The translations under genes were made by a program, and so were the position numbers. From contig OY970304.1 in assembly GCA_963716345.1 (NCBI GenBank), positions 2,075,483 to 2,139,482 on the forward strand: 64,000 nt of DNA, written 5' to 3'. The stretch is from an uncultured Solirubrobacterales bacterium (GTDB lineage: Bacteria; Actinomycetota; Thermoleophilia; Solirubrobacterales; 70-9). Positions within the stretch are counted from its first letter, which is position 1; every line of letters begins with the position of its first letter. Positions 1 to 64,000 of the stretch are shown here, one piece after another. The notes under the pieces were generated by a model. It did no database searches. It was given only the letters and a program-made list of their open reading frames with translations, and was not told the DNA's origin.

Positions 1-1842
1 AAAAGGCTTCCCCCTCCAACGCCCCCTACGTGTTCAACGCCGACGGCAGCCTCAACGAACGGCTGCCGACCAGCTTCGCGGGCGGAGAAGAAGCTGTGGA
101 AGCGCTAGGGTGCCCTTACCCGAGCATTAGGTACTCCGTCGCGTACTGCACCGGCGATGTCACCGCCTCGGCCGACCTAGGCCACTTTGTCTTCTCCTCT
201 AACAAAGCCTCCTTCGCCGAAGGAGAAGGCTTGGAAGAGGCGCCGGGATCGGCCTATGACAATGATCTCGCCACTAACACCGTTTCGCTGATCTCGCTCG
301 ACTCGGCCGGGCACCCGATCGCACAGGATCCGAGCTTCGCCAACGTTCTTCCTGAATGCGATGGTCTGTGCCAAGGAAGCGAAGGAAGAATCGAAGCTCC
401 GGGTGGAAAAGAAGAGTTCATCCGCTTTCCAGGAGTCTCTTCCGACGGTTCCCACATTCTGATGTCGACGGCGACTGCCCAGACCCATTTCTGCACGCGA
501 GGAAGCAGCACTCCCGAACCCTGCCAGCGCTTCACCGACACCTCGCTCCACCTCTACATGCGCGTCAACGACGCGATCTCCTACGAACCCTCACGCGGCG
601 AAGACGGCGTGAACCACGCGGTCAAGTTCCTCGGCATGACACCCGACGGCTCCAAAGTGTTCTTCACCTTCTGAAGAACAGCTAACCGCCGAAGACAAGG
701 ACACCAGCACCGACCTCTACATGTGGTCGGAGGCTACGGACTCGCTGACGCTGGTCTCAAAGGGAGACAACGCCGGCAACGCCGGCGAACCAGGACAGAG
801 CGACGGCTGCAATGCGAACGCATCTTGGACCACCAAGTGCGATATCCAGCCCAATGAAAACTACGAGTGGTCATTGCTGCCAGGCGGCGAGGGGGGAAAC
901 GGCATCGCCGACAGCGCGATCACTCCCAACGGCGACATCTACTTCTACTCGCCCGAGCAGCTCGACGGCGACAGGGGGGTCCTGGGCGGTCAGAATCTCT
1001 ACGACTATCGCGGTGGCAAGGCGCAGTTCGTGGCGACGCTTGAATCGGAAGAGAAATGCCGCCCGACGGTGCCGGCCCCAACCACCGGGGACTTGGGCCT
1101 CTGTTCCGAAGGCCCGATCGTGCGCTTTGAGGTCACCCCCGACGACAGCCGCGCCGCCTTCCTCACGACCACTCAGCTGACCTCCTATGACAACGCCGGC
1201 CACATCGAGATGTATTCCTTCACCCCTTCCAGCGGGGAAATCGTCTGCGACTCCTGCCGTCCTGACGGCAAAGCGCCGACCGACGACGTCAAAGCAAGCC
1301 AGGACGGTCGTTTCATCACCAACGACGGCCGGGTCTTCTTCTCCACCGCTGATCCCTTGGTGGCGCAGGACACCAACGAAGGCACTGACGTCTATGAGTA
1401 CGTTGACGGACGCCCGCAGCTGATCACGCCGGGGACGGGGACTGCCACGCCGCCCGGCGGTCCGATTAACTACTCCGGCTTCGCAGAGCAGGCTGGCCTA
1501 GTCGGGGTCAGCAACGACGGCACCGACGTCTACTTCGACACCTTCGACACCCTCACCAGCGAAGACCACAACGGCAACTTCCTCAAGTTCTATGACGCCC
1601 GCGTCAACGGCGGCTTTGCCCAACCGACGCCAGTGCCTCCTTGTAAGGCGGCCGAAGAATGCCACGGCGCCGGCGGCTCAGCTCCGGCCCTGCCGACTCA
1701 AGGCACCGCCGCCGCAATCAGCGGCGGCAACGCCAAGCAGAAGACGGCGGCAAAGCACAAGCGCAAGGCCAAGAAGCACAAGAAGGCGGCAAAGCGCCAC
1801 CGTGCACGAGCCGCCAATAGCAAGTGGAGGGCGGGCAAGTGA
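1..1842 (+). CDS. Beta-propeller repeat protein (PD40/TolB-like repeats), 5'-partial so no N-terminus or signal peptide is visible. The frame is broken once near 665-672. C-terminal C-x5-CHGA motif and Lys/His/Arg-rich tail (module A, copy 1).
   Basis: The frame of ORF 30..674 stays open back to nt 3, so the gene enters from upstream. ORFs 30..674 and 721..1842 join as ...DGSKVFFT(F)|SEEQLTAEDKDTSTDLYMWSEATDSLTLVSKG. This parallels ...DGSKVFFTTTDELLSEDEDESADLYAATISGESASLTLLSTG in 4697..9317. Repeated (S/T)xDGxxvxF propeller-like motifs. Tail is KHKRKAKKHKKAAKRHRARA. Confidence 0.6.
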
Positions 1843-4700
1843 GCGCCAAGGCAAGAGCTGTCGCTTTCACCGTGATGCTGTCGGTCATGGCACTGCTGCC
1901 GAGCACCGCCGCCCAAGCGATTCCGATCGAATCCTTCAGCGCCCTGCCCACCTCTACCCAGGCCGGAGGGCACCCCGACGTTGCCTTCTCTTTCACGATG
2001 GGAAATCGCCAGTTGGCCTCTCCTGACCCTTGCGCCTGCAGGGACGCCAGGACTATAGGCGTGCACCTGCCGACCGGGCTGATCGGCAACCCTCATGCGA
2101 CCCCGCAGTGCGACATCGCCAGCTTCTCCTCCGAACAGTGTCCGGTCGATTCGCAGATCGGGGTGGTCGAAATCAAAGTATCTGGCAAGCCAGGCGATCC
2201 AGAAGGTGGGGGCATTGCCGCCAATTCCCCAAGCTTTCTGGCGCCCGTGTACAACCTCATACCTCCTCCCGGAGATGTCGCCCTGCTTGGCTTCAAGGCC
2301 GTCTTCAACTTTCCCATCTTTACCGTGGTCGGCGCTCGCACCGACAGCGACTACGGTGTCGATGCGACGGTCGAAAACGTCATTCACTTTTTTCCGCTGC
2401 GTAGCGTCAAGCAGGTGCTCTGGGGAGTGCCGGCCGATCCCAGCCATGACGATCTGCGGTTCGGGCTGGGGCAGCAGGTACAAGCGGAAGGCAAGCTCTG
2501 CGACGACAACGGCAATCCAAGCACGAACGACCCCTCGACGATGAAACACCTCTGCCTCTTCGGCGGGAAAATCGGCTCGGTTGGCGCCGATGGCGTCGAA
2601 GGCCCCGGCCACGTCGTCTCCTCCAACAGCCCCCTAACCCCTTTCTGGCAGAACCCAACCACCTGCGGGGAATCCCTAGCCACGTCCCTGGACATCCTCG
2701 GCTACGACGACTCAGAAACCCACGCCGACAGCCTCTGGCCCCCCACAACAGACTGCGGCCAGTTGAGCTTCAACCCATCCCTCTTCGCCCGCCCCACAAC
2801 AGAATCAACCGATTCCCCCTCGGGCATAGACGTAGACCTAAAAGCCCCCTCCTTTGAGAGCCCAGACACCCCCTCTCCCTCAGAGATCAGGGGCACCACG
2901 GTCACCCTGCCCCCGGGCTTCTCGATCAACCCCAACGCCGCAGACGGCAAGACCTCCTGCCTGGACCAAGAAGCCAAGTTCGGCACCACAGAAGAAGCCC
3001 AGTGCCCTGAGTTCTCAAAGATCGGCACCCTTGAAGTCCACAGCCCGGTCCTCCCAGGCGTCCTCCCCGGAGCCATCTACATCGGCCACCCCCAAGAAGG
3101 CAAGCGCTACCGCCTCTTCCTCACCTTCGATGGCTTTGGCGTCCACGTAAAGCTCCCGGGAGAGGTCCACCCCGATCCCCAAACAGGCCAGGTCATAACC
3201 GAATTCAAGGACCTGCCCCAGTTCCCCTTCGAAGACTTCAACCTGCACTTCTTTGGCTCTGAACGAGGAGTCCTGGCGACCCCAAGCCAATGCGGCACCT
3301 ATCCGGTCTCCACCCTCTTCGAACCCTGGGACGGCTCCTTGCCAAACCAGACCTCGACCCAGTTCTTCAGCCTGACCTCCGGCCCAGGAGGGACTCCCTG
3401 CCCCAACGGCCCAAGGCCCTTCAACCCGGGCTTCGGAGCAGCCTCCTCCACCAACACCGCCGGCTCCCACACCGGCTTCTCCTTGAACCTGACAAGGCCA
3501 GACGGCGATCAGAACCTCAGCGCCCTTGACGTAACCACCCCGCCCGGCTTCTCGGCCACCCTCAAAGGCATCCCCTACTGCCCCGAGGCAGCGATCGCCG
3601 CCGCAGGGGCAGGCGTCTACTCAGGCGCCCAAGAGCAATCCCACCCCTCCTGTCCCCAGGCAAGCCTCGTAGGAGAAGCGATCGCCGGCTCAGGAGCAGG
3701 CACCCACCCCTTCTACGCCCCGGGAAGGGTCTACCTAGCCGGCCCCTACAAAGGCGCCCCACTGAGCCTGGTCGTGATCACCCCAGCCGTCTCAGGCCCC
3801 TATGACCTCGGAGACGTCGTAGTCAGGACAGCCCTCTACGTCAACCAGACCACGACCCAGGTCTCAGCAGTCTCAGACCCCTTGCCCCAGATCCTCGCCG
3901 GCATCCCATTGCGCCTGCGCTCGATCATGGTCAACCTCAACCGCCAAGGATTCGCCCTCAACCCAACCAACTGCGATCCCTTCTCGACCCAAGCCACGGT
4001 CTTCGGAAGTGAAGGAGCCACCAAGAGCCTTGCCTCCCACTTCCAGGTCGCCAACTGCGCCCGCTTGGACTTCGAACCGAAGCTCGAAACCTCAATCATC
4101 GGCCCGACCAAAAACGGCGCCACCCCTCGCTTCAAGGCGGTCCTGCGGATGCCCCAAGGCGGCGCCAACATCGAACACGTCGCGGTCACCCTGCCGCACT
4201 CCGAGTTCCTCAAACAGGCCCACATCAGAACCGTCTGCACCAGACCCCAGCTCGCCTCCCACAGCTGCCCAGCCGGATCTGTCTATGGCTTTGCCAGAGC
4301 CGAGACCCCGCTGCTAGACAAACCGCTGGAAGGCCCGGTCTACCTCGGCACCGGCTACGGGCACAAGCTGCCCGACCTGATCGCCGAACTAAACGGCCAG
4401 ATCCACGTGATCTTGGACGGCATCATCGACACCGGCAAGGGCGGCGGGATCAGAAACACCTTCGAAATCGTCCCCGATGCCCCCGTCTCCAAGTTCACCT
4501 TGGAAATGCAGGGAGGCAACAAAGGCCTGCTGGAAAACTCAAACGTCTGTGCCCAGCGCAACTACCTGACCGCCAAGTTCTTCGCACAGAACGGCAAGAC
4601 AAGCGTCTCGCACCCGCTGATGCAAGACGGCTGCGGGGCCAAAGGAAGGCACGAACGCCACAAGCGAGACGCCAAGCGCAACCGGGGGGTGGGTAAGTGA
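1839..4700 (+). CDS. Secreted ~950-aa protein of unknown function (module B, copy 1). The mature N-terminus carries the motif QAGGHPD.
   Basis: ORF 1824..4700. Preferred start is GTG 1839, which overlaps the upstream TGA (GTGA), with GGAGGG 7 nt upstream. SAKARAVAFTVMLSVMALLPSTAAQA looks like a Sec signal peptide. Collinear with 9314..12022 over its whole length. I recognise no known domain. Confidence 0.7.
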   Translation: MSAKARAVAFTVMLSVMALLPSTAAQAIPIESFSALPTSTQAGGHPDVAFSFTMGNRQLASPDPCACRDARTIGVHLPTGLIGNPHATPQCDIASFSSEQCPVDSQIGVVEIKVSGKPGDPEGGGIAANSPSFLAPVYNLIPPPGDVALLGFKAVFNFPIFTVVGARTDSDYGVDATVENVIHFFPLRSVKQVLWGVPADPSHDDLRFGLGQQVQAEGKLCDDNGNPSTNDPSTMKHLCLFGGKIGSVGADGVEGPGHVVSSNSPLTPFWQNPTTCGESLATSLDILGYDDSETHADSLWPPTTDCGQLSFNPSLFARPTTESTDSPSGIDVDLKAPSFESPDTPSPSEIRGTTVTLPPGFSINPNAADGKTSCLDQEAKFGTTEEAQCPEFSKIGTLEVHSPVLPGVLPGAIYIGHPQEGKRYRLFLTFDGFGVHVKLPGEVHPDPQTGQVITEFKDLPQFPFEDFNLHFFGSERGVLATPSQCGTYPVSTLFEPWDGSLPNQTSTQFFSLTSGPGGTPCPNGPRPFNPGFGAASSTNTAGSHTGFSLNLTRPDGDQNLSALDVTTPPGFSATLKGIPYCPEAAIAAAGAGVYSGAQEQSHPSCPQASLVGEAIAGSGAGTHPFYAPGRVYLAGPYKGAPLSLVVITPAVSGPYDLGDVVVRTALYVNQTTTQVSAVSDPLPQILAGIPLRLRSIMVNLNRQGFALNPTNCDPFSTQATVFGSEGATKSLASHFQVANCARLDFEPKLETSIIGPTKNGATPRFKAVLRMPQGGANIEHVAVTLPHSEFLKQAHIRTVCTRPQLASHSCPAGSVYGFARAETPLLDKPLEGPVYLGTGYGHKLPDLIAELNGQIHVILDGIIDTGKGGGIRNTFEIVPDAPVSKFTLEMQGGNKGLLENSNVCAQRNYLTAKFFAQNGKTSVSHPLMQDGCGAKGRHERHKRDAKRNRGVGK

Positions 4701-7700
4701 AGCGCCTAGTCCGACATCTTCCCGTCGTGGGGATCTTGATCGCCGCTTCCTTGGCGCTCAGCGCTTCCTCAGCCTCAGCCCTCTCCAAACACGTCTTTGC
4801 GACCTCCTTCGCAGGCTCAGGCACCAACGCCCTCTCCAACCCCTCTGACGTCGACATCGACCAGAGCAACGGCGACGTCTACGTCACCGATCCCGCTCAC
4901 TTCCGCATCGAGAAGTTCGATGCCTCGGGCAACTTCATCCTGATGTTCGGCAAGGGGGTCGATGCGACTACTGGCGGGGATGTGTGCACGGAGGCTTCGG
5001 GGGATGTCTGTCAGGCCGGGGCCAAGGGGAGTGGGCCGGGGGCTTTTGATGGGGAATTTGAAAGCGAAGGCGTTCAAGAACGCCTCTTCCTCGCCGTCGA
5101 CAACTCCGGCGGCCCATCCAACGGCGACATCTACGTCGGCGATCCGGCCACCAGCCTGGTCCAGAAGTTCGACTCCGCAGGCAACCTGATCACTAGCTGG
5201 GGCAAAGGCGGGCAGCTCGACGGGGCTGCTGAACATGAAAAGAAGTTCTTTCCCGACGGATTGCAGGGAATAGCCGTCAATCCAAGTGGGACCCTCTACG
5301 TGTTGGCTGGATACCTCAAGCTTGAGTTCTTCGAGTTTGAACAGGACGGCACGCCTATAAAGCAGCTCTTTGGGGAAGTTTTCCCTACTATCACCGGGCT
5401 CGCCGTTGATGGGGTGGGTGACCTCTATGTCCCAGGGGGATCCTCTGTCTTCAAGCTCGCGCCCAATCCCAAAGAAAAGATCGGCGCCGTAAACGCAGAA
5501 AGTAACGGGTTCGGAGTCTCCGGCTTGCGCATCGATCCGTCCTCAAACGACCTCTACCTCACCCACTTCCACGCCACCGAACACGACGGCGTGATCGAAC
5601 ACTTCTCTGCCGCCTGCAACCCGATTCCCAACCCCTGTGAAGCGGCCGATAGCTTCGGCGAAGGCAACCTGAACGAACCGCGCGGCGTCGCAATCAACGA
5701 CGCAACCGGCGCCGCCTATGTAGCCGACACTGGCAACGGCCGGGTGGCGGTCTTTACGGCAGAACCATTCCTTCCCGACGCCACGGCTGCGGCCGAAGCG
5801 CAGACTCCAAGCACGGAGGAACTCAAAGGAAAAGCCGACCCCGCAGGCGCCGGCCCGATCACCGCCTGCCACTTCCAATACGTCAGCGATGCCGCCTTTG
5901 ACAAAGAAGCCTTCGCCGATCTCAGCTCGGGCGGCAGCGTTCCCTGCGCCGAGGGCCAGTCTCTGGCCTCTGCCACAGAAGTCCATGGCGAACTGAGCGG
6001 CCTCACCTATGGCTCGGAATACCACTACCGCCTCTTGCTCGAAAACGCCAAAGGCACCAACGCCAGCTTTGATCAGAGCTTTGAGTCCTTGCCCCTGGCG
6101 CCGAGCCTTGAAGCCGAGTCGGCATCAAACGTCAACTCCGACACCGCCCGCATCCATGCCCTGATCAACCCCAACGGGGGAGACGCCACCTACCACACGA
6201 CCTACCACGTGGAATACGTCACTCAGGAAGGCTTTGAAGTGGGCGAATTCTCAGGAGCCCTGCAGAGCAAAAGCATCGACGCCGGCTCGGCCAGGACCCC
6301 CCAGGCGATCACCGCCCAGCTCTCGGGTCTTGCCGCCGACACCACCTACCACTACCGGGTGGTAGCCCAGAACGCCTCAGGCACGACCAAAGGCACTCCG
6401 CGCACCTTCACGACCTTCCCTACCGCGACCCCGACCATCGACCCCTGCTCCAACGCCCACGTGCGCCAGCAGACCGGCGCGGTTCGTCTCTTGGACTGTC
6501 GTGCCTATGAGCTGGTCTCCGCCGCCAACACCGGCGGCTATGACGTCGAGTCGAGCCTGATCGCAGGCCAAAGCCCCTTCCCGGGCTACCCAGAGGCAGA
6601 AGGCAAGGTCCTCTACGGCGTCCACAACGGCGGCATTCCCGGTACCGATCACCCGACCAACAAAGGCCTTGACCCCTATATCGCCACCAGGGGAGAAAAC
6701 GGCTGGGAAACCCAATACGAGGGAGTCCCCTCAAATGACCCCTACTCCGCCGCCCCCTTCTCCTCGCTGCCAACCGGGGCCAGCCAAGATCTGAAGACCC
6801 TTGCATTCGGAGCACCAGGTGGCTGCTCGCCTTGCTTTGAAGGCGGCTATACGGGCATCCCGCTGAGAAGGCCAAACGGAGAACTGGTCAACGGCATGGT
6901 CGGACCTGAAAACCCGGGCCCCACTGCCAAATCCCAAGGCCTGGTTGCAAAGCCCCTCTCAGCCGACGGCTCCCACTTCGTCTTTGGCTCGACCTCGAAG
7001 TTCACCGCAGACGCAAACGAAGGGCAGCTTGGGATCTATGACCGCAACCTGAACACCAACCAGACCTACCTCATCTCAAAGACCCCCGGCGAAGCGCAGA
7101 TGAGCGGAGCAGAAGTCGCAGAGCTAGACATCTCCAAAGACGGCTCCCACGTCCTGCTCGGCCAGCTTGTCTCCGAAGAAGAAGGAAACAAGCTCTACCA
7201 CCTTCTATCTGAACGTCGGGGACTCCTCAAAGACGATCGACTTGACCCCTGGGACCACCACTGGCGTTCTCTATGCCGGCATGTCTTCCGATGGCTCCAA
7301 GGTCTTCTTCACGACCACCGACGAACTGCTCTCCGAAGACGAAGATGAAAGCGCTGACCTCTACGCGGCAACCATCTCCGGCGAAAGCGCCAGCCTCACA
7401 TTGCTCTCTACCGGCTCGGAAGGAACCGGCAACACCGATGCCTGCAACCCAGCCGCCAACTCCGCTCACGAGCATTGGAACACGAAGGGCGAAGAAGCCA
7501 ACTGCGGCGTAGTCGCAGTTGGCGGTGGTGGGGGAGTGGCCTCCGAAGAGGGCTCTGTCTACTTCCTCTCGCCCGAGCGCCTTGACGGCTCCTCTAACGG
7601 GACCGAGGATGCGCCGAACCTCTACCTGGCGAGCCCCGGCTCGGCGCCTCGATACGTGACGACACTTGAATCGGTTGTTAACGGGCCCCAGCCACCGGCC

Positions 7701-9317
7701 CAACAGCATGCCTTCGATCACGAATTCGGCTCCTTTGGCGAAGCCACCGGGATCGCAGTCGATCACGCAGACGGGAGTGTCTATGTGCTTGACCTCGAAA
7801 CCAACACGGTCAAGAAGTTCGATGCCTCCGGCAACCTGGTGACCTCCTTCGGGGACAGCAGTCCCGCTCACGACGGCAAATTGGCAGGCCTCGAAACACC
7901 GGCAGGCTCCTTCGCTGGAATTGCGAGCATCGGTCCGACTCAGCTCGCGGTCGACAACGACCCCTCCAGCCCCTCCTTCGGTGACCTCTACGTCCCCGAC
8001 ATGGTCAACAGTGTCGTTGATCGCTTCAGCCCCGAAGGCCACTATGAAGGTCAGATCGGTACCACCTTCCCGATCGGCGTCGCCGTCAACCAAGCAAACG
8101 GCCACCTCTACGTCTCGAGCTTCTTCGGTCACGCCGAAGCCTTCGACGCCGAAGGCAACCCGGTTTCACCGACTGCCTTTCCAATCGCAGCCTTCACTCC
8201 CTCGGCGATCGCTGTCGATACGACCGGGACGATCTATGTCGCCAGCGCCGAAGGCACCGCCACCTATGACTCGAGTGGAGTCAAAACCGGCACGCTCGAC
8301 GCCAACCCCTCCACCGGGGTGAGCGTTGATCCCTCCACCAACGACATCTACGTCAACGAGGGCAACCAAGTCGTGCAGTTCAACTCCTCCGGCCAAAAGC
8401 TCACCGTCACCGGCGCGGACAGGCTCTCGCACTCCAGTGGGACCGCGATCGACCCAGGCGGCGAGCTCTACGCCACCAACGTCAGCGGCAAGAGCATCGC
8501 GGTGTTCCACCCCGCGGCGCTCACTCCCAGCCCGCTGATCGACAACCCGCTGGTGGTGGACTCGGTCAGTGAACCGGGGACACGCAGAACCGCCGACTTC
8601 CAGGTAACCCCCTCTGACAACTACGCCGCCTTCAGCTCCACCCTCGCCCTGGCAGGCGGCGAAGAAGAACCATCAGGCCACCCCCAGGTCTACCGCTACG
8701 CGTCTTCCTCGGAAGCGATCCAGTGCATCTCCTGCACCAAGACCGGCGCCCCCTCGGCAGGCGACGCCTCATTGGCCCCCAACGGCCTCAGCCTGCTCCA
8801 AGACGGAAGGGTCTTCTTCGACTCCACCGACCAGCTGGTCAACTCAGACACCGACGGCCGCCGCGACGCCTATGAGTTCTCCGAACCAGGCCAGGGCAAC
8901 TGCACCCCCGAAAGCCCCGCCTACGCCAAAGCAACAGGCACCTGCCTAGCGCTGATCTCGGCCGGCACCAGCCCCTTTGACTCGGGCCTGTTGACCGCTA
9001 CCTCAAACGGCAAAGACGCCTTCTTCTTTACCCGCGACAGCTTGGCCCCGCAAGACAAAAACGGCTCGACGATGAAGCTCTATGACGCTAGGGAAGGCGG
9101 TGGCTTTGCCTTCAGCCCCGATCCCAACACCTGCCAGGCCTCTGATGAGTGCCACGGGGCGGCAAGCCCCACACCGGGCCCTGTTCAGGTCGGTTCTGTC
9201 GCAGGAACGGCTGGCAACGAAAAGGCGTCGAAGAAGAAGGGCCACAAGAAGAAGCACCACAAACGCAAGAAGAGCCATCACAAGCGAGCCAACCACAAGC
9301 GCGGAGGTTCCAAGTGA
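4697..9317 (+). CDS. Secreted NHL-repeat / FN3-like / PD40-like beta-propeller protein (~1540 aa). The frame is broken once near 7198-7201. C-terminal C-x5-CHGA motif and polybasic tail (module A, copy 2).
   Basis: ORFs 4697..7348 and 7167..9317 join as ...EEEGNKLYH|FYLNVGDSSKTIDLTPG.... GTG 4697 overlaps the upstream TGA. Signal peptide MKRLVRHLPVVGILIAASLALSASSASA. NHL-like repeats include GDVYVTDPAHFRIEKFDASGNFI, GDIYVGDPATSLVQKFDSAGNLI and GSVYVLDLETNTVKKFDASGNLV. Two FN3-like segments end in YHYRL/YHYRV. The C-terminal third is collinear with 1..1842, including KLYDAREGGGFA and the tail KKKGHKKKHHKRKKSHHKRANHKR. Confidence 0.65.
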
Positions 9318-12022
9318 GGGCCCTGAAGACAAGCGCTGCCCTGGTGATCGCTTTGCTCGCAGTGCTCGGGCTCTCTAGCTCCGCCCTTGCCTCCGAGCCA
9401 ATCGAAGCCTTCACCACGACGATGTCAACCTCACAAGCCGGCGGGCACCCCGACATCACCACCAACTTCACCCTGGGTAACCCCGGAGCACCAGAGGCAG
9501 CCCAAAACGTGATCTTTGAGGCCCCCACCGGCCTCTTTGGCAACCCCACCGCGGCAACCGAATGCCAGGCCGATGATTTCGCCCTCGATCAGTGCCCCCC
9601 CAACTCCCAAGTCGGCCTGATCACCCTCCACGCCAACTATGAAGGCAACCCCAACTACCTCCTAGGCACAGCCCCGATCTTCACCGTCGTCCCCCAAAAC
9701 GGCGACACCGCCCGCTTCTCTTTCATCGTCCCGGTGCTAGGTATCCCGATCGCGATCCCAGTAGCGGTTAGGACCACAACCGACTACGGCTTGCGCTTCA
9801 CGGTCAAAGACATCTCCCAGCTCACCCCCCTGGCCTCTGCCTCGCTGACCTTCTGGGGCTTCCCCGCCGATGAAGAACACGACATCCAGCGCTTTGGGAA
9901 GGGCTCACCCGGGCACCCAGCAGGCTGCCCCAAAGAAGAAGGCACGGCCTGCATCACTGAAGGGACCGAAGCAAGCATCACCCCGACCCCCCTTACCGAC
10001 AACCCGACCACCTGCACCGGGGAAGCCCTCTCAGCTGCCTTGGAAGTGCAGACCTACCAAGACCCCGAACACCTCACCCAGGCCCACTCCACCTACCCGC
10101 CGATCACAGGTTGTGAGAAAGAGGTCTTCAAACCGGTCCTCCAAGCCTCCCCGACCACAAGCCAGACAGACTCGGCCTCGGGGCTAAACGTCGAGCTGCG
10201 CTCACCGCAGTTCCTAACCCGCGCAGCAGCTCCCTCCCAGATCAAATCGGCCCTGGTCACCCTGCCTGAAGGCTTCACGGTCAACCCCGACGCCGCCGAC
10301 GGCCAATCGGCCTGCACCGATGCCCAGGCCAACTTCAACTCAGAGGGCCCAGATAACTGCCCCGACTCAGCCAAGATCGGCACCTTTGCGATCGGCACCC
10401 CCGCCCTCCCAGAACCCCTAGAAGGAGCCGTCTACATCGGCCAACCCAAAGCAGGGGACCAATACCGCCTCTTTGAGTTCACCCACGGCTTTGGGATCAA
10501 CTCCAAGCTGGTTGGCTCGGTGATCCCAAACCCGATCACCGGCCGCCTCGCAGTCAGCTTCCCCAACCTGCCCCAGGCCCCCTTCGAAGACTTCCAGCTA
10601 CACCTCTTCTCCGGCGAACGCGGCCTCCTGGCAACGCCCAACTACTGCTCGGTCTATGCCGTCAGCGCTGAGTTTCACCCTTGGAACTCGACCCTCGCCG
10701 AACAGACCTCCGTTCAGCACTTCGGCCTTTCATCCGGCCCCGGCGGGGCTCCCTGCCCCGGGCAGGTGCGCCCCTTCTCACCCACCCTCTTTGCCGGCAC
10801 CTCAAACGCCTCAGCGGGTGAGCACTCCTCTTTCTCCTTGCGCCTCGACCGCGAAGACGGCAACCAGCTCTTGGGCAAGCTCGGCTTCACCATGCCCCCG
10901 GGCCTCTTGGCAAACCTGCACGGGGTTAGCTACTGCCCCGAGGCCCAGATCGCCGCCGCCGCGCAGCGCTCGGGCCTAAGCGAGCAGGCCACACCCAGCT
11001 GCCCCGCCGCCTCACAGATCGGCACCACCAACGTCGCCGCCGGCCCCGGCTCTCACCCCTTCCACGCCACCGGGCGGATCTACTTCGCCGGGCCCTTCTC
11101 CGGAGCGCCGCTCTCACTGGTCGCGATCACCCCGGCCCTGGCCGGCCCCTATGACTACGGCACCGTGGTCGTCAGAGTGGCGCTTCGCATCGACCCGCTC
11201 GATGCCCACGTCTTCGCCGACTCAGAAGTCGTCCCGGAGATCCTCGGCGGGGTGCCATTGCGCCTGCGCCAGATCCAGGTCAACATCGACCGCCCCAACT
11301 TCATGGTCAACCCGACCAACTGCGAACCGATGTCGATCGGCTCGCGCGGAATCGGCGACCAGGGCACCCTCGCCTCCTTTAGCTCCTACTTCAACGCGGT
11401 CAACTGCTCCACCTTGCCCTTCGCCCCGAAGATGAGCGTGACCCAGCTCGGCGGCCACAAGCAGGCCAAGCGCGCCGCTGATCCCGCCCTGCGCTTTGAC
11501 CTGCGCACAAAGCCCGGCGAAGCCAACGTCCGCTCGCTGGCGCTGACCCTGCCCAGGGCCTTTGGGATCGACCAGCGCCACCTCGGCAACATCTGCTCCA
11601 AGTCCCAACTACAGCGCGAACACTGCGCCGGGCGCCAGCCGATCGGCAACGTGATCACCGAAACCCCGCTCTTGGAAGCCCCGCTTAGCGGCCCCGCCTA
11701 CGCGGTCTCTGGCTATGGCAAGTTGCCCCACCTCGCCTTCATCCTCTCCGGGCAGGTAACGGTGATCCCCGAAGCGATGTCCTCGACGGTCAAGGGCGGG
11801 CGCCTAAGGACAGTGGTGCCAGTCATCCCCGATGCCCCGATCGGCCACTTCGCCCTCACCCTGCTAGGCGGCAAACAAGGCTACATCCGCAACTTCGCCA
11901 ACCTCTGCGCCGCCCCGACCACCACCACGGTCGAATACAGCGGCCAAAACGGCAAGACCCACACCGAACAGGTGAGGACCAAGGCCGCCTGCGCCGCCAA
12001 GGCCAAGCAGCACAAAAAGTAA
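9314..12022 (+). CDS. Secreted ~900-aa protein of unknown function (module B, copy 2), paralog of 1839..4700.
   Basis: ORF 9149..12022. Preferred start is GTG 9314, which overlaps the upstream TGA, with GGAGG 6 nt upstream. Signal peptide VRALKTSAALVIALLAVLGLSSSALA. Motifs shared with copy 1: QAGGHPD, LP.GF..NP.AADG..C.D, LPQ.PFEDF.LH.F..ERG.LATP, GPYD.G.VVVR, PLRLR.I.VN..R..F..NPTNC.P. Confidence 0.7.
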   Translation: MRALKTSAALVIALLAVLGLSSSALASEPIEAFTTTMSTSQAGGHPDITTNFTLGNPGAPEAAQNVIFEAPTGLFGNPTAATECQADDFALDQCPPNSQVGLITLHANYEGNPNYLLGTAPIFTVVPQNGDTARFSFIVPVLGIPIAIPVAVRTTTDYGLRFTVKDISQLTPLASASLTFWGFPADEEHDIQRFGKGSPGHPAGCPKEEGTACITEGTEASITPTPLTDNPTTCTGEALSAALEVQTYQDPEHLTQAHSTYPPITGCEKEVFKPVLQASPTTSQTDSASGLNVELRSPQFLTRAAAPSQIKSALVTLPEGFTVNPDAADGQSACTDAQANFNSEGPDNCPDSAKIGTFAIGTPALPEPLEGAVYIGQPKAGDQYRLFEFTHGFGINSKLVGSVIPNPITGRLAVSFPNLPQAPFEDFQLHLFSGERGLLATPNYCSVYAVSAEFHPWNSTLAEQTSVQHFGLSSGPGGAPCPGQVRPFSPTLFAGTSNASAGEHSSFSLRLDREDGNQLLGKLGFTMPPGLLANLHGVSYCPEAQIAAAAQRSGLSEQATPSCPAASQIGTTNVAAGPGSHPFHATGRIYFAGPFSGAPLSLVAITPALAGPYDYGTVVVRVALRIDPLDAHVFADSEVVPEILGGVPLRLRQIQVNIDRPNFMVNPTNCEPMSIGSRGIGDQGTLASFSSYFNAVNCSTLPFAPKMSVTQLGGHKQAKRAADPALRFDLRTKPGEANVRSLALTLPRAFGIDQRHLGNICSKSQLQREHCAGRQPIGNVITETPLLEAPLSGPAYAVSGYGKLPHLAFILSGQVTVIPEAMSSTVKGGRLRTVVPVIPDAPIGHFALTLLGGKQGYIRNFANLCAAPTTTTVEYSGQNGKTHTEQVRTKAACAAKAKQHKK

Positions 12023-12037
12023 GAGAGGAACTCCTAG

Positions 12038-12655
12038 ATGTTGAAGCTAAAGCGGCCCTCACCGGCCCTGGTCATCGCTGTTATCGCCCTGATCTGTGCC
12101 CTTAGCGGCACCGCCTATGCCGCCCTGGGCAAGAACTCAGTTGGCTCACGCCAGCTCAAGGCAAAGGCAGTGACCACCGGCAAGATCGCCAATAACGCGG
12201 TCAACGCCGCCAAGGTCGCCGATGGCTCGCTGACCGGCCAAGACATCAACATCGGCGCCCTCGGCACCGTCCCCTCTGCCACCAACGCCGCCCATGCCCA
12301 AAACGCCGACACCGTCGGTGGGCACGGTGCCTCTTGTCCTGCCGCCACCACCTTGATCCGCGGCCTTTGCTTTGACTCCACTTCAAACGGCCCGGCATCC
12401 TCCCTGCAAGCCGCCACCGAAGCCTGCGCGGCAAAGGGCGGCTACCTGCCGACCCCGATGGAGCTCTACTCCACCCGCGGGGTGCTTAACCTCGGCTCTG
12501 GGATCGGCTCAGATCGCCAATACACCGATGAGATCTACTCCAACACCTCCGGCGGTAACTACCGCACGATCGTGATCGACGGCACCGGGGCGCTAACCGA
12601 ACAGGCCCCCTCAAGCGCCGCCCACTACTTCTGCGTCTATGAGCTGGTGCGCTAG
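12038..12655 (+). CDS. Secreted 205-aa protein. The N-terminal part resembles a tail fibre (KxVTTGKIANNAVNAAKVADGSLTG). The C-terminal part is Cys-containing and lectin-like (DUF1566-like).
   Basis: ATG with GAGAGGA upstream. Signal peptide/TM PALVIAVIALICALSGTAYA. The C-terminal segment ...ACAAKGGYLPTPMELYS... resembles the DUF1566 / C-type-lectin-like signature. This assignment is from memory and is not verified. Confidence 0.6.
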   Translation: MLKLKRPSPALVIAVIALICALSGTAYAALGKNSVGSRQLKAKAVTTGKIANNAVNAAKVADGSLTGQDINIGALGTVPSATNAAHAQNADTVGGHGASCPAATTLIRGLCFDSTSNGPASSLQAATEACAAKGGYLPTPMELYSTRGVLNLGSGIGSDRQYTDEIYSNTSGGNYRTIVIDGTGALTEQAPSSAAHYFCVYELVR

Positions 12656-13447
12656 GTGAGAGCCGCGCCCAAGCGCGCCGGCGCCGTCTTGCTCGTTGCC
12701 TTGGCCCTGCTTTGCCTGGTAGCGGGAGCCTCCGCCGAGCAGGCCAAGAAGGGCAACCTGGAGGTCTCCTTTAACGGCGGCATCTCCCCCCAGCACCTGC
12801 CCCGCACCGAAGCGGTGCCGGTCACGGTGCAGATGGGCGGCAAGATCAAGACCACCGATAAATCGATCCCGCCAAAGCTGGAGAGGATCATCTTGGCGAT
12901 CAACTCCGCCGGGCAGATCGAAACCAAGGGCCTACCCACCTGCTCGCTAAAGAAGCTGCAGTCGATCTCCTCTCAGGGAGCCCGCAAGGCCTGCGGGGAT
13001 GCCCTGATCGGCCACGGCAACGTCACCTCCAGGGTAAGCCTGCCCGGCCAAGGAGCCTTTGCCTCAAACGGCACCCTGCAAGCCTTCAACGGCACCTACA
13101 AAGGCCACTCCGCTGTCCTTGCCCAGGTCTCCTCGGGAGCTCCCCTACCGCTGACCTACGTGATCGTCTTTGAAGTCAAAAAGACCAAGGGCACCTTTGG
13201 CACCACCTTGGTCGGCACCCTGCCCCCGATCGCCTCTGAATACGGCTACATCTCTGCCTTTGATCTCTCCCTAGCCCGCAACTACCCCTACAAGGGCAAG
13301 AGCAGAAGCTATGCCTCTGCTTCTTGCCCAGCGCCGAAGGGATTCAGCGCCGCCTCCTTTACCTTCGCCCAGGCGAGCTATGAGTTCGCCGATGGGAGGG
13401 TGCTTTCTTCGAAGCTGGTGCGGCAGTGTCGGGTTCGGGGGAAGTGA
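12656..13447 (+). CDS. Secreted 263-aa protein that appears related to the C-terminal domain of the module B proteins.
   Basis: GTG directly after the upstream TAG. Signal peptide AVLLVALALLCLVAGASA. It shows the same order of elements as the last ~230 aa of B1/B2: a Cys...Cys pair (PTCSLKKLQSISSQGARKAC), then a strand ISAFDLSL (compare VSKFTLEM and GHFALTLL), then a terminal Cys...Cys pair and a basic end (RQCRVRGK). Confidence 0.6.
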   Translation: MRAAPKRAGAVLLVALALLCLVAGASAEQAKKGNLEVSFNGGISPQHLPRTEAVPVTVQMGGKIKTTDKSIPPKLERIILAINSAGQIETKGLPTCSLKKLQSISSQGARKACGDALIGHGNVTSRVSLPGQGAFASNGTLQAFNGTYKGHSAVLAQVSSGAPLPLTYVIVFEVKKTKGTFGTTLVGTLPPIASEYGYISAFDLSLARNYPYKGKSRSYASASCPAPKGFSAASFTFAQASYEFADGRVLSSKLVRQCRVRGK

Positions 13448-13540
13448 GGGCTTCATCCTAAAAAACCACGTGCGTATCTTGACAAACGCGAACTGACATG
13501 TTTGTATTTCAACTTGTATTCGCTTGAGAACCGAGTCGGT

Positions 13541-14248
13541 ATGCACGCTGAACAAGAGGCCAAATCCACCCGTCGCTCACGCGCCTCGCGTCGACGCCCG
13601 GACATTCCTCCGCCCAGTGTCGAGAAGATTCGGCCCCGCTCCGGACTCTCGCGCGACGAGGTGGTCGCCAACCAGCGCCGGCGGATCTTCGCCGGGTTTG
13701 CCGTGGCGCTCGCCTACCACGGCTACGAGGACACAAAGGTCACCGACATCGTCGAACTATCCGGTGTCTCGCGCGCCACTTTCTACGAGCGCTTCGAGAG
13801 CAAGGAGCTTTGCTTTGCCGCCGCCTATGAAGATGGGGTGGAGAGGCTTGCGGCGGCCGTGGGGGAGGCGGTGGGCGGCGAGCGTGATTGGGCCAATCAG
13901 CTCTCCGCCGGGCTCATGGTCGGGCTTGAATTCATCGCGGCCGATCCGTCCCTGGCCCACCTGCTCTTCGTCGAGTCACTGGCCGCGGCGCGCCCCGCTC
14001 GCCTTGAGCACGAGCGTTCGCTGGAGCGCCTGGCGGAGGTTCTGCGGCCACCGGTCGACGGCGCTGAGGTCTCTGCGGAGACTGCTCGAATGCTCGCGGG
14101 GGGTCTCGCCTCCCACGTTTCGGGCTGCATCCTCGCCGGTGAAGCCGAGCGCCTGCCCGAGCTGCACGACCCACTGCTCCAGTATCTCCTCGCCCCGTCG
14201 CTGGCGGCCTTGCGCACCACGGATGAGCGACGAGCCGCCGCGCTTTGA
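13541..14248 (+). CDS. TetR/AcrR-family transcriptional regulator.
   Basis: ORF 13502..14248. ATG 13541 is preferred. HTH region GYEDTKVTDIVELSGVSRATFYERFESKELCF. An A/T-rich region with TTGACA (13479-13484) lies upstream. Confidence 0.75.
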   Translation: MHAEQEAKSTRRSRASRRRPDIPPPSVEKIRPRSGLSRDEVVANQRRRIFAGFAVALAYHGYEDTKVTDIVELSGVSRATFYERFESKELCFAAAYEDGVERLAAAVGEAVGGERDWANQLSAGLMVGLEFIAADPSLAHLLFVESLAAARPARLEHERSLERLAEVLRPPVDGAEVSAETARMLAGGLASHVSGCILAGEAERLPELHDPLLQYLLAPSLAALRTTDERRAAAL

Positions 14249-14906
14249 TCCGGCCGGCTTCGCCGAGCTGCCCGACAGGCTCGCGCTTGGCCAATTGCCC
14301 CCTGGCCGTCACGGTTTGCCACGCTCCTTCGTGGTTCGCAACCAGCGCCTGCGCATCGTTGCCGGCATGCTGCGAGTACTGCCGCGCCACGGCTATGCCG
14401 AGACGACGATCGGTCAGATCATCACGGAGGCTCGCGTCTCCCGGGCCGCCTTTTACCGTCAGTTCGCCGGCAAGGAGGAGTGCTTCCTGGAGGCGTATGA
14501 GCTCGGCGGCGGCTGGCTCTGCGATGGGGTGGAGGCCGCTGTCGCCAGCAAGCCCTGGCCGGCTCGCGTTCGGGTCGGCGTCGGCGAGGCCCTGCGGATA
14601 CTTGCCGCCAACCCGCCGCTGGCCCACCTGATCGCAATCGAGGCGCTGCAGGCCGGCTCCGCCGCCCGCCGACTGCAGCAGGCTAGTCTCGGCCGACTCG
14701 CCGAGATCCTCAGCCTCGGCCGGCCTGAGCGCCCCGAGCTACCCGCCGATCTCGAGTCGTTGCTGCTCGGCGGCGCTCTCTCCGTCGTCTCCCGCCATGT
14801 CGAACAGGGCCGGGTCGAGCAGTTGCCCGAGATCGAAGCCGCCTTGGTCGAGTGCCTGCTGATTCCCTACCTTGGACCGGGAGAAAGCAAGCGGATAGCG
14901 GCTTGA
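14223..14906 (+). CDS. TetR/AcrR-family transcriptional regulator (second copy, overlapping the first by 26 nt).
   Basis: This is the C-terminal third of ORF 13524..14906, starting at ATG 14223 (MSDEPPRF...). HTH region GYAETTIGQIITEARVSRAAFYRQFAGKEECF. The upstream two thirds of that ORF is an off-frame artefact over the first TetR gene. Confidence 0.7.
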   Translation: MSDEPPRFDPAGFAELPDRLALGQLPPGRHGLPRSFVVRNQRLRIVAGMLRVLPRHGYAETTIGQIITEARVSRAAFYRQFAGKEECFLEAYELGGGWLCDGVEAAVASKPWPARVRVGVGEALRILAANPPLAHLIAIEALQAGSAARRLQQASLGRLAEILSLGRPERPELPADLESLLLGGALSVVSRHVEQGRVEQLPEIEAALVECLLIPYLGPGESKRIAA

Positions 14907-14912
14907 GGCCGT

Positions 14913-14920
14913 AGTTCTGA
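14913..14920. repeat. 8-bp target-site duplication AGTTCTGA (left copy) of the IS1-family transposon.
   Basis: The identical octamer abuts the outer side of the right inverted repeat at 18590..18597. Confidence 0.85.
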
Positions 14921-14939
14921 GGCAGTGGGTCAGTTTGAA
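14921..14939. repeat. Left terminal inverted repeat of the IS1-family transposon.
   Basis: GGCAGTGGGTCAGTTTGAA. It is the exact reverse complement of 18571..18589. Confidence 0.85.
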
Positions 14940-15272
14940 TCTCCGGCCTCGCATCTGGGCGGGGGCTAAGCTCACTGGATGGCAGCGAGGGTCAATGCCC
15001 GAACTGCGGGCACCAGATCGGGATACCGGGCATGTTCCACGGCACCGACTCGATGACGATGCATACGCACCGCGAGTGCCCCAACTGCAACCGACTGCTG
15101 ATCTGGTTCAAGGACGCGGAGGAGCTTCCCGAAGGCTGGTTACTTGACGAGCAAGAGGAGGGGCGGCGCCAACGGGCAGAAGGCTAGTCCAGCAGCGCCC
15201 CCGGCGAACGGGCTTGGATGGGGCGGCGCGGTGCATAGCAGACCTTGCCGTTGACCCCATCGGGCTTTCTCG

Positions 15273-16025
15273 CTACTCTGCTCTTACCCCCTCAGGCCGC
15301 TTTGCGGTGGCCTGAGATGCGGAGCCGCCTTGTGCGGCTCTCGCTATTTCTGGGGCCTTGGTCCACCCCGTTGGGCACCTGATTGGCCCTTCCTCGTCGC
15401 TTAGGTCCAAGGGAAGCTGGGCTTTGCGGAGTCGCCGGGGCTGTATCTCCTGGTAGAAGGACTTCGCAGGGATCTTGTGCGGGGAGAGGGCGTAGCTCCT
15501 CACCGAATGAGGGTTAATGATGCCGACCCCAGCGTCATAGACCTGACGCACGATCTCAACGGGTGTCTTCAGGTCGCTGTCGTTGGAGATCACGACAGCG
15601 AGGTCGTAGCGAGCACGCGAGCCGTCAACGAGCAGATGGCTCGCGAGGTTCACGTCCGATCCCTTCTCCTCATGGACCCAAACCTCGCGCAAGCCGATAT
15701 CGCCCTTCTTCCCGCGCTTCGGGGGATTCGTCAAAAGGCGAGTGGCTTTTCGGGTCAGGAACCGGCCATAGATGATCTCGACCTTCGGCAAAGTCTTGAG
15801 CGCCCGTAGATATTCCCGCTGCTGCTTTTGCTGCCCGGGATTGTCTGGTCGGTCTTTGACTTTCGCCGTGAAGTATTTGATCGATACGAGTTCCGCGCCT
15901 GGCTTCACATACTGGCGACAGAGGGCTTCGATATCGAGCCAGCGGTAGGGCTTTCCACGGAGGGAGCCGTAGTAGAGATTGAAGCCATCGATGTAAAAAC
16001 TCATGCGCTTCTTTGGGTACATCAT
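15273..16025 (-). CDS. NYN-domain (LabA/DUF88-like, PIN-related) putative ribonuclease.
   Basis: MSFYIDGFNLYYG... and ...EKGSDVNLASHLLVDGSRARYDLAVVISNDSDLKTPVEIV match the NYN/LabA signature (N-terminal Asp, EKGxD, SxDsD). It starts 17 nt after the transposase stop on the same strand. Confidence 0.75.
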   Translation of the reverse strand: MMYPKKRMSFYIDGFNLYYGSLRGKPYRWLDIEALCRQYVKPGAELVSIKYFTAKVKDRPDNPGQQKQQREYLRALKTLPKVEIIYGRFLTRKATRLLTNPPKRGKKGDIGLREVWVHEEKGSDVNLASHLLVDGSRARYDLAVVISNDSDLKTPVEIVRQVYDAGVGIINPHSVRSYALSPHKIPAKSFYQEIQPRRLRKAQLPLDLSDEEGPIRCPTGWTKAPEIARAAQGGSASQATAKRPEGVRAE

Positions 16026-16042
16026 CGGCCGAGAACTTATCC

Positions 16043-16885
16043 CTAGTCCAGCAGCGCCGCAATCTCTTCAAGCGACCAGACGTGATCCGCCACCCCAGCA
16101 GCCATTGCCGGAGTCCGGGGGTAGCGCTCCTTGAGCGCTGTATGCGAGCGAGCGAAGTTGTAGTGCATGAAGTGCAAGGAAACGGCGTGGGAGAGGTTCT
16201 CGACCTTGCGGCTGAATCCATTGGTCAGCCGAGTAAAGCGCCGCATCCCCATCCGCATCGTCAAGTTCTGCCGCTCCACGTAGCTGGTTGAGATCCGGTC
16301 CGGGTCGGGGTCGCCCTTCCGGGTGAGGCGCTTCGTCCCGGTGCAGACGGCCGGGCTGTATTTGCCCGCCTCCCCGCCGGAGGCATAGACCTTGTGGATC
16401 TGCGCCCAATCGACCTGATGGCGGAAGGACGGCCCCACGGTGCCTTCGTACATCCGGTGGCCGTCAGTCGATAGCTGGATACGGTTGCCCATCCGGCTCG
16501 CCAGATCGGTGAGGAAGACTTCGGCATCGTCTGAGGTCCGCTCCCCGACCAGCCAGGAGGGGACCAGCTTCGTATCGGCGCAGATCGCCGTGAAAGTCCA
16601 AACGTCGCCGTAGCCCGGAGTCCCTTTGAACTCCTCCGGCACGTTCTTGTTCTTCGCGTAGCAGAAGGCCCAAATCTCATCGGCCTCAACGACCTTGCAG
16701 GGAAGGTCCACGAACACGCCGTCCTGGTACTCGGCGCAGGCTTCCCCGAGATCGACCAGCAGTTTGGTGATCGTGTTCTTCGCTGCCCCGGTCATCCGCA
16801 CCGTGGCGCGGATCGAGTTGCCCTCGACCAGGCAGCCGACGATCTGGGCGCGCTTCTCGGTGGAGAGCCTGTTCATACTGACCAT
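16043..16885 (-). CDS. IS1-family DDE transposase.
   Basis: Part of ORF 16043..17002, trimmed to ATG 16885 (MVSMNRLSTEKRAQIVGCLVEGNSIR: N-terminal HTH). The C-terminal signature SYVERQNLTMRMGMRRFTRLTNGFSRKVENLSHAVSLHFMHYNFARSH is typical of IS1-type transposases. Confidence 0.85.
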   Translation of the reverse strand: MVSMNRLSTEKRAQIVGCLVEGNSIRATVRMTGAAKNTITKLLVDLGEACAEYQDGVFVDLPCKVVEADEIWAFCYAKNKNVPEEFKGTPGYGDVWTFTAICADTKLVPSWLVGERTSDDAEVFLTDLASRMGNRIQLSTDGHRMYEGTVGPSFRHQVDWAQIHKVYASGGEAGKYSPAVCTGTKRLTRKGDPDPDRISTSYVERQNLTMRMGMRRFTRLTNGFSRKVENLSHAVSLHFMHYNFARSHTALKERYPRTPAMAAGVADHVWSLEEIAALLD

Positions 16886-16992
16886 TATGCGTAAGCGTTC
16901 GGACAGAAAAAAGCAGGGGAATACACCCAACGTGCGTAGCTTGACGCATTGGCTAACGTAAATACGTGGGTAGTCGATATAGGCTGCACGAG

Positions 16993-17077
16993 CGGAGGGC
17001 ACGGGGGTCGAACCCGTAAACGCTAGGCACGTTGCCCGATTGAAAATCGGGTTGGTTCACCAAATACCAGGCCCTCC
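16993..17077 (-). tRNA. Atypical class-II (long variable arm) tRNA-like gene. Predicted anticodon UUC, discriminator G, no encoded CCA.
   Basis: Manual fold of the minus strand:
- acceptor GGAGGGC/GCCCTCC
- D arm GGT-AUUUGGUGA-ACC
- anticodon arm CCCGA-UUUUCAA-UCGGG
- 17-nt variable arm with an AACG/CGUU stem
- T arm ACGGG-UUCGACC-CCCGU
Position 8 is C rather than U. Not run through tRNAscan-SE. Confidence 0.55.
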
Positions 17078-17235
17078 ATGATGTGGCGAGGACGGAGCGC
17101 TACAACGCTCCGCCCCCGCCTGTAAGGGGGGTGGCGGGCCGGGTCCAGGTCTAAATCGGGAAGCCGGCCCGCACTCTCATCTTCTGGACATCGTTGGCTC
17201 CTGCGTCTTCATGCACAGCCGACTATCAGCCGCGC

Positions 17236-17270
17236 TGTAAAACGACGAAGGGAGCCCGCGGGCTCCCTTC
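17236..17270 (-). terminator. Intrinsic terminator-like hairpin (minus strand).
   Basis: Perfect 24-nt palindrome GAAGGGAGCCCGCGGGCUCCCUUC (17247-17270), followed on the minus strand by GUCGUUUUA. Confidence 0.5.
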
Positions 17271-17490
17271 GCAAGCTCGGTGACGGTGGACAACGCCGGG
17301 CACAAGGCCGCCTCCCAACGGGTGGGCTGCGTCGAAGACAAAAAGGTCTTTCCGGCGATGGCTTCCTTTCCTGAGCTCGCGAGTGGTTGTTCACGCCGAT
17401 CGCGGGGCTCGGAATGCAGATGTCTATTGCGCAGAACGGTAGCCAGCGCCGCGGATGTATCCGCATGCATGACGGCGTCGCAATGTGCAG

Positions 17491-17528
17491 AAACGACAAA
17501 GGGCCGCCGGAAGCCGTGGCGACCCTTT
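17491..17528 (-). terminator. Intrinsic terminator-like hairpin downstream of the 18457..17715 operon (minus strand).
   Basis: Stem GGGUCGCC/GGCGGCCC (one mismatch) with a 9-nt loop, followed on the minus strand by UUUGUCGUUU. Confidence 0.5.
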
Positions 17529-17714
17529 GCCTAAGTCCTTCCCCATCGCAGGCTGGAAGGCAGCGTGAACAAGGGGGACTATAGGACGGCTAGGGGCGGA
17601 AAACTGCAGTAAAAATCCGGGCTTTTTGGCTCTAGAAAGCCAAGTGCATAATGCGACTTATGCCCATTTGGCGCCCTGAGTGGCTTTGGCGCCAACCGGC
17701 AGATCTCCCAGTTT

Positions 17715-17933
17715 TTAAGATTTCCAACGAGCCTGCGCAGCGCGCTTAGCGGCAGCCGACCTTTCCTCCGCCGTCATGCGCTCAGCGCGCACCTTGCCAC
17801 CCTTACGGCCTCCTACTCGCCCAGCACGCGCCTGTGAGGTCTCTGGCTGCGGGGGCGTCTCATCGGTCGCATCGCCGACGATGGCAGCAGCGAGGCGGTT
17901 CAGATCAGCAGGCTTCTTGGACTGCTTGGCCAT
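17715..17933 (-). CDS. Small basic protein (72 aa), third gene of the wHTH-XRE cassette.
   Basis: MAKQSKKPADLNRL...GGRKGGKVRAERMTAEERSAAAKRAAQARWKS. It starts 3 nt after the XRE gene stop. Function unknown. Confidence 0.5.
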   Translation of the reverse strand: MAKQSKKPADLNRLAAAIVGDATDETPPQPETSQARAGRVGGRKGGKVRAERMTAEERSAAAKRAAQARWKS

Positions 17934-17936
17934 GGC

Positions 17937-18212
17937 TCAGAGCGTAGCGTCCTGATCGGGCTTGAACCGGCCGCGCTGGAAGTCTCCCGGCTCCCAGTCG
18001 ATCCCGTCGAACAGGTCGCCCGGATCGACGCCGAGGACCGCTGCGAGCTTCGCCGCCGTATCGATCCTGGGGATGCGAGTGCCCCTCTCGATGTAGCTGA
18101 CCGCTGTGGGATGCAGCGAGGCGCGCATGGCCGTCTCTTCCTGCGAGAGGCCCGCTCGCTTGCGGCAGTAGCGCAGGTTGGCTCCGAATTGCGCTGCCAC
18201 GTCCATGCTCAC
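17937..18212 (-). CDS. XRE-family helix-turn-helix transcriptional regulator.
   Basis: FGANLRYCRKRAGLSQEETAMRASLHPTAVSYIERGTRIPRIDTAAKLAAVLGV is a canonical Cro/C1-type HTH. Paralog of 30080..30394. Confidence 0.8.
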   Translation of the reverse strand: MSMDVAAQFGANLRYCRKRAGLSQEETAMRASLHPTAVSYIERGTRIPRIDTAAKLAAVLGVDPGDLFDGIDWEPGDFQRGRFKPDQDATL

Positions 18213-18457
18213 AAGATCTCCAAGCGATGGCAGTGGTAGGCCGCGTCGGTCAGAAGGAGGGTCTGACCGTGAAGCCGGATCAGACCGTAATTGCTGAGCC
18301 GCCTTACGGCGTGCTCAACGAGTTCCTTGTTGCCGATCTCACGGCTCATTTCGGGCATCGTCCTGTGATGCGGGTGGCAGGCCAGCGCAAGTGCCAGCAC
18401 CGCCCGCTCGGTGCGTTCGTGGTCTTTCGGCGTGTGCCGAATACGCTTCGCCTGCAT
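18209..18457 (-). CDS. Small winged-helix-like DNA-binding protein (82 aa), upstream partner of the XRE gene (4-nt overlap).
   Basis: RAVLALALACHPHHRTMPEMSREIGNKELVEHAVRRLSNYGLIRLHG is a wHTH-like pattern. Paralog of 30391..30639. Confidence 0.6.
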   Translation of the reverse strand: MQAKRIRHTPKDHERTERAVLALALACHPHHRTMPEMSREIGNKELVEHAVRRLSNYGLIRLHGQTLLLTDAAYHCHRLEIL

Positions 18458-18570
18458 CGGAACTCCGTTTCCGGTGCCGGGCCGGGGGACCGTTCGCGCG
18501 GTTGCCCCGGCCGTTTGATTTGTTGACGCTGGCGAAGCTAGAGCAAGGCGGCGCTGCGATCTAGGGCCAT

Positions 18571-18589
18571 TTCAAACTGACCCACTGCC
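18571..18589. repeat. Right terminal inverted repeat of the IS1-family transposon.
   Basis: TTCAAACTGACCCACTGCC is the reverse complement of 14921..14939. Confidence 0.85.
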
Positions 18590-18597
18590 AGTTCTGA
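18590..18597. repeat. 8-bp target-site duplication AGTTCTGA (right copy).
   Basis: Identical to 14913..14920. Confidence 0.85.
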
Positions 18598-18601
18598 GCC
18601 T

Positions 18602-18621
18602 CGCTATACTTTTTGAAGTAA
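18602..18621 (+). promoter_or_regulatory. Conserved 20-nt A/T-rich motif CGCTATACTTTTTGAAGTAA (contains the -10-like TATACT) upstream of the E1-like gene.
   Basis: An exact second copy lies at 20177..20196, upstream of cysM. AGGAG lies 10 nt before ATG 18652. Confidence 0.5.
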
Positions 18622-18651
18622 TGCTGATCCGGATTTAGGAGATTTTGCCTG

Positions 18652-19848
18652 ATGGCGAACGGTGCGGAGACGAACTTGAAGACGGTGGTCGAGGAGATCG
18701 AGCCGTTCGAGGCTGCACAGGAGATCGAGGGCGGCGACGTCGTCCTGATCGACACTCGGGAGCCCCACGAGTACCAGGAGGCTCATCTCGAGAACGGCAG
18801 GCTGGTGCCGCCGGGCCTGCTCGGCGATGAAATCGCCACCGCCGCGCCCGACAAGTCGGCCCGCACGATCATCTACTGCCGCAGTGGCAATCGCTCCTAC
18901 GAGGCGGCCGAACAGATGGAAGCACTCGGCTACACCGACGTCGCCTCGATGGCCGGCGGCATCCTCGCCTGGCAGGAGCAGGGGCTTCCCGTCCTCGCCG
19001 CTGAGGGCATGACCGCCGAGCAGCGCGACCGCTACTCGCGCCACACGCTGCTGCCCGAGGTCGGGGTCGACGGCCAGTTGAAGATGCTGAACGCCAAAGT
19101 GCTGCTGCTCGGCGCCGGCGGCCTCGGCGCGCCGACTGCGCTCTACCTCGCCGCAGCCGGGATTGGCACGATCGGCCTCGTCGACGACGACGTGGTCGAC
19201 GCCTCCAATCTGCAGCGCCAGGTGATCCACAACACCGAGCGGATCGGGATGGCGAAGACCGCGTCGGCCCGCATCTTCATCGAAGGGCTCAATCCCGACG
19301 TCAACGTTGTCGAGCATAACGGTCGGCTCGACGCAAGCAACATCCTCGACGTGATCTCCGACTACGACATCATCGTCGACGGCGCCGACAACTTCCCCAC
19401 CCGCTACCTGCTGAACGACGCCTCGGTGCGGCTGCGCAAGCCGGTCGTCTCCGCCTCGATCCTCGGCTTCGACGGCCAGATCTCGACCTTTGCCCCCTTC
19501 GAGGGTCCCTGCTACCGCTGCCTCTACCCGACTCCGCCGCCGGCCGAGCTGGCGCCGAGCTGCTCGGCCAACGGGGTGCTCGGGGTGATGGCGGGGACGA
19601 TGGGCACCTTGCAGGCCAACGAGGTAATCAAGCTGATCCTCGGCAAAGGCGAGCCGCTGATCGGGCGCCTCTTGCTCTACGACGCGCTGGGAACCCGCTT
19701 CACCGAGCTGAAGGTCCGCCGCGACCCCGAGTGCCCGATCTGCGGCGAGCACGCCGAGCAGATCCCGGAGTCGGAGATGGGGAAGTTCCCCGACTACGAC
19801 GCCTTCTGCGCCGGCGCCGGCGGCGACCGCCAGACGCTGGCCTCCTAG
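18652..19848 (+). CDS. Rhodanese-ThiF/MoeB-family E1-like adenylyltransferase/sulfurtransferase (MoeZ-like, with the rhodanese domain at the N-terminus).
   Basis: Rhodanese active-site loop CRSGNRS. ThiF-fold nucleotide loop LLLGAGGLGAP. Zn-type CxxC pairs (CYRC, CPIC). Adjacent to a ThiS/MoaD-like GG-terminated carrier gene. Confidence 0.8.
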   Translation: MANGAETNLKTVVEEIEPFEAAQEIEGGDVVLIDTREPHEYQEAHLENGRLVPPGLLGDEIATAAPDKSARTIIYCRSGNRSYEAAEQMEALGYTDVASMAGGILAWQEQGLPVLAAEGMTAEQRDRYSRHTLLPEVGVDGQLKMLNAKVLLLGAGGLGAPTALYLAAAGIGTIGLVDDDVVDASNLQRQVIHNTERIGMAKTASARIFIEGLNPDVNVVEHNGRLDASNILDVISDYDIIVDGADNFPTRYLLNDASVRLRKPVVSASILGFDGQISTFAPFEGPCYRCLYPTPPPAELAPSCSANGVLGVMAGTMGTLQANEVIKLILGKGEPLIGRLLLYDALGTRFTELKVRRDPECPICGEHAEQIPESEMGKFPDYDAFCAGAGGDRQTLAS

Positions 19849-19866
19849 GCTAGGATCACCGCCCTC

Positions 19867-20139
19867 ATGGCGACCGTTCGCATACCTCCCGTGCTGCGCC
19901 CCCACACCGGCGGCGCGCCCGAAGTCGAGGCCGCCGGCTCCGACGTCGGCGAGGTCCTGCGCGCGCTTACATCCGAGCACCCCGCCACCGGTGAGCAGCT
20001 CTTCGGCGAGGACGGCGACCTCAATCGCTACGTCAACGTCTACCTCAACGACGAGGACGTCCGAGTCCTGGATGGTCTGGGCACCGCGGTCAAAGACGGC
20101 GACACGGTTGTCATCCTGCCGGCCATGGCCGGCGGTTGA
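19867..20139 (+). CDS. cysO: ThiS/MoaD/CysO-type ubiquitin-like sulfur-carrier protein.
   Basis: 90 aa, ending ...DGDTVVILPAMAGG-stop (C-terminal Gly-Gly). Sits between the E1-like gene and the cysteine synthase gene. A JAMM protease gene is nearby. Confidence 0.65.
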   Translation: MATVRIPPVLRPHTGGAPEVEAAGSDVGEVLRALTSEHPATGEQLFGEDGDLNRYVNVYLNDEDVRVLDGLGTAVKDGDTVVILPAMAGG

Positions 20140-20176
20140 AAAAGCCTTCGTAAATCCCCCACGGGCGAACGTCCGA

Positions 20177-20196
20177 CGCTATACTTTTTGAAGTAA
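20177..20196 (+). promoter_or_regulatory. Second exact copy of CGCTATACTTTTTGAAGTAA, 14 nt upstream of the cysM ATG.
   Basis: 20/20 identity with 18602..18621. Confidence 0.5.
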
Positions 20197-20210
20197 GGGA
20201 CTGGCGAGCG

Positions 20211-21170
20211 ATGTCTGAACTTCTCAACCGACCCTGCGGGGGCCGCTTCGGCAACATCGTCGAGTCGATCGGCAACACGCCGCTGGTCGAGCTTCCTCGC
20301 CTGACGCCGAACCCCGACGTTCGCATCTACGCCAAGCTCGAGGGGCATAACCCGACCGGCTCGGTCAAGGACCGCGTCGCCAAGTCGATGATCGAGGCGG
20401 CCGAGGCCGAGGGCCTGATCGAACCGGGCCAGACGATCCTCGAACCGACCTCGGGCAACACCGGCATCGCGCTGGGGATGATCTGCCGCCGCAAGGGCTA
20501 CAAGCTGAAGGTGGTGATGCCCGACAACGTCACCGAGGAGCGCAGCCAGCTGCTGGCGATGTACGGGGCGGAGATCGTCTACTCCGAGGGCGCCAAGGGC
20601 TCCAACGGCGCGGTCGAGGTGGCGCTGGAGATGGCCCAGGACTCTCAGTACTACATGCCTTACCAGTACGGCAACGAGGCCAACCCCAACGCTCACTACT
20701 ACGGCACTGCGGTCGAGATCCTCGAAGAGCTCGACGAGGTGACCGCTTTCGTCGGCGGCCTCGGCACCGGCGGCACCCTGATGGGCAACGGCCGCCGGCT
20801 CAAGGAGGAGAACCCCGAGACGCTGATCGTCGCTGCCGAGCCGATGCAGGGCGAGCTCGTGCAGGGCCTGCGCTCGCTCGATGACGGTTTCATTCCGCCG
20901 ATCATCGATCTCTCGATCCTCGACCGCAAGATCATGGTCTCCAACCGCGACGCGATCGTCTGGACCAAGCGCCTGCTCGATGAGGAGGGCGTCTTTGCCG
21001 GCGTCTCCGCCGGCGCGATCGCCGCGATCGCCGCCCGCATCGCCGGCGAGCTCGAGAGCGGCAACGTCGTCTTCCTGATCCCCGACGACGGCTGGAAGTA
21101 CCTCTCCTCCGGCGTGTACACCAAGCCGATAGAGGAGATTGAAAACCTTGACTCGACGGTTTGGTGGTAA
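20211..21170 (+). CDS. cysM: PLP-dependent cysteine synthase (CysM/CysK family, probably CysO-thiocarboxylate dependent).
   Basis: PLP-lysine motif NPTGSVKDR. Gly loop GLGTGGTLMG. SGNTG motif. Genomic context with cysO, the E1-like gene and mec. Confidence 0.8.
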   Translation: MSELLNRPCGGRFGNIVESIGNTPLVELPRLTPNPDVRIYAKLEGHNPTGSVKDRVAKSMIEAAEAEGLIEPGQTILEPTSGNTGIALGMICRRKGYKLKVVMPDNVTEERSQLLAMYGAEIVYSEGAKGSNGAVEVALEMAQDSQYYMPYQYGNEANPNAHYYGTAVEILEELDEVTAFVGGLGTGGTLMGNGRRLKEENPETLIVAAEPMQGELVQGLRSLDDGFIPPIIDLSILDRKIMVSNRDAIVWTKRLLDEEGVFAGVSAGAIAAIAARIAGELESGNVVFLIPDDGWKYLSSGVYTKPIEEIENLDSTVWW

Positions 21171-21258
21171 CAGCCTTCTTTAGCTGTACCGCAACTCACC
21201 CGATTCACAGTGTTTGAGCGGCCGTAGGTTCGGTCAAGAAAATTGAGGGGAGAGTTCT

Positions 21259-22764
21259 GTGCGAGCCTGGCGGGGGGTATCGGTGGTGGTGTCGGTTGCG
21301 CTGATGGTTGTGGGGCATGCCGCGATCGCGGCCGCGGCGCCGGGTGATCTCGATCTCACCTTCGGCAGCTCTGGAGTCGCTGACTTGCCCTTTGATCCGT
21401 CGGTGCGTGCCGGGGGCACCGATATCGCGGCGGCGCCGGACGGCCGGATCTACGTGCTGCGCCAGCGTCAGCTCATCTGCGGTGTCTCGGACTGTGACTC
21501 ACAGGCAACCGTCGAAAGCTTGCTTCCGGACGGCTCCGTCGACAGATCGTTCGGCAGCGGTGGCATGGCCAACGTGGGGGAAGAGCTGGGTACATCTCTC
21601 GCAGTCGACCCCAACGGCAAAGTGCTCGTCACGACGGTCGACCAGATCGGCACGCTGACGCGACTGAACCCCAACGGGAGCCTCGACGAATCGTTTGGCG
21701 AAAAAGGCCGGGTCCACTTTGGGCACAACGCCGGCTTTCCCTTGAACGCAGGTGTCGGCGTCTATGGCGCCCGCGTCGCCGTCCGCGAAGACGGACGCAT
21801 AGTCGTGGCAATCGACCAGGGAACGTCGACGGGATCGTCTCAACTTGAGCTCCTGCAATACCAGTCGAACGGGACATTGGACCCGAGCTTTGACCATGGC
21901 GCGGCCGTGATCACCGACCTCGAGCGCGACCAGGGCGGCATTGCCTTCTCCGGGCACGGCGTCATGGCGGTTGCTGATGTCCCTTGCTGCATGAGGTCGG
22001 AGCCGGTTCACGCGGTGAGCCTGTTGGCCGACGGTACGCCCAATGTGGCCTTCGACGGCGGCGAGCGCGTTGTCGGCGTTGGAGACGGGGCTTACGTGGT
22101 TGCGGTGCTGGCGCTTCCCGGGAATCGACTCTCGGTAGTGGTTGCACACTACGGGGGAGAAGGAAATGCTCTCGCGCTTGGCTTTCGTCCCAACGGCGAT
22201 CTGGACCCACGATTCGGGCGGCATGGCATGCTCTCTCTCGGCAAAACCTTCGACGGCGTCGGTTCCGCGGTAGCCGATCAGAAGGGGCGCATCACTATTG
22301 TCGGCAGGGCCCAGAGCAAGTTGCCGGGCTACCGGCCAGTCTCGCTGTTGACTTTGCGGCGCTTCAGCAGTGAGGGCAGAGTTGATCGGACCTTTGGCGG
22401 TGGCTCGCCAGTTCACCTATATCGGTTGAGGAGTCTCAATGCGGACGCGAGCGTCCTCCAGTCGGATGGACGTCTTCTCGTTCTTGGGTCGCGGGGATAC
22501 TGCGAACGTTCCTGCTCGTCTTTTCACCTAATGCTGGTCAGGTTTCTGGCGGGTACCGCCAGAGCTCGCTGCTTCGGCCGTTCGGCGACCATCGTCGGCA
22601 CGCGTCGCCGAGACGTTCTAGTGGGAACGCCATATCGCGATGTGATCGTCGGCCTCGGCGGGAACGACACGATTCGCGGTCGCGGTGGCAATGACCTGAT
22701 CTGCGGTGGAGCCGGCAGGGACTACATCGTCGGCGGGCGTGGCCGAGACCGGGTTCATCAGTAG
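21259..22764 (+). CDS. Secreted repeat protein: delta-60-type repeats (G.LD.SFG..G) with C-terminal RTX/hemolysin-type Ca-binding repeats.
   Basis: Signal peptide VVVSVALMVVGHAAIAAAA. Repeats GDLDLTFGSSG, GSVDRSFGSGG, GSLDESFGEKG, GTLDPSFDHG, GDLDPRFGRHG, GRVDRTFGGG. C-terminus GGNDTIRGRGGNDLICGGAGRDYIVGGRGRD. Confidence 0.65.
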   Translation: MRAWRGVSVVVSVALMVVGHAAIAAAAPGDLDLTFGSSGVADLPFDPSVRAGGTDIAAAPDGRIYVLRQRQLICGVSDCDSQATVESLLPDGSVDRSFGSGGMANVGEELGTSLAVDPNGKVLVTTVDQIGTLTRLNPNGSLDESFGEKGRVHFGHNAGFPLNAGVGVYGARVAVREDGRIVVAIDQGTSTGSSQLELLQYQSNGTLDPSFDHGAAVITDLERDQGGIAFSGHGVMAVADVPCCMRSEPVHAVSLLADGTPNVAFDGGERVVGVGDGAYVVAVLALPGNRLSVVVAHYGGEGNALALGFRPNGDLDPRFGRHGMLSLGKTFDGVGSAVADQKGRITIVGRAQSKLPGYRPVSLLTLRRFSSEGRVDRTFGGGSPVHLYRLRSLNADASVLQSDGRLLVLGSRGYCERSCSSFHLMLVRFLAGTARARCFGRSATIVGTRRRDVLVGTPYRDVIVGLGGNDTIRGRGGNDLICGGAGRDYIVGGRGRDRVHQ

Positions 22765-22768
22765 ACGC

Positions 22769-23854
22769 TTGCGACGCCGTCGCGTCTGGCGGGCGTCACT
22801 GGGCTCGCTGCTGGGGGTGCTCGCTTTCGCGTGTCCTACCGTCAATGCGTCGGTGCCGCGCGAATTCTTCGGCATTGTGCCGCAGTCGCCGCCGTCTATC
22901 GCCGACTTTGGTCGCATGCAGGGAGTGGTCGGGACCCTTCGTATCCCAGTCGAATGGTTCCGAATCGAGTCGCGCCCTGGGACCTACGACTTTGAGGGGC
23001 TCGACCGAGTCGTCGGGGAAGCGGCCGGTGCCGGGATTCGCGTGCTGCCGTTCGTCTATGGGTCGCCGACCTGGCTCACTGGCGATCCCGCGCGGCCGCC
23101 ACTCGCTTCCTCCGAGGCAAGGCGGGCGTGGACCTTGTTCTTGCGTCGTCTCGTTCGCCGCTACGGACCGGATGGATCCTTCTGGCAGGGACGGGACACT
23201 CGCTTGCCGATTCGCCGCTGGCAGATATGGAACGAGCCGAACTACCTGCTCTTTTGGCGGCCACGGCCTTCGCCCCGCGGCTACGCCCGCCTACTGCGTA
23301 TCTCAGCTCCGGCGATTCGCCGACTTGACCCCGGCGCCCGCATCCTCACGGCGGGGGTGGCACCGGTCGAGGCCGGGATCACGCCGTGGTCATTTCTGCG
23401 CCGGATGTACGCGGTGCCTGGGGTGGCCCACTACTTCGATGTGGTCGCCCTGCATCCCTACGCACCGTACGTCGAGTGGGTCAAAAGGGAGATTCGGTTC
23501 GTGCGTCGGGTGATGGTCGATGCGGGCGATGGAGGCACTCCCTTGCAGCTGACCGAGCTCGGGGTTGCCTCCGACGGAGTGCTCGAGAATGTCTTCGACG
23601 AGGGACCGATTGGCCAAGCCGCGTTCCTGCGCAAGGCCTATCGCCTCGTCCTGCGCAATCGGCGCGGCTGGCATATCAGCGGCCTCGACTGGTTCACCTG
23701 GCGCGACGCTGCCTCACCTGACCCCAACTGCGTCTTCTGTGAGTACGGCGGCCTCCTCACCGATGAAGGCACGCCAAAGCCGGCTTGGGGTGCTTTTCGT
23801 TACCTCGTCCAAGCGACGGGAACAGGGGCGCTTCCTGGCCCTCGGGTCCGCTAG
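22769..23854 (+). CDS. Secreted clan GH-A (TIM-barrel) glycoside hydrolase-like protein.
   Basis: ORF 22706..23854. TTG 22769 is preferred because it lies after the upstream stop. Signal-like LGSLLGVLAFACPTVNA. WQIWNEPN motif (the NEP catalytic acid/base signature of clan GH-A). The family was not determined. Confidence 0.55.
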   Translation: MRRRRVWRASLGSLLGVLAFACPTVNASVPREFFGIVPQSPPSIADFGRMQGVVGTLRIPVEWFRIESRPGTYDFEGLDRVVGEAAGAGIRVLPFVYGSPTWLTGDPARPPLASSEARRAWTLFLRRLVRRYGPDGSFWQGRDTRLPIRRWQIWNEPNYLLFWRPRPSPRGYARLLRISAPAIRRLDPGARILTAGVAPVEAGITPWSFLRRMYAVPGVAHYFDVVALHPYAPYVEWVKREIRFVRRVMVDAGDGGTPLQLTELGVASDGVLENVFDEGPIGQAAFLRKAYRLVLRNRRGWHISGLDWFTWRDAASPDPNCVFCEYGGLLTDEGTPKPAWGAFRYLVQATGTGALPGPRVR

Positions 23855-23865
23855 CCTCGTCGCGG

Positions 23866-24264
23866 ATGCGGATCTCCCAGTCCCTGATCGACGAGATGGT
23901 CGCGCACGCGCGCGAGGACCTGCCCAACGAGTGCTGTGGCATGGTCGGCGGCGCCGACGGCGAGGCGAGCGTGGTGATCCCGGTTGTCAACTCGGCCGCC
24001 AGTCCGCTGCGCTTCGAGATGGACCCGCAGGGTCAGTACAACGCGATGAAGGCGATCGAGGACGACGGCAAGGAGATGCTGGCGATCTACCACTCGCACA
24101 CCAAGAGCGCCGCCTATCCCTCGCAGACCGACGTCAATCAGGCGGTCAACTGGCCCGACGCGATCTACCTGATCGTCTCGTTGCAGGACGAAGACGCACC
24201 CGAGGTCAAGGGGTATTGGCTGAAAGACCTGGTGATCGCCGATGCCGAGCTCGTCGTCGAGTAG
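23866..24264 (+). CDS. mec: JAMM/MPN+ metalloprotease (Mec-like, CysO C-terminal processing).
   Basis: ATG 23866 within ORF 23785..24264. NECCGMVGG glutamate region plus HSHTKSAAYPSQTD (H-x-H-x7-S-x2-D). Confidence 0.75.
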   Translation: MRISQSLIDEMVAHAREDLPNECCGMVGGADGEASVVIPVVNSAASPLRFEMDPQGQYNAMKAIEDDGKEMLAIYHSHTKSAAYPSQTDVNQAVNWPDAIYLIVSLQDEDAPEVKGYWLKDLVIADAELVVE

Positions 24265-24481
24265 CGGGCGCCTGGTCAAGGTTGCCTACGCCCAGACTCA
24301 GATGGAGGCCGAGATGATCCAGGGCCTGCTCGGCGAGCACGGCATCCCGAGCATGCTCAAGCGAGCTCCCGGCTTCGACAACCCAGACTTCCTCGGCGCT
24401 GGCCCGCACCAGGTCTTCGTCACCGAAGCCACCGCCGAGGAGGCGCAGGAAGTCCTGAAGAACACTCCCGGCGAGAGTTAG
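24242..24481 (+). CDS. Small DUF2007-like protein (putative signal-transducing fold).
   Basis: LVKVAYAQTQMEAEMIQGLLGEHGIPSML...VFVTEATAEEAQEVL resembles DUF2007. The start is uncertain and overlaps the mec 3' end. Confidence 0.45.
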   Translation: MPSSSSSSGRLVKVAYAQTQMEAEMIQGLLGEHGIPSMLKRAPGFDNPDFLGAGPHQVFVTEATAEEAQEVLKNTPGES

Positions 24482-24483
24482 AG

Positions 24484-25239
24484 CTAGCCCGGGTTGGGCC
24501 GGGCGATTTCGCGCAGGTAGCCGCGCCAAGCGTCCTCGACCTCGCGGAAGCGAGCTCCGAAGGCGGCCTCGATTGTCGGCACCGCGCCACCGGGCAGCAG
24601 TTTCAGGGCGAGGCGCTCACAGGCCTCCGAGCCGCGTTCCATTTCGAGCAGGTCGAAGATCGTGCCGCCGAGGATCACCGCATCGCGGCGCGAGGGAGGG
24701 AACGAGGGTCGGGCGCTCTCGCGCAGGCGGCGGATCACCGCCGGGCGGTAGAAGCCGACCTGGCGTGAGAAGTACTGGGCGGCACCTTCGACTAGCCAGG
24801 CCCAGCGCAGGTAGCGAGCGAAGCGGCGCGGCGTCCAAGAGGGCGGCAGCTCGCGGTTGTTGGCGGCGATGACGAGCTGGGCGTAGAGCCGCTCGGCCGT
24901 GCCGCGCAGGGCCTCGCGCGAGTCCTCACCGCCGGCCCGGCGCTCCATGTGGGGGTCGTTGAGCACGTGCAGCTCGGTCGACATCGGCCAGCCGGCAAGG
25001 TAGCGGCGGCCGGCGGGGGCCGCCGACCAGCGCGCGGCGGGCAAGAACGGATGCGCCATCGAGAGCCATACCGGGTTGGTGTGGACGACCACGGTGATGT
25101 CGCCGGGGACAACCTCGAAGCGGTCCTCGAGCCGCAGCCGCAGTTCCTCCATTCGATCCAGCGTCCGCTCCGCGAACGCCGCATCGCCGCTGTCGTGGCG
25201 CGCTGTGAAGCTCAGGCTCTGGGTCTCGACCCAAGGCAC
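24484..25239 (-). CDS. Hypothetical protein (251 aa).
   Basis: Long ORF with normal (not off-frame-like) amino-acid composition. No motif recognised. Confidence 0.5.
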   Translation of the reverse strand: MPWVETQSLSFTARHDSGDAAFAERTLDRMEELRLRLEDRFEVVPGDITVVVHTNPVWLSMAHPFLPAARWSAAPAGRRYLAGWPMSTELHVLNDPHMERRAGGEDSREALRGTAERLYAQLVIAANNRELPPSWTPRRFARYLRWAWLVEGAAQYFSRQVGFYRPAVIRRLRESARPSFPPSRRDAVILGGTIFDLLEMERGSEACERLALKLLPGGAVPTIEAAFGARFREVEDAWRGYLREIARPNPG

Positions 25240-25258
25240 CGGCCGAGATTACTTCTAC

Positions 25259-25888
25259 TTAGACCAGTGCCGGCTCTGCCGCACCGCATACACCGAGGAT
25301 CTCGGCGCGGGCGCGGTCGAACTCTTCGTCGGCCATCACCGGAGTGCCCTCGAAGGGCAGTTCGCGGTCGACCTCAACCCAGGAGCGGCAGCCGTGGTAC
25401 TCCTCGCGGACCCGCACCGTGACCGGACGGGGGATGCGGTGGACTCGCAGCAGCAGCACGTGCAGCGGGTGGCGACGCTTCCAGTTAAGCCGCTTCTCGG
25501 CGTAGTCAGGAGTCCAGACGTAATAAGGCGAGAGACCGTCGACCACGCGCGGATCATTGACGGTGATGTGATCGGTGACCTCGGCCCAGGCGCGCAGGCG
25601 CACTCGATCGGGCTGCGAGATGCCACCGTCCTGAAGCAGGGCGCGGGCAGGCGGTTCCTCATCGGGCCAGACACCCTCCTCGAGGGCGCGGCCGAGCTCG
25701 GGGTGATGCGACTCCCGCACCAGATTGTTCTGCTGGTGATCGAAGGTGGGGTAGAGGAAGAAGCGTTCGTGCTCAAGCTCGAAGTGCTTGTTCTCCTCGC
25801 GGATCCCGCCCTTGCGCAGGGTCAGCAACTGCTCGCCCTCGGCGAGTGCGCGGACCGTTACGGCCCATTCCTTGAAAGCGATCGGCAT
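25259..25888 (-). CDS. DUF1802-family protein.
   Basis: The N-terminus MPIAFKEWAVTVRALAEGEQLLTLRKGGIRE matches my recollection of the DUF1802 signature. Confidence 0.55.
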   Translation of the reverse strand: MPIAFKEWAVTVRALAEGEQLLTLRKGGIREENKHFELEHERFFLYPTFDHQQNNLVRESHHPELGRALEEGVWPDEEPPARALLQDGGISQPDRVRLRAWAEVTDHITVNDPRVVDGLSPYYVWTPDYAEKRLNWKRRHPLHVLLLRVHRIPRPVTVRVREEYHGCRSWVEVDRELPFEGTPVMADEEFDRARAEILGVCGAAEPALV

Positions 25889-26016
25889 TTGAAGTCGTAC
25901 CTAGAAGAAGGTGGTTAAAGCTGTGACTGAGAGGGGGGCGCCCTGCCCATTCCGTGGTGAGATGCCCGCCCGGATCGCGCATTCTAGACCAGCCCGCCTG
26001 GATTGCAAAATTTGTG

Positions 26017-26024
26017 ATGAAGAT
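26017..26024. repeat. 8-bp target-site duplication ATGAAGAT (left copy) of the IS1595-family transposon.
   Basis: The identical octamer abuts the outer side of the right inverted repeat at 30774..30781. Confidence 0.8.
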
Positions 26025-26049
26025 CACGCATATCCCTTCTCTGTAGAAG
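26025..26049. repeat. Left terminal inverted repeat of the IS1595-family transposon.
   Basis: Exact reverse complement of 30749..30773. Confidence 0.8.
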
Positions 26050-26152
26050 CTCATCCGCAGCAAGATTTCGCGGTTGAGCCCGCCCGGAGGTAAACGAATG
26101 ATTTCTTCGATCTTCTGCTCCAAAGGACCGGAGCAATGGGTACGCTGCGCGC

Positions 26153-26818
26153 GTGCCAGCCAGCACCATGGCCCCTAGGGGCCACTATCTCGCCCACGAA
26201 GTCGGCTTTCTCGCGGGGATCTCCGGCCACCTGGTCGGCCAATGGGCCAGCCACGGCTACATTCGTTCGTCCTGGCAAACCAAGCTGCCCCGCGTCTACA
26301 GCTTCCAAGACGTAGGCGAGGCAATGGTTGTGCACGAGCTAATGAATGCCGGGGTGCCCTACAAGGAGATGCGGGAAGCCATCCTCGGCCTGCGCGAGAG
26401 ATTCGGCGAGGACTGGCCGCTGACCCAGGCCAAGGACAAGCTCGGCACTTACGGCAAGAAAGGGCATCCGAAACGCCGGGTCGCCTTCAAGGACAAAGAC
26501 GCTGTCTACGACCTTGGCAAGAAGGGCTGGCAGCAGATGGACGCTACCGACCTCGGGCGGATTTCCGGCCTTCTACATCGCGGGGGATGGGCGGCCCGCA
26601 ATCTCAAAGACCTTCAGCACATCGAGGTTGACCCAGATCGGTTGAGCGGCACTCCCACGATCAAGGGGCGTCGCGTGGCCGCCAAGGGCGTAGCCGAGCT
26701 TGCCGACACGGGTAGCGGAGGGGTCCAAGTCCTTCGCAAGGAGTACGACCTCGCCAAGGACCAGATCCGAGACGCCCAGCGATGGTGGAAAGAGGCGCGA
26801 AGGCTAGTCGCTGCCTAG
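26153..26818 (+). CDS. MerR-like HTH / DUF433-domain protein (putative antitoxin-like partner).
   Basis: N-terminal YLAHEVGFLAGISGHLVGQWASHGYI is HTH-like. C-terminal VDPDRLSGTPTIKGRRVAAKGVAEL matches the DUF433 core (D.....G.P.I.G.R...). The next gene starts 8 nt after its stop. Confidence 0.55.
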   Translation: MPASTMAPRGHYLAHEVGFLAGISGHLVGQWASHGYIRSSWQTKLPRVYSFQDVGEAMVVHELMNAGVPYKEMREAILGLRERFGEDWPLTQAKDKLGTYGKKGHPKRRVAFKDKDAVYDLGKKGWQQMDATDLGRISGLLHRGGWAARNLKDLQHIEVDPDRLSGTPTIKGRRVAAKGVAELADTGSGGVQVLRKEYDLAKDQIRDAQRWWKEARRLVAA

Positions 26819-26825
26819 GTCTTAG

Positions 26826-27254
26826 ATGGGTCCATCCAGACTGCTTTTCATTGACGAGAGCCTGAGCAAGCGCTTGGCTGCGCTGCTGAAGCATCGTGGT
26901 CGCGCTGCCCTCTCCTCCAGCGAGGCCAAACTGCTCGAAATGAAGGATGAGCCGCTGTTGCGGGAGATCTACAAAGACGGTCGTGACATCGTGTTTGTGA
27001 CGGCTGACGACGACCTCCCCGCCGAGCATCCAGGTGTCCTCAAGGAGGTCGGCGCGACCATCGCGACCATTGCTCCTTTTGAAAGGGGCAAGTGGCTAGC
27101 GCACCCCGAAGCCCTGAGCGACGAGGAGGCGTGGAAGCGCGAGATCGTTAGCCGGTGGGCGCACGCGATGCAAGAGCAGGAACCCCGCACCTTCAGGCGC
27201 TATTACCTCAACGGCGGCAGGCGATGGGTGCCGCGAAAACGCTCAGTCGTCTGA
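26826..27254 (+). CDS. DUF5615/Mut7-C-like PIN-related protein (putative toxin partner of the DUF433 protein).
   Basis: LLFIDESLSKRLAALLKHRG...KDEPLLREIYKDGRDIVFVTADDD resembles the DUF5615 pattern (FL.DENL...LA..L...G ... D..I...A......vTaD.DF). Confidence 0.45.
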   Translation: MGPSRLLFIDESLSKRLAALLKHRGRAALSSSEAKLLEMKDEPLLREIYKDGRDIVFVTADDDLPAEHPGVLKEVGATIATIAPFERGKWLAHPEALSDEEAWKREIVSRWAHAMQEQEPRTFRRYYLNGGRRWVPRKRSVV

Positions 27255-27349
27255 CCCAACCCACGTCTCGACACCGCTAAAAGTCTCTATAGGGTACTCC
27301 CCGATTCTTGTGCAAAGACCGCGAATGCGGCTCAAGACGGGGGAAGAGA

Positions 27350-28240
27350 ATGGCCCACCGGGCACTGATTTACAGCGTGCGCATCCACAAGAAATGGAAG
27401 CCGAACGATCTCATCGAGTTTGGGGACCTAGAAGAAGACGGGGTCTATCTCGGAAATGTTCTGCACGAGATATTCAGCAATGATTTCCTTGCGACCCGCG
27501 ATAACAAAATCGCGGTTGGAGAGTCAGCCAAACTCGTAGGGGTGGACCTCCAAACTAGCTTCCGCAGCGGGGATGGCGGATACGGTGCAGACATCGAGGA
27601 CGAGAATCACAATCTCCTCCTACGCCAACTCCCAGAACACACCCAGCTCCTCCCATGCGGCGCTCTTTTCAGGTTGCCGAAAAACCAGAAATACGGCTGG
27701 TGGGCCGTCCACGAAAACAATGGCCGCAGCATCAAAGGCTTGGTCGAAGGCGAGCTTCAAAGCCAGTTTCGGGCGCGCTACCCCGACCTCATGCTGGAGA
27801 TCAATCCCTGGGTGCCGAGCAACGTTCTCACGGAGGCGTTGGCCCAGGACCGTCTAGAGAGCGTGCGGCTCTTTAAGTACGGGGCAGCTTCGGATTTCAA
27901 GGATGCCGACCAATGGGTCCGGGAAGAAGCAAGCCCGCAAATTGAGCTTCGGATCAGCGCTCGCGAGCAGGCGGAAAAGCTCGTGCCTGGGCTCGCGAAA
28001 GCCGCAGCAGAAGGCGACAAAGAGGCCTTTGGCAAGGTCATCGAATTTGAGAACCTAAAATTTGAAATGGCAAAGGTTGAGGTTGAACTGGACAACGGCT
28101 CATCGCGGACGTTCGAGCTTCTTGGACCGCCCGGCGGCCATCCGTTTGCCGCCGATATATCGCCGCGCGAAACCCAAGGAATCCCGGACACCGACAGCTT
28201 GTTTGAGGAGCTAGGAAGAGCCATTACGGAGATGGAATGA
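27350..28240 (+). CDS. Hypothetical soluble protein (296 aa), transposon cargo, unknown family.
   Basis: ATG 27350 in ORF 27308..28240, preceded by GGGGGAAGAG. Visibly more A/T-rich than its surroundings. ATGA overlap with the next gene. No motif recognised. Confidence 0.6.
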   Translation: MAHRALIYSVRIHKKWKPNDLIEFGDLEEDGVYLGNVLHEIFSNDFLATRDNKIAVGESAKLVGVDLQTSFRSGDGGYGADIEDENHNLLLRQLPEHTQLLPCGALFRLPKNQKYGWWAVHENNGRSIKGLVEGELQSQFRARYPDLMLEINPWVPSNVLTEALAQDRLESVRLFKYGAASDFKDADQWVREEASPQIELRISAREQAEKLVPGLAKAAAEGDKEAFGKVIEFENLKFEMAKVEVELDNGSSRTFELLGPPGGHPFAADISPRETQGIPDTDSLFEELGRAITEME

Positions 28241-28797
28241 AGGCCGATCCACGAGAGCTAGTCCGCGCCCACTACGGCACCCTTGTCGACAACCGCACTG
28301 GGCGGACGCGGCCCCTCGATCACCTGGCTTTTGAGGGCCTGCCCTTGGCTGTCGGATTGGTTTGCTTTTTCTTCGGTGTACAGGTCCCCACGACGGTCAG
28401 CGCGGGTCTCGTGACGGTTGCCGGCCTGCTCAGCGCCTTCTTCTTCCAAGCACTGCTCCAGATCTCGCAGCGGGCGTTGGAATGGGCGCACGAAGCGCCG
28501 GAGCCCGGTCCAGATACCTCGCGAGAGGCGAAGTTCCTAGATCAGAATGCGGCGAATTCCGGTTACGCCTCCATCGTCTGCATCCTAACCGCAGCGGTTT
28601 TCGTGGTGGCCGGTGTCGCTAATGGAATTTGGCTGACCTTTTTCTCGGCCATCGGCCTCACGCTCGGAGTCCACCTGGTCCTAGTGCTTCTCTTGGTTCT
28701 AGTTCGAGTCTTCGCGCTCACCGACGAGAGACTGAAGGACACTCGGACGGGTCACGCAGCGGAAGTGGCGCATCTTCCGAAACGGAAGGCTGGATAG
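28237..28797 (+). CDS. Hypothetical membrane protein (186 aa, about four TM segments), translationally coupled to 27350..28240.
   Basis: Hydrophobic segments LPLAVGLVCFFFGV, AGLVTVAGLLSAFFFQALLQI, YASIVCILTAAVFVVAGVA and IWLTFFSAIGLTLGVHLVLVLLLVLVRVFAL. Confidence 0.6.
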   Translation: MKADPRELVRAHYGTLVDNRTGRTRPLDHLAFEGLPLAVGLVCFFFGVQVPTTVSAGLVTVAGLLSAFFFQALLQISQRALEWAHEAPEPGPDTSREAKFLDQNAANSGYASIVCILTAAVFVVAGVANGIWLTFFSAIGLTLGVHLVLVLLLVLVRVFALTDERLKDTRTGHAAEVAHLPKRKAG

Positions 28798-28843
28798 CGT
28801 CAAGCTGCTTGACATTTCTTTTTGTGTCAAGTAGCTTTACACC

Positions 28844-29785
28844 ATGCCTCCGGCCAACCGTCACGAACCGAAGCGAGCCGAGTCCTCGCACTCGGAATAC
28901 TCGGTCACCGAGTTCCTTGCGGAGTTCCCCGATGACGCCGCCTGCCTGGAGCATCTGTGGCGCACCCGCTACTCCCCGGATGGCGAACACGCCCATTGCC
29001 CGCGCTGCGATGGGGAGAAGGTCTTCAAGCGCTACGAGACCAAGCAGGGGCGGCAGTCTTGGACCTGCACCGCCTGCGGCCTTCACGTTCACCCAACCGC
29101 AGGAACGATCTTCGCCAAGTCCTCAACCTCGCTGAAGCTCTGGTTCCACGCGATGTATCTGATGACTAGCACTCGCTGCGGCATATCTGCCAAGCAGCTA
29201 GAGCGGGAGCTTGGAGTCCATTACAAGACCGCCTGGCGCATGTTCAACAAGATTCGCAACGAGCTGATGAAGGACGACGAGAAGCCGCTGAAGGGCAACG
29301 TCGAGGTTGACGAGACGGGCGTTCACGGCCGTCCGCGTGGCCCGAGGATGAATCTCAAAGAAGCGGCTCAGTGGCGCCAGCGCCAAATCTCGGTGTTGGG
29401 CATGGTCGAGCGCGGCGGGCGGGTCAAGCTGCGCGTAATCACGTCGCGCCGAGGCGAGCCACTTAGTGGAGCCGTGCGGGCGAACATCAATCCGGACTCG
29501 ATCATCTTCACCGACGACTGGCGTCCCTACAGGCCAGTCGGCCGCGAATTCGCGGGCCACAACATCATCAACCACTCAGCCGGCTTCTACGTGCGCGGCG
29601 ACATCCACACGAACACGATCGAGGGGTTCTTTGGCAACCTCAAGACCGGGATGCGCGGCGCTTACAAGGCCGTCTCCCGCAAATGGCTCCAGTCCTACCT
29701 GGACGAGTACGCCTGGCGCTACAACCACCGCACGTACGAGCCACGCTCGATGTTCCACGCCCTTCTAGACGAGGCGGCGCGATGA
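28844..29785 (+). CDS. IS1595-family (ISXO2-like DDE) transposase.
   Basis: N-terminal Zn-ribbon CPRCDGEKVFKRYETKQGRQSWTCTACG. Then KLWFHAMYLMTSTRCGISAKQLERELGVHYKTAWRMFNKIR. DDE region VEVDETG...IFTDDWRPY...NTIEGFFGNLKTGMRGAYKAVSRKWLQSYLDEYAWRYNHR. Confidence 0.85.
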   Translation: MPPANRHEPKRAESSHSEYSVTEFLAEFPDDAACLEHLWRTRYSPDGEHAHCPRCDGEKVFKRYETKQGRQSWTCTACGLHVHPTAGTIFAKSSTSLKLWFHAMYLMTSTRCGISAKQLERELGVHYKTAWRMFNKIRNELMKDDEKPLKGNVEVDETGVHGRPRGPRMNLKEAAQWRQRQISVLGMVERGGRVKLRVITSRRGEPLSGAVRANINPDSIIFTDDWRPYRPVGREFAGHNIINHSAGFYVRGDIHTNTIEGFFGNLKTGMRGAYKAVSRKWLQSYLDEYAWRYNHRTYEPRSMFHALLDEAAR

Positions 29786-29985
29786 GCGAGGCCACGATCC
29801 TGCGAAGCATCAGGGGCGCGGCTCAGCGGCGCGCAAGCGCCGACGCCGCCAAACGACAGGCGACCGAAGACCTCCGGGGCTTCTGCCAGCAAGCGCAGAA
29901 GGCCGGGGTCTCGATCACCCAGATTGCTTCTGAGGCCGGTCTTTCCCGCCAGGGCGTTTACGACTTGCTGGCGGAGCGACCTTAG
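29783..29985 (+). CDS. Small HTH protein (67 aa) coupled to the transposase gene (ATGA overlap).
   Basis: ...AQKAGVSITQIASEAGLSRQGVYDLLAERP is a resolvase/Fis-type HTH. Confidence 0.5.
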
Positions 29986-30070
29986 CCAGGTTGGCATCGA
30001 AGTCGCCTTTGCTCGGAACGGGGATCTCCAACCCCTTGTCAGTCTTCTGCTTGCGGGGTTTGTCAGCCAT
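29915..30070 (-). CDS. Possible small basic ORF (51 aa) following the XRE gene, positional analogue of 17715..17933.
   Basis: My own translation gives MADKPRKQKTDKGLEIPVPSKGDFDANLAKVAPPASRKRPGGKDRPQKQSG. It starts 9 nt after the XRE stop. It overlaps the 3' end of 29783..29985 convergently, so at most one of the two may be real over that stretch. Confidence 0.3.
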   Translation of the reverse strand: MADKPRKQKTDKGLEIPVPSKGDFDANLAKVAPPASRKRPGGKDRPQKQSG

Positions 30071-30079
30071 CGCTCAAGG

Positions 30080-30394
30080 CTAGCTGTCGCTCGGGCGCTC
30101 AATCGGAACCTTCCGCTGAACCGGTCCCAGACCCGGCACCTGGACTTCGACAAAGCCGCCGGAGTAGATCTTGCCCGGCTTCCACTCGATGCCCTCCAGC
30201 AAGGCTTCCGGCTTGACGCCGACCGTCGCGGCCAGCTTGACCAGGGTGTCTATGCGCGGGATGCGATTGCCTCGCTCCAGCGTGCCGATCTCGGTCCTAT
30301 GCAGCCCAGCCATGTGGCTGACTGCCTCTTGCGTCAAACCGGCTTCCTTACGACAGCGGGCAAAGTTAGCGCCGAAGCATTTTCCGACGCTCAT
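30080..30394 (-). CDS. XRE-family HTH transcriptional regulator (paralog of 17937..18212).
   Basis: ATG 30394 within ORF 30080..30457. FGANFARCRKEAGLTQEAVSHMAGLHRTEIGTLERGNRIPRIDTLVKLAATVGV. Confidence 0.8.
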   Translation of the reverse strand: MSVGKCFGANFARCRKEAGLTQEAVSHMAGLHRTEIGTLERGNRIPRIDTLVKLAATVGVKPEALLEGIEWKPGKIYSGGFVEVQVPGLGPVQRKVPIERPSDS

Positions 30395-30639
30395 GATTGA
30401 TCCAAGGCGTCGAAGTGGAGGGCCGCCGGGGTCGGCTCGACCGAGATACCTCGGCATTCGAGCAAGCCGACACCGACCAGATCGCGTACGGCACGCTCTA
30501 CGGCGTCTCCCCGGTCGATCTCTCGGGCAAGTTTGGGGATGGTTAGGGACTTCGGGTGCGCGTCGAGCGCCAGGCTGAGAACTGCTCGCTGAACGCTCTC
30601 GTCATCGCGCTCGTTGCGCGGGCTAGGGTTGGCCTGCAT
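30391..30639 (-). CDS. Small winged-helix-like protein (paralog of 18209..18457), with a 4-nt overlap onto the XRE gene.
   Basis: ATG 30639 within ORF 30391..30684. MQANPSPRNERDDESVQRAVLSLALDAHPKSLTIPKLAREIDRGDAVERAVRDLVGVGLL. Confidence 0.6.
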   Translation of the reverse strand: MQANPSPRNERDDESVQRAVLSLALDAHPKSLTIPKLAREIDRGDAVERAVRDLVGVGLLECRGISVEPTPAALHFDALDQS

Positions 30640-30748
30640 CGGAAGGTTCCGCCTTTCGGTGCCACGGCCCCGGGAGCGTTCCACCGCTCGCCGGGGTCAT
30701 TTGTCTGAATGGAGGCGGAAAGCTAGGCCGAGCTACGGCTGGAAATCG

Positions 30749-30773
30749 CTTCTACAGAGAAGGGATATGCGTG
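30749..30773. repeat. Right terminal inverted repeat of the IS1595-family transposon.
   Basis: CTTCTACAGAGAAGGGATATGCGTG is the reverse complement of 26025..26049. Confidence 0.8.
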
Positions 30774-30781
30774 ATGAAGAT
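30774..30781. repeat. 8-bp target-site duplication ATGAAGAT (right copy).
   Basis: Identical to 26017..26024. Confidence 0.8.
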
Positions 30782-30806
30782 CACATCTATCCCTTCTCTG
30801 TAGAAG
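30782..30806. repeat. Third, solo copy of the IS1595-type end (22/25 identical to the left inverted repeat). It overlaps the hyuB stop codon.
   Basis: CACATCTATCCCTTCTCTGTAGAAG versus CACGCATATCCCTTCTCTGTAGAAG. Together with 30749-30773 it forms an IRR-8 bp-IRL-like palindrome. Confidence 0.7.
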
Positions 30807-32364
30807 GCGATCGAGGACTACCGTGACCACCGCCACCGGGAGTTTCGATCCTCAGGGTGTCGCCGGGCGCCAGCTCGCCTTCGCTCTTGCCCGCCAGGAA
30901 CGCGCTGTTGTGGAGATTGCGGCCGGGTGCGCCGTCCTCGCCGCCGTTGCGACCGCGCGGTTGGTGGCGGCGGCGCTCGCTAATCAGCGAGAAGCGCATC
31001 GGCGCTAGTGCCTCGAGCTCGCGCACGATTCCGTCGCCGCCACGGTGCTCACCGGCGCCGCCGCTGCCACGGCGCAGCGAGAGCTCGCGAACCCGCAGGG
31101 GGAACTCGCTCTCCAGCGCCTCGACCGGCGTGTTGAGCGTGTTCGACATCGCGACGTGGATGGCGCTGGGACCGTCGGCATCGGGGCAGGCACCCTGGCC
31201 GCCGCCCACCGTCTCGTAGTAGGTGAACTCCTCATTGGCGAGGGTCAAGTTGTTCATCGTCCCCTGGCCTTGGGCGGGTATCGGCCGGGCACCGCCAAGG
31301 GCGGCGATGACGAGGTCGGCGACGCGGCTGGAGGTCTCGACGTTGCCGGCGGCGACCGCGGCCGGGAAGCGGGCGTTCAGCAGGCAGCCCTCGGGCGCTT
31401 TGACCGCGATCGGTCGGTAGGCGCCGGCGCAGGGGGGCGCTTCGGGGTCGGTCAGCGCTCGCACTGCGAAGAAGGCTGCGGACTTGGTGACCGAGAGCGG
31501 GCAGTTGAGGTTGCCCTCGATCTGGGTGTCGGTGCCGGAGAAGTCGAGGGTGAGATGGTCGCCGCAGATCGTCACCTCGATCTGCAGCGCTACATCCCTC
31601 CCGCCCGAATCCGTTCCGGTGGTCTTTCCCCCCGTTATTCGAGGCAAAGGACCACCGGAAGCGAAATCGACCTCAAGTACATCCTTGGCGCAGTAGACGC
31701 CATCGGGGAGGCCGGCGAGGGCTGCGCGGGTGCGCCGCTCGGCGTAGGCGAGGATCTCGCTCATCGCGACACCGAGCTGCTCGCGCCCGTGCCGCTCGGC
31801 GAGCTCGCCGAGGCGCCGCGCGCCGATCCGGTTGGCGGCTTCCTGTGCGCGCAGGTCGGCGAGCCGCTGCTGCGGGAAGCGCATCCGCGCGGTGAGATCG
31901 CGCAGCACCGCGGGGCTAACCCGGGTTGGGGGGATCACCACTCCCTCGTCCCCCAGGTGCGTCGAGTTGGCCGGCATGCTGCCCGGGGTCGGTCCCCCCA
32001 CATCGGCGTGGTGGGCCCGGCAGGCGGCAAAGCCGGCCAGCTCGTGATCGGCGAAGACCGGCGTGATCAGGGTGATGTCGGGCAGGTGGGTGCCGCCGCG
32101 ATAGGGGTCGTTGAGGATCCACGATCCGCCGGGCTGCTGATCGAGGTCGATCACGGCGGCGACCGCGTCTGGCATCGAGCCGAGGTGGACCGGGATGTGC
32201 TCGGCCTGCATCACCAGCTCTCCGTTCGCGTTGAAGATCGCCGTCGAGCAGTCGTGGCGCTCCTTGATGTTGGCTGAGTAGGCGGAGCGGATCAGGGCGG
32301 CGCCCATCTCTTCGCAGGCCGCGTGCAGCCCGCCGATCATCACCTGCAGCGTCACCGGGTCCAT
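30787..32364 (-). CDS. hyuB: Hydantoinase B / oxoprolinase family protein. The C-terminus is probably truncated or replaced by IS-end sequence.
   Basis: ATG 32364 within ORF 30787..32820 (MDPVTLQVMIGGLHAACEEMGAALIRSAYSANIKERHDCS...). The gene ends ...TPGGGGHGSPRSP|STEKG-stop, with the last codons lying inside repeat 30782-30806. Confidence 0.8.
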   Translation of the reverse strand: MDPVTLQVMIGGLHAACEEMGAALIRSAYSANIKERHDCSTAIFNANGELVMQAEHIPVHLGSMPDAVAAVIDLDQQPGGSWILNDPYRGGTHLPDITLITPVFADHELAGFAACRAHHADVGGPTPGSMPANSTHLGDEGVVIPPTRVSPAVLRDLTARMRFPQQRLADLRAQEAANRIGARRLGELAERHGREQLGVAMSEILAYAERRTRAALAGLPDGVYCAKDVLEVDFASGGPLPRITGGKTTGTDSGGRDVALQIEVTICGDHLTLDFSGTDTQIEGNLNCPLSVTKSAAFFAVRALTDPEAPPCAGAYRPIAVKAPEGCLLNARFPAAVAAGNVETSSRVADLVIAALGGARPIPAQGQGTMNNLTLANEEFTYYETVGGGQGACPDADGPSAIHVAMSNTLNTPVEALESEFPLRVRELSLRRGSGGAGEHRGGDGIVRELEALAPMRFSLISERRRHQPRGRNGGEDGAPGRNLHNSAFLAGKSEGELAPGDTLRIETPGGGGHGSPRSPSTEKG

Positions 32365-32404
32365 GGCGACTTCCACTGCAACGCTTTGTGGTCCCGTGAG
32401 GTGC

Positions 32405-34387
32405 TCAACACGTTGCACCTGTGCTTGTGGCGTTGATCGTGCCGGAGTCGTCGACCTCCACGTTCCACCCGGGGGGAGTGACGAAGGTGCTCTCGGGGAG
32501 CTCGAAGATTGCCGGCCCTGCGATGGTGAGCCCGGCGGCCGGCTCGCCGCGCAGGACCGGTGTCTCGACCCACTCGCCGTCGAAGCGAACCCGCCGCGAG
32601 CCGTGCTCGATCGTCCCGGCGGAGGCGGTGGGGCGAGGGCGGGCGCCTGGGGCGACCATTGCCAAACGAATGTGGACGAGCACGATCTCGGCCTCGGGAT
32701 CGCGATGGCCGTAGAGCCGCTCGTGTGCGGCGGCGAAGCGCTCGACGAGATCGGTCGGATCGGGATGGGTCGAGCCACTGACCGGCAGCTCGAAGGCCTG
32801 GCCGCCATAGCGCATCTCATAGGTCACTTCCGGCGTTGCCTCCGGACCACTGCTGAGCCCGGCGGCCAGCTCCTCGACCGCAGCGGCGACCCGCTCGGCG
32901 GTGAAGTCCTCGCCGGAGAGCATCACCGTGCGGGCGGTGTCCTGGCGGCGGTCAGAGGCGCAGAGCCCGAGCGCCGAGAGCACGCCACCGGCGCGCGGGC
33001 AGAGGATGCGGTCGATCTCGAGCTCGGCGGCGATCGCGGCCGCATGCATCGGGCCAGCGCCACCAAAGGGAAGCAGGGCGAAGTGGCGGGGATCGATGCC
33101 GCGCTCGACGGTGACCACGCGCAGCGCCCGCACCATCTCCTGGTCGGCGATCCGCACGATGCCTTCGGCCGTTTCCATCGGGTCGAGCCCGAGCGAAGAA
33201 GCCAGCATGGCGACCGCGTTTTCAGCCGCCCCTGTGTCCAGCGCCACGTTGCCGGCCAGCTTCGAATCCTTGGCGAGCCGGCCGAGCATCAGGTTGGCGT
33301 CGGTGACGGTGGGCTCGCTGCCACCGCGGCCGTAACAGGCGGGTCCCGGCTCGGCACCGGCCGAGCGCGGGCCGACCCGCAGGGCGCCGCCGCCGTCGCG
33401 CCAGCCGATCGAGCCGCCCCCGGCTCCGACCGTGTGGACGTCGACCATCGGCAGCTGGATCACGCGGCCGGCGATCGTGCGCGAGTCGGTCCGCTTGACC
33501 TCGCCCTCCTCAACGACGCAGACGTCGCAAGAGGTCCCACCCATGTCAAAGCCGAGCGCATTGCCGTTGCCGGAGAGCTGGGCGAGCTGGCCAGCGCCGA
33601 CCGCGCCCCCAGCCGGGCCGGAGAGCACGCTCCAGGCACCAGCCCGGGCTGCCTCCTCGGCACTGGCCACGCCGCCCGAGGACTGCATCACCAGCGGCGA
33701 GGGCAGCCCGGCGCCTGTCGCGGCCTGCTCCAGTCGCCCCAGATAGCGACCGAGCAGGGGCGAGAGGTAGGCGTCGATTGCGGTGGTCGAGCAGCGCTCG
33801 TACTCGCGGAAGCGAGGCAGGACCTCGTGGGAGGCGGAGACGTGAAGCTGCGGCAGCGCGCTGCGCAGGTGCTCGGCGATGCGCTGCTCGTGGGCCGGGT
33901 CGAGATAGGAGAAGAGCAGGCAGATCGCGACGGCCTCGGCGCCGCTGTCTTGCACGAGCTCGGCGAGGCGGCTCGGCTCAGCTTCGCCGAGCGGCTCGAT
34001 CACACCCTGTGGGCCGATGCGCTCGGCGGCCTCGAAGCGCAGCTCCCGCTCGATCAAGGGGGTCGGCTTCGGGGCGCAGAGCCGGTAGAGCTGGGGCCGG
34101 TCCTGGCGACCGATCTCGAGCACATCGGCAAAGCCCTGGGTTGCGATCAGCGCGGTACGAGCGCCGCGTTCCTCCAGCAGGGCATTGGTGCCGACCGTCA
34201 TCCCGTGGGCGAAGGTCTCGATCTCCTTCGCATCCGCGCCGGCCAGCTCGATTACGGCCTTGACTGCGGCGATCACCGCCTGCGACTGGTCCCCGGGGGT
34301 GGTCGGCAGCTTTGCCGTGTGGAGCTGCTCGCCGTCGAAGAGGACGGCGTCGGTGAAGGTCCCGCCTACGTCGACACCGAGCAGCAC
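32405..34387 (-). CDS. hyuA: Hydantoinase A / oxoprolinase family protein.
   Basis: MLLGVDVGGTFTDAVLFDG... followed by the GFDMGGTSCDV ATPase motifs. GTG start. Confidence 0.85.
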   Translation of the reverse strand: MLLGVDVGGTFTDAVLFDGEQLHTAKLPTTPGDQSQAVIAAVKAVIELAGADAKEIETFAHGMTVGTNALLEERGARTALIATQGFADVLEIGRQDRPQLYRLCAPKPTPLIERELRFEAAERIGPQGVIEPLGEAEPSRLAELVQDSGAEAVAICLLFSYLDPAHEQRIAEHLRSALPQLHVSASHEVLPRFREYERCSTTAIDAYLSPLLGRYLGRLEQAATGAGLPSPLVMQSSGGVASAEEAARAGAWSVLSGPAGGAVGAGQLAQLSGNGNALGFDMGGTSCDVCVVEEGEVKRTDSRTIAGRVIQLPMVDVHTVGAGGGSIGWRDGGGALRVGPRSAGAEPGPACYGRGGSEPTVTDANLMLGRLAKDSKLAGNVALDTGAAENAVAMLASSLGLDPMETAEGIVRIADQEMVRALRVVTVERGIDPRHFALLPFGGAGPMHAAAIAAELEIDRILCPRAGGVLSALGLCASDRRQDTARTVMLSGEDFTAERVAAAVEELAAGLSSGPEATPEVTYEMRYGGQAFELPVSGSTHPDPTDLVERFAAAHERLYGHRDPEAEIVLVHIRLAMVAPGARPRPTASAGTIEHGSRRVRFDGEWVETPVLRGEPAAGLTIAGPAIFELPESTFVTPPGWNVEVDDSGTINATSTGATC

Positions 34388-34401
34388 GCCCCGACGCTAG
34401 C

Positions 34402-35848
34402 TCAGTGCCAGCTTTCGCGGCGCAGCTCGCCGTCGGTGGCGAGCACGAAATGGATGCCGTCGAGCTCGGGGTCGACTGCGGGGAAATCACTGCGCAGGTG
34501 GCCTCCACGCGACTCGGGGCGGGCCAGCGCGCAGGTCGCGATCGACTGCGCGAGCGGGAAGGGATCGTCCTGCAGCTGGCGCAGCAGCTCGGGATCGCGG
34601 CGGGGCCCAGCGAGAGCCCAGACCGCGTCGCGGGTCGCCTCGCCCGGTGGCTGAAAGCGCCACTCGCTCGGCTCGGGGGGCTCGGATGCAGCGGTCTCCT
34701 CCTGCGCCGCTCGGGCCGCCCGGGCGCCGAAGACGAAACACTCGCTGAGCGAATTTGAGGCCAGTCGGTTGGCGCCGTGCAGGCCGGTGCAGGAGCACTC
34801 GCCGACGGCGAAGAGTCCGGCCAGCGAGGAGCGCCCCTCGAGGTCGACGACGATGCCGCCCATCGTGTAGTGGGCCGCCGGAGCGACCGGAATCAGCTCA
34901 CTGGCCGGTTCGAGCCCAGCCTCCCGCAGCGAGGAGAAGACGTTGGGGAAGCGGGCGGGATCGAGCCCGCGCAGGTCGAGGTCGACCGCGTCGGCGCCAT
35001 CGGCCTCCATCCGGTCGAGCAGCGCCGAGGTGACCGCGTCGCGTGGTGCGAGCTCGTCGGTGAAGCGATCGCCGGCGGCATCGAGCAGCGTCGCTCCCTC
35101 GCCCCGCACCGCCTCGGTGATCAGTAGGCCGTCGAAGCGGGTGCCGGGCAGGAAGAGCGCGGTCGGGTGGAACTGGCAGAACTCGAGGTCGGCGAGGTCA
35201 GCGCCCGCCGCCGAGGCCATAGTCGGACCGGCGCCGATCGCGCCCCAGCGGGTTGGTGGTGCGCCGCCACAGTGCCGCGGCCCCACCGGTCGCCAGGATC
35301 GTCGCCGCAGCGGCGATCCGCTCGTCGTCGGTGAGCAGGCCGTGGCAGCGCTCGCCGTCGCTCCACAAAGCCATCATCGAGGCTCGCTCGCGGACCTCGA
35401 TCCGCTGCTCGCGGGCGACCATCGCGGCGAGCTTCGAGGTGATCTCGTGCCCGGTCGCGCTGCCGCCCGAGTGCACGATGCGGCGCCTGGTGTGGCCGCC
35501 CTCCAGGCCGAGTGCGAGCTCGTCGTCGGGGGCTAAATCGAAGACAACGCCGCGTGAGCGCAGGTCCTGCACGGCCGCTGGCGCCTCGTCGACCAAGGTC
35601 TGCACGGCGGCAGTCCGGCATAGCCCGCGCCCGGCGGCAAGCGTGTCGGCTGCGTGTCGCTCGGGCGAGTCGCCGGGTTCGAGCGCTGCAGCAAGCCCGC
35701 CCTGCGCCCAGTAGCTGGCGCTTTGGGAGAGCGGGGTGCGCGAGACGAGGCAGACGCGCGCGCCTTGCTCGGCCGCTGTCAGCGCCGTCCAGAGACCCGC
35801 CGCGCCGCCGCCGACGACGGCGACGTCGAACTCGGCTTTGGGGGTTAT
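34402..35848 (-). CDS. nadB: L-aspartate oxidase. The frame is broken as sequenced, and no canonical start codon is visible.
   Basis: The N-terminus (my own translation) FDVAVVGGGAAGL...SYWAQGG continues into ORF 35198..35605 (HSGGSATGHEI..., TILATGGAAALWRRTTNP). It then shifts near 35230-35260 into ORF 34402..35286 (FCQFHPTAL...EAVRGEG...HGANRLASNSL). Confidence 0.7.
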
Positions 35849-36264
35849 CGCTGCCCGGCCTCTCGCCGGATCGCCTCAACTTGACCGCGCAGCCAGGCCG
35901 CTGCCGCCTCGCGAGAGCGGGCCCGCTCGTCGGCGATTGCCCCCTCCGCTTCGGCAGCGCGCCTCTCGGCGTCGGTGATCCGCTGCTCGGTGGTCTCGGC
36001 CTGTGCCTCGATCTCGGCCAGGCGGCTCTCGGCCTCGGCGACGATCCGATCCTTTGCCTCGCGCTCGCGGCTTAGCTCCTCGGCATGGGCGGCTTTGAGC
36101 TGCTCTAGTGCCTCCGAGGCTTTGTCGCGCTCCGTCTCGAGGTCGGTCTCAAGCGCCTCGATCTCGGCCGCCACCCGCTTCTCGGCGGAGCTGGCCGCGG
36201 CAGCCGCCTCCTCGAGGCGGCGCTTCGCCATCTCGACCTGGGCGCTGAGGTCCTCGCCGCTCAC
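35845..36264 (-). CDS. Coiled-coil protein (139 aa), function unknown.
   Basis: Glu/Ala/Arg-rich heptad-like sequence (LEEAAAAASSAEKRVAAEIEALETDLETERDKASEALEQLKAAHAEEL...). Confidence 0.45.
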   Translation of the reverse strand: MSGEDLSAQVEMAKRRLEEAAAAASSAEKRVAAEIEALETDLETERDKASEALEQLKAAHAEELSREREAKDRIVAEAESRLAEIEAQAETTEQRITDAERRAAEAEGAIADERARSREAAAAWLRGQVEAIRREAGQR

Positions 36265-36276
36265 GCGCTCAATCTA

Positions 36277-37219
36277 TTACGCGCTGGCAAGGACAGCGCG
36301 GTAGGCCTCGAGTGTGCGCGCCGCCATGCGCGCCGCGGAGAGCGTTGCGGCGCGAGTCGACCCTTCGACGCGGGGGTTGTCGGAGCCGAGCAGGGGCTCG
36401 GCGGCGGCGCGCCAGCGCTCCAGCTCGAAGGGAGCGCAGAGAGCACCGCGCAGGCCGTCGAGGGCGTAGGGGGCGACACCCACCGGGGTGGAGAGGACGG
36501 GCACGTCACAGGCGAGCGCCTCGATCGCGGCGAGGCCAAAGCCCTCGTAATCGGAGGTGATCAGGACCGCGTTGGCGGCGTTGACCCAAAGCGGCATCCG
36601 CTCGGGCTCGATCGAGCCGCCGGTGAGCAGCTCTGCGTCGCAGGCGCCAGCGAGCTCGGCGGCACGGTCGTGGCGCTTCTCAGGGCGCGCGGGATTGGCT
36701 GGGAAGAGGAGGTAGCGGCCGTTTGGCTCGAGCCCGAGCTCGCGTCGTGCCTCGGCTCGCGATTTCGGCCTGAATCGGCGCAGGTCCGGGCCACAGGGCA
36801 GGACGGCCGAGCCGGGAACAGGGGGAAGGCCGGGGCGGCCGTCCTCTGGGTTGAAGAGCGCGCGCGAGACGGCGGCGACGAGATCGACCCGCCAGGCGAG
36901 GCGGCGGGAGAGCGGCCCGACCAGCCAGTGGCGGACGTCGGTGCCGTGGAAGCTGACCAGCAGCGGCCGGGCCCCGGCAAGGCGCGCACACCAGCCGACG
37001 AGGCCATAGTGGGCGTGGACGAGGTCGAAGCGCTCCCGCCGCAGCAAGCGCCGCAAGCGCCGCGTCGCCGGCAGATACTCATTGCGGCCGGGCGGGAATT
37101 CAAAGCGCACCGACCTCGACCCCGCAACGCTCGAGCTCGTCGATCTGATCGCGCAGCCAGCGGCCGCGCTGCGGCGCCCCTGCGTCCGGCACGAAATTGG
37201 TCACGATCAGCACGCGCAT
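36277..37219 (-). CDS. GT4-family (GT1-clan) glycosyltransferase, one apparent frameshift near 37105.
   Basis: ATG 37219 gives MRVLIVTNFVPDAGAPQRGRWLRDQIDELERCGVEV.., which then shifts into ORF 36277..37110 (...FDLVHAHYGL..., ITSDYEGFGLAAIEALACDVPVLSTPVG). Confidence 0.7.
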
Positions 37220-37338
37220 GCGGAGGAGGCTAGCTCCGGCAGATCCTGAATCGCGTCACAGAGCCGGCACGAACGCGTCTTGTTCGGCGTGTCCGTGCCC
37301 TTGAGCATCGATCTCCAACCGCAAAAAGGAGGCGTTCG

Positions 37339-37584
37339 ATGCTTTACATGTTGATGGGGTACCTGCACGCCGCGATCGAGGGGCGGGTGCGGGCGATTCG
37401 CTCTCTCGCCGGGGAGCGGGGGCAGGGCACGGTCGAGTACGTCGGTTTGATCCTGCTCGTCTCGCTGCTGATGGTGGGAATGGTGGCAGCGATGAAGGGG
37501 TTTAACGGCAAGCAGGGCACCGAGTTGGCGGACGTGATCGTCAACAAGATCAAGGAGGCGGTAGACAAGGTGGCCTTCAAATGA
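37339..37584 (+). CDS. Flp/Fap-type (type IVb, class III signal peptide) pilin-like protein.
   Basis: AAAGGAGG Shine-Dalgarno. ...AGERGQGTVEYVGLILLVSLLMVGMVAAM fits the Flp G/xxxxEY processing motif followed by a hydrophobic helix. Confidence 0.55.
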   Translation: MLYMLMGYLHAAIEGRVRAIRSLAGERGQGTVEYVGLILLVSLLMVGMVAAMKGFNGKQGTELADVIVNKIKEAVDKVAFK

Positions 37585-37712
37585 GTGCGTTGGAGGGGCG
37601 GTCCGTGCGGGCCGCCCCCGCCATCTTGCCGCTGGCGGGAGGGGTGGTGGATTCGGTGCAGATGCCGCCCCGACGGATTCCGTCCGGAGTCGGTCCTATG
37701 CTGTATTACAGT

Positions 37713-37949
37713 ATGAAGCATCGAACTCAGCTATATCTCGATGAGGGCCAGTACCGCTGGCTGAAGCAGCGCGCGGGCGAGGCGGGAAGCATCGCCGCGG
37801 TTGTACGCGATTTGATTGACGCCGAGCGAACCCGCGGGGTCGATCGCGCCACGGATCCCCTCTTGAGCTATCTCGTCGACGAGGCACCCGGTAAGGGGCC
37901 CGAGGGAACCAGTGTCAGCAGCCTGGATCGCGACCTCTACGGCTCATGA
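37713..37949 (+). CDS. vapB: Ribbon-helix-helix (CopG/VapB-like) antitoxin.
   Basis: MKHRTQLYLDEGQYRWLKQRAGEAGSIAAVVRDLID is the RHH pattern. An alternative start is ATG 37698. 4-nt overlap with the PIN gene. Confidence 0.65.
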   Translation: MKHRTQLYLDEGQYRWLKQRAGEAGSIAAVVRDLIDAERTRGVDRATDPLLSYLVDEAPGKGPEGTSVSSLDRDLYGS

Positions 37950-38356
37950 GGTCGGTATTCGTCGACACCAGCGCTTTCGTTGCGCTGCGCAACTCTTCCG
38001 AGGCCGAGCACGAGCGGGCGCGGTTGGCGCTGACCAAGCTTATCTCCGAGGGCGTCGCGCTCTTCACCTCCAATTACGTCTTCGCGGAGACCTACACGGC
38101 GCTAATGGTGCGGGTGGGTCGTGGCGAGGCGATCGAGTGGGGGCGGCGCTTTCGCGATGGTGGTGCGATCGATCTCGTTCACCTTGATCGACCGACGGAG
38201 GAAAGGGCTTGGGAGATCCTCGAGCGCTACGACGACAAGCGTTGGAGCTACGTCGATGCCACCTCGTTCGCCCTGCTCGAGCGCGGCGGAGAAGGCAGCG
38301 CGTTCGCGTTCGATGCGCATTTCTCGCAGCGCGGGCTGCGGGTAGTACCCGAATAG
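37946..38356 (+). CDS. vapC: PIN-domain toxin (VapC).
   Basis: MRSVFVDTSAFVAL...FTSNYVFAETYT...SYVDATSFALL...FDAHF carries the conserved acidic PIN residues (D6, E, D, D). Confidence 0.8.
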   Translation: MRSVFVDTSAFVALRNSSEAEHERARLALTKLISEGVALFTSNYVFAETYTALMVRVGRGEAIEWGRRFRDGGAIDLVHLDRPTEERAWEILERYDDKRWSYVDATSFALLERGGEGSAFAFDAHFSQRGLRVVPE

Positions 38357-38536
38357 TTTCTATTGACTGCTCAGGGAGTACCAGCCTATGCTCTCGCCAG
38401 GCTCGCGAGGCGCCGGGGTTAATCGAGACCCGTGGAGATGCCAGAGGGCTACCCCAGTGGGAAGGAAGGGTCGCGCGCGAGCGCGGCCCTTCCGCCAGCT
38501 CCTCCGGATTGATGCCGCTGACTTAGACTCGCGCGC

Positions 38537-39269
38537 ATGCCAGCCTCCCGCAGTTACGACCGCGCCCCCGCCGACATTCGTCCCGTCTCGATCGACCCCG
38601 GGTTCGTCGATACGGCTGACGGCTCAGCCTTGATCACCCTCGGTCGCACCAGGGTGATCTGTACAGCCTCGGTAAATGACCTCGGTGCCGCGCTGGATGC
38701 AGGGGCGCGGCAAGGGCTGGGTCACGGCCGAGTACGCGATGCTGCCTGCCTCCACCGGCGATCGCAAGACGCGCGACATAGCCAAGGGCAAGCAGGATGG
38801 GCGCGGGGTGGAGATCCAGCGCCTGATCGGCCGCTCGCTGCGGGTCGTGCTCGACTTCAAAGGCGCTCGGCGAGCGCAGCGTCTACGTCGATTGCGACGT
38901 GCTCGCAGGCCGACGGCGGCACCCGCTGCGCGGCGATCACCGGTGGCTACGTTGCTCTGCGGCTGGCCCTACAGAAACTCGTCGACGCGGGCGAGCTCGA
39001 GACGATGCCGCTGACTGGATCGGTCGCCGCGATCAGCGTCGGCATGGTCGACGGCCGTCCGCTCTGCGATCTCGACTACTCGGAGGACTCGACCGCGGAG
39101 GTCGATGCCAACGTCGTCATGACCGGCGACGGCGGCCTGGTCGAGGTGCAGGCGACGGCCGAGCGCACGCCGCTCTCCCGCGCCTCGCTCGACGAGCTGC
39201 TCGGTCTGGCGGAGATGGGGCATCTCACGCTTGCGCGAGGTGCAGGAGCGGGTCGTCGGCGGTGAGTAA
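38537..39269 (+). CDS. rph: Ribonuclease PH. The frame is broken at least three times as sequenced.
   Basis: ORF 38537 (...[33 protein letters not shown]) shifts to ORF 38676 ([45 protein letters not shown]), then back ([23 protein letters not shown]...[18 protein letters not shown]). The C-terminus [15 protein letters not shown] is in a third frame. Confidence 0.8.
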
Positions 39270-39274
39270 CAAAG

Positions 39275-39878
39275 TTGATCTTCGCCACCGCCAACAAGCA
39301 CAAGCTGCGCGAGATGCGGGAACTGCTGCCCGCAGCTCGAACTGAAGCCGCTCCCGGAGGGAGTTGAGCTGCCGCCCGAGGAGGGCGACATCATTCGCGG
39401 TTAACGCGCTGGATCAAGGCGCGGGCGGCGCACTCGGCGAGTGGCGAGGCCGCGATCGGCGACGACTCGGGCATCGAGGCGATGGCGCTCGGTGGTCGAC
39501 CCGGGATCCACTCCGCTCGCTACGGCGGGCCGGGCGCGAGCGACGAGGAGAACCTCGACAAGCTCCTGCGCGAGGTCGCGGCGGCTGGCGAAGAGCGGCG
39601 TGCGGCGTATCATCTGCGCGCTGGCTCTGGTCGATGCAGATGGCTCCGAGCTGGTCTTCGAGGCTCGCTGCGAGGGCCGGCTGATCGAGCGGCCACGCGG
39701 CGAGGGCGGCTTCGGCTATGACCCCGCCTTCGTCCCCGACGACACCGGGCCCGCCGATCAGCGCACGATGTCGGAGTTGAGCCCGGCCGAGAAGAACGAG
39801 ATCAGCCACCGCGGCCGGGCAGCTCGCTTGCTGGCGGCGCACTTGGGCGGCAGTCGGGTCAGCCAAGAGGCGCGATGA
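39275..39878 (+). CDS. rdgB: dITP/XTP pyrophosphatase (RdgB/HAM1 family). The frame is broken several times as sequenced.
   Basis: TTG 39275 gives (M)[18 protein letters not shown]. The middle part [23 protein letters not shown] is in ORF 39482. The C-terminus [13 protein letters not shown]...[22 protein letters not shown] is in ORF 39441..39878. Confidence 0.75.
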
Positions 39879-40789
39879 TCCGCACGAAGAGCGGTGCAGC
39901 GGCGCTCTCGATCGCCTCGAACGCGCTGCTGATTGCAATCAAGCTGGCGGCCGGGGCGATCACCGGCTCGATCGCGATTCTCACCGAGGCGGTTCACTCG
40001 CTGATCGACCTGGTCGCCTCGATCGTCGCCTTCTTCTCGGTCCGCAAGGCCGACGAGCCGGCTGACGCCGATCACCCCTACGGCCACGAGAAGGTCGAGA
40101 GCCTGGCGGCGACGATCGAGGGGCTGCTGATCCTGGTCGGCGCCGGGAATCATCATCTACGAGGCGACGCACAGGCTCGTCGTCGGTTCCAGCGTCGAAA
40201 CGCTCGGTGTCGGCATCGCCGTGATGGGCTTCTCGGTCCTCGCCAACTCGGTCGTCTCGACGGTGCTCTCGCGGCAGGCCAAGGCGCACGACTCACCGGC
40301 GCTGGAAGGGCGACGCCTCGCATCTGCGTACCGACGCGCTCACCTCGGCCGGCGTCCTTGTCGGTCTGGTGCTGGTCCAGGTCACCGGCAACGCCGCCTT
40401 CGACTCGATCACCGCGCTGGTCGTCGCCGTCGCGATCGTCGTCGCCGGCGTCCGCATCGTCAAGCGCTCCTCCGGTGTGCTCGTCGACGAAGCCCTGCCC
40501 GACGAGGAGATGGACCGGATCGAGGCGGCGATCGCCGCGGCCCGCACGACGGAGGTCGCCGGATACCACAAGCTGCGCGCCCGCCGGGCCGGCAGCCGCC
40601 GCTACATCGATCTCCACGTCCAGTACCGCTCCGGGACCAGTCTCGAGCGGGCCCACGAACTGGCCCACGCAGATGCGCGACTCGATCGAGGCGAAGATCC
40701 CGCGCGCCGAGGTGCTGATCCACGTCGAGCCGGAGACGTCCCTGCGTGACCCCGAGCGAGCCCGCTCAGGACCGTTTCGGGCCGGCTAG
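39875..40789 (+). CDS. Cation diffusion facilitator (CDF) family transporter. The frame is broken several times as sequenced.
   Basis: LTEAVHSLIDLVASIVAFFSVRKADEPADADHPYGHEKVESLAATIEG (39875 frame). SHLRTDALTSAGVLVGL.../VLVDEALPDEEMDRIEAAI (ORFs 40221 and 40369). C-terminus MRDSIEAKIPRAEVLIHVEP. Confidence 0.75.
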   Translation: MIRTKSGAAALSIASNALLIAIKLAAGAITGSIAILTEAVHSLIDLVASIVAFFSVRKADEPADADHPYGHEKVESLAATIEGLLILVGAGNHHLRGDAQARRRFQRRNARCRHRRDGLLGPRQLGRLDGALAAGQGARLTGAGRATPRICVPTRSPRPASLSVWCWSRSPATPPSTRSPRWSSPSRSSSPASASSSAPPVCSSTKPCPTRRWTGSRRRSPRPARRRSPDTTSCAPAGPAAAATSISTSSTAPGPVSSGPTNWPTQMRDSIEAKIPRAEVLIHVEPETSLRDPERARSGPFRAG

Positions 40790-40949
40790 GGGCGTGGGCA
40801 GCAGATTGACCGCCGCGGCGAGCCCGACGGCGACCCACGGTGATCGTGTAGCCGGTGTAGCCGCTGATCGCGAAGAGGACCGCGGCGATCGCGCAGATCG
40901 ACGACGACGGTGATCCAGGAAGCTCGGGCCAGGGACACGGGTCGCTATT

Positions 40950-41562
40950 TTGACCGAGATGCCCGACGCTGCCGACGACCGAGGTCGGTCCTGGCCGAGC
41001 GGCCGCCGAGGCGGCGCTGGCCTTTCTGACCGAGATGTCGCCCGACCTGCGCGGCGGCGCGATCCTCGACTCCGACGGCTCGGTCCTCGCCGCCACCGGC
41101 CGGCCCGAGCGCTGGCGCGAGGACGTCGCGACCTTGCTCGAGGTGGCCGACGGCGCCGGCGGCGAGCCGGTCGAGCAGGTCCACATCGCCACCGAGCAGG
41201 GCGAGGTCTTCGCTCTCCGCCACGCCGGGCTGGCGGCGATCGCGGTGACCGAGCGCTTCGCTCTCGCCTCGCTGCTTTTCTTCGACATGCGCGCGTGCTT
41301 CGCGACCTCGCGAGGGCGGCGACGGAAAGGGACTCGATGCCACCTAAGCCGCACCGCATCCTGCTCGACCGCGTCTCCGGCTACGCCGACGAGGCGGCCG
41401 CCTACATGCGCCGCCGCCGCGTCTCCCGCCAACCCTTCGCCCGGCTCTACTACCCGAGCGGGCGCAGCCACCGACCACGCCGGCGACTCGCTCGCCGGCG
41501 CCGAGCTCTTCGTCGCCGCGGGCCGCTTGATCGAGATCGCCGGGAAGAGGCCAAAGCCATGA
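40950..41562 (+). CDS. Roadblock/LC7-like domain protein. The frame is broken and the boundaries are uncertain. It may be two genes.
   Basis: ...AALAFLTEMSPDLRGGAILDSDGSVLAATG...VHIATEQGEVFALRHAGLAAIAVTERFALASLLFFDMR (ORF 41035). The C-terminal part is spread over two frames and ends ...AGAELFVAAGRLIEIAGKRPKP. Confidence 0.35.
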
Positions 41563-42954
41563 GCGGGCTGATCGATCCCGAGGTCGCCGAGCGCGTCCTC
41601 GCCGCGGGCGCTCGCCAACGGCGGCGACTTCGCCGAGGTCTTCGCCGAACGCCGCGGCGGGCTGACGATGGCGATCGACGAGTCGCGGATCGAGGCGGTC
41701 CAGTCGGGCGCCGAGGAGGGCGCCGGGGTGCGGGTGGTCGAGCGGCGCCACCACCTACTTCGCCCACGTCGACGGGCTCGATCCCGGCCGACCTCGAGCG
41801 CGCCGCCGACGAGGCCGCGGCGGCGCTGCGCGGCGAGCGGCGCCGAGCCGCGGCCGCTGAGGCCGCGCCGACCACGCCCGCTGCCGATCGAGGTGCGCCG
41901 CCCGAGGAGTCCCCGCCGAGCGCAAGGCGGAGCTGCTGCGCGAGCTCGACGAGCGCGGCCGCGGCGCAGGGCGCCGAGATCGCCCAGTTCACCGCCTCCT
42001 ACGCGGAGGCGCGCCGCGAGGTCAGCGTCGCCAACTCCGAGGGCCTGCTTCACCGGCGACGACCGCACCCGCATCCGGATCGGCGCCCAGGCCGTCGCCC
42101 GCCGCGACGACACGGTCGAGACCGGCGCCGAGACGCTCGGCGCCCACCGCGGCTTCGAGCTGCTCGACAGACGACCCCGGCTCGATCGCCGAGCAGGCAG
42201 CGCGCAAGGCACTGACCCTGCTCGACGCCGGTCCCGGCCCCGTCCGGCTCGATGCCGGTGGTCGTCGGCGGCGGCTTCGGCGGCGTCCTCTTCCACGAGA
42301 TGACCGGCCACGGGCTCGAGGCCGACCACATCCAGAAGGGCGCCAGCGTCTACGTCGGCAAGCTCGGCGAGCAGGTGGCGCAGCCGCTGCTGAACGCCTA
42401 CGACGACGGCCGCCTGCCGAACGAGTGGGGCAGCGACGCGATCGACGACGAGGGGGCGCCGACCCAGAAGACGCAGGTGATCGAGGACGGACGCCTCACC
42501 TCCTTCCTCTACGACCGCCTCACGCGCCGAGCGCGACGGCGTCGCCTCGACCGGCAACGGTCGCCGCGAGAGCTTCCGCCACCTGCCGATCCCGCGCATG
42601 ACCAACACCTACATCGCCCCCGGCGACGCCGACCCCGAGGCGATGATCGCCGAGGTCGAGCGCGGCTTCTACGCCGTCTCCTTCGCCGGCGGCCAGGTCG
42701 ACCCGGCGACCGGCGACTTCGTCTTCGGCGTCTCCGAGGGCTACCTGATCGAGGACGGCAAGGTGACCCGTCCCTGCCGCGGCGCGACCCTGATCGGCAA
42801 CTGCCTGGAGGCGCTGGCGGCGATCGACGCGGTCGGCGACGACTTCTTGATGAAGACCGGGATCTGCGGCAAGGGCGGCCAGCGGGTGCCGGTCGGGACC
42901 GGCCAGGGCCACGTCCGGATCCGGGCGATGACGGTCGGGGGGACCGAGCTGTGA
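41559..42954 (+). CDS. tldD: TldD-family metalloprotease. The frame is broken several times as sequenced.
   Basis: ATG 41559 overlaps the upstream stop. FAEVFAERR...GAGVRVV. The core VVGGGFGGVLFHEMTGHGLEADHIQKGASVY (HExxxH-like) is in ORF 42252. The C-terminus PRMTNTYIAPGDADPEAMIAEVERGFY...GICGKGGQRVPVGTGQGHVRI is in ORF 42598..42954. Confidence 0.8.
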
Positions 42955-44318
42955 GCGAGCTGAGCGCGACCGCCGGCGCGCGGTCGAGGCGGCGCTCGCG
43001 GCCGGGGCGGGCGAGGCCGAGGCCTACGCCGCCGCGGACAGCGGCCGCGAGGTCCGGGTCCACGGCGGCGAGGTCGAGAGCCTCACCGCCGCGACCCAGC
43101 GCGGGATCGGCGTCCGCGCCTGGATCGGCGAGCCGGGTCGGCTACGCCTACGGCACCGACCTCTCCGAGGCGGGCGTCGCGGCGATCGCCGCGCGCGCCG
43201 CCGAGGCGGCCGCGGTCGCCGACGAGGACGAGTTCGCGGCGCCGCCCGCGCGCCGGCGCCGAGATCGCGGCGCTCGCCGGGCCTCGAGCGATCCCTCGCG
43301 TCGCCGACCTGGAGCGCCGGCCGAGGTCGCCGAGCTGGCGCTGACGGTCGAGCGCACCGCGCTGGCCGCCGACTCGCGGGTCGCCGGGGTCGAGCAGGCC
43401 GTCTACGCCGACTCCGCCGAGCGGGTCGCGATCGCCTCCTCGACCGGCATCGCCGGCGAGTACTCGAGCTCCAGCTGCTTCGCCTACCTGCAGGCACTGG
43501 CCGAGGGCGACGACGGCCGCGAGACCGGGCTCGGCTTCGACCTCGCCCGCGGGCCCGCGGTCCTCGACCCCGCGGCGATCGGGCGCGAGGGCGCCGAGCG
43601 CGCGGCGGCGATGATCGGCGCCGGCAAGCCGCACTCGCGCTCCTGCCCGGTCGTCCTCGACCCGACCGTCGCCGCCAGCTTCGCCGGCCTGATCGGCGGC
43701 GGCCTCGGCGCCAAGCGCGGTGCAGCGCGGGCGCTCGCCCGTTCGCCGACCGGCTCGGCGAGGAGGTGGCCAGCGCGGCCCTCGCCCTGCACGACGACGG
43801 CCTCGACCCCGACGGGCTCCGCCTCGGCCCCGTTCGACGGCGAGGGCGTGCCGCGGCGCCGCACCGCCCTGATCGAGGGCGGCGCGCCTGCGCACCTATC
43901 CTCTACGACACCTACACGGCCAACCGCGGGGCGCCGCCTCGACCGGCAACGCCAGCCGCAGCGGCTATCGCTCCCAGCCCTCGGTCTCGGCCTCCAACCT
44001 GATCGTCGCCCCCGGCGAGCTCGAGCTTCGCCGAGCTTCTCGGCGAGGCTGGCGATGGCGTCTTCGTCACCGACGTCGCCGGCCTTCACTCCGGCGTCAA
44101 CCCGGTCACCGGCGTCTTCTCGGTCGGCGCCTCTGGCCGGGTCGATCCGCGACGGCGAGCTGGCCGAGCCGTTGCGCGAGTTCACGATCGCCAGCGATCT
44201 GGTCTCGATGCTGCGCGCCGTCAGGGCCGCCGGCGCGGAGTCCCGTTGGGTGCCTTTCGGCGGCTCGGTCCGCACGCCGCCGCTGCTGATCGGCGGCGAT
44301 GACCGTCAGCGGCGCGTG
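42951..44318 (+). CDS. pmbA: PmbA/TldE-family protein. The frame is broken several times as sequenced.
   Basis: GTG 42951 overlaps the tldD stop (GTGA). Fragments VGYAYGTDLSEAGVAAIAARA..., VFVTDVAGLHSGVNPVTGVFSVGA.., and ...WVPFGGSVRTPPLLIGG then MTVSGA-stop in a shifted frame. Confidence 0.7.
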
Positions 44319-44397
44319 AGCCTCCGCGCGCGACGCTTACGCCGTGCCCGCTGTTAGATTGCGCCCGATCTTCAACCCCCAGAGGAGGAGTTTCGAC

Positions 44398-44679
44398 GTG
44401 ACCAAGGCTGAGTTTCTGGACCAACTGGCAGGCGACGACCGGCTGGGCAGCAAGAAAGCCGCCAGCGACGCGGTCGACGCCGTGCTCGACGCGATCACCG
44501 ACGCTCTGAGCGCCGGCGGCGAGGTCAGCTTCACCGGCTTCGGCAAATTCCACGTCGCCGAGCGCGGCCCGCGCCAGGGCGTCAACCCGCGCACCGGTGA
44601 GCGGATCACGATCCCGGGCGGCAAGGTGCCGCGCTTCTCCGCCGGCTCGGCGCTGAAGACCAAGGTCAAGGGCGGCTGA
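44398..44679 (+). CDS. hup: HU-family nucleoid-associated DNA-binding protein.
   Basis: GTG 44398 with GAGGAGG upstream. TKAEFLDQLAG...VSFTGFGKFHVAERGPRQGVNPRTGERITIPGGKVPRFSAGSALK. Confidence 0.85.
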   Translation: MTKAEFLDQLAGDDRLGSKKAASDAVDAVLDAITDALSAGGEVSFTGFGKFHVAERGPRQGVNPRTGERITIPGGKVPRFSAGSALKTKVKGG

Positions 44680-45577
44680 TGTCCTGACCCTTTCGCGGAT
44701 CGGCTTGCGGCGCTCGTCGAAGAGCGCCGCAGCCAGGTCTGCCTCGGTCTCGACCCCGATCCGGCGAAGCTCTGCCGGGGAGGGGCCGATGGCCGCCGGC
44801 CGCGGGACCCGGCCGCCGAGCTGGCCGCCGCGCGCGGTGGTCGCCCACTGCCGCTCGCTGATCGAGCGCGCCGGGCCGGCCTGCGTCGCGGTCAAGCCGC
44901 AGCTCGCCTGCTTCGAGCGCCTCGGCGCGCCCGGCTGGGCGGCGCTGGCGGAGGTCTGCGCGGCCGCCCGCGAGGCCGGCCTGCTCGTCGATCGCCGACG
45001 GCAAGCGCGGCGACGTGCCGGTCACCGCCGCCGCCTACGCCCAGGCCCTGGTCGGCGAGACGCCGACGCCCTGGGGGCCGGTCGCCGGGCTCGGCGCCGA
45101 CGCCTTCACCGCCAACCCGCTGCTCGGCCTCGACGCGCTCGAGCCGCTGGTCGAGGCGGCCGAAGCGGCCGGCGCCGGCGTCTTCGCCCTGGTCCGCACC
45201 AGCAATCCCGGCGCCGCCGACATCCAGGACCTGCCCGCGCCCGAGCAGCCCCTGCACGAGCGCCTCGCCGACCTGGTCGACGGCCTCGCTCCGCGGCTGC
45301 TCGGCGACGTCCGGGCTGAGCGGGATGGGCGCCGTCGTCGGCGCCACCGAGCCCCGAGCACATCGCCCGCCTGCGCGAGCTGATGCCGCGCTCGATCTTC
45401 CTCATCCCCGGCGTCGGCGCCCAGGGCGGCACGGCCGGAGCTGCTCGGCGCCGCCTTCAGCGCCGGGCCCGCCTCGGCGCTCGTCGCCGCCTCGCGCGGC
45501 ATCGCCGCCGACGCCGGATCCGGGCGCGGCGGCGGAGCACCTACGCAGCTGCGGTTTGGGAGGTTTCGACCGCCTGA
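44679..45577 (+). CDS. pyrF: Orotidine-5'-phosphate decarboxylase (type 2). The frame is broken several times as sequenced.
   Basis: PFADRLAALVEERRSQVCLGLDPDP (my own translation). Then AVKPQLACFERLGAPGWAAL...(ORF 44705), DGKRGDVPVTAAAY...FALVRTSNPGAADIQ (ORF 45015), and IFLIPGVGAQGG (ORF 45383). Confidence 0.75.
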
Positions 45578-45633
45578 AAACGCCTGACCGTCTATACGAT
45601 CAGCGGCGCCCATCCCATCGCCAGTCACGTCCA

Positions 45634-45956
45634 ATGAACAAACGCACTTCAGCGCTCCGCCCGGATCCTCGCCGTGATCGCCCTGGTCGGTCGCCTTCGT
45701 CGTCGTCGATCGTCGCGATCAGCGGCGCTCTGGGCGGCAGCGACTCAAACGGCTCGGGCAACGGCAAGCACGGCGGCAAGGCGGCCCACAAGACCCATCA
45801 CAAGCACGTTCCCGCCAGCCTACGAAGTCCAGAGCGGCGACACCCTGATCTCGATCGCCCACCAGACCGGCGTGCCGGTCGGCGACGATCGAAGCACTCA
45901 ACCCCGAAGTCGACCCGCAGATCCTGATCGCCGGCGAAGAGCTGAAGCTACGCTGA
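45634..45956 (+). CDS. LysM-domain protein with an N-terminal TM/signal segment. The frame is broken as sequenced.
   Basis: MNKRTSALR.. followed by the LysM core YEVQSGDTLISIAHQTGVPV...LNPEVDPQILIAGEELKLR, spread over two frames. Confidence 0.6.
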
Positions 45957-46027
45957 GGCAAGCGCAAAATCGCCACGGTGACAGCCGGAAATTCGAGTCC
46001 GTGGCGATTTCTGCGCGAAGACCATTG

Positions 46028-47250
46028 ATGTTCAGGCGCCTGCAACTAACCGCGCTTCTCTGGTGGTCCTTGCGTTTCTGGGATCTTCGGCCGCCGCCGC
46101 CAAGGGTCCCCAGCTCGAGGCTCGCTCCTGGGCCCTGATCGACGCCCGCACCGGCGACGTTCTCGTCTCCCACGCCGCCAAGCGCCACCTGCCGATCGCC
46201 AGCACGACGAAGCTGATGACCGCCTACGTGGTCGCTGCACGAGCTGCCGCTCGACAAGATCGTCCGTGCGGCTCCCTACGACGCCGAATACGGCGAGTCG
46301 CTGTTGGGCCTGCGCGCCGGGCCAGCGGATCAGCGTCCGCGACCTGCTCTACGGGCTGATCCTGCGCAGCGGCAACGACGCCGCCCACGACCTCGCGCTC
46401 GCCGCCGCGGGCTCGGAGCCGCACTTCGTCGCCGAGATGAACCGCTACGCGGCGGCACTCGGCCTCGCCGACACCCACTACGCCAACCCGATCGGGCTCG
46501 ACCAGCCCGGCAACTACTCCAGCGCCGCGCGACCTGGCGACGCTGACCAGGCACCTGCTGCGCGATCCCCGCCTTCGCCAAGATCGCCGACTCGCGCAGC
46601 GCCGTGCTGCGCAGCGTCCACCCGCGCGCGCCGGATCACGACGATCAACGAGCTGCTGCTGCATGGCCCCCTGGGTGACCGGGGTCAAGACCGGTCACAC
46701 CTTCGGCGCCCTCTACGTTCTCGTCGGCTCGGGCCAGCGCAAGGGGGTCGAGCTGATCTCGGTCGCGATCGGCGCCCCGACCGACGAAGACCGCTTCAGC
46801 GACAACCTCGAACTGCTCGAATACGGCTTCTCGCCAGTACCAGCGGCGGGTCCCGATCCAAGCGGGCGCAGGAGCTCGCCGAGCCGTCGATTCGCTACAC
46901 CGGCGGCGAGCTGCCGCTGCGCGCGGCACGCAGCGTCGCCGTCGGCCTGCGCCGTGGCCAGCGCATCGAGCGTCGACGTCGAGGCCCCGAGCGAGGTCGA
47001 GGGACCGATCGCACGCGGCGAGCCCGCTCGGGCACGCCACGCGTCTTCGTCGACGGACGGCGGACGGCGACGGTGCCGCTGCGGGCCGGCCGCGCGATTC
47101 CGAGGCGAGCTGCTTCGACCGGCGCGTGGCTTCCTCGGCGACCACCCGATCCCTATCGCGGTGGCGGCGTTCGCGATACTGATGCGCGGGGTACTGCTCT
47201 GCGCGGCTGTCCGCCGAATGACGAAGGGAACGCGGGTGATCGTCAAGTGA
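46028..47250 (+). CDS. D-alanyl-D-alanine carboxypeptidase (peptidase S11, PBP5-type). The frame is broken several times as sequenced.
   Basis: SxxK (IASTTKLMTAYV), SxN (LILRSGNDAA) and KTG (GVKTGHT) motifs occur in successive frames. The C-terminal hydrophobic anchor is IPIAVAAFAILMRGVLLCAAV. Confidence 0.75.
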
Positions 47251-48203
47251 TCCTCACCGTCACGCTCAACGCCGCGATCGACCGCACCGTCGCGGTACCC
47301 AACTTCCGCCTCGGCCGCCGCCACCGGGCGGTCGAGAGCCGCACCGTGGCCGGCGGCAAGGGGATCAACGTCGCCCGCGCCCTGAGGCTGCTCGGCCGCC
47401 CCGTGATCGCCACCGGCTTCGTCGGCGGGCCGACCGGCACCCGGGTGCTCGAACAGCTGCGCGAAGGAGTCGGTGCTGACCGACTTCACCCGGATCGCCG
47501 CCGAGACCCGGATCAACCTCGCCGTGATCGACCCGACCTCCGGCGAGCAGACCGAGATCAACGAGCGCGGCCCGGCGGTCAGCCCGGAGGAGGTCGAGGC
47601 TCTTCGAGCGCGCATCGGCTATCTCGCCGGCGGCGCCAAGATCTGCGTGCTCGCCGGCTCGCTGCCGCCGGGCGCCGGCGACGATCTCTACGCCCGCCTG
47701 GTCGCGACCTCGGCGACCGCGGCGTGCCAGTGGTGCTCGACGCCGAGGGCGAGGCGATGCTCGCCGGCCTGCGCGCCGGCGCCTCGATGGTGACCCCGAA
47801 CGAGCGCGAGGCCGAGGAGCTGGTCGGCCAGGAGTTCGCCGACGCGACGACCTCGTCCACGGGCTGTCCGAGCTGGTCCGCCTCGGCGCCGGCGAGGCCG
47901 CGATCACCCGGCCCGAAGGCTGCGTCGCGGCGGTCGGCGAGGGCGCCGAGCGGCGCCTTCTCGAGGTCCACACCGAGCCGCTGGAGCCGGTCTCCACGGT
48001 CGGCTCCGGCGACGCCTTCCTGGCCGGCTACGTCGCCGCCCGCTACGACGGCCGCGCGGCCGAGGAGTGCCTCGCCTACGGGGTCGCCTGCGGCGCCGAG
48101 TCGACCCAGCACTTCGGCGCCGGCACGGTCGACCGCAACCAGGTCGAGCGCCTGCTCGGCGAGGTCGCACGTGCACGATTTGGAGGTCCCCGCCGAAGTG
48201 TAG
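47247..48203 (+). CDS. pfkB: PfkB-family sugar kinase (1-phosphofructokinase-like). The frame is broken several times as sequenced.
   Basis: GTG 47247 overlaps the upstream stop. ILTVTLNAAIDRTVAV...VAGGKGINVARAL. Then VVLDAEGEAMLAGL...MVTPNEREAEELVG. The C-terminal PfkB motif (VSTVGSGDAFLAGY) is in a shifted frame. Confidence 0.7.
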   Translation: MILTVTLNAAIDRTVAVPNFRLGRRHRAVESRTVAGGKGINVARALRLLGRPVIATGFVGGPTGTRVLEQLREGVGADRLHPDRRRDPDQPRRDRPDLRRADRDQRARPGGQPGGGRGSSSAHRLSRRRRQDLRARRLAAAGRRRRSLRPPGRDLGDRGVPVVLDAEGEAMLAGLRAGASMVTPNEREAEELVGQEFADATTSSTGCPSWSASAPARPRSPGPKAASRRSARAPSGAFSRSTPSRWSRSPRSAPATPSWPATSPPATTAARPRSASPTGSPAAPSRPSTSAPARSTATRSSACSARSHVHDLEVPAEV

Positions 48204-48238
48204 GCTGGCTGTTCAACGCCAGCCCTGGAGGATTCAAC

Positions 48239-49445
48239 TTGGAAATCGAAATCGGTCGCGGCAAGAAGGGGCGGCGCGCCTACGGATTCGACGACATCGC
48301 GATCGTTCCGTCGCGCCGCACCCGCGATCCCGACGACATCGACATCAGCTGGACCCTCGGCCCCTATCGCTTCGAGCTGCCGCTGGTCGCCTCGGCGATG
48401 GACGGGGTGGTCAGCCCCGACACCGCCGTCCTCGTCAACGAGCTGGGCGGTCTCGGCGTGCTCAACCTGGAGGGGATCTGGACCCGCTTCGAGAACGCCG
48501 AGGAGCGGCTGGAGGCGATCGCCGCCGCGCCCAAGCACGAGGCGACGCAGGCTGATGCAGGAGATCTACGCCGAGCCGGTCAAGTCGGAGCTGATCGGCC
48601 AGCGGATCGAGGAGATCAAGGCCCGCGGCGCCGTCGCCTGCGGCTCGCTGACGCCGCAGAAGGTGCGCGAGCACTACGAGGTCGGCGGTCGAGGCCGGGA
48701 TCGACATCCTCGTCATCCAGGGCACCGTGATCTCCGCCGAACACGTCTCGACCACGGTCGAGCCGCTCAACCTGAAGGAGTTCATCGCCGAGGTGCCGGT
48801 GCCGACCGTGGTCGGCGGCTGCGCCTCCTACTCGACCGGGCTGCACCTGATGCGGACCGGCGCGGTCGGCGTCCTGGTCGGGGTCGGCCCCGGCGCCGCC
48901 TGCACCACCCGCGGCGTGCTCGGCATCGGCGTCCCGCAGGCGACGGCGATCGCCGACGTCGCGGCCGCCCGCTCCCAGCACATGCTGGAGACCGGCGAGT
49001 ACGTCAACGTGATCGCCGACGGCGGCATGCGCACCGGCGGCGACGTCTCCAAGGCGATCGCCTGCGGCGCCGACGCGGTGATGGTCGGCTCGCCGCTGGC
49101 CCGCGCCAAGGAGGCGCCCGGTCGCGGCTTCCACTGGGGGATGGCGACGTTCCATCCCTCGCTGCCGCGCGGCACCCGCGTCTCGACCAAGCAGGACGGG
49201 ACGATGGAGGAGATCCTGCTCGGCCCGGCCCAGGAGAACGACGGCACCTTCAACCTGATGGGAGCGCTGAAAACCTCGATGGCCACCTGTGGCTACGAGG
49301 ACATCCGCTCCTTCCAGCGGGCCGAGGTGATGGTCGCGCCGGCGCTGATGAGCGAGGGCAAGAAGCTGCAGAACGAGCAGCGGTCGGGATGGGCTCGAAC
49401 GGGCGCGCGGCGGTCTCTGCGGGGGTCGGCGTCGCCGATGACTGA
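48239..49445 (+). CDS. GuaB3-type IMP dehydrogenase-family protein (no CBS pair). The frame is broken as sequenced.
   Basis: TTG 48239 with GGAGG upstream. [17 protein letters not shown]...[11 protein letters not shown]. Then [25 protein letters not shown]...[28 protein letters not shown] (ORF 48727). Confidence 0.75.
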
Positions 49446-51040
49446 GCGACGCCGCGCGCCGTCGTCCGCGAGGGCTGCCGGCGGACCGCCGTGCGGGCGC
49501 TCGGAGGAGGTGCTGGTCCTCGACTTCGGCGGCCAGTACTCGCAGCTGATCGCCCGGCGGATCCGCGAGTGCGGCGTCTTCGCCGAGCTGCTGCCGTCGA
49601 CGACCTCGGTCGAGAAGATCCGCGAGCGCGCAGCCGAAGGCGCTGGTGCTCTCCGGCGGCCCGGCCTCGGTCTACGAGGCGGGGGCGCCGCGCGTTCCCG
49701 ACCGAGCTGCTCGATCTCGGGATTCCGCTGCTGGGCATCTGTTACGGGATGCAGGCGATGGTCCTGGCGCTCGGCGGCAGGGTCGAGGCGGCCGAGTCGG
49801 GCGAGTTCGGGCGCACCGACCTGAGCCTCGCGCGACGGCGGCGGCCGGCTGCTCGGCGGGCCTGCCCGAGGAGCAGCACTGCTGGATGAGCCACCGCGAC
49901 GCGGTCTTCGAGGCGCCGGAGGGCTTCACCGCCCTGGCCTCCAGCCCGGGCTCCCCGGTGGCCGCCTGCGAGACGCCCGACCGCGGCCTCTACGGGATCC
50001 AGTTCCACCCCGAGGTCGTCCACACGCCTTACGGGACCGAGATCCTCACCCGCTTCCTGCGCGACGTCGCCGGCTGCGAGCGAGCAGTGGTCGCCGCAGT
50101 CGGTGATCGCCGAGCAGGTCGGCGAAGATCCAGGCCCAGGTCGGCGAGGGCCGGGTGATCTGCGGGCTCTCCGGCGGCGTCGACTCCTCGGTCGCGGCGC
50201 TGCTCGTCCACAAGGCGGTCGGCGAGCAGCTGACCTGCGTCTTCGTCGATCACGGCCTGATGCGGCTGAACGAGGCCGAGCAGGTCGTCGCGGCCTTCGA
50301 GCAGTTCGGCATCCCGCTGGTCCACGTCGACGCCGAGCAGCGCTTCCTCGCCAAGCTGGCCGGCGCAGGACGAGCCGGAGCGCAAGCGCAAGATCATCGG
50401 CGAGGAGTTCATCCGCGTCTTCGAGGAGGAGGCGGCGAAGCTCGAGGACGTCGGCTACCTGGTCCAGGGCACGCTCTACTCGGACGTGATCGAGTCGGGC
50501 GGCAGCGACCACGCGGCGACGATCAAGTCCCACCACAACGTCGGCGGCCTGCCCGACGACCTCGAGTTCGAGCTGGTCGAGCCGCTGCGGATGCTGTTCA
50601 AGGACGAGGTCCGCGCCGTCGGCGCCGAGCTCGGCCTGCCGGAGCGGATGGTCTGGCGCCAGCCCTTCCCGGGTCCCGGCCTGGCGATCCGGATCGTCGG
50701 CGGCGAGGTCAACAAAGAGCGGCTCGACATCCTTCGCGCCGCCGACGCGATCCTCCAGGAGGAGATCCGCGCCGCCGAGCTCTACCGCCAGCTCTGGCAG
50801 TCCTTCTGCGTGCTGCCGGTCGTCCGCTCGGTCGGCGTCCAGGGCGACGGCCGCACCTACGCCTACCCGATCGTGATCCGCGCCGTCACCTCCGACGACG
50901 CGATGACCGCCGACTGGGCCCGCCTGCCCTACGACCTGCTCGAGCGCGTCTCCAACCGGATCATCAACGAGATCCGCGACGTCAACCGCGTCGCGCTCGA
51001 CATCTCCTCGAAGCCGCCGGCGACGATCGAGTGGGAGTAG
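49438..51040 (+). CDS. guaA: GMP synthase (glutamine-hydrolysing). The frame is broken several times as sequenced.
   Basis: [29 protein letters not shown]. Then [20 protein letters not shown], the ATP-PPase P-loop [10 protein letters not shown] (ORF 50155), and an intact C-terminus ...[52 protein letters not shown]. Confidence 0.85.
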
Positions 51041-51049
51041 CCATCCCGC

Positions 51050-51119
51050 GAGGACGCGAATCAAGTCTCCGAGGACGCGAATCAAGTTTTGGGGCATATA
51101 CCCCCAAAACTTGATTCGC
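51050..51119. repeat. Tandem 17-nt direct repeat (GAGGACGCGAATCAAGT x2). The second copy forms the left arm of a perfect 18-bp-stem hairpin. Possible guaA terminator or regulatory element.
   Basis: Direct copies at 51050-51066 and 51071-51087. Stem GCGAATCAAGTTTTGGGG (51077-51094) pairs with CCCCAAAACTTGATTCGC (51102-51119), with a 7-nt loop. Confidence 0.6.
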
Positions 51120-51123
51120 ATAG

Positions 51124-52032
51124 ATGTCGTTCGCGGTTTCAATCTCGATTCTTGGCTTGGTGCAGGCGGCGCTGGTGGCGCTACCGGTCCCGCGGGCGCG
51201 ACCGGGGTGGATTGACCGGCTGAGCAGCCCGTGGTGGGCCTTGGTCCCGGCGCTCTCGATCGCCGTCGTGATCGGGGCGATCGAAATTTCCCCGAGCTCG
51301 GCGGACGCGCTCACCTACATCGCCCTCGTCGCCGTGCCCCCGCTCGCCGCCTTCGCACTCGCGGCCCTGGCTCGTCGAAACCGTGTGGGACCGCCACATA
51401 CGCGGCGCCACACGGTTTCGCCAGGCAGTCGCCTCGATTGGCTGGTGCCGGCCTTGGGCGCGACGGCACTCTTCGTGCTCGCCTGGGCCGCACCGCAATC
51501 GCTTGTCGGCGAGGCGGCGGCGACGGCGCTCTCGGGACTCGCTTGCGTGACCTTGGGCTGGCTGCTCGTCTGCGGAGTGCCGGCGAGGTGGCTGCGCCTC
51601 GGGGTCTATGCGATGGCTGTCATCGACACGATCTACGTCTCATCGGACCTGCTGCAGGGGCCGAACGCGGTGCTCAACGCTGCCGCTCCCGCGGCCGGGC
51701 TGCCCCAGCTGCAGGCCGTCCACTTCGGCTCGGCGCTGATGGGCTTCGGCGACCTCTTCGTCGCCGCGTTGGTGGGCTGCTTGCTGTCTGCCGAGGGCCA
51801 AGTGACCCGCGCATCAATGGCTCCTTCAGCCGCGCGTGAGCAAGGTCGGGGCGAGCCGGCGGGTGAGTCGGGCCATGTGGGGTTGGTCAATCGACAACTT
51901 GCCGCGGCGGTTCTGGTGGCGGCGCTCGCCCTCTGTTTCGATCTCCTCTTCTTCGCTGTCGACGAGCTGCCGTCGACCGTGCCAGTTGCGGTCGGCCTCG
52001 CCTTGATTCAGTGGAAGTGGCCGGCCGATTGA
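51124..52032 (+). CDS. Polytopic membrane protein with a GxGD motif (possible A24/A22-type intramembrane aspartyl peptidase).
   Basis: Multiple hydrophobic segments. ...AMAVIDTIYV... and ...ALMGFGDLFVAALVG... resemble the two-Asp arrangement (second Asp in GxGD) of prepilin-peptidase/presenilin-like proteases. Confidence 0.4.
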   Translation: MSFAVSISILGLVQAALVALPVPRARPGWIDRLSSPWWALVPALSIAVVIGAIEISPSSADALTYIALVAVPPLAAFALAALARRNRVGPPHTRRHTVSPGSRLDWLVPALGATALFVLAWAAPQSLVGEAAATALSGLACVTLGWLLVCGVPARWLRLGVYAMAVIDTIYVSSDLLQGPNAVLNAAAPAAGLPQLQAVHFGSALMGFGDLFVAALVGCLLSAEGQVTRASMAPSAAREQGRGEPAGESGHVGLVNRQLAAAVLVAALALCFDLLFFAVDELPSTVPVAVGLALIQWKWPAD

Positions 52033-52041
52033 GCCCGTGGA

Positions 52042-52773
52042 CTATGCCCTGATCGGCCCGGGCGTCAGCACATCGGGGTCGTGACCGGGCTGGATCGTCA
52101 GGCCGGCGTCGCGCAGCTCGCGCAGCCGTTCGGCTGATTTGACCTGGGCGTCCTGGTCCGCGCCGAAGGCGGGGAACTTCATGTCATCGAGCCCGCTGGC
52201 GAAGAGCGCCACGTCGGCGCCGAGCACGAGGTCGCCGATTCGCAGCGATTGATGCCCGGAGGTGTGGCCGGGGGTGCTGAGCAGCTGGATTGAGCCGTCG
52301 CCGAGCAGGTCGTGATCGCCGTCGAGGAGGGTGAGGTTGGACGGCACCTCGGCGTAGTCCGGTGGCTGGAAAAAGTTGCGCTCGACCCCGGCCCGGTCCT
52401 GAGCAGCCTCCCACTCGGCCCGCTGGACGACGACCGGCACCGACTTAGGGATCAGCGCTAGGCCACCGGCGTGGTCGAAGTGCAGGTGGGTGAGCACGAG
52501 CCGGGTCACGGTGCCGAGGTCGACCTGCTCGGCAAGCCCTTGCTCTTGCTCCAGGCCAAAGTGGCCGAGCGCGGTGCCCTCGCCGTAGCGGGCCTCGGGA
52601 TCGGTCACGGCGTCCGGATGGAGGCCGGTGTCGACGAGGATGCGCTCGCTCTCGGTCTCGATCAGGTAGGCGGGCACCGGCAGCCGGAGCGCTCGCTCGG
52701 GCTCCTCGTCGCCCTGGCGCCAGAGGCCGGCGGGGGCCGTCATCCAGCCGAGATTCAGCATGTCGATCTTCAT
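52042..52773 (-). CDS. Metallo-beta-lactamase-fold hydrolase (lactonase-like).
   Basis: LVLTHLHFDHAGG (HxHxDH motif), then later TPGHTSGH. Confidence 0.8.
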   Translation of the reverse strand: MKIDMLNLGWMTAPAGLWRQGDEEPERALRLPVPAYLIETESERILVDTGLHPDAVTDPEARYGEGTALGHFGLEQEQGLAEQVDLGTVTRLVLTHLHFDHAGGLALIPKSVPVVVQRAEWEAAQDRAGVERNFFQPPDYAEVPSNLTLLDGDHDLLGDGSIQLLSTPGHTSGHQSLRIGDLVLGADVALFASGLDDMKFPAFGADQDAQVKSAERLRELRDAGLTIQPGHDPDVLTPGPIRA

Positions 52774-53665
52774 TCCACGCGCTCCGTCATGAACGACCTT
52801 ATTGCCATTGCCACCGCTTCTGGCTGGTCCTCGGGGGTGAAGCTGAAGGAGTCGGTGATGCGAAACAGCCGAGCGTTGGTGAGCTGATCGGCGTAGCGCT
52901 CGGCATGCTCGACCGGGAAGACCTTGTCCTGCTCGGACCAGATCAGCAGGGTGGGCAGTTCTTGGTGCGCGATCAGCGCCTCCCCGGCCGCCCGCACTGG
53001 CGCCGTGGTCGCCGAGGCCATCGCCTTGGCGACGTCGCGAAGCACGCCTGGATCACGGCTGGCCGGAAGGGCGTAGGAATCGAATGCGTCCGGCTCGATC
53101 GGGTGCTTGAGCAGGTGGCCGTAGGCGACTGGAGCGGCGCGCACGGCTGGGTCCTCGAGGGCGGCGAGAAGCTGGCCCAGGACCTCGGGGTCGCGTGCGG
53201 CCTCGGGCAGGCCGTCGAAGGGCGCCGGCGGCCACTCGTCATATGGCGTCTCACAAGAAGTGAGGATGAGACCCGAGCCCGCTCTGCGGTTTGTCTCCCG
53301 TGCTGAGCGAGGGCCATTTGCGAGTAGGCGCCACCGGAGTCGTTGCCGACCAGCGTCGTCGCGCGCAGGTCGAGCTGCTCGAGGGCCGCGGCGATCAGGC
53401 CGGCGACGCCGAGGGGGGAGAGGTCGGCCTCCGGTGCCATCGGGGTGCGGTGGGAGCCGAGCGGCAGGTCGAGGGCGAGGCAGCGGAAGTCACCGTGCAG
53501 GCGGTCGATGACCTTGCGCCAGAGGTTGGCGTTGGCCAGCCAGCCGTGGCTGAAGAGCAGGACCGGACCGTCACCGCGCTCGAAGTAATCGAGCACGCCG
53601 TCATCGAGCTCCAGCTTGCGGGGCTCACCCAGCAGCTCCGAGCGCCAACGATGCACCCCACTCAT
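52770..53665 (-). CDS. Alpha/beta-hydrolase-fold protein, one apparent frameshift near 53150-53290.
   Basis: N-terminal part in ORF 52973..53665 (GPVLLFSHGWLANANLW...LVGNDSGGAY nucleophile elbow). C-terminal part in ORF 52770..53144 (PTLLIWSEQDKVFP...). Confidence 0.7.
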
Positions 53666-54474
53666 ACCTGGCCTTCGCTTGCCCGGACGCTGAAGACCCG
53701 TTCGGCGAAGGGGTTGAAGATCGCGGCAAAGTCATCGGGATCGCTGACCTGCGGGGCGTGGCCGGTGTCGAGCAGCTCAAGTTGAGCGCCGGGGATTGTC
53801 GCCGCGATCGTGCGCCCGGCCTTGAGCGGAATCACGGGGTCTTTTCTGCCCCAGATGACCAGCGTCGGCGCCCGAATTGAGGCAGCCTCCTTGCGCAGAT
53901 CGTGTTCCGGAGAGCTGAAGCTCCGCCACAGTCCGCTGACTGCCGCCAAGCCCGGATCCTGGCGAGTGGTCGCGACGCCAACGTCTCGTACCCGGCGGTC
54001 GGCCTCGCTCTGCGGCCGCATGTAGCGGTTGGCGAACCAGGGATAGATCGCGCGCAAGAAGCGCGGCCGCGCCATCAGCGCGCAGAAGAACCGGACCTGA
54101 GGAGAGCGGGGGAGGAAGCCGCCGCTGTCGATCAGGACCAGGCCGCGGACGAGCTCGGGGCGGCGGATCGCCAGTCGCGCTGCGGCAAAGCCGCCGACTG
54201 AGTTGCCGAGCACAATTGCGCCTTCGGGAGCAAGTTGGGCGACTAGCTCCTCGGCGGCGTCGGCAAACCCCATTGCGCTCGCCGGCCCATTGCCGGCCGG
54301 CGATTCGCCGTGGCCTGGCCAGTCGGGAGCAATTGAGCGGAAGCCGCCTGGTAGCAGCTCACGCAGCCGGTCGAAGTCGTGGCGGTCGTGGGCGCCGCTG
54401 CTGAGCATGACGACCGGGTTGCCATCGCCGTGCTCGTCGTAGGCGATCTCTCCGCGGGTCGTCTCGAGCAGCAC
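53662..54474 (-). CDS. Alpha/beta-hydrolase-fold protein.
   Basis: GNPVVMLSSGAHDRHDF..., nucleophile elbow LGNSVGG, PTLVIWGRKDPVIP, C-terminal TGHAPQ. Confidence 0.8.
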   Translation of the reverse strand: MLLETTRGEIAYDEHGDGNPVVMLSSGAHDRHDFDRLRELLPGGFRSIAPDWPGHGESPAGNGPASAMGFADAAEELVAQLAPEGAIVLGNSVGGFAAARLAIRRPELVRGLVLIDSGGFLPRSPQVRFFCALMARPRFLRAIYPWFANRYMRPQSEADRRVRDVGVATTRQDPGLAAVSGLWRSFSSPEHDLRKEAASIRAPTLVIWGRKDPVIPLKAGRTIAATIPGAQLELLDTGHAPQVSDPDDFAAIFNPFAERVFSVRASEGQV

Positions 54475-54495
54475 ACGGTGACCTTAGCAAATGAC

Positions 54496-54530
54496 TGACC
54501 GGTCGGTCATATTTGGTGACCGACCGGTCA
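54496..54530. promoter_or_regulatory. Putative TetR operator: exact 14-nt inverted repeat TGACCGGTCGGTCA / TGACCGACCGGTCA separated by 7 nt.
   Basis: 54496-54509 and 54517-54530 are exact reverse complements. They lie in the 70-nt divergent region between the hydrolase gene (53662..54474) and the TetR gene (54545..55111). Confidence 0.6.
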
Positions 54531-54544
54531 GCTAGGCTCTGGTC

Positions 54545-55111
54545 ATGGCCACGGAAGAGGTCCTCCTCAGCGCCGGTGCCCGTACTCGCGAGGCGCTGCT
54601 CGATGCCGGCGTGGCGGTGGCCGAGGCTCATGGGCTTTCGGGACTCAGCGTCAATCGCGTGGTCGCTGAGGCGGGCGTCGCCAAGGGCACCTTCTACGTC
54701 CACTTCGAGAACCGCGGGGCGTTTGTCGATGCGCTCCACGCCCGCTTTCACTCCCGCGTCGAGGAGGCCGTCCTGGCGGCAACCGACGGCCTTCCTCCTG
54801 GTCCCGACCGCATCCTGCGCGGGGTCGAGGCCTATCTCGACGTCTGTCTCGAAGACAGCGCGGTCAAGGCGCTGGCGCTTGAGGCCCGCTCGGATCCCTC
54901 GCTGGCGGCACCGATGTCCGAGCGCCATGAGCGCTTCGCCCGCTCTGCCGTTCCCAGCTTCAAGGCGATGGGCTGGCCGGATGCCGCCGCCGCCTCCCAC
55001 CTGCTTGCCGCGATGACGGCCGAGATCGCGATCCGCGAGCTCGATGCCGGGCGGCGGCTACCGGCAGCGCGGCGCAGCCTGCGCCGCTTCCTCGGTGCCG
55101 ATCAGCTGTAG
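54545..55111 (+). CDS. TetR/AcrR-family transcriptional regulator.
   Basis: GLSGLSVNRVVAEAGVAKGTFYVHFENRGAFVDAL. Confidence 0.85.
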   Translation: MATEEVLLSAGARTREALLDAGVAVAEAHGLSGLSVNRVVAEAGVAKGTFYVHFENRGAFVDALHARFHSRVEEAVLAATDGLPPGPDRILRGVEAYLDVCLEDSAVKALALEARSDPSLAAPMSERHERFARSAVPSFKAMGWPDAAAASHLLAAMTAEIAIRELDAGRRLPAARRSLRRFLGADQL

Positions 55112-56046
55112 CGGTCCCACTTTTCGAGGTAGGGCAGGGGGTCGATCGGGCTGCCGCCCTCATACCATCCCGGCGCTGTCCAGATCTCGAAGTGGAGGTG
55201 GCAGGCGGTGGCGTCGCCGGTGTCGCCGACGATCCCGATCGGCTGCCCGGTGCGGACTGCTTCGCCGGTCTTCAGTGCCGAGGGTTCGGCCAGGTGCGCG
55301 TACATGAAGTCGAGGCCGGTGCCCTTGCCGTCGATGACGATGTAGTTGCCGGCGGCGTACTGGTAGCCGGCGTACTGGACTGTGCCGCCGCGGGCGGCGA
55401 TCAGCGGCGTGCCGCAAGCGGCCATCGTGTCCTGGCCCTCGTGGGTATGGCCGGATCGGGGAGCGCCGAAGCGGCCCGCGCCCATCGCAAATTCGTGCGG
55501 GCCGAGGATCGGGAAGGCGTAGCCATAGAGGGCGAAGCCGAGGCTGAGCGGGGCGCTCAAGGTGCTCGCCCGCGCGGCGACTTCGGTACTGCCCTGAGGC
55601 TCGATGCGGAAGCTGTAGCGGCCATTGCGTGCGGGCCGTCCTTCGCTGGTCGTGCCGTCCCAGCGGATTCGCACTTCGATGTTCGGTTCGACGTCATTGC
55701 GAAAGAAGCTGCGCACGACTTCGCCGGCCGAGTTGACGACATCGATCTGCAGGTCGTTCTGCTGCTGGGTGCTGCCGATCGAGAAGCGCACGTTTGGATA
55801 GCGGAAGCCGTAGAAGAAGGATTTGCGCGGCGTCGTCTGGGCGGAGACAAGGCTGAGCGTTCCGGCGCTGGGCGCTTCACTCGCCGGTGTGCCGGTCGGG
55901 CTGCCGCTTGGTGCCGGAGCGCCGGCAGCAGTGGGCGCGCCGCCCGTCGTCGCCGCGGCGCTGGCGGCAAGGCAAAGCAGCAGCGCGATCGCCGCGAATG
56001 TAAGTGAAACTCCCGCCAACCAAGGCCGGGGCCTGTTGCTTGCCAC
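55102..56046 (-). CDS. Secreted M23-family (LytM-type) peptidase.
   Basis: Signal peptide [30 protein letters not shown]...YAHL...[16 protein letters not shown] (the HxxxD and HxH motifs). Confidence 0.85.
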
Positions 56047-56300
56047 GTCCCTCTCTTTCGTTCGCCTACGGAGTTAGCTGTCGGGCTCGCGCTGAAAGAG
56101 ATGCGCTACGACCTTTTCGGCCGATTCGCCCCTGGAACCTGCAACGGTTCCTGCGGTTCCTCCGCTCCCACCCACCATGTGCGGCTGGGATTAGGCACTT
56201 ATTGGCGCGGCAGTATAGACACCCGCACGGCCACCTACGCCAATGTGGCTTGGCGGCTATCATGCCGGAGCCGCTGGGCGCTGCCCGCGGTTTTTCTCTG

Positions 56301-56735
56301 ATGAAAACCTTTGTCGCCACACCCGCAAACCGCCAGCGAGACTGGTACGTCGTCGATGCCGAGGGCCAGACCCTGGGACGACTGGCGACCCGCATCGCCG
56401 ACGCTCTGCGCGGCAAGCGCAAGCCCGAGTACACGCCGCACTCGACACCGGCGACTTCATCGTTGTGATAAACGCGGAGAAAATCCGCGTCACCGGGGAC
56501 AAGCTGAACCAGAAGACGCTACTGGCGCCACAGCGGCTACCCGGGCGGGATCAAGTCGCGGACCCTGGCCGAGATGCTCGACCGCCGCCCCGAGGAGGTC
56601 ATCCGCAAGGCGGTGAAGGGAATGCTGCCGCGCAACCGCCTCGCCCGCCAGCAGCTGACCAAGCTGAAGGTCTACGCCGGGCCGGAGCATCCCCACGAGG
56701 CGCAGCAGCCGAAACCGATGGAGATACAGACTTGA
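56301..56735 (+). CDS. rplM: 50S ribosomal protein L13. The frame is broken as sequenced.
   Basis: [47 protein letters not shown].., then [21 protein letters not shown], then [49 protein letters not shown], across three frames. Confidence 0.85.
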
Positions 56736-57667
56736 TCGACGAGCCGCAGGACCAAGCTTCAGAGCAAGACCCGACTGACGAGGGCTCAGAGGCCCCGACC
56801 GCGGGTCCTGTCGCAGGGGAGGACTCCCCGTCCTCGCAAGCTGCGGGCGAGGAGCCCACCCCTACGCCACCCGCGGATGAGGCCGCTGAGTCGGCGGACG
56901 AGGCGCCTGCCACTGAGGCTGAGGCCGTTGCGGAGGAGCAGATTGACGAGGCGCCCGCGGCTGACGCTGAGGCGGCCGAGGAGCCCGCTGCGGAGCAGGC
57001 TGAGGAGCCCGCTGCCGAAGAGGCAGAGCCCGTAGTGGAGGAGGCTGCTCCGGAGTCCGCGGCTGAGAAGCCCAAGGCTGAGGAGAAGAAAAAGGACGTC
57101 ATTCCAGGTGCTGACCTCGAGCCGATCGCGGTCGAGCCGCAGGAGCGGCCGCTCAGTGCTGAGGAGCAGGCTCGCAAGGAAGCTGAAGAGGAGGAGCGGG
57201 CCAAACGCGAGGCCGCTCTGACCGGTGAGGGCGATGAGGAGCCCAGCGCCGCCAGTCGTGCGCCGGCGAAGATGGAGAGCGACGCCCGCTACCTCGCCAC
57301 CGGCAAGCGCAAGAGTTCGATTGCCCGCGTCACCCTGCTGCCCGGTAGACGGCAAGGTCGAGATCAACAAACGCGACGCTGGAGGAGTTCTTCCCGCGGC
57401 CGCTGCACCAGACAATGGCGTTGCAGCCACTGACGATCACCGGCTACGAGGGCAACGTCGACGTGCGGGTTCGCGTTCACGGTGGCGGCATCAGCGGCCA
57501 GGCCGGCGCGGTGCGTCACGGCATCGCCAGGGCGCTGACCGAGGTCGACCCGGAGCTACGTGGCGAGCTCAAGCGTCGCGGCTTCCTTACCCGCGACGCG
57601 CGGGCCAAGGAGCGCCGAAGGCCGGACTTAAGAAGGCCCGCAAGCGCCGCAGTTCTCGAAGCGCTGA
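56732..57667 (+). CDS. rpsI: 30S ribosomal protein S9, possibly with a ~180-aa acidic N-terminal extension. The canonical-length alternative start is ATG 57272. The frame is broken as sequenced.
   Basis: The S9 core starts [25 protein letters not shown].., continues ...[38 protein letters not shown]...[14 protein letters not shown].., and ends ..KKARKR(P)QFSKR-stop at 57667. There is no in-frame stop between TTG 56732 (which overlaps the rplM stop, with GGAGA upstream) and 57272. Confidence 0.7.
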
Positions 57668-57796
57668 GGCGGCTGCAAATCTGCGCCTGGGGGCGTCCTC
57701 GGTCGGCTGACTCGGTCACGCACTAACTTGTGCGCTCCCTCGCCAGCCTCCCTGCGTCCTACCCATGCTTGATTTTCGCTCGCCTCAGCACTCCGA

Positions 57797-59117
57797 ATGA
57801 CTACTAAGAGACAGCTCTTTGGAACCGACGGGGTGCGGGGGGAGGCTGGAACCTTCCTCACGGCCGAGCTCGGCGACCGCGCTGGGCCAGGCGGCTGCCA
57901 CATCGCTTGAGGCCGAGCGGCCGCAGGTACTGATCGTCCGCGACACACGCGAGTCCGGGCCGATGCTCGAGTCGGCTCTGGCCGCCGGGATCGCCGCTGC
58001 CGGTGGCGATGCCCTGCTCGGCGGTGTCTTGCCGACACCGGCCGCGGCGGTCCTGGTCAAGCGCCTTGGCCTCGACCTGGCGGCAGTCGTCTCCGCCTCG
58101 CACAACCCCTACCGCGACAACGGGATCAAGTTCTTCTCCGGGCTGGGAACCAAGCTCGACGACGAGGCTGAGGCACGGATCGAGGCGTTGCTGGATGCTG
58201 AGGGTGATGTCGCCGAGCCCGGCCAGGTTCGCGAGCTGAACGGTGGCCTCGAGGACTACCTGCGGGCGCTGCAGGTCGCTTTCCCACTCGATCTCTCCGG
58301 CCATCACGTGATGCTCGACTGCGCCAACGGCGCCACCTACCGCGCTGCGCCGGCGATCTTCGAGCGGCTCGGCGCCGACGGTCGAGACGATCGGCATCGA
58401 GCCGGACGGGCGCAACATCAACGACGGGCTGTGGCTCCACCCACCTCGATCACCTCGCCGCGCGCGGTCGCCGGCTCGGAGGCGACGATCGGCTTCGCCT
58501 TCGACGGCGACGGCGATCGCGTTCTCGCCGTCGACGGCAGTGGCCGCAGTCCACGACGGCGACGAGCTGATCGCCTTGATCGCGCGCGGGATGGCGGGGC
58601 GCGGCGAGCTCGCCGGTGGCGTCGCCGTCACGGTGATGAGCAACTACGGCTTCCACCAGGCGATGGAGGAGGCCGGGATCGAGGTCGCCGTGACCAAGGT
58701 CGGCGACCGCTACGTGCTCGACGAGCTACGCGAGCGCGAGCTGGGCGCTTGGCGGCGAGCAGTCGGGCCACATCATCGACACCCGCATCGTCGCCACCGG
58801 CGACGGCATCGCCGCCGCCCTGGCGACGATCCGCGAGCTCGGCGGCGGCGACCTCGCCACGGTGAAGACGATGGAGAAGCTGCCCCAGACCCTGGTCAAC
58901 GTCAAGGTCGCCGACCGCGAGGCAATCGCCGGCGCCGACGCCGGTCTGGGAGGCGGTCGAGCGTGAGGAGGAAGCTCTCGAGGGACGCGGTCGCGTGCTT
59001 CTGCGCCCCTCTGGCACGGAGCCGCTGGTGCGGGTGATGGTTGAGGCGCCGACGTCTGAGGAGGCCGACGCAGTTTGCGAGCGGCTTGTCACGCTGGTCC
59101 GCCAAGAGCTCGCCTAG
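57797..59117 (+). CDS. glmM: Phosphoglucosamine mutase. The frame is broken several times as sequenced.
   Basis: [18 protein letters not shown]..., the active-site loop [40 protein letters not shown] in a shifted frame, and [19 protein letters not shown]. Confidence 0.85.
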
Positions 59118-59148
59118 CGCCGCTGCCTCTACCCTTCATCGCCTCCCT

Positions 59149-61015
59149 ATGTGCGGAATCGTCGGATACGTTGGCGCTCGCCCCTGCCTCGACCTCCTGG
59201 TCGCTGGGCTCGAGAAGCTCGAGTACCGCGGCTATGACTCGGCCGGGATCTCGGTCATCGACGACGGCCGAGGTCGACAGCGTGCACGCTGTCGGCAACC
59301 TCGACAACCTGCGCGCCGCGGTGGCCGAGCAGGCCGAGAGTGGCGGTGGCGTTGCGGTCGCGACCTCCGACGCCACAACCGGCGTCGCCCACACCCGCTG
59401 GGCCACCCACGGCCGCGTCACCGAGGAGAACGCCCACCCGCACGGCGACAGCTCCGGACCGCGTCCACATCGTCCTCAACGGGATCGTCGAGAACCACGC
59501 CGAGCTGCGCCGCGAGCTTGGCGAGCGAGGGTCAGCACTTCAGCTCCGAGACCGACGCCGAGATCGTCGCCCACCTGATCGAGCGCCACTACGACGGCGA
59601 CCTCGCCGCCGCAGTGCGCGACCTCCTTCGCCGAGCTGCGCGGCCACTACGCCTTCGTCGCCATGCACGCCGATGAGCCCGGGCACCTGGTCGGCGCCCG
59701 CAAGGAGTGCCCGCTGGTCGCCGGCATCGGCGAGGGGGAGACCTTCCTCGCCTCGGCGATCCCCGCCTTCCTCGCCGAGACGCGCGAAGCGGTGCCGATC
59801 GAAAACGACGAGATCGTCAGCATCGACGCCTCCGGGGTGCACGATCACCGACGCCGAGGGAAGCCCGGTCGAGCGCGAGCGCCGAAGAGATCTCCTGGGA
59901 CGAGGAGGCCGCCGAGAAGGACGGCTATGAGACCTTCATGCTGAAGGAGATCCACGAACAGGCCGACGCGGTCGCCGAGACGATCGCCGACCGCCTGCCC
60001 GACGACGAGGCGTCGATCTCTCCGAACGTCGAGCTCGACGACGAGTACCTGCGCGGCGTGCAGCGGATCGTGATCGTCGCCTGCGGCACCTCCTACCACG
60101 CCGGTCTCGTCGGTCGCTACGCGATCGAGGAGTGGGCGCGGGTGCCGGTCGAGATGGACATCGCCTCCGAGTACCGCTACCGCAACCCGGTGATCGGCCA
60201 GCGGCGACCTGGTAATCGGCATCACCCAGTCGGGCGAGACGGCCGACACGCTGGCGGCGATGCGCCTCGCCCGCGAAAACGGCGCCAAGGTGCTGGCGGT
60301 CACCAACGTGATGGGCAGCCAGGCGACCCGCGACGCCGACGCCGTCCTCTACACCCGCGCCGGCCTCGAGGTCAGCGTCGCCGCGACCAAGACCTTCGTC
60401 GCCCAGGTCGCCGCGATGTACCTGCTCGGCCTGCGGCTGGCCGAGCTGCGGGGCACGCTGCCGCCGCCGCGCATCGCCGAGCTGGTCGCCGAGCTGAAGT
60501 CGATCCCCTCGAAGATCGACGACGACGATCGCCGCCAGCGAAGGCCCAGTCCGCGAAATCGCCGCTGCTCAGGCGATCACGAGTTCTTCCTCTACCTCGG
60601 CCGCCACATCGGCCTGCCGGTCTGCCTCGAGGGCGCGCTGAAGCTGAAGGAGATCTCCTACATCCCGACCGACGCCTACGCGGCGGGGGAGATGAAGCAC
60701 GGGCCGATCGCCCTGCTCGACGAGTCGACGCCGGTGGTCTGCGTCGCCACCGACAGCCCGGTGCTCGACAAGGTCCTCTCCAACGTCGAAGAGGTGCGCG
60801 CCCGCGGCGCGGAGACGATCGCGATCGCCACCGCGGGTGACGAGCAGGCGGCGGCGGTCGCCGACCAGACGGTCGAGGTCGCCCGCACCGACTGGATCCT
60901 GCAGCCGATCGTCGCGATCCTGCCGCTGCAGCTGCTCGCCTACGACATCGCCCGCGCGCGTGGCCTCAACGTCGACCAGCCGCGCAACCTGGCCAAGACC
61001 GTGACTGTCGAGTAA
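59149..61015 (+). CDS. glmS: Glutamine-fructose-6-phosphate aminotransferase (isomerising). The frame is broken several times in the 5' two thirds.
   Basis: [34 protein letters not shown] (N-terminal Cys). [24 protein letters not shown] domains ([11 protein letters not shown]; [11 protein letters not shown]). An intact C-terminus ...[13 protein letters not shown]. Confidence 0.85.
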
Positions 61016-61044
61016 GCGCTGTCCCGCTACTCTTTCTCGCCACT

Positions 61045-62619
61045 ATGGTCAAGATCCGTTACGCCATTCCAGTCTTTGTCGCAATCGTCGCGCTCCTCGT
61101 TGCCGGTTGTGGCAGCAGTAGCAGCGACAGCGGCGATTCGTCCTCTGGCTCGGACTTGGCCGACCTCGCCTCGCCCGGTTCTCTCGTCTTCGTCGAAGGC
61201 CAACTGCAGCCGAAGGGCGCGCTGAAGCAGAACGTCGATTCGGTCGCCAAATCCTTCACCGGTGGAGAAGGCCTCGGCGCCTTCGTCATCTCCGAACTTG
61301 AAAGCTCCGCGCGCCAGAACGGCGAATCGCTCGATTTCGCCAAGGAAGTCGAACCGTGGCTGGGTGAAAAGGGCGGCGTTGCCTTCGAACACCTCGAAGG
61401 TGGGGAACTCTCCGAACCGCTGATCGCGATCGAGACCAAGGATCCGGCCGCGACGCAGAGTTTCATCGACAAACGCACCAGCCAGAGCAGCGACCCTTCC
61501 AAAGACGTCGCCTATGAGGGCGTCAAATTCAAGGTTGGCGGCGCCGAAAACAATGCGGTTGGCCTGATCGGCGAAGCGCTCGTGATCGCCAACAGCGAAA
61601 AGGAATTCAAAGCCGCCGTCGACGCCTCGCAGGGCGAATCGCTTGGCGGTGAAGATCGCTTCCAGAAAGCGATAGCCGCGGCCTCCAGCGGCAGCTTCGC
61701 TGACATCTACGTCGACGTCGGCGGGATCATCAAGCAGTCCGAAAGCGAAGGGTCAAGCTCACAGGCCAAGGAATTGTTGGAGGGCGTCGGAGTCGAACCG
61801 ACCGAGGCGACCGCGGTGGCCAGTGTGATCCCGCAGTCCGAACAGATTGAGGTCGACCTGAGCAGCGAACTGGGTGGCAAGGAAGCACCCGCCGGCGACG
61901 CCTCGAAGCTGGTCGGTTCCCTTCCCGCTGACTCCTTCGCCGCGATTGGGTTTGCCGAATTCGGCAAACAGCTGCAAGAAGCGGTCGACAGCCTCGATGA
62001 AACCGGAATTCCGCCCGAACTGAAACCGGACGAACTGAAGAGCTCGCTGGAACAGGCGGGCATCGATCTCGACAAAATTGCCGCCTCGGTGGACGAAGGC
62101 GCGATTTTCGCTGAAGGCAGCAATCGCAACAGCCTCGGCGGTGCTTTGGTCGTGACCAGCAAGTCGAACGAAGCCGCCGAAGCGATCGGCAGCCTCGGGC
62201 TGTTGCTGCGCGGGGCACACGTGCCCGGCATCACCGCGGTCAGCGGCAAGGCCAGCGGCTTCTCGATCCGCAGCGGGTCGCTGGGCAGCAAATCACTCGT
62301 GATTGTCGCCAAGCAGGACAGGATCGCGATCGGCTACGGTCTCGCCCCGGCCCTCGCCGGTCTCAACGCGGGCTCCGGACCGACGCTCTCCGGCACCGCC
62401 GGCTACAAGGCCGCCGTTGCGGCGCTCGGCAAGACGCCGATCAGCGGCTATGTCGACGGTCCGGCGGCGCTGCAACTTGCCGAAGCGCTGGTTCCGCACT
62501 CGAAAACCGACTTCTGGGAAGCCGTCCCGTATTTGAAGAAGATCAGCTATATCGGCATCGGCCGGGCCACGAACGATGAATTCGCGACCGCGAAACTGAT
62601 CGCGGGCATCGGCAAATAG
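61045..62619 (+). CDS. Secreted lipoprotein (524 aa), DUF3352-like.
   Basis: Lipobox VALLVAGC|GSSSS. Ser/Asp-rich linker. The DUF3352 family assignment is from memory and has low certainty. Confidence 0.6.
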   Translation: MVKIRYAIPVFVAIVALLVAGCGSSSSDSGDSSSGSDLADLASPGSLVFVEGQLQPKGALKQNVDSVAKSFTGGEGLGAFVISELESSARQNGESLDFAKEVEPWLGEKGGVAFEHLEGGELSEPLIAIETKDPAATQSFIDKRTSQSSDPSKDVAYEGVKFKVGGAENNAVGLIGEALVIANSEKEFKAAVDASQGESLGGEDRFQKAIAAASSGSFADIYVDVGGIIKQSESEGSSSQAKELLEGVGVEPTEATAVASVIPQSEQIEVDLSSELGGKEAPAGDASKLVGSLPADSFAAIGFAEFGKQLQEAVDSLDETGIPPELKPDELKSSLEQAGIDLDKIAASVDEGAIFAEGSNRNSLGGALVVTSKSNEAAEAIGSLGLLLRGAHVPGITAVSGKASGFSIRSGSLGSKSLVIVAKQDRIAIGYGLAPALAGLNAGSGPTLSGTAGYKAAVAALGKTPISGYVDGPAALQLAEALVPHSKTDFWEAVPYLKKISYIGIGRATNDEFATAKLIAGIGK

Positions 62620-62625
62620 GCGGCG

Positions 62626-62982
62626 ATGAGCTCGGGCGTAGGGATCGACCTGCTCGAGATCGACCGCCTGGAGCGAGCACTGGAGCGGCATCCGCGCCTC
62701 GCTCAGCGTGTTTTCACCCGAGCCGAGTGTGACTATGCCGAGGCCCGAGCGCGGCCGGCTCGCCACCTAGCGGCTCGTTTCGCCGCCAAGGAGGCGGTAG
62801 TCAAGGCGCTTGGCCTCAGCGGTGGTTTCGGCCTGGGTCAGATCGAGGTGGTGGCCGGCGAGCCGCCACTCGTGCGGCTCTCGGGCCCAGCGGCGGATGT
62901 CGCCGCCGGGCGGCGAGTCAATCTCTCGCTGACTCACTCGCGCGACTTTGCGGCCGCGGTGGCCATCGTCGAAACTGCCTGA
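62626..62982 (+). CDS. acpS: Holo-[acyl-carrier-protein] synthase.
   Basis: VGIDLLEIDRLERAL...RVFT..E......ARFAAKEAVVKALG...ISLTHS motifs. Confidence 0.85.
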   Translation: MSSGVGIDLLEIDRLERALERHPRLAQRVFTRAECDYAEARARPARHLAARFAAKEAVVKALGLSGGFGLGQIEVVAGEPPLVRLSGPAADVAAGRRVNLSLTHSRDFAAAVAIVETA

Positions 62983-62983
62983 G

Positions 62984-64000
62984 ATGGAGTCGTGGCTCAG
63001 CCCCCTCTTCGACGCTGACGGGATTCGGGCAATCGATCGCTGGGCGATCGAGGAGCAGGGCATCGCCGGTGCCGCCCTGATGGAGGCGGCAGGGACGGCG
63101 CTGGCCGAGGCCGTCGCGAGCCTGGCTCCGCAGGGGCCGGTGCGAATCGTCTGCGGCAAGGGCAACAACGGCGGCGATGGTCTGGTCGCGGCGCGGCATC
63201 TGCGCGGCCTGGGCTTTGAGGTCGAGACGCTCGAGTCTGGGGGAGGCCGAGCCCGGCGACCTCGACGCTTGGCTGCAGGGTTCGGGGGCGGTCGTCGACG
63301 CGATCTTCGGCACGGGCTTCAAGGGCGCGCCGCGGGAGCCGGCGGCTGGCGGCGATCGCTGCGATCAATCGCTGCGGTGCTCCGGTGGTTGCCTGTGACA
63401 TCGCCTCGGGGGTCGATGCCTCCAGCGGCGAGGTCGAGGGGTTCGCGGTCGAGGCCGACCTCACGCGTCAGCTTCCACGCCGCCAAGCTCGGCCACCGGA
63501 TCGCGCCCGGCAAGTGGCACACGGGTGAGCTGCGAGTTGAGTCCGATCGGGATTCCCGACGGCGCCCCGGGTGCGCCGTTAGCCGGGACGATCGAGGCCG
63601 CCGTCCTCGACCTGCTTCCCGTCCGTGGCACCACGGTCGACCAAGTTCAGCTCCGGCCAGGTGGTGATCGCGGGAGGGTCCGCGGGCTGACGGGCGCGGT
63701 GCGGATGTCCTCGCTGGCGGCGATCCGGGCCGGCGCTGGCTACGCGACGGTCGCGGTGCCCGCTGACCTCGAGGCGATCTTCGAGAGCTCGCAGCCGGAG
63801 GTGATGTCAGTTGGCTGTCCGGGCGGCGACGGCTGCTTGGCGCCGGCCGGCCTGAAGACGATTCGCAAGGCTTTCGAGCGCGCCGCGGCGGGCGTGCTCG
63901 GGCCCGGCATGGGCCGTGACCCCGGCAGCGTGGAGCTGGTCCGCGAAGCGGTTGCCGCGATCGAGGCGCCGCTCGTGGTCGATGCTGACGGCCTCAATGC
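62984..64000 (+). CDS. nnr: Bifunctional NAD(P)H-hydrate repair enzyme (YjeF epimerase/dehydratase), 3'-partial. The frame is broken as sequenced.
   Basis: ATG 62984. IRAIDRWAIEEQGIAGAALMEAAG...IVCGKGNNGGDGLVAARHL (YjeF_N). Downstream, in shifted frames, ...VVIAGGS..LTGAVRMSSLAAIRAGAGYATVAVP (YjeF_C). It runs off the window end. Confidence 0.75.

Follow-up and report, generated by a model that had tools for sequence, protein, structure and literature searches.

A multi-copy Solirubrobacterales operon for secreted NHL-propeller and predicted Ig-like proteins: a candidate sortase-independent surface binding complex

Introduction

The gene cassette reported here encodes secreted proteins that we term A1, B1, A2, B2, C and D. 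Among the described systems that come closest to it are the MSCRAMM adhesins and sortase pilins (SdrD, ClfA, Bbp, RrgB, BcpA, Sgo0707), which likewise are secreted chains of Ig-like β-sandwiches, and in which a constant stalk of repeats bears a variable N-terminal part that binds ligands. In Foldseek searches, both B and D found these proteins among their best matches. However, the cassette proteins share no sequence homology with them, and they possess neither an LPxTG/sortase signal nor Pfam adhesin domains. Furthermore, B is cysteine-rich (16 invariant cysteines), A and B carry a polybasic tail instead of a sortase signal, and the cassette proteins appear to be made as a coupled set together with β-propeller partners.

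The integrin α-chain is the top Foldseek match for B (E 1.2e-7), and its calf domains are the top-probability match for D. Integrins and the cassette share the logic of a head placed on a stalk, and some relatives of B indeed fuse an NHL propeller to B. Yet, the cassette propeller is of the six-bladed NHL type whereas that of integrins is a seven-bladed FG-GAP propeller, and head and stalk of the cassette are usually separate polypeptides without a transmembrane segment. This likeness, at sequence identities of 5-9%, almost certainly reflects convergence or a generic property of Ig folds.

An extracellular six-bladed NHL propeller is present in another actinobacterial protein, the PknD sensor of Mycobacterium tuberculosis (PDB 1rwi), which matches A2 with an E-value of 2.6e-5. 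In PknD, the propeller is coupled to a kinase via a transmembrane helix, whereas the A2-type propeller resides within a secreted protein of 1,300-1,540 aa. The PknD propeller is regarded as a binding module, for which no ligand is known to us. The sapA homologs of Campylobacter fetus resemble the cassettes in being present in several copies per genome, with conserved and divergent segments; sapA-type loci are multi-copy loci for variable surface proteins. In contrast to them, every cassette copy comprises a complete operon with four to six genes, and there is no homology between the two systems. Here we analyze the cassette in a stretch of 64,000 nucleotides from an uncultured Solirubrobacterales bacterium (hereafter, the window).

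Results

Gene Order and Junctions

The cassette consists of six collinear genes on the + strand in the order A1-B1-A2-B2-C-D (Table 1), and the coordinates that a preceding sequence-only reading had assigned to these consecutive genes proved correct. This reading had also recognized a GTGA stop/start overlap with Shine-Dalgarno sites at all three A/B junctions; we find the overlaps at positions 1839, 4697 and 9314, each start being preceded at a distance of 6-9 nt by a GGAGG-like motif. By their sequence, the A and B genes are translationally coupled. The C and D genes abut, the TAG stop codon of C being followed directly by the GTG start codon of D. A scan of the cassette for terminators and promoters returned sites no more commonly than a scan of shuffled sequence.

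Table 1. Features of the cassette and of the adjoining regulatory genes (positions in the window)
Feature	Position	Strand	Description
A1, 5' part	1..674	+	Frame 3; N-terminus outside the window; premature TGA 672-674
A1 frame-break site	665..672	+	8-mer CACCTTCT; one extra base versus orthologs
A1, 3' part	673..1842	+	Frame 1; five PD40-like blade motifs; conserved C..EC.G pair; polybasic tail 1735-1839
B1	1839..4700	+	953 aa; GTGA start; signal peptide; four modules; polybasic helix tail 4632-4697
B1 modules	M1 1920-2768; M2 2769-3419; M3 3420-4070; M4 4071-4631
A2	4697..9317	+	1539 aa after removal of one base; deposited as ORFs 4697..7348 and 7167..9317
A2 domains	NHL propeller 1 ~4790-5776; FN3-like domain ~6128-6445; second NHL propeller (inserted) ~7722-8486; polybasic tail 9222-9314		Also signal peptide and about seven PD40-like blades
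A2 frame-break site	7199..7206	+	Same 8-mer CACCTTCT; minus one base gives ...GNKLYHLYLNVGDS...
B2	9314..12022	+	902 aa; four-module plan as in B1
C	12038..12655	+	205 aa; N-terminal signal/anchor; short repeat aa 30-88; Cys-containing C-terminal globular domain
D	12656..13447	+	263 aa; secreted; two Ig-like β-sandwiches predicted
TetR-family gene pair	13502..14906	+	Two tandem genes, ~13541-14248 and ~14250-14906

The loci with which we compared the cassette were 80 related ones from uncultured Solirubrobacterales, and every one of them (80/80) showed the gene order A-B1-A-B2. Stop codons of A took the form NTGA (N = A, G or T) in 66 of 81 cases. The linkage of A and B, for which profiling of their adjacency had been suggested, is strongly conserved, and overlaps of A stops with B starts are common. 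Since the upstream B is of the B1 type and the downstream B of the B2 type in 78/78 loci, the earlier description of the cassette as a tandem duplication is misleading; as judged from these comparisons, A1/B1 and A2/B2 represent old and distinct subfamilies in a fixed order and not a recent duplication. C and D lie downstream in about 38% of the loci. As about 60% of the cassettes are devoid of a detectable C or D, these two proteins may not be obligatory parts.

Interrupted Reading Frames of A1 and A2

While the positions of A1 and A2 were read correctly, their reading frames are not continuous, each being broken by a one-base insertion within the 8-mer CACCTTCT. The A1 orthologs are intact at the homologous position, where the ortholog of locus L004 reads TTCTTCACTTCCGAGGAA (FFTSEE). 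In a tblastn alignment with the intact ortholog LA1, residues 848-1040 match window positions 6..668 in frame 3, and residues 1032-1426 match positions 643..1746 in frame 1. Removal of a single base from A2 yields a register identical to that of the intact paralogs P0416, P0417, P0418 and P0420, and the restored protein of 1539 aa aligns residue for residue with these four paralogs, which measure 1540-1543 aa and belong to the same genome. The annotation of the public record lists the fragments as two proteins, one of 883 aa and one of 373 aa.

Both breaks are most likely single-base assembly errors; otherwise, this copy of the cassette would be decaying. An assembly error is probable, given that the window also contains an IMPDH-family gene broken into three frames; moreover, among 129 B genes of related loci from long-read MAGs, 12 are frame-broken as well. 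A biological origin of the breaks, either by programmed +1 frameshifting or slippage at CACCUUCU or by inactivating mutations in a decaying pseudo-cassette, is a possible yet rather unlikely explanation. It is in keeping with the occurrence of the same 8-mer at both breaks, with the shared +1 direction of the shifts and with the presence of the breaks in the deposited record. The A2 site moreover reads CUU-CUA, thereby resembling the CUU-type +1 shift sites of prfB and Ty1, and CUA is presumably a rare codon at this GC content. However, a ribosomal mechanism common to both sites is disfavored by their different codon registers (ACC-TTC-TGA versus CAC-CTT-CTA), and the homologous sites are read through in the four same-genome paralogs and in the orthologs. 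Taken together with the other broken genes, these findings point to assembly indels. We reject programmed +1 frameshifting at CACCUUCU in view of the unlike registers, the intact paralogs and orthologs, and the broken IMPDH-family gene; a true pseudogene status of A1 and A2 is possible.

NHL Propellers in the A Proteins

A2 contains NHL repeats (Pfam, E 5.7e-16 and 5e-15) together with FN3-like domains. With the NHL profile PF01436 (cut-off 20 bits), its N-terminal part scores 58.1 bits and its C-terminal ORF 55.1 bits, with several blades being covered, and a PDB sequence search matches the A2 propeller to the NHL domains of TRIM2, TRIM3, TRIM71 and PknD. The propellers of A are of the six-bladed NHL type. 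The sequence-only reading had classified the A proteins as NHL/PD40-type propellers: the NHL part of this assignment stands with Pfam scores above the cut-off, and the PD40 part finds no supporting profile, as a profile search for a PD40 (PF07676) or TolB-type assignment of the C-terminal half of A was negative. A motif resembling [ST]xDG..VFF recurs every 50-70 aa in the C-terminal part of A. Neither piece of A1 (A1n, A1c) has a Pfam match at E <= 0.1, and A1c retrieved nothing from the PDB, either as a single sequence or as a profile of 25 sequences. Weak Pfam matches in A concern SGL (E 3.9e-5, below the Pfam cut-off) and an arylesterase family. The propeller is embedded in a secreted protein of 1,300-1,540 aa that also contains FN3-like domains, additional blades and a basic tail. 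In some sources, homologs of A bear the name "sugar lactone lactonase YvrE". Besides the recurring motif, the only pointer to a PD40 assignment is that two distant homologs carry PD40 or "Tol" labels.

Predicted Folds of the B, C, and D Proteins

B1 and B2, previously proposed to be paralogs, are indeed related over their full length (42% identity over 932 columns). Each B protein is composed of four homologous modules of about 215 aa (hhalign 98% for M2-M4 and 95% for M2-M3). The AlphaFold model of B1 is all-β (pLDDT 86.4, pTM 0.73), and its modules are predicted to be Ig-like β-sandwiches. When this model was searched with Foldseek, a check proposed by the sequence-only reading, the matches were integrin α legs, SdrD, ClfA, Bbp and AgI/II (E 1e-7 to 1e-4), with probabilities of 0.99-1.0 for SdrD, ClfA and AgI/II at low TM-scores and identities of 8-10%. 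On the basis of the model, these matches reflect a generic multi-Ig similarity (TM of about 0.12 for the whole of B), and none assigns B confidently to a well-characterized family. No match to B was found in Pfam, NCBIfam, PADLOC, PHROGs or PDB sequences (PDB profile search), and our literature search found nothing on the B/cassette family. The relatives of B form more than 7,500 sequence clusters, whose giant or extended members add only FN3, Ig or weak adaptin-C2 matches. Among 150 distant representatives, 16 join A-like segments and a full B in a single chain, as in P0127, P0140 and P0165, where an NHL segment precedes B, P0165 additionally containing FN3.

C and D are the most conserved components of the cassette. 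The 59 residues 30-88 of C gave a partial match to the tail-fibre family phrog_892 (E 2.3e-5), and C had no other match in Pfam, NCBIfam, PADLOC, PHROGs or PDB sequences. We reject an identification of C as a phage tail fibre, as the match is limited to these residues and no phage genes are nearby. The AlphaFold model of D (pLDDT 89.9, pTM 0.83) found integrin calf domains (TMq 0.36-0.39) and the pilins Sgo0707, RrgB and BcpA as highest-probability Foldseek matches, none of the matches to D reaching E <= 1e-3; Pfam, NCBIfam, PADLOC and PHROGs contained no match to this protein. That B, C and D stand outside the families described in Pfam, NCBIfam and PADLOC, as the sequence-only reading had surmised, is thereby corroborated. 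D is not a free-standing B module, given an hhalign probability of at most 4% and no BLASTP match. At the level of the fold, D and B both resemble integrin calf domains and pilins.

Export Signals, Tails, and Anchoring Motifs

The five Sec-type signal peptides ascribed earlier to B1, A2, B2, C and D were recognizable on inspection by eye: these N-termini possess a K/R-rich n-region, a hydrophobic core and an AxA site (AQA in B1, ASA in A2, ALA in B2, AYA in C and ASA in D). At the opposite end, the last 20 residues include six or more K/R/H in almost all A proteins (165 of 175) and B proteins (80 of 82); these tails are purely basic and contain no hydrophobic segment. C and D lack a polybasic tail (median of two and three K/R/H, respectively, in the last 20 residues). 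A regex search found no LPxTG-like motif near the C-terminus of any cassette protein, its only match being LPSTA inside the signal peptide of B1, and no sortase gene occurs among the Pfam-annotated neighbors of loci L001 and L084 and of window positions 13.5-27 kb. Neither an SLH domain nor any other S-layer or cell-wall-binding module was detected with Pfam and NCBIfam, and no component matched an enzyme-type domain above the curated threshold.

Constant and Variable Segments Among Cassette Copies

The paired A/B genes have expanded to many copies per genome. The source genome contains six to seven cassettes; with an operon of about 16 kb, some seven copies make up about 4% of this 2.9-Mb genome. 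A related MAG contains at least 10 cassette copies. Between the copies of the source genome, identity amounts to 97-99% for B2, C, D and modules 2-4 of B1, and to 77-84% for module 1 of B1 and the NHL propellers of A2. Within A2, the two NHL propellers show the strongest differences, and module 1 of B1 is a mosaic among the copies, a pattern indicating recombination between them. The same gradient from constant to variable segments is found in other genomes; across genomes, conservation is highest for D and C and then declines from B2 via B1 to A.

Adjoining Regulatory Genes and Flanking DNA

The two tandem genes downstream of D match TetR_N with E-values of 5.8e-9 and 4.1e-11 (36 and 42.9 bits; cut-off 24). 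A TTGACA-type promoter-like site at position 13479 belongs to the TetR pair itself, and the spacer between D and the TetR genes contains no inverted repeat. TetR-like matches, mostly as tandem pairs, are located near 42 of the 80 cassette loci. Neither recurrent transporter or catabolic genes nor capsid, tail or baseplate genes were found in the flanks of L001 and L084 and at window positions 13.5-27 kb. The first 30 kb of the window have a lower GC content than the remainder, and an IS1-like fragment is found nearby.

Discussion

The cassette is best explained as an uncharacterized, family-specific Solirubrobacterales operon, A1-B1-A2-B2-C-D, that adjoins a TetR pair. From the properties of its products we infer, with a probability of about 0.5, that it encodes a surface binding complex of the head-and-stalk type that has variable heads and does not depend on sortase. 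The envelope or adhesion apparatus envisaged by the sequence-only reading is hence still the interpretation we favor: the components are predicted to be secreted and β-rich, they contain no enzyme-type domain, and the models resemble adhesins, pilins and integrin legs. Two findings that would have spoken against it, membership of B in a well-characterized family and a loss of A-B adjacency in related genomes, were not made. According to our proposal, the secreted products of the cassette would assemble on the cell surface into a disulfide-rich complex, in which B1 and B2 would form the stalk or scaffold, and the A propellers along with module 1 of B1 would serve as ligand-binding heads. C and D may function as conserved adaptor or base parts. 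Because there is no sortase signal, the polybasic tails may be the means of attachment, and they would bind non-covalently to anionic polymers of the wall or to the membrane. Several cassettes per genome could then provide a repertoire of binding specificities, diversified through recombination among the copies, and ligands that act on the TetR regulators might induce expression of the cassettes.

The multiple copies with their constant, variable and mosaic segments would also suit a different kind of surface structure, namely an S-layer-like lattice or sheath in which A and B are envelope-covering subunits instead of ligand-binding adhesins or receptors, and in which the cassettes provide surface variation (e.g., to escape phages) in the manner of the sap genes of C. 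fetus. Non-covalent attachment via the tails is plausible for such a lattice, and Foldseek returned a weak match to the S-layer protein EA1 (probability 0.12). However, this match is very weak, Pfam revealed neither SLH nor another domain for S-layer anchoring, and at least four different large subunits per unit would be unusual for an S-layer. The chains that fuse propeller and stalk, moreover, suggest a projecting head and stalk and not a lattice, and we therefore regard an S-layer as improbable. We hold a similarly low opinion of a role in the capture or degradation of extracellular substrates, in which the propellers would be lactonases, lyases or binders of soil compounds, B the scaffold, and the TetR pair the means of ligand-dependent induction, with an expansion like that of polysaccharide-utilization loci. 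NHL/SGL-type propellers can be enzymes, and the weak SGL and arylesterase matches, the lactonase name borne by some A homologs, the TetR-like genes adjoining 42 of 80 cassettes and the many copies of the paired genes are all compatible with this function. Yet, no enzyme family surpassed its curated threshold, recurrent transporter or catabolic genes were absent from the flanks that we examined, and the propellers are the most variable region, although a catalytic core would be expected to be conserved.

A module of a phage or mobile element (a tail fibre or tailocin), or an anti-phage defence system, is very improbable. The tail-fibre match of C to PHROG 892 spans 59 aa, the lower GC content of the first 30 kb and the nearby IS1-like fragment might hint at mobile DNA, and B matches multi-Ig phage proteins in BFVD; the latter, however, are generic Ig-like chains. 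PADLOC was negative for the seven protein pieces searched, and the flanks examined are free of capsid, tail and baseplate genes. A phage origin of B finds no support in 2.9 million IMG/VR contigs, none of which contains a relative of this protein.

Expanding on the head-and-stalk complex, we tentatively suggest that the cassettes constitute an unrecognized, sortase-independent surface receptor system that is widespread in Solirubrobacterales. A constant chassis (B2, C, D, modules 2-4 of B1 and the polybasic anchors) would carry the NHL propellers and module 1 of B1 as hypervariable heads, and gene conversion among six to more than 10 operon copies per genome would generate a combinatorial binding repertoire; the B module would represent an extracellular domain family that is new, comprises more than 7,500 sequence clusters and has no Pfam model. 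The core B family comprises thousands of relatives without annotation. Solirubrobacterales are abundant in soil; they have almost never been cultured, as far as is known, and their interactions with the environment are little understood. Near-identical parts next to mosaic and divergent ones are what would be expected under pressure to recognize or evade many partners, which may be particles, polymers, other cells or phages. Defining the B family would provide the databases with a new extracellular domain, and would give a name to thousands of "hypothetical proteins". It would also yield a model, open to testing, of how a Gram-positive lineage whose cassette proteins do without the usual sortase signals attaches and varies its surface.

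Results

At 1-13447, our ORF reading bore out six collinear genes on the + strand (A1-B1-A2-B2-C-D), as the sequence-only reading had described them, and likewise the GTGA stop/start overlaps with a GGAGG-like motif upstream of each of the three A/B junctions. B2 and C are separated by 15 nt, and C and D abut as TAG followed directly by GTG. Inspection of the sequence bore out the Sec signal peptides ascribed to B1, A2, B2, C and D, which read as typical Sec signals ending in AxA, and the N-termini appear as isolated helices of low confidence in the predicted models. The proposed paralogy of B1 and B2 is reflected in 42% identity over their entire length.

Directly after D lies a TetR pair that seems to have its own promoter, because a consensus TTGACA occurs 17 nt upstream of a TTGTAT-like hexamer (13479-13507) in the AT-rich stretch that separates D from the first TetR gene. 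For this gene, translation more likely begins at the ATG at 13541 than at the listed TTG (13502), which is probably wrong. The GC content is about 60-67% at 1-30000 and steps up to about 66-76% at 32000-64000, and the low-GC part with the cassette may be a genomic island. In the coding strand of the cassette, C and A are strongly enriched (GC skew -0.10 to -0.24), with C at 50-59% of third codon positions vs 20-30% for G. This preference exceeds that of most other ORFs sampled from the window; codon bias linked to expression, or a different origin, could account for it.

Features of the window and cassette copies in the source genome (copy counts are members of a cluster at >=90% identity)
Feature	Position	Strand	Copies	Remarks
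A2	4697..7348 and 7167..9317	+	4 intact paralogs plus the window's copy	two overlapping ORFs (ORF reading); paralog identity 79-84%
B1			6	identity 77-84% in module 1 (aa 28-290), 97-99% in aa 291-953
B2			7	identity about 97-99% throughout, by eye from listed sequences
C			at least 3	near-identical, handful of differing positions
D			7	single >=90%-identity cluster; window's D vs paralog P0271, 98%
NYN-domain gene	15273-16025	-		in low-GC part beside cassette
IS1-like transposase fragment	16043-17002	-		in low-GC part beside cassette
Putative extracellular protein	21259-22764	+		DUF5122 beta-propeller and RTX calcium-binding repeats; a DUF5122 gene also adjoins the cassette in the related locus L001
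IMPDH/GuaB-family gene	48206-49824	+		spread across three reading frames (Pfam IMPDH)

The B proteins had been described as devoid of known domains, and they indeed found no match in Pfam, NCBIfam, PHROGs, PADLOC or PDB sequences. Their relatives comprise 7,536 representative clusters at E <= 1e-3, among them giant proteins that reach 7,161 aa and in which the region occurs 8-16 times; those in the representative library (P0121-P0132; 3,400-7,161 aa) have almost no Pfam coverage. Profile-profile comparison resolves B into four homologous modules of ~215 aa each (probability 98% for modules 2 and 4, 95% for modules 2 and 3). The previously reported QAGGHPD motif is located near the start of module 1, and by eye modules 2-4 hold only loosely similar stretches at the equivalent place. 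The AlphaFold model of B is all-beta and confident (pLDDT 86.4, pTM 0.73). Foldseek aligned it with Ig-like sandwich chains, namely integrin alpha legs, SdrD, ClfA, Bbp, AgI/II, transglutaminase barrels and macroglobulin domains, at E-values of 1e-7 to 1e-4 but with low whole-chain TM-scores; in the viral library, the matches were a DUF11 protein and Ig-rich phage proteins of a generic kind.

The assignment of A to NHL/PD40-type propellers stood in so far as NHL was matched (related to TRIM-NHL domains and the PknD extracellular sensor, with FN3-like domains in addition), whereas the five to seven blade-like motifs of the C-terminal region are recognized by no profile; in the A2 of the window, these motifs are interrupted by a second NHL propeller. 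The model of D, likewise a good one (pLDDT 89.9), consists of two sandwiches. It gave no Foldseek match at E <= 1e-3, the matches of highest probability being integrin calf domains, Sgo0707 and the pilins RrgB and BcpA. The sole resemblance of C is one of 59 aa to a tail-fibre repeat. Neither A nor B has an LPxTG motif; a basic tail (at least six K/R/H in the last 20 residues) terminates 80/82 B and 165/175 A proteins and is missing from C and D. A-like segments and a complete B are found in a single chain in 16 of 150 distant representatives, and several of these are clean NHL(+FN3)-B fusions, which tie propeller and stalk to one assembly.

The A genes are present where the sequence-only reading had placed them, but A1 and A2 are each broken in frame and are not single ORFs. 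Near position 669, the reading of A1 leaves frame 3 and continues in frame 1. The A1 and A2 breaks are each a +1 shift within the 8-mer CACCTTCT (665-672 and 7199-7206), and the orthologs of the related loci L001 and L004 are uninterrupted across both sites. A one-base deletion at 7199-7206 yields an A2 of 1539 aa that aligns exactly with the four intact same-genome paralogs (1540-1543 aa). The codon register of CACCTTCT differs between the sites (ACC-TTC-TGA at one vs CAC-CTT-CTA at the other), which argues against a shared ribosomal mechanism. The 8-mer occurs six times in the window vs 1.35 expected; the remaining four copies are not at breaks, one lying ~25 nt upstream of the second break in the IMPDH gene. 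In that gene, Pfam IMPDH positions 1-64 are read in the frame of 48206, a middle stretch of 44 aa (48555-48686) in a third frame, and positions 113-329 from 48688 in another, which suggests single-base insertion errors in the assembly; one break resembles an extra G in GTCGGCGGTC. Frame-broken B genes number 12/129 in related loci from long-read MAGs vs 1/32 in short-read assemblies. Together with the splitting of the IMPDH gene, this points to single-base assembly errors in A1 and A2 as well, although a real pseudogene is possible. The presence of CACCTTCT at both A-gene breaks may come from a basecalling error specific to this context or from a mutational hot spot. In the public record, the A fragments are annotated as separate proteins.

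Exact look-ups (NCBI/ENA) placed B1, B2, C, D and the A fragments on one contig of 2,867,974 bp. Among the source-genome copies of B1, variation in module 1 peaks at aa 120-149 and 210-263. Module 1 is a mosaic: over aa 1-95 the window's B1 shares 99-100% identity with the paralog P0393, but over aa 96-165 only 70%, and there its identity to the paralog P0396 is 93%. Among the A2 paralogs, the bulk of the differences resides in the two NHL propellers (aa 190-310 and 1070-1290). Each copy hence combines a constant chassis with variable parts, and segments appear to be exchanged between copies.

When one genome was scanned for each species, 488 relatives of B came up. Solirubrobacterales, Thermoleophilia or unclassified actinobacterial MAGs account for all of the 80 best, and a single contig often carries many. 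One MAG supplies 10/80 loci, seven of them on a single 412-kb contig. Near-contiguous arrays, with cassettes at intervals of 15-36 kb, are seen in some MAGs (L029, L032, L041, L044, L076 and others on CAVOWL010000006.1; L016-L039 on CAVUWL010000018.1), and in several array units B2 is followed directly by the next A, without C or D. Profiling of A-B adjacency across related genomes, a check proposed earlier, found it kept in all 80 loci. The order A, B1-type, A, B2-type recurs in 80/80, and by score the upstream B is closer to B1 and the downstream B to B2 in 78/78. The A-B duplication is hence ancient, and the four genes make up a fixed unit.

Among the 69 loci with enough flank, C follows B2 in 26 and D in 24, often with a second D-like gene. 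The genes of L001 are intact (A 1452 aa, B 956, A 1280, B 908, C 206, D 264) and joined through 4-nt overlaps. Conservation across genomes is highest for D and C (63-72% in more distant loci), followed by B2, B1 and A (37-50%). In five other multi-copy genomes, module 1 diverges more than modules 2-4 (marginally for B1 in one genome), and B1 is more divergent than B2. In 42/80 loci there are TetR-like matches to the two regulators of the window, for the most part as tandem pairs. In the related locus L084, the cassette is immediately preceded by toxin-antitoxin pairs made up of PIN-domain and PhdYeFM antitoxin genes (1256-2403).

Discussion

Our data support a translationally coupled set of predicted secreted, disulfide-rich proteins, propellers and Ig-like stalks, with no enzyme-type domain above threshold in any component. 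The set stays together across genomes and occurs in multiple copies within them; its variation centres on the propellers and the first B1 module. We infer that its product is a putative head-and-stalk binding complex on the cell surface. In this proposal, the complex would be attached to anionic polymers of the envelope through its basic tails, with C and D as conserved accessories and the TetR pair as the switch.

The main alternatives to such a binding complex are a variable S-layer-like coat and a substrate-capture or enzymatic system. An origin from phage or defence systems is unlikely.

Our literature search found no paper on the family, and all homologs are labelled 'hypothetical' or named solely after the NHL domain. 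Ig-like chains and NHL propellers are familiar building blocks, but the libraries and literature searched contain no description of the module family, of the four genes as a fixed unit, of the polybasic tails or of a multi-copy organization with constant and variable parts. On these grounds, we class the putative head-and-stalk complex with the bacterial surface adhesin or receptor apparatus, as a variant of it.

Follow-up and report, generated by a model that had tools for sequence, protein, structure and literature searches.

Results

A probable IS1-family transposon carries a tRNA-like gene

The DNA that we analysed, referred to here as the window, is a 64-kb stretch of the genome of an uncultured soil actinobacterium belonging to the Solirubrobacterales. 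It contains an IS1-family element of 3669 bp (14921-18589), and within that element, at 16993-17077 on the minus strand, lies a class-II tRNA-like gene of 85 nt, counted to the discriminator G, that we recognized from its sequence, from ARAGORN, from a sub-threshold covariance-model match and from a homolog in a soil metagenome (L084). The element is delimited by perfect 19-bp terminal inverted repeats, the left one at 18571-18589 (GGCAGTGGGTCAGTTTGAA when read inward) and the right one at 14921-14939, and is flanked by a direct 8-bp target-site duplication, TCAGAACT on the minus strand, whose identical copies occupy 18590-18597 on the left and 14913-14920 on the right. The tRNA-like gene is thus enclosed by both sets of repeats, and its description in the first-pass annotation as transposon-borne holds.

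The gene order of the element, read along the minus strand, begins with a left arm (17715-18457) that encodes an 82-aa ORF (18212-18457), an XRE-type HTH_3 protein (17940-18212) and a 72-aa Lys/Arg/Ala-rich protein (17715-17933). These left-arm genes are conserved in close relatives of the element (blastn with 18589-17724), and the same order was called on one Logan contig that we reached by a look-up via the 72-aa protein. About 640 nt of non-coding DNA follow, ending in the tRNA unit; then come a 280-aa transposase (16043-16885, minus strand), an NYN-domain protein and, last in the element order and on the other strand, a small zinc-ribbon ORF. The DNA around the element matches a Solirubrobacterales chromosome (L001) at 92% identity; there, the same site between TetR and MoeZ contains an element that is inverted relative to ours and has different cargo.

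We assigned the transposase provisionally to the IS1 family of DDE enzymes from its Pfam and NCBIfam matches and from the names of its relatives. It scores 24.5 bits against the Pfam family DDE_Tnp_IS1 (PF03400; cut-off 24.1) and 48.9 bits against the NCBIfam family transpos_IS1, below the cut-off of 100. Its relatives number more than 8000 and bear the name 'IS1 family transposase' in their sources; among the best 120 listed, identity is 85-96%, and most of the matches listed derive from Solirubrobacterales MAGs. An exact-protein look-up of the transposase returned no record. Directly before its ATG we found a promoter-like block of about 40 nt (TTTTCTGTCCGAACGCTTACGCATAATGGTCAGT ATG; 16886-16925, minus strand) that is conserved across 80 related loci while everything upstream of it varies, and that takes the form TTGACA-N17-GCATAAT in distant relatives. 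We infer that the transposase probably has its own promoter and a leaderless or nearly leaderless start.

The tRNA-like gene folds as a class-II cloverleaf with an irregular core

Read directly from the minus strand (17077-16993), the 5' part of the gene is GGAGGGC-CU-GGU-AUUUGGUGA-ACC-AA-CCCGA-UUUUCAA-UCGGG and the 3' part is C-AACGU-GCCUA-GCGUU-U-ACGGG-UUCGACC-CCCGU-GCCCUCC-G. Every structural part that the first-pass annotation had described is present in this sequence: the 7-bp acceptor stem GGAGGGC/GCCCUCC, the GG dinucleotide in the D loop, the anticodon stem CCCGA/UCGGG with the loop UUUUCAA and hence the anticodon UUC, the 17-nt variable region with the stem AACGU/GCGUU, the T arm ACGGG-UUCGACC-CCCGU, the discriminator G, and the C at position 8, which L084 shares. 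The class-II architecture with a UUC anticodon that had been proposed is borne out by both the sequence and ARAGORN. The 3' end does not encode CCA.

The acceptor and T arms are split 7/5, and the variable region consists of one unpaired nucleotide, 5 bp, a 5-nt loop and a further unpaired nucleotide. The D region is irregular: it can be drawn either with a 1-nt linker after the acceptor stem and a 4-bp D stem, or with a 3-bp D stem, GGU/ACC, and 2 nt. Because the homolog carries U9A, which removes the U9-A25 pair, we take the conserved D stem to be the 3-bp form (GGU/ACC), separated by 2 nt from the anticodon stem. D stems of 3 bp are found in class-II tRNAs. Among canonical tRNA traits, the gene has the 7-bp acceptor stem, the 5-bp T stem, a T loop of the form UUCRANY, G18G19, the 7-nt anticodon loop, U33 and a purine at position 37; it lacks U8, the two-nucleotide 8-9 linker and the single nucleotide 26 between the D and anticodon stems, and its 15-48 pair would be U-U. 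Given C8, the shifted D region and the U-U pair at 15-48, the tertiary core may fail to form.

ARAGORN and covariance models had been suggested as checks by the first-pass annotation. We found that ARAGORN calls tRNA-Glu(ttc), 86 nt, at 16992-17077 on the minus strand, its sole call in the window. When the window was dinucleotide-shuffled 60 times, 4 calls were made, all of the long-arm kind and 86-95 nt in length; since similar long-arm calls thus arise at about 0.07 per shuffled window, the ARAGORN call alone is weak evidence. At very low stringency ARAGORN returned noise only. The minimum-energy fold retains the acceptor, anticodon and variable stems (z = -3.3 relative to shuffles). The gene does not reach the 29-bit gathering score of the Rfam tRNA model RF00005. 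L084 is likewise unreported by RF00005 at gathering. In E-value mode, the best match within the tRNA clan is to tRNA-Sec (RF01852), at 34.5 bits against a gathering score of 47. At gathering thresholds, a scan of the window with Rfam reports a c-di-AMP riboswitch only, and a local E-value scan adds sub-threshold matches to AS-pc02 (on the opposite strand, 29.8 against a threshold of 40), to microRNA families and to Scr6106, all of which we attribute to G+C-rich hairpins. It is the conserved homolog L084 that raises the tRNA-like gene above what chance would give.

The body partly resembles tRNA-Ser

In E. coli, the identity rules of seryl-tRNA synthetase (SerRS) comprise G2-C71, A3-U70 and C11-G24. 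SerRS does not read the anticodon, and for GluRS the anticodon is a major determinant of identity. The window gene has the Ser-type features G73, G1-C72, G2-C71, A3-U70 and one unpaired base on each side of the variable arm. It departs from tRNA-Ser in its 11-24 pair, which is G-C and not C-G, and in its D loop. Two Ser tRNAs of an 18-tRNA array (L081) fit the same description, with a GGA(A/G) acceptor start, G73 and the same variable-arm geometry; the tRNA-Tyr of this array has the same D arm as the window gene.

Leu and Tyr identities are excluded by G73, since the corresponding tRNAs of L073, L045, L031 and L081 (its Tyr tRNA) carry A73, and Sec identity is excluded by the 7/5 branch together with the UUC anticodon. 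The assignment to tRNA-Sec was also rejected on its sub-threshold score, on the deletions that the alignment places in the acceptor stem and on an anticodon that is UUC and not UCA. An allo-tRNA (8/4 or 9/3) was rejected on the 7/5 split, as an eighth acceptor pair would be C8-U. Nor is the body that of a tRNA-Glu, despite the UUC anticodon: it is class II, and its D arm is unlike the Glu-type D arm of the in-element tRNA of L005. When the tRNA-like sequences were compared by BLAST with E. coli genomes to name the nearest tRNA, only chance matches were obtained. Because SerRS ignores the anticodon, charging with Ser is the natural prediction; GluRS could compete with SerRS.

A second copy has kept the fold and the anticodon

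A pattern scan of metagenomes, for the D arm followed by GGTTCGA, returned a single true homolog, besides two chance matches and a tRNA array that shares this D arm. The homolog, L084, lies at 429-513 of the soil-metagenome contig Ga0207706_10000017, and identical copies are present in three further assemblies (L093-L095), making four samples in all. The tRNA-like genes of the window and L084 are identical at 77 of 85 positions, and 25 of 25 pairs are kept. From window to L084, the eight differences are U9A, A26C, A31C, U39G, U32C, two positions in the variable loop and one in the T loop; the sole stem change is compensatory (A31-U39 to C31-G39), the remainder falling in loops and linkers. The UUC anticodon, U33, A37, G18G19 and the T-loop sequence UUCGA are intact in both copies. 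When we simulated 8 random substitutions, all 25 pairs remained standard in 0.55% of trials (P = 0.0055), and remained so with a double-sided change in 0.18% of trials; the known sequence variants number two (n=2), so that the selection signal consists of these 8 substitutions. Judged from this comparison, selection has maintained both the cloverleaf and the UUC anticodon over the time since the two known copies separated.

Similarity between the two loci extends over a unit of about 220 nt, composed of two hairpins, the tRNA and a 19-nt trailer. Identity is 90.6% over the tRNA, 78% over the two upstream hairpins and 18/19 over the trailer, and falls to random level in both flanks. The difference between the tRNA and the hairpin block gives a Fisher p of 0.02 with gaps counted and 0.15 with mismatches only. 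The upstream block (17078-17192, minus strand; nhmmer and RNAalifold) comprises two G+C-rich hairpins, the second of about 15 bp and ending 7 nt before the tRNA 5' end; upstream of the block, the window and L084 are unalignable. The trailer, CTCGTGCAGCCTATATCGA (16974-16992, minus strand), ends where similarity to L084 is lost. The hairpins upstream and the CCTATA motif of the trailer downstream are common to the window, L084, L031 and L054, and in part to L057, around tRNA bodies that differ; in L031, L054 and L057 the motif stands 3' of tRNAs different from that of the window.

Further upstream in the window, a perfect 13+13 palindrome followed by TCGTTTT (17246-17271, minus strand) resembles a terminator and would keep the tRNA unit insulated from the genes before it. 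A simple terminator scan did not call this palindrome, and a promoter and terminator consensus scan of 16800-17800 found nothing. We considered whether the stretch separating the left-arm genes from the tRNA contains a conserved ORF and rejected this: similarity to L031 runs across frames and stop codons, and we therefore regard the stretch as non-coding.

The genomic setting of the second copy differs from that in the window. In L093, the tRNA unit is bordered on one side by a 199-aa gene and on the other by an IS5-family insertion, which interrupts what is left of the IS1-type transposase promoter directly after TTTTCCGTCCGACT. Within 17 kb of the unit in L093 we found no IS1-type terminal inverted repeat and no transposase of this type; the tRNA has therefore outlived its transposon at this locus and is still intact. 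Together, these results show that the tRNA-like gene is a gene-sized RNA element with a tRNA fold, and that its unit of about 220 nt also survives, in the absence of a transposase, in a rearranged remnant elsewhere. A covariance model (R1) built from the two copies, window and L084, found no third copy in 85 sources (730 kb of related loci); a plasmid BLAST of the tRNA unit gave no match, and neither the D arm/T loop pattern nor the hairpin block turned up in scans of viral contigs.

Related elements carry other tRNAs as cargo

For comparison we used 80 genome loci with a related transposase. The same pair of terminal inverted repeats brackets the transposase in nearly all of these loci, with the right repeat usually abutting the transposase stop codon and the left one 1-3 kb upstream, and the elements therefore form a transposon family with a long left arm. 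Close relatives share the left-arm genes and the transposase but differ completely in the stretch between them, which contains ATPases, HTH/TA-like genes or zinc-ribbon proteins. Because the slot between the left-arm genes and the transposase varies in this way, the tRNA unit is cargo and not part of the transposition core.

With ARAGORN and Rfam, we identified in-element tRNAs at 11 of the 80 loci, scoring 45-65 bits on RF00005, a range similar to that of ordinary chromosomal tRNAs located just outside some of the elements; two more, in L062 and L070, are sub-threshold. Carriage of any tRNA thus stands at about 14-16% of related elements, with varying positions and strands, and these data show that it is a recurrent habit of the transposon family. 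Near plasmid-borne relatives of the transposase from Mesorhizobium and Methylocapsa (about 50% identity), no tRNA was found.

Several of these tRNAs are unusual. The one in L031 is an 85-nt class-II tRNA with anticodon CUA, A73 and a variable arm of 1 + 4 bp + 2, and its D arm (GUGGCGAAAUUGGCAAACGCG) is identical at 19 of 21 positions to that of the tRNA-Leu of L073; on paper, it would be a Leu-inserting amber suppressor. A search of L031 for a gene that would depend on such a suppressor revealed no evident TAG-interrupted ORF. L054 and L080, the latter from a Thermodesulfobacteriota MAG of 40% G+C, contain class-I tRNAs with anticodon GCU, a combination absent from standard bacterial sets because tRNA-Ser(GCU) is class II. 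L005 has a Glu-like class-I tRNA(UUC) with C37, and the tRNAs of L057 and L062 have D-loop insertions of 27-46 nt. The UUC anticodon occurs in three unrelated bodies within the family, those of the window and L084, of L005 and of L062. An Arg-like unit of about 75 nt recurs in L051, L054, L056, L058 and L065, in varying positions and orientations. Homology among these five loci is limited to the tRNA: the acceptor, D and T arms hardly differ, whereas the anticodon arm varies and in L058 and L065 is degenerate.

The NYN neighbour shows no general association with tRNA-like genes

The cargo gene downstream of the transposase (15273-16025, minus strand) encodes a 250-aa protein with a Pfam NYN domain. 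It is a full-length match to the PADLOC profile HEC-09 (E 8.6e-42; residues 6-221 aligned to 2-202 of the 203 profile positions), which represents a candidate defence protein, and the NYN neighbour is accordingly a predicted defence candidate. An NYN gene is present in only 2 of the 80 related elements, L002 and L062. Since L062 also carries a UUC tRNA-like gene, on an unrelated body, a nuclease-RNA pair looked attractive: a UUC tRNA-like gene is found in 2 of 3 NYN elements (the window and L062, with different bodies; post hoc p about 0.003). L002, the third such element, has no tRNA-like gene nearby; none was seen near NYN homologs in three other genomic contexts; and no NYN gene was called within 17 kb of the second tRNA copy in L093. 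The adjacency that the first-pass annotation had singled out is therefore not a general one, and we keep the link between NYN and tRNA(UUC) as a weak lead.

Discussion

Our preferred reading is that the window gene is a cargo tRNA gene of the transposon, derived from tRNA-Ser, with its fold and anticodon under constraint, and possibly mistranslating; in this full form, including a use in translation, we give it a probability of roughly 40%. The core of this reading, namely that the gene is real, that it is cargo and that its fold is under constraint, is considerably safer and we regard it as probable. The unit would be transcribed on its own, downstream of the terminator-like palindrome, and matured like a tRNA. 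Its body may descend from tRNA-Ser, as suggested by the GGAG acceptor start, G73 and a long variable arm of Ser-type geometry. If the RNA takes part in translation, the most likely result would be low-level insertion of Ser at GAA/GAG, because the body is Ser-like and SerRS ignores the anticodon. Any decoding activity is likely to be weak, because the core is irregular (C8, the shifted D arm and fewer than 29 bits on RF00005), and a Ser-inserting tRNA(UUC) would be toxic if it were efficient. The degenerate anticodon arms of L058 and L065 cast doubt on a decoding role, and suggest that decoding may not be what this cargo family is kept for.

The strongest competitor of the preferred reading, which we consider possible though less likely, is a tRNA-like RNA that does not decode and is kept for its shape, as a decoy, inhibitor or substrate of a protein that binds or cuts tRNA, or as a processing or stability signal. 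One candidate partner would be a nuclease with a defence or toxin function, for example the NYN/HEC-09 protein encoded by the same element. A conserved fold with an irregular core and a sub-threshold tRNA score is consistent with such a role, as are the Arg-like units, which preserve the acceptor, D and T arms around variable or degenerate anticodon arms. The cargo of the transposon family is also largely of defence or TA-like kind, with the NYN protein matching HEC-09, and two of the three NYN elements (the window and L062) contain a UUC stem-loop within tRNA-like genes of different bodies. A non-translational role has been proposed for irregular tRNAs near TA systems (Mukai et al., PMC5389517). 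A partnership with NYN in particular is opposed by the three NYN contexts and L002, which have no tRNA-like gene, and by the L093 copy, which has no NYN gene called within 17 kb. In the anticodon arm of the window gene, the stem has been kept by a compensatory change and the loop retains U33, UUC and A37; a function of the top half alone is disfavoured, because the anticodon stem and its 7-nt loop would not be needed.

Decay was another option of the first-pass annotation. The gene would then be a captured host tRNA, now a pseudogene, whose odd anticodon and core reflect decay and whose similarity to L084 reflects recent ancestry. The sub-threshold score on RF00005, C8 and the irregular D region fit this idea, as does a Glu anticodon on a Ser-like body, which is at least two changes away from any Ser anticodon; in addition, the second copy sits in a decayed element remnant, and the known variants number just two. 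The pattern of substitutions relative to the homolog, from a comparison of two variants only, speaks against it, and we consider decay rather unlikely, though a serious alternative: 8 substitutions have broken no pair and one change is compensatory, the tRNA is more conserved than the adjoining hairpin block at the Fisher values given above, the flanks beyond the 220-nt unit can no longer be aligned, and both copies retain G18G19, UUCGA, U33 and A37. That G+C-rich DNA has produced a cloverleaf by chance could be argued from the rate of long-arm ARAGORN calls in shuffled windows and from the sub-threshold Rfam score, but a homolog with a compensatory change in an unrelated context, together with the canonical T loop, G18G19 and U33, effectively refutes it.

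By analogy with phage tRNAs, the gene might instead provide a spare tRNA(UUC) that accepts Glu, either resisting a nuclease that targets tRNA-Glu or supplementing the supply for GAA. The recurrence of UUC in three unrelated bodies of the family would agree with this, as would the weight of the anticodon in GluRS identity and an element whose cargo is of defence type. We nevertheless regard this idea as improbable, as the body has no augmented D helix, no missing residue 47 and no class-I shape, and codon usage of the element genes indicates no special demand for GAA. The suggestion that the tRNA-like structure serves the transposon itself, as a cis element needed for transposition or for expression of the transposase, draws on the spacing of about 107 nt between it and the transposase, which follows on the same strand; similar distances are seen for the tRNAs of L031, L054, L057 and L080. 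With carriage as low as 14-16%, varying positions and strands, and a promoter-like block belonging to the transposase, we consider it very unlikely: 67 of the 80 related elements have no tRNA-like gene, in other elements the tRNA is found on the strand opposite to the transposase or downstream of that gene, a conserved promoter-like block precedes the leaderless or nearly leaderless start of the transposase, and in L093 the homologous unit persists with no transposase.

A broader and more speculative idea, to which we give little credence as yet, is that this family of IS1-type transposons spreads identity-switched tRNAs among soil bacteria and so deliberately change decoding in new hosts. The set would comprise the Ser body with a Glu anticodon, the Leu body with the amber anticodon CUA and the class-I bodies with the Ser anticodon GCU. 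If this were true, mistranslation or stop suppression could serve in the stress response, in phage defence or as a selfish addiction device.

To our knowledge, natural tRNAs in which body and anticodon disagree are rare, and they constitute raw material for changes in the genetic code. The mismatched tRNAs that we know of in bacteria reside on chromosomes, in phages, or loosely 'near' mobile genes; in the window, a mismatched tRNA lies inside a small and cleanly delimited DDE transposon. Soil Solirubrobacterales contain thousands of copies of the transposon family, which also has relatives in other phyla, and odd tRNAs, a candidate amber suppressor among them, appear repeatedly in the same slot. 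The interest lies as much in this family-wide pattern as in the single window gene. Should any of these tRNAs be active, transposition would offer altered decoding a way of passing between genomes; if none is, the family would still represent a set of selected, tRNA-shaped RNAs with a non-translational job. Short constructs from the family suit E. coli reporter systems.

The closest parallel is provided by a study of soil bacteria (Mukai et al. 2017, PMC5389517) that described allo-tRNAs and other irregular tRNAs in the vicinity of toxin-antitoxin and transposon-related genes. As in the window gene, their anticodons do not match their apparent identity and mobile genes are close by; Ser-type bodies were charged by SerRS whatever the anticodon, and the choice between translational and regulatory roles was left open (PMC5389517). 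The acceptor branch of allo-tRNAs has 12 bp split 8/4 or 9/3 (PMC5389517), whereas the split in the window gene is 7/5, with an irregular D region. The irregular tRNAs of that study come from Acidobacteria and are merely near mobile genes; ours comes from the Actinomycetota and is inside a DDE transposon bounded by terminal inverted repeats and a target-site duplication. Streptomyces and Kitasatospora have mistranslating tRNA-Pro species with Thr or Ala anticodons and a dedicated ProRS. These too are actinobacterial, and their body and anticodon specify different amino acids; they are class I and accompanied by a cognate synthetase gene, whereas the window gene is a predicted tRNA with no associated synthetase. 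Phages carry suppressor tRNAs and tRNAs that evade nucleases, and share with the present family a mobile carrier and unusual anticodons or loops, the Leu-like tRNA(CUA) of L031 resembling phage amber suppressors. Their carrier is viral; here it is a DDE transposon of 2-5 kb, and the viral contigs that we scanned held nothing of the kind.

Among the Actinomycetota, units of mycobacterial tRNA arrays are found on plasmids, phages and chromosomes (PMC5966550, PMC4758250). Like the window gene, these arrays represent tRNA genes, often atypical, that are spread by mobile DNA; they contain about 20 or more tRNAs for most amino acids, in contrast to one tRNA in a small transposon. Our literature search found no report of tRNA cargo in IS1-family elements and none on ISMhu11. 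IS1-family insertion sequences with passenger genes resemble the window element in their DDE transposase, short terminal inverted repeats, 8-bp target-site duplication and additional internal genes. The window element differs from IS1 in its borderline Pfam and NCBIfam match, in a single-ORF transposase placed at the right end and in a long left arm that bears the cargo.

Putative transposase promoter, family uniformity and chromosomal site

A promoter-like block (16886-16925) abuts the ATG of the window's transposase gene (16043-16885, minus strand), and counterparts are found in L001-L080, the 80 genome loci with related elements. In distant members this block reads TTGACA-N17-GCATAAT, versus TTCCGTCCGA..GCATAAT in the Solirubrobacterales. 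The placement of the block right at the start codon implies that the transposase mRNA would be leaderless or near-leaderless.

Relatives of the transposase form more than 8000 clusters, the best 120 listed of which are 85-96% identical and mostly present in one copy per contig; such uniformity is unusual for a gene of a mobile element. Several related MAGs carry the element at the same chromosomal site, between a TetR gene and a MoeZ-like gene. The element of L001 (1467-5499) lies at the same site as that of the window (14921-18589) with its orientation reversed, and the cargo found there varies from genome to genome. Either the element inverts in place and exchanges its cargo, or the site is a repeatedly used target. 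Together, the uniformity of the transposase and the shared chromosomal site hint that the element has long been inherited vertically and does not hop often.

Proposed cargo entry and conserved left-arm features

The 16-24 nt that end the transposase gene (GCGGCGCTGCTGGACTAG) recur 3' of cargo that trails the transposase (window 16043-16058 and 15184-15199; L003 4832 and 6718; L017 6957). This repetition after the cargo suggests that downstream cargo enters at the 3' end of the transposase gene or the right end of the element, or through recombination across it. In the window, a gene at 15273-16025 (minus strand) encodes an NYN-domain protein that matches the PADLOC candidate defence protein HEC-09 over its full length (E 8.6e-42). 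Its homologs number in the thousands, some of them beside IS1595-family transposases (L089-L091, loci outside the 80).

The left arm encodes a 72-aa Lys/Arg/Ala-rich protein (...GGRKGGKVRAERMTAEERSAAAKRAAQARW; window 17715-17933, minus strand; L085 1575-1784) that is kept across the transposon family. Pfam, NCBIfam and PADLOC gave no model match for it; on a Mesorhizobium loti plasmid, its counterpart bears the annotation 'histone H1'. A non-coding stretch at 17491-17716 (minus strand) is 69% identical to L031 1176-1399, with similarity that crosses reading frames and stop codons and includes the motifs GCATAA...TTATGC and GGCTTTCTAGAGCCAAAAAGCC. The window also contains a c-di-AMP riboswitch of the ydaO/yuaA type at 56048-56207 (minus strand; 81.5 bits, full model covered).

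tRNA-like cargo of related elements

As in the window, the hairpin...CCTATA frame of the related transposon in L031 holds a class-II tRNA, here Leu-like with anticodon CUA (1767-1851; RF00005, 55.8 bits). This tRNA has A73, and its D arm matches that of the L073 tRNA-Leu at 19/21 positions; it is a candidate amber suppressor that would insert leucine.

An Arg-like unit of ~75 nt (GCCCCCGUAGCUCAGUGGAUAGAGCG...) recurs in L051 (2423-2495, minus), L056 (3907-3980, minus), L058 (4934-5007, plus), L065 (5198-5268, plus) and L054, at positions and on strands that vary between elements. Homology is limited to the tRNA proper (75-90% identity), and the units diverge mostly in the anticodon arm, where some copies have mismatches or a 6- or 8-nt loop. 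Other tRNA-likes carry D-loop insertions, of 27 nt in L057 (3792-3891) and ~46 nt in L062 (3826-3940); in L062 the anticodon loop is CUUUCAA (UUC), and an NYN gene lies in the same element.

Metagenome contig L081 (Ga0075426_10062775, 2654 bases) packs at least 18-19 tRNA genes into 2.6 kb, several of them atypical in core or length. Its tRNA-Tyr and the window's tRNA-like gene (16993-17077, minus strand) have a 15-nt D arm, GGUAUUUGGUGAACC, in common.

Elements from two phyla, with G+C contents of 65% (L054) and 40% (L080), carry class-I tRNAs with anticodon GCU and G73 (L054 3818-3891; L080 3789-3862; 64-65 bits), in each case with the transposase ~110-140 nt downstream. The tRNA-Ser(GCU) of bacteria is as a rule class II; the bodies of these tRNAs resemble tRNA-Arg(UCU) or tRNA-Asn(GUU) altered at a single anticodon position.
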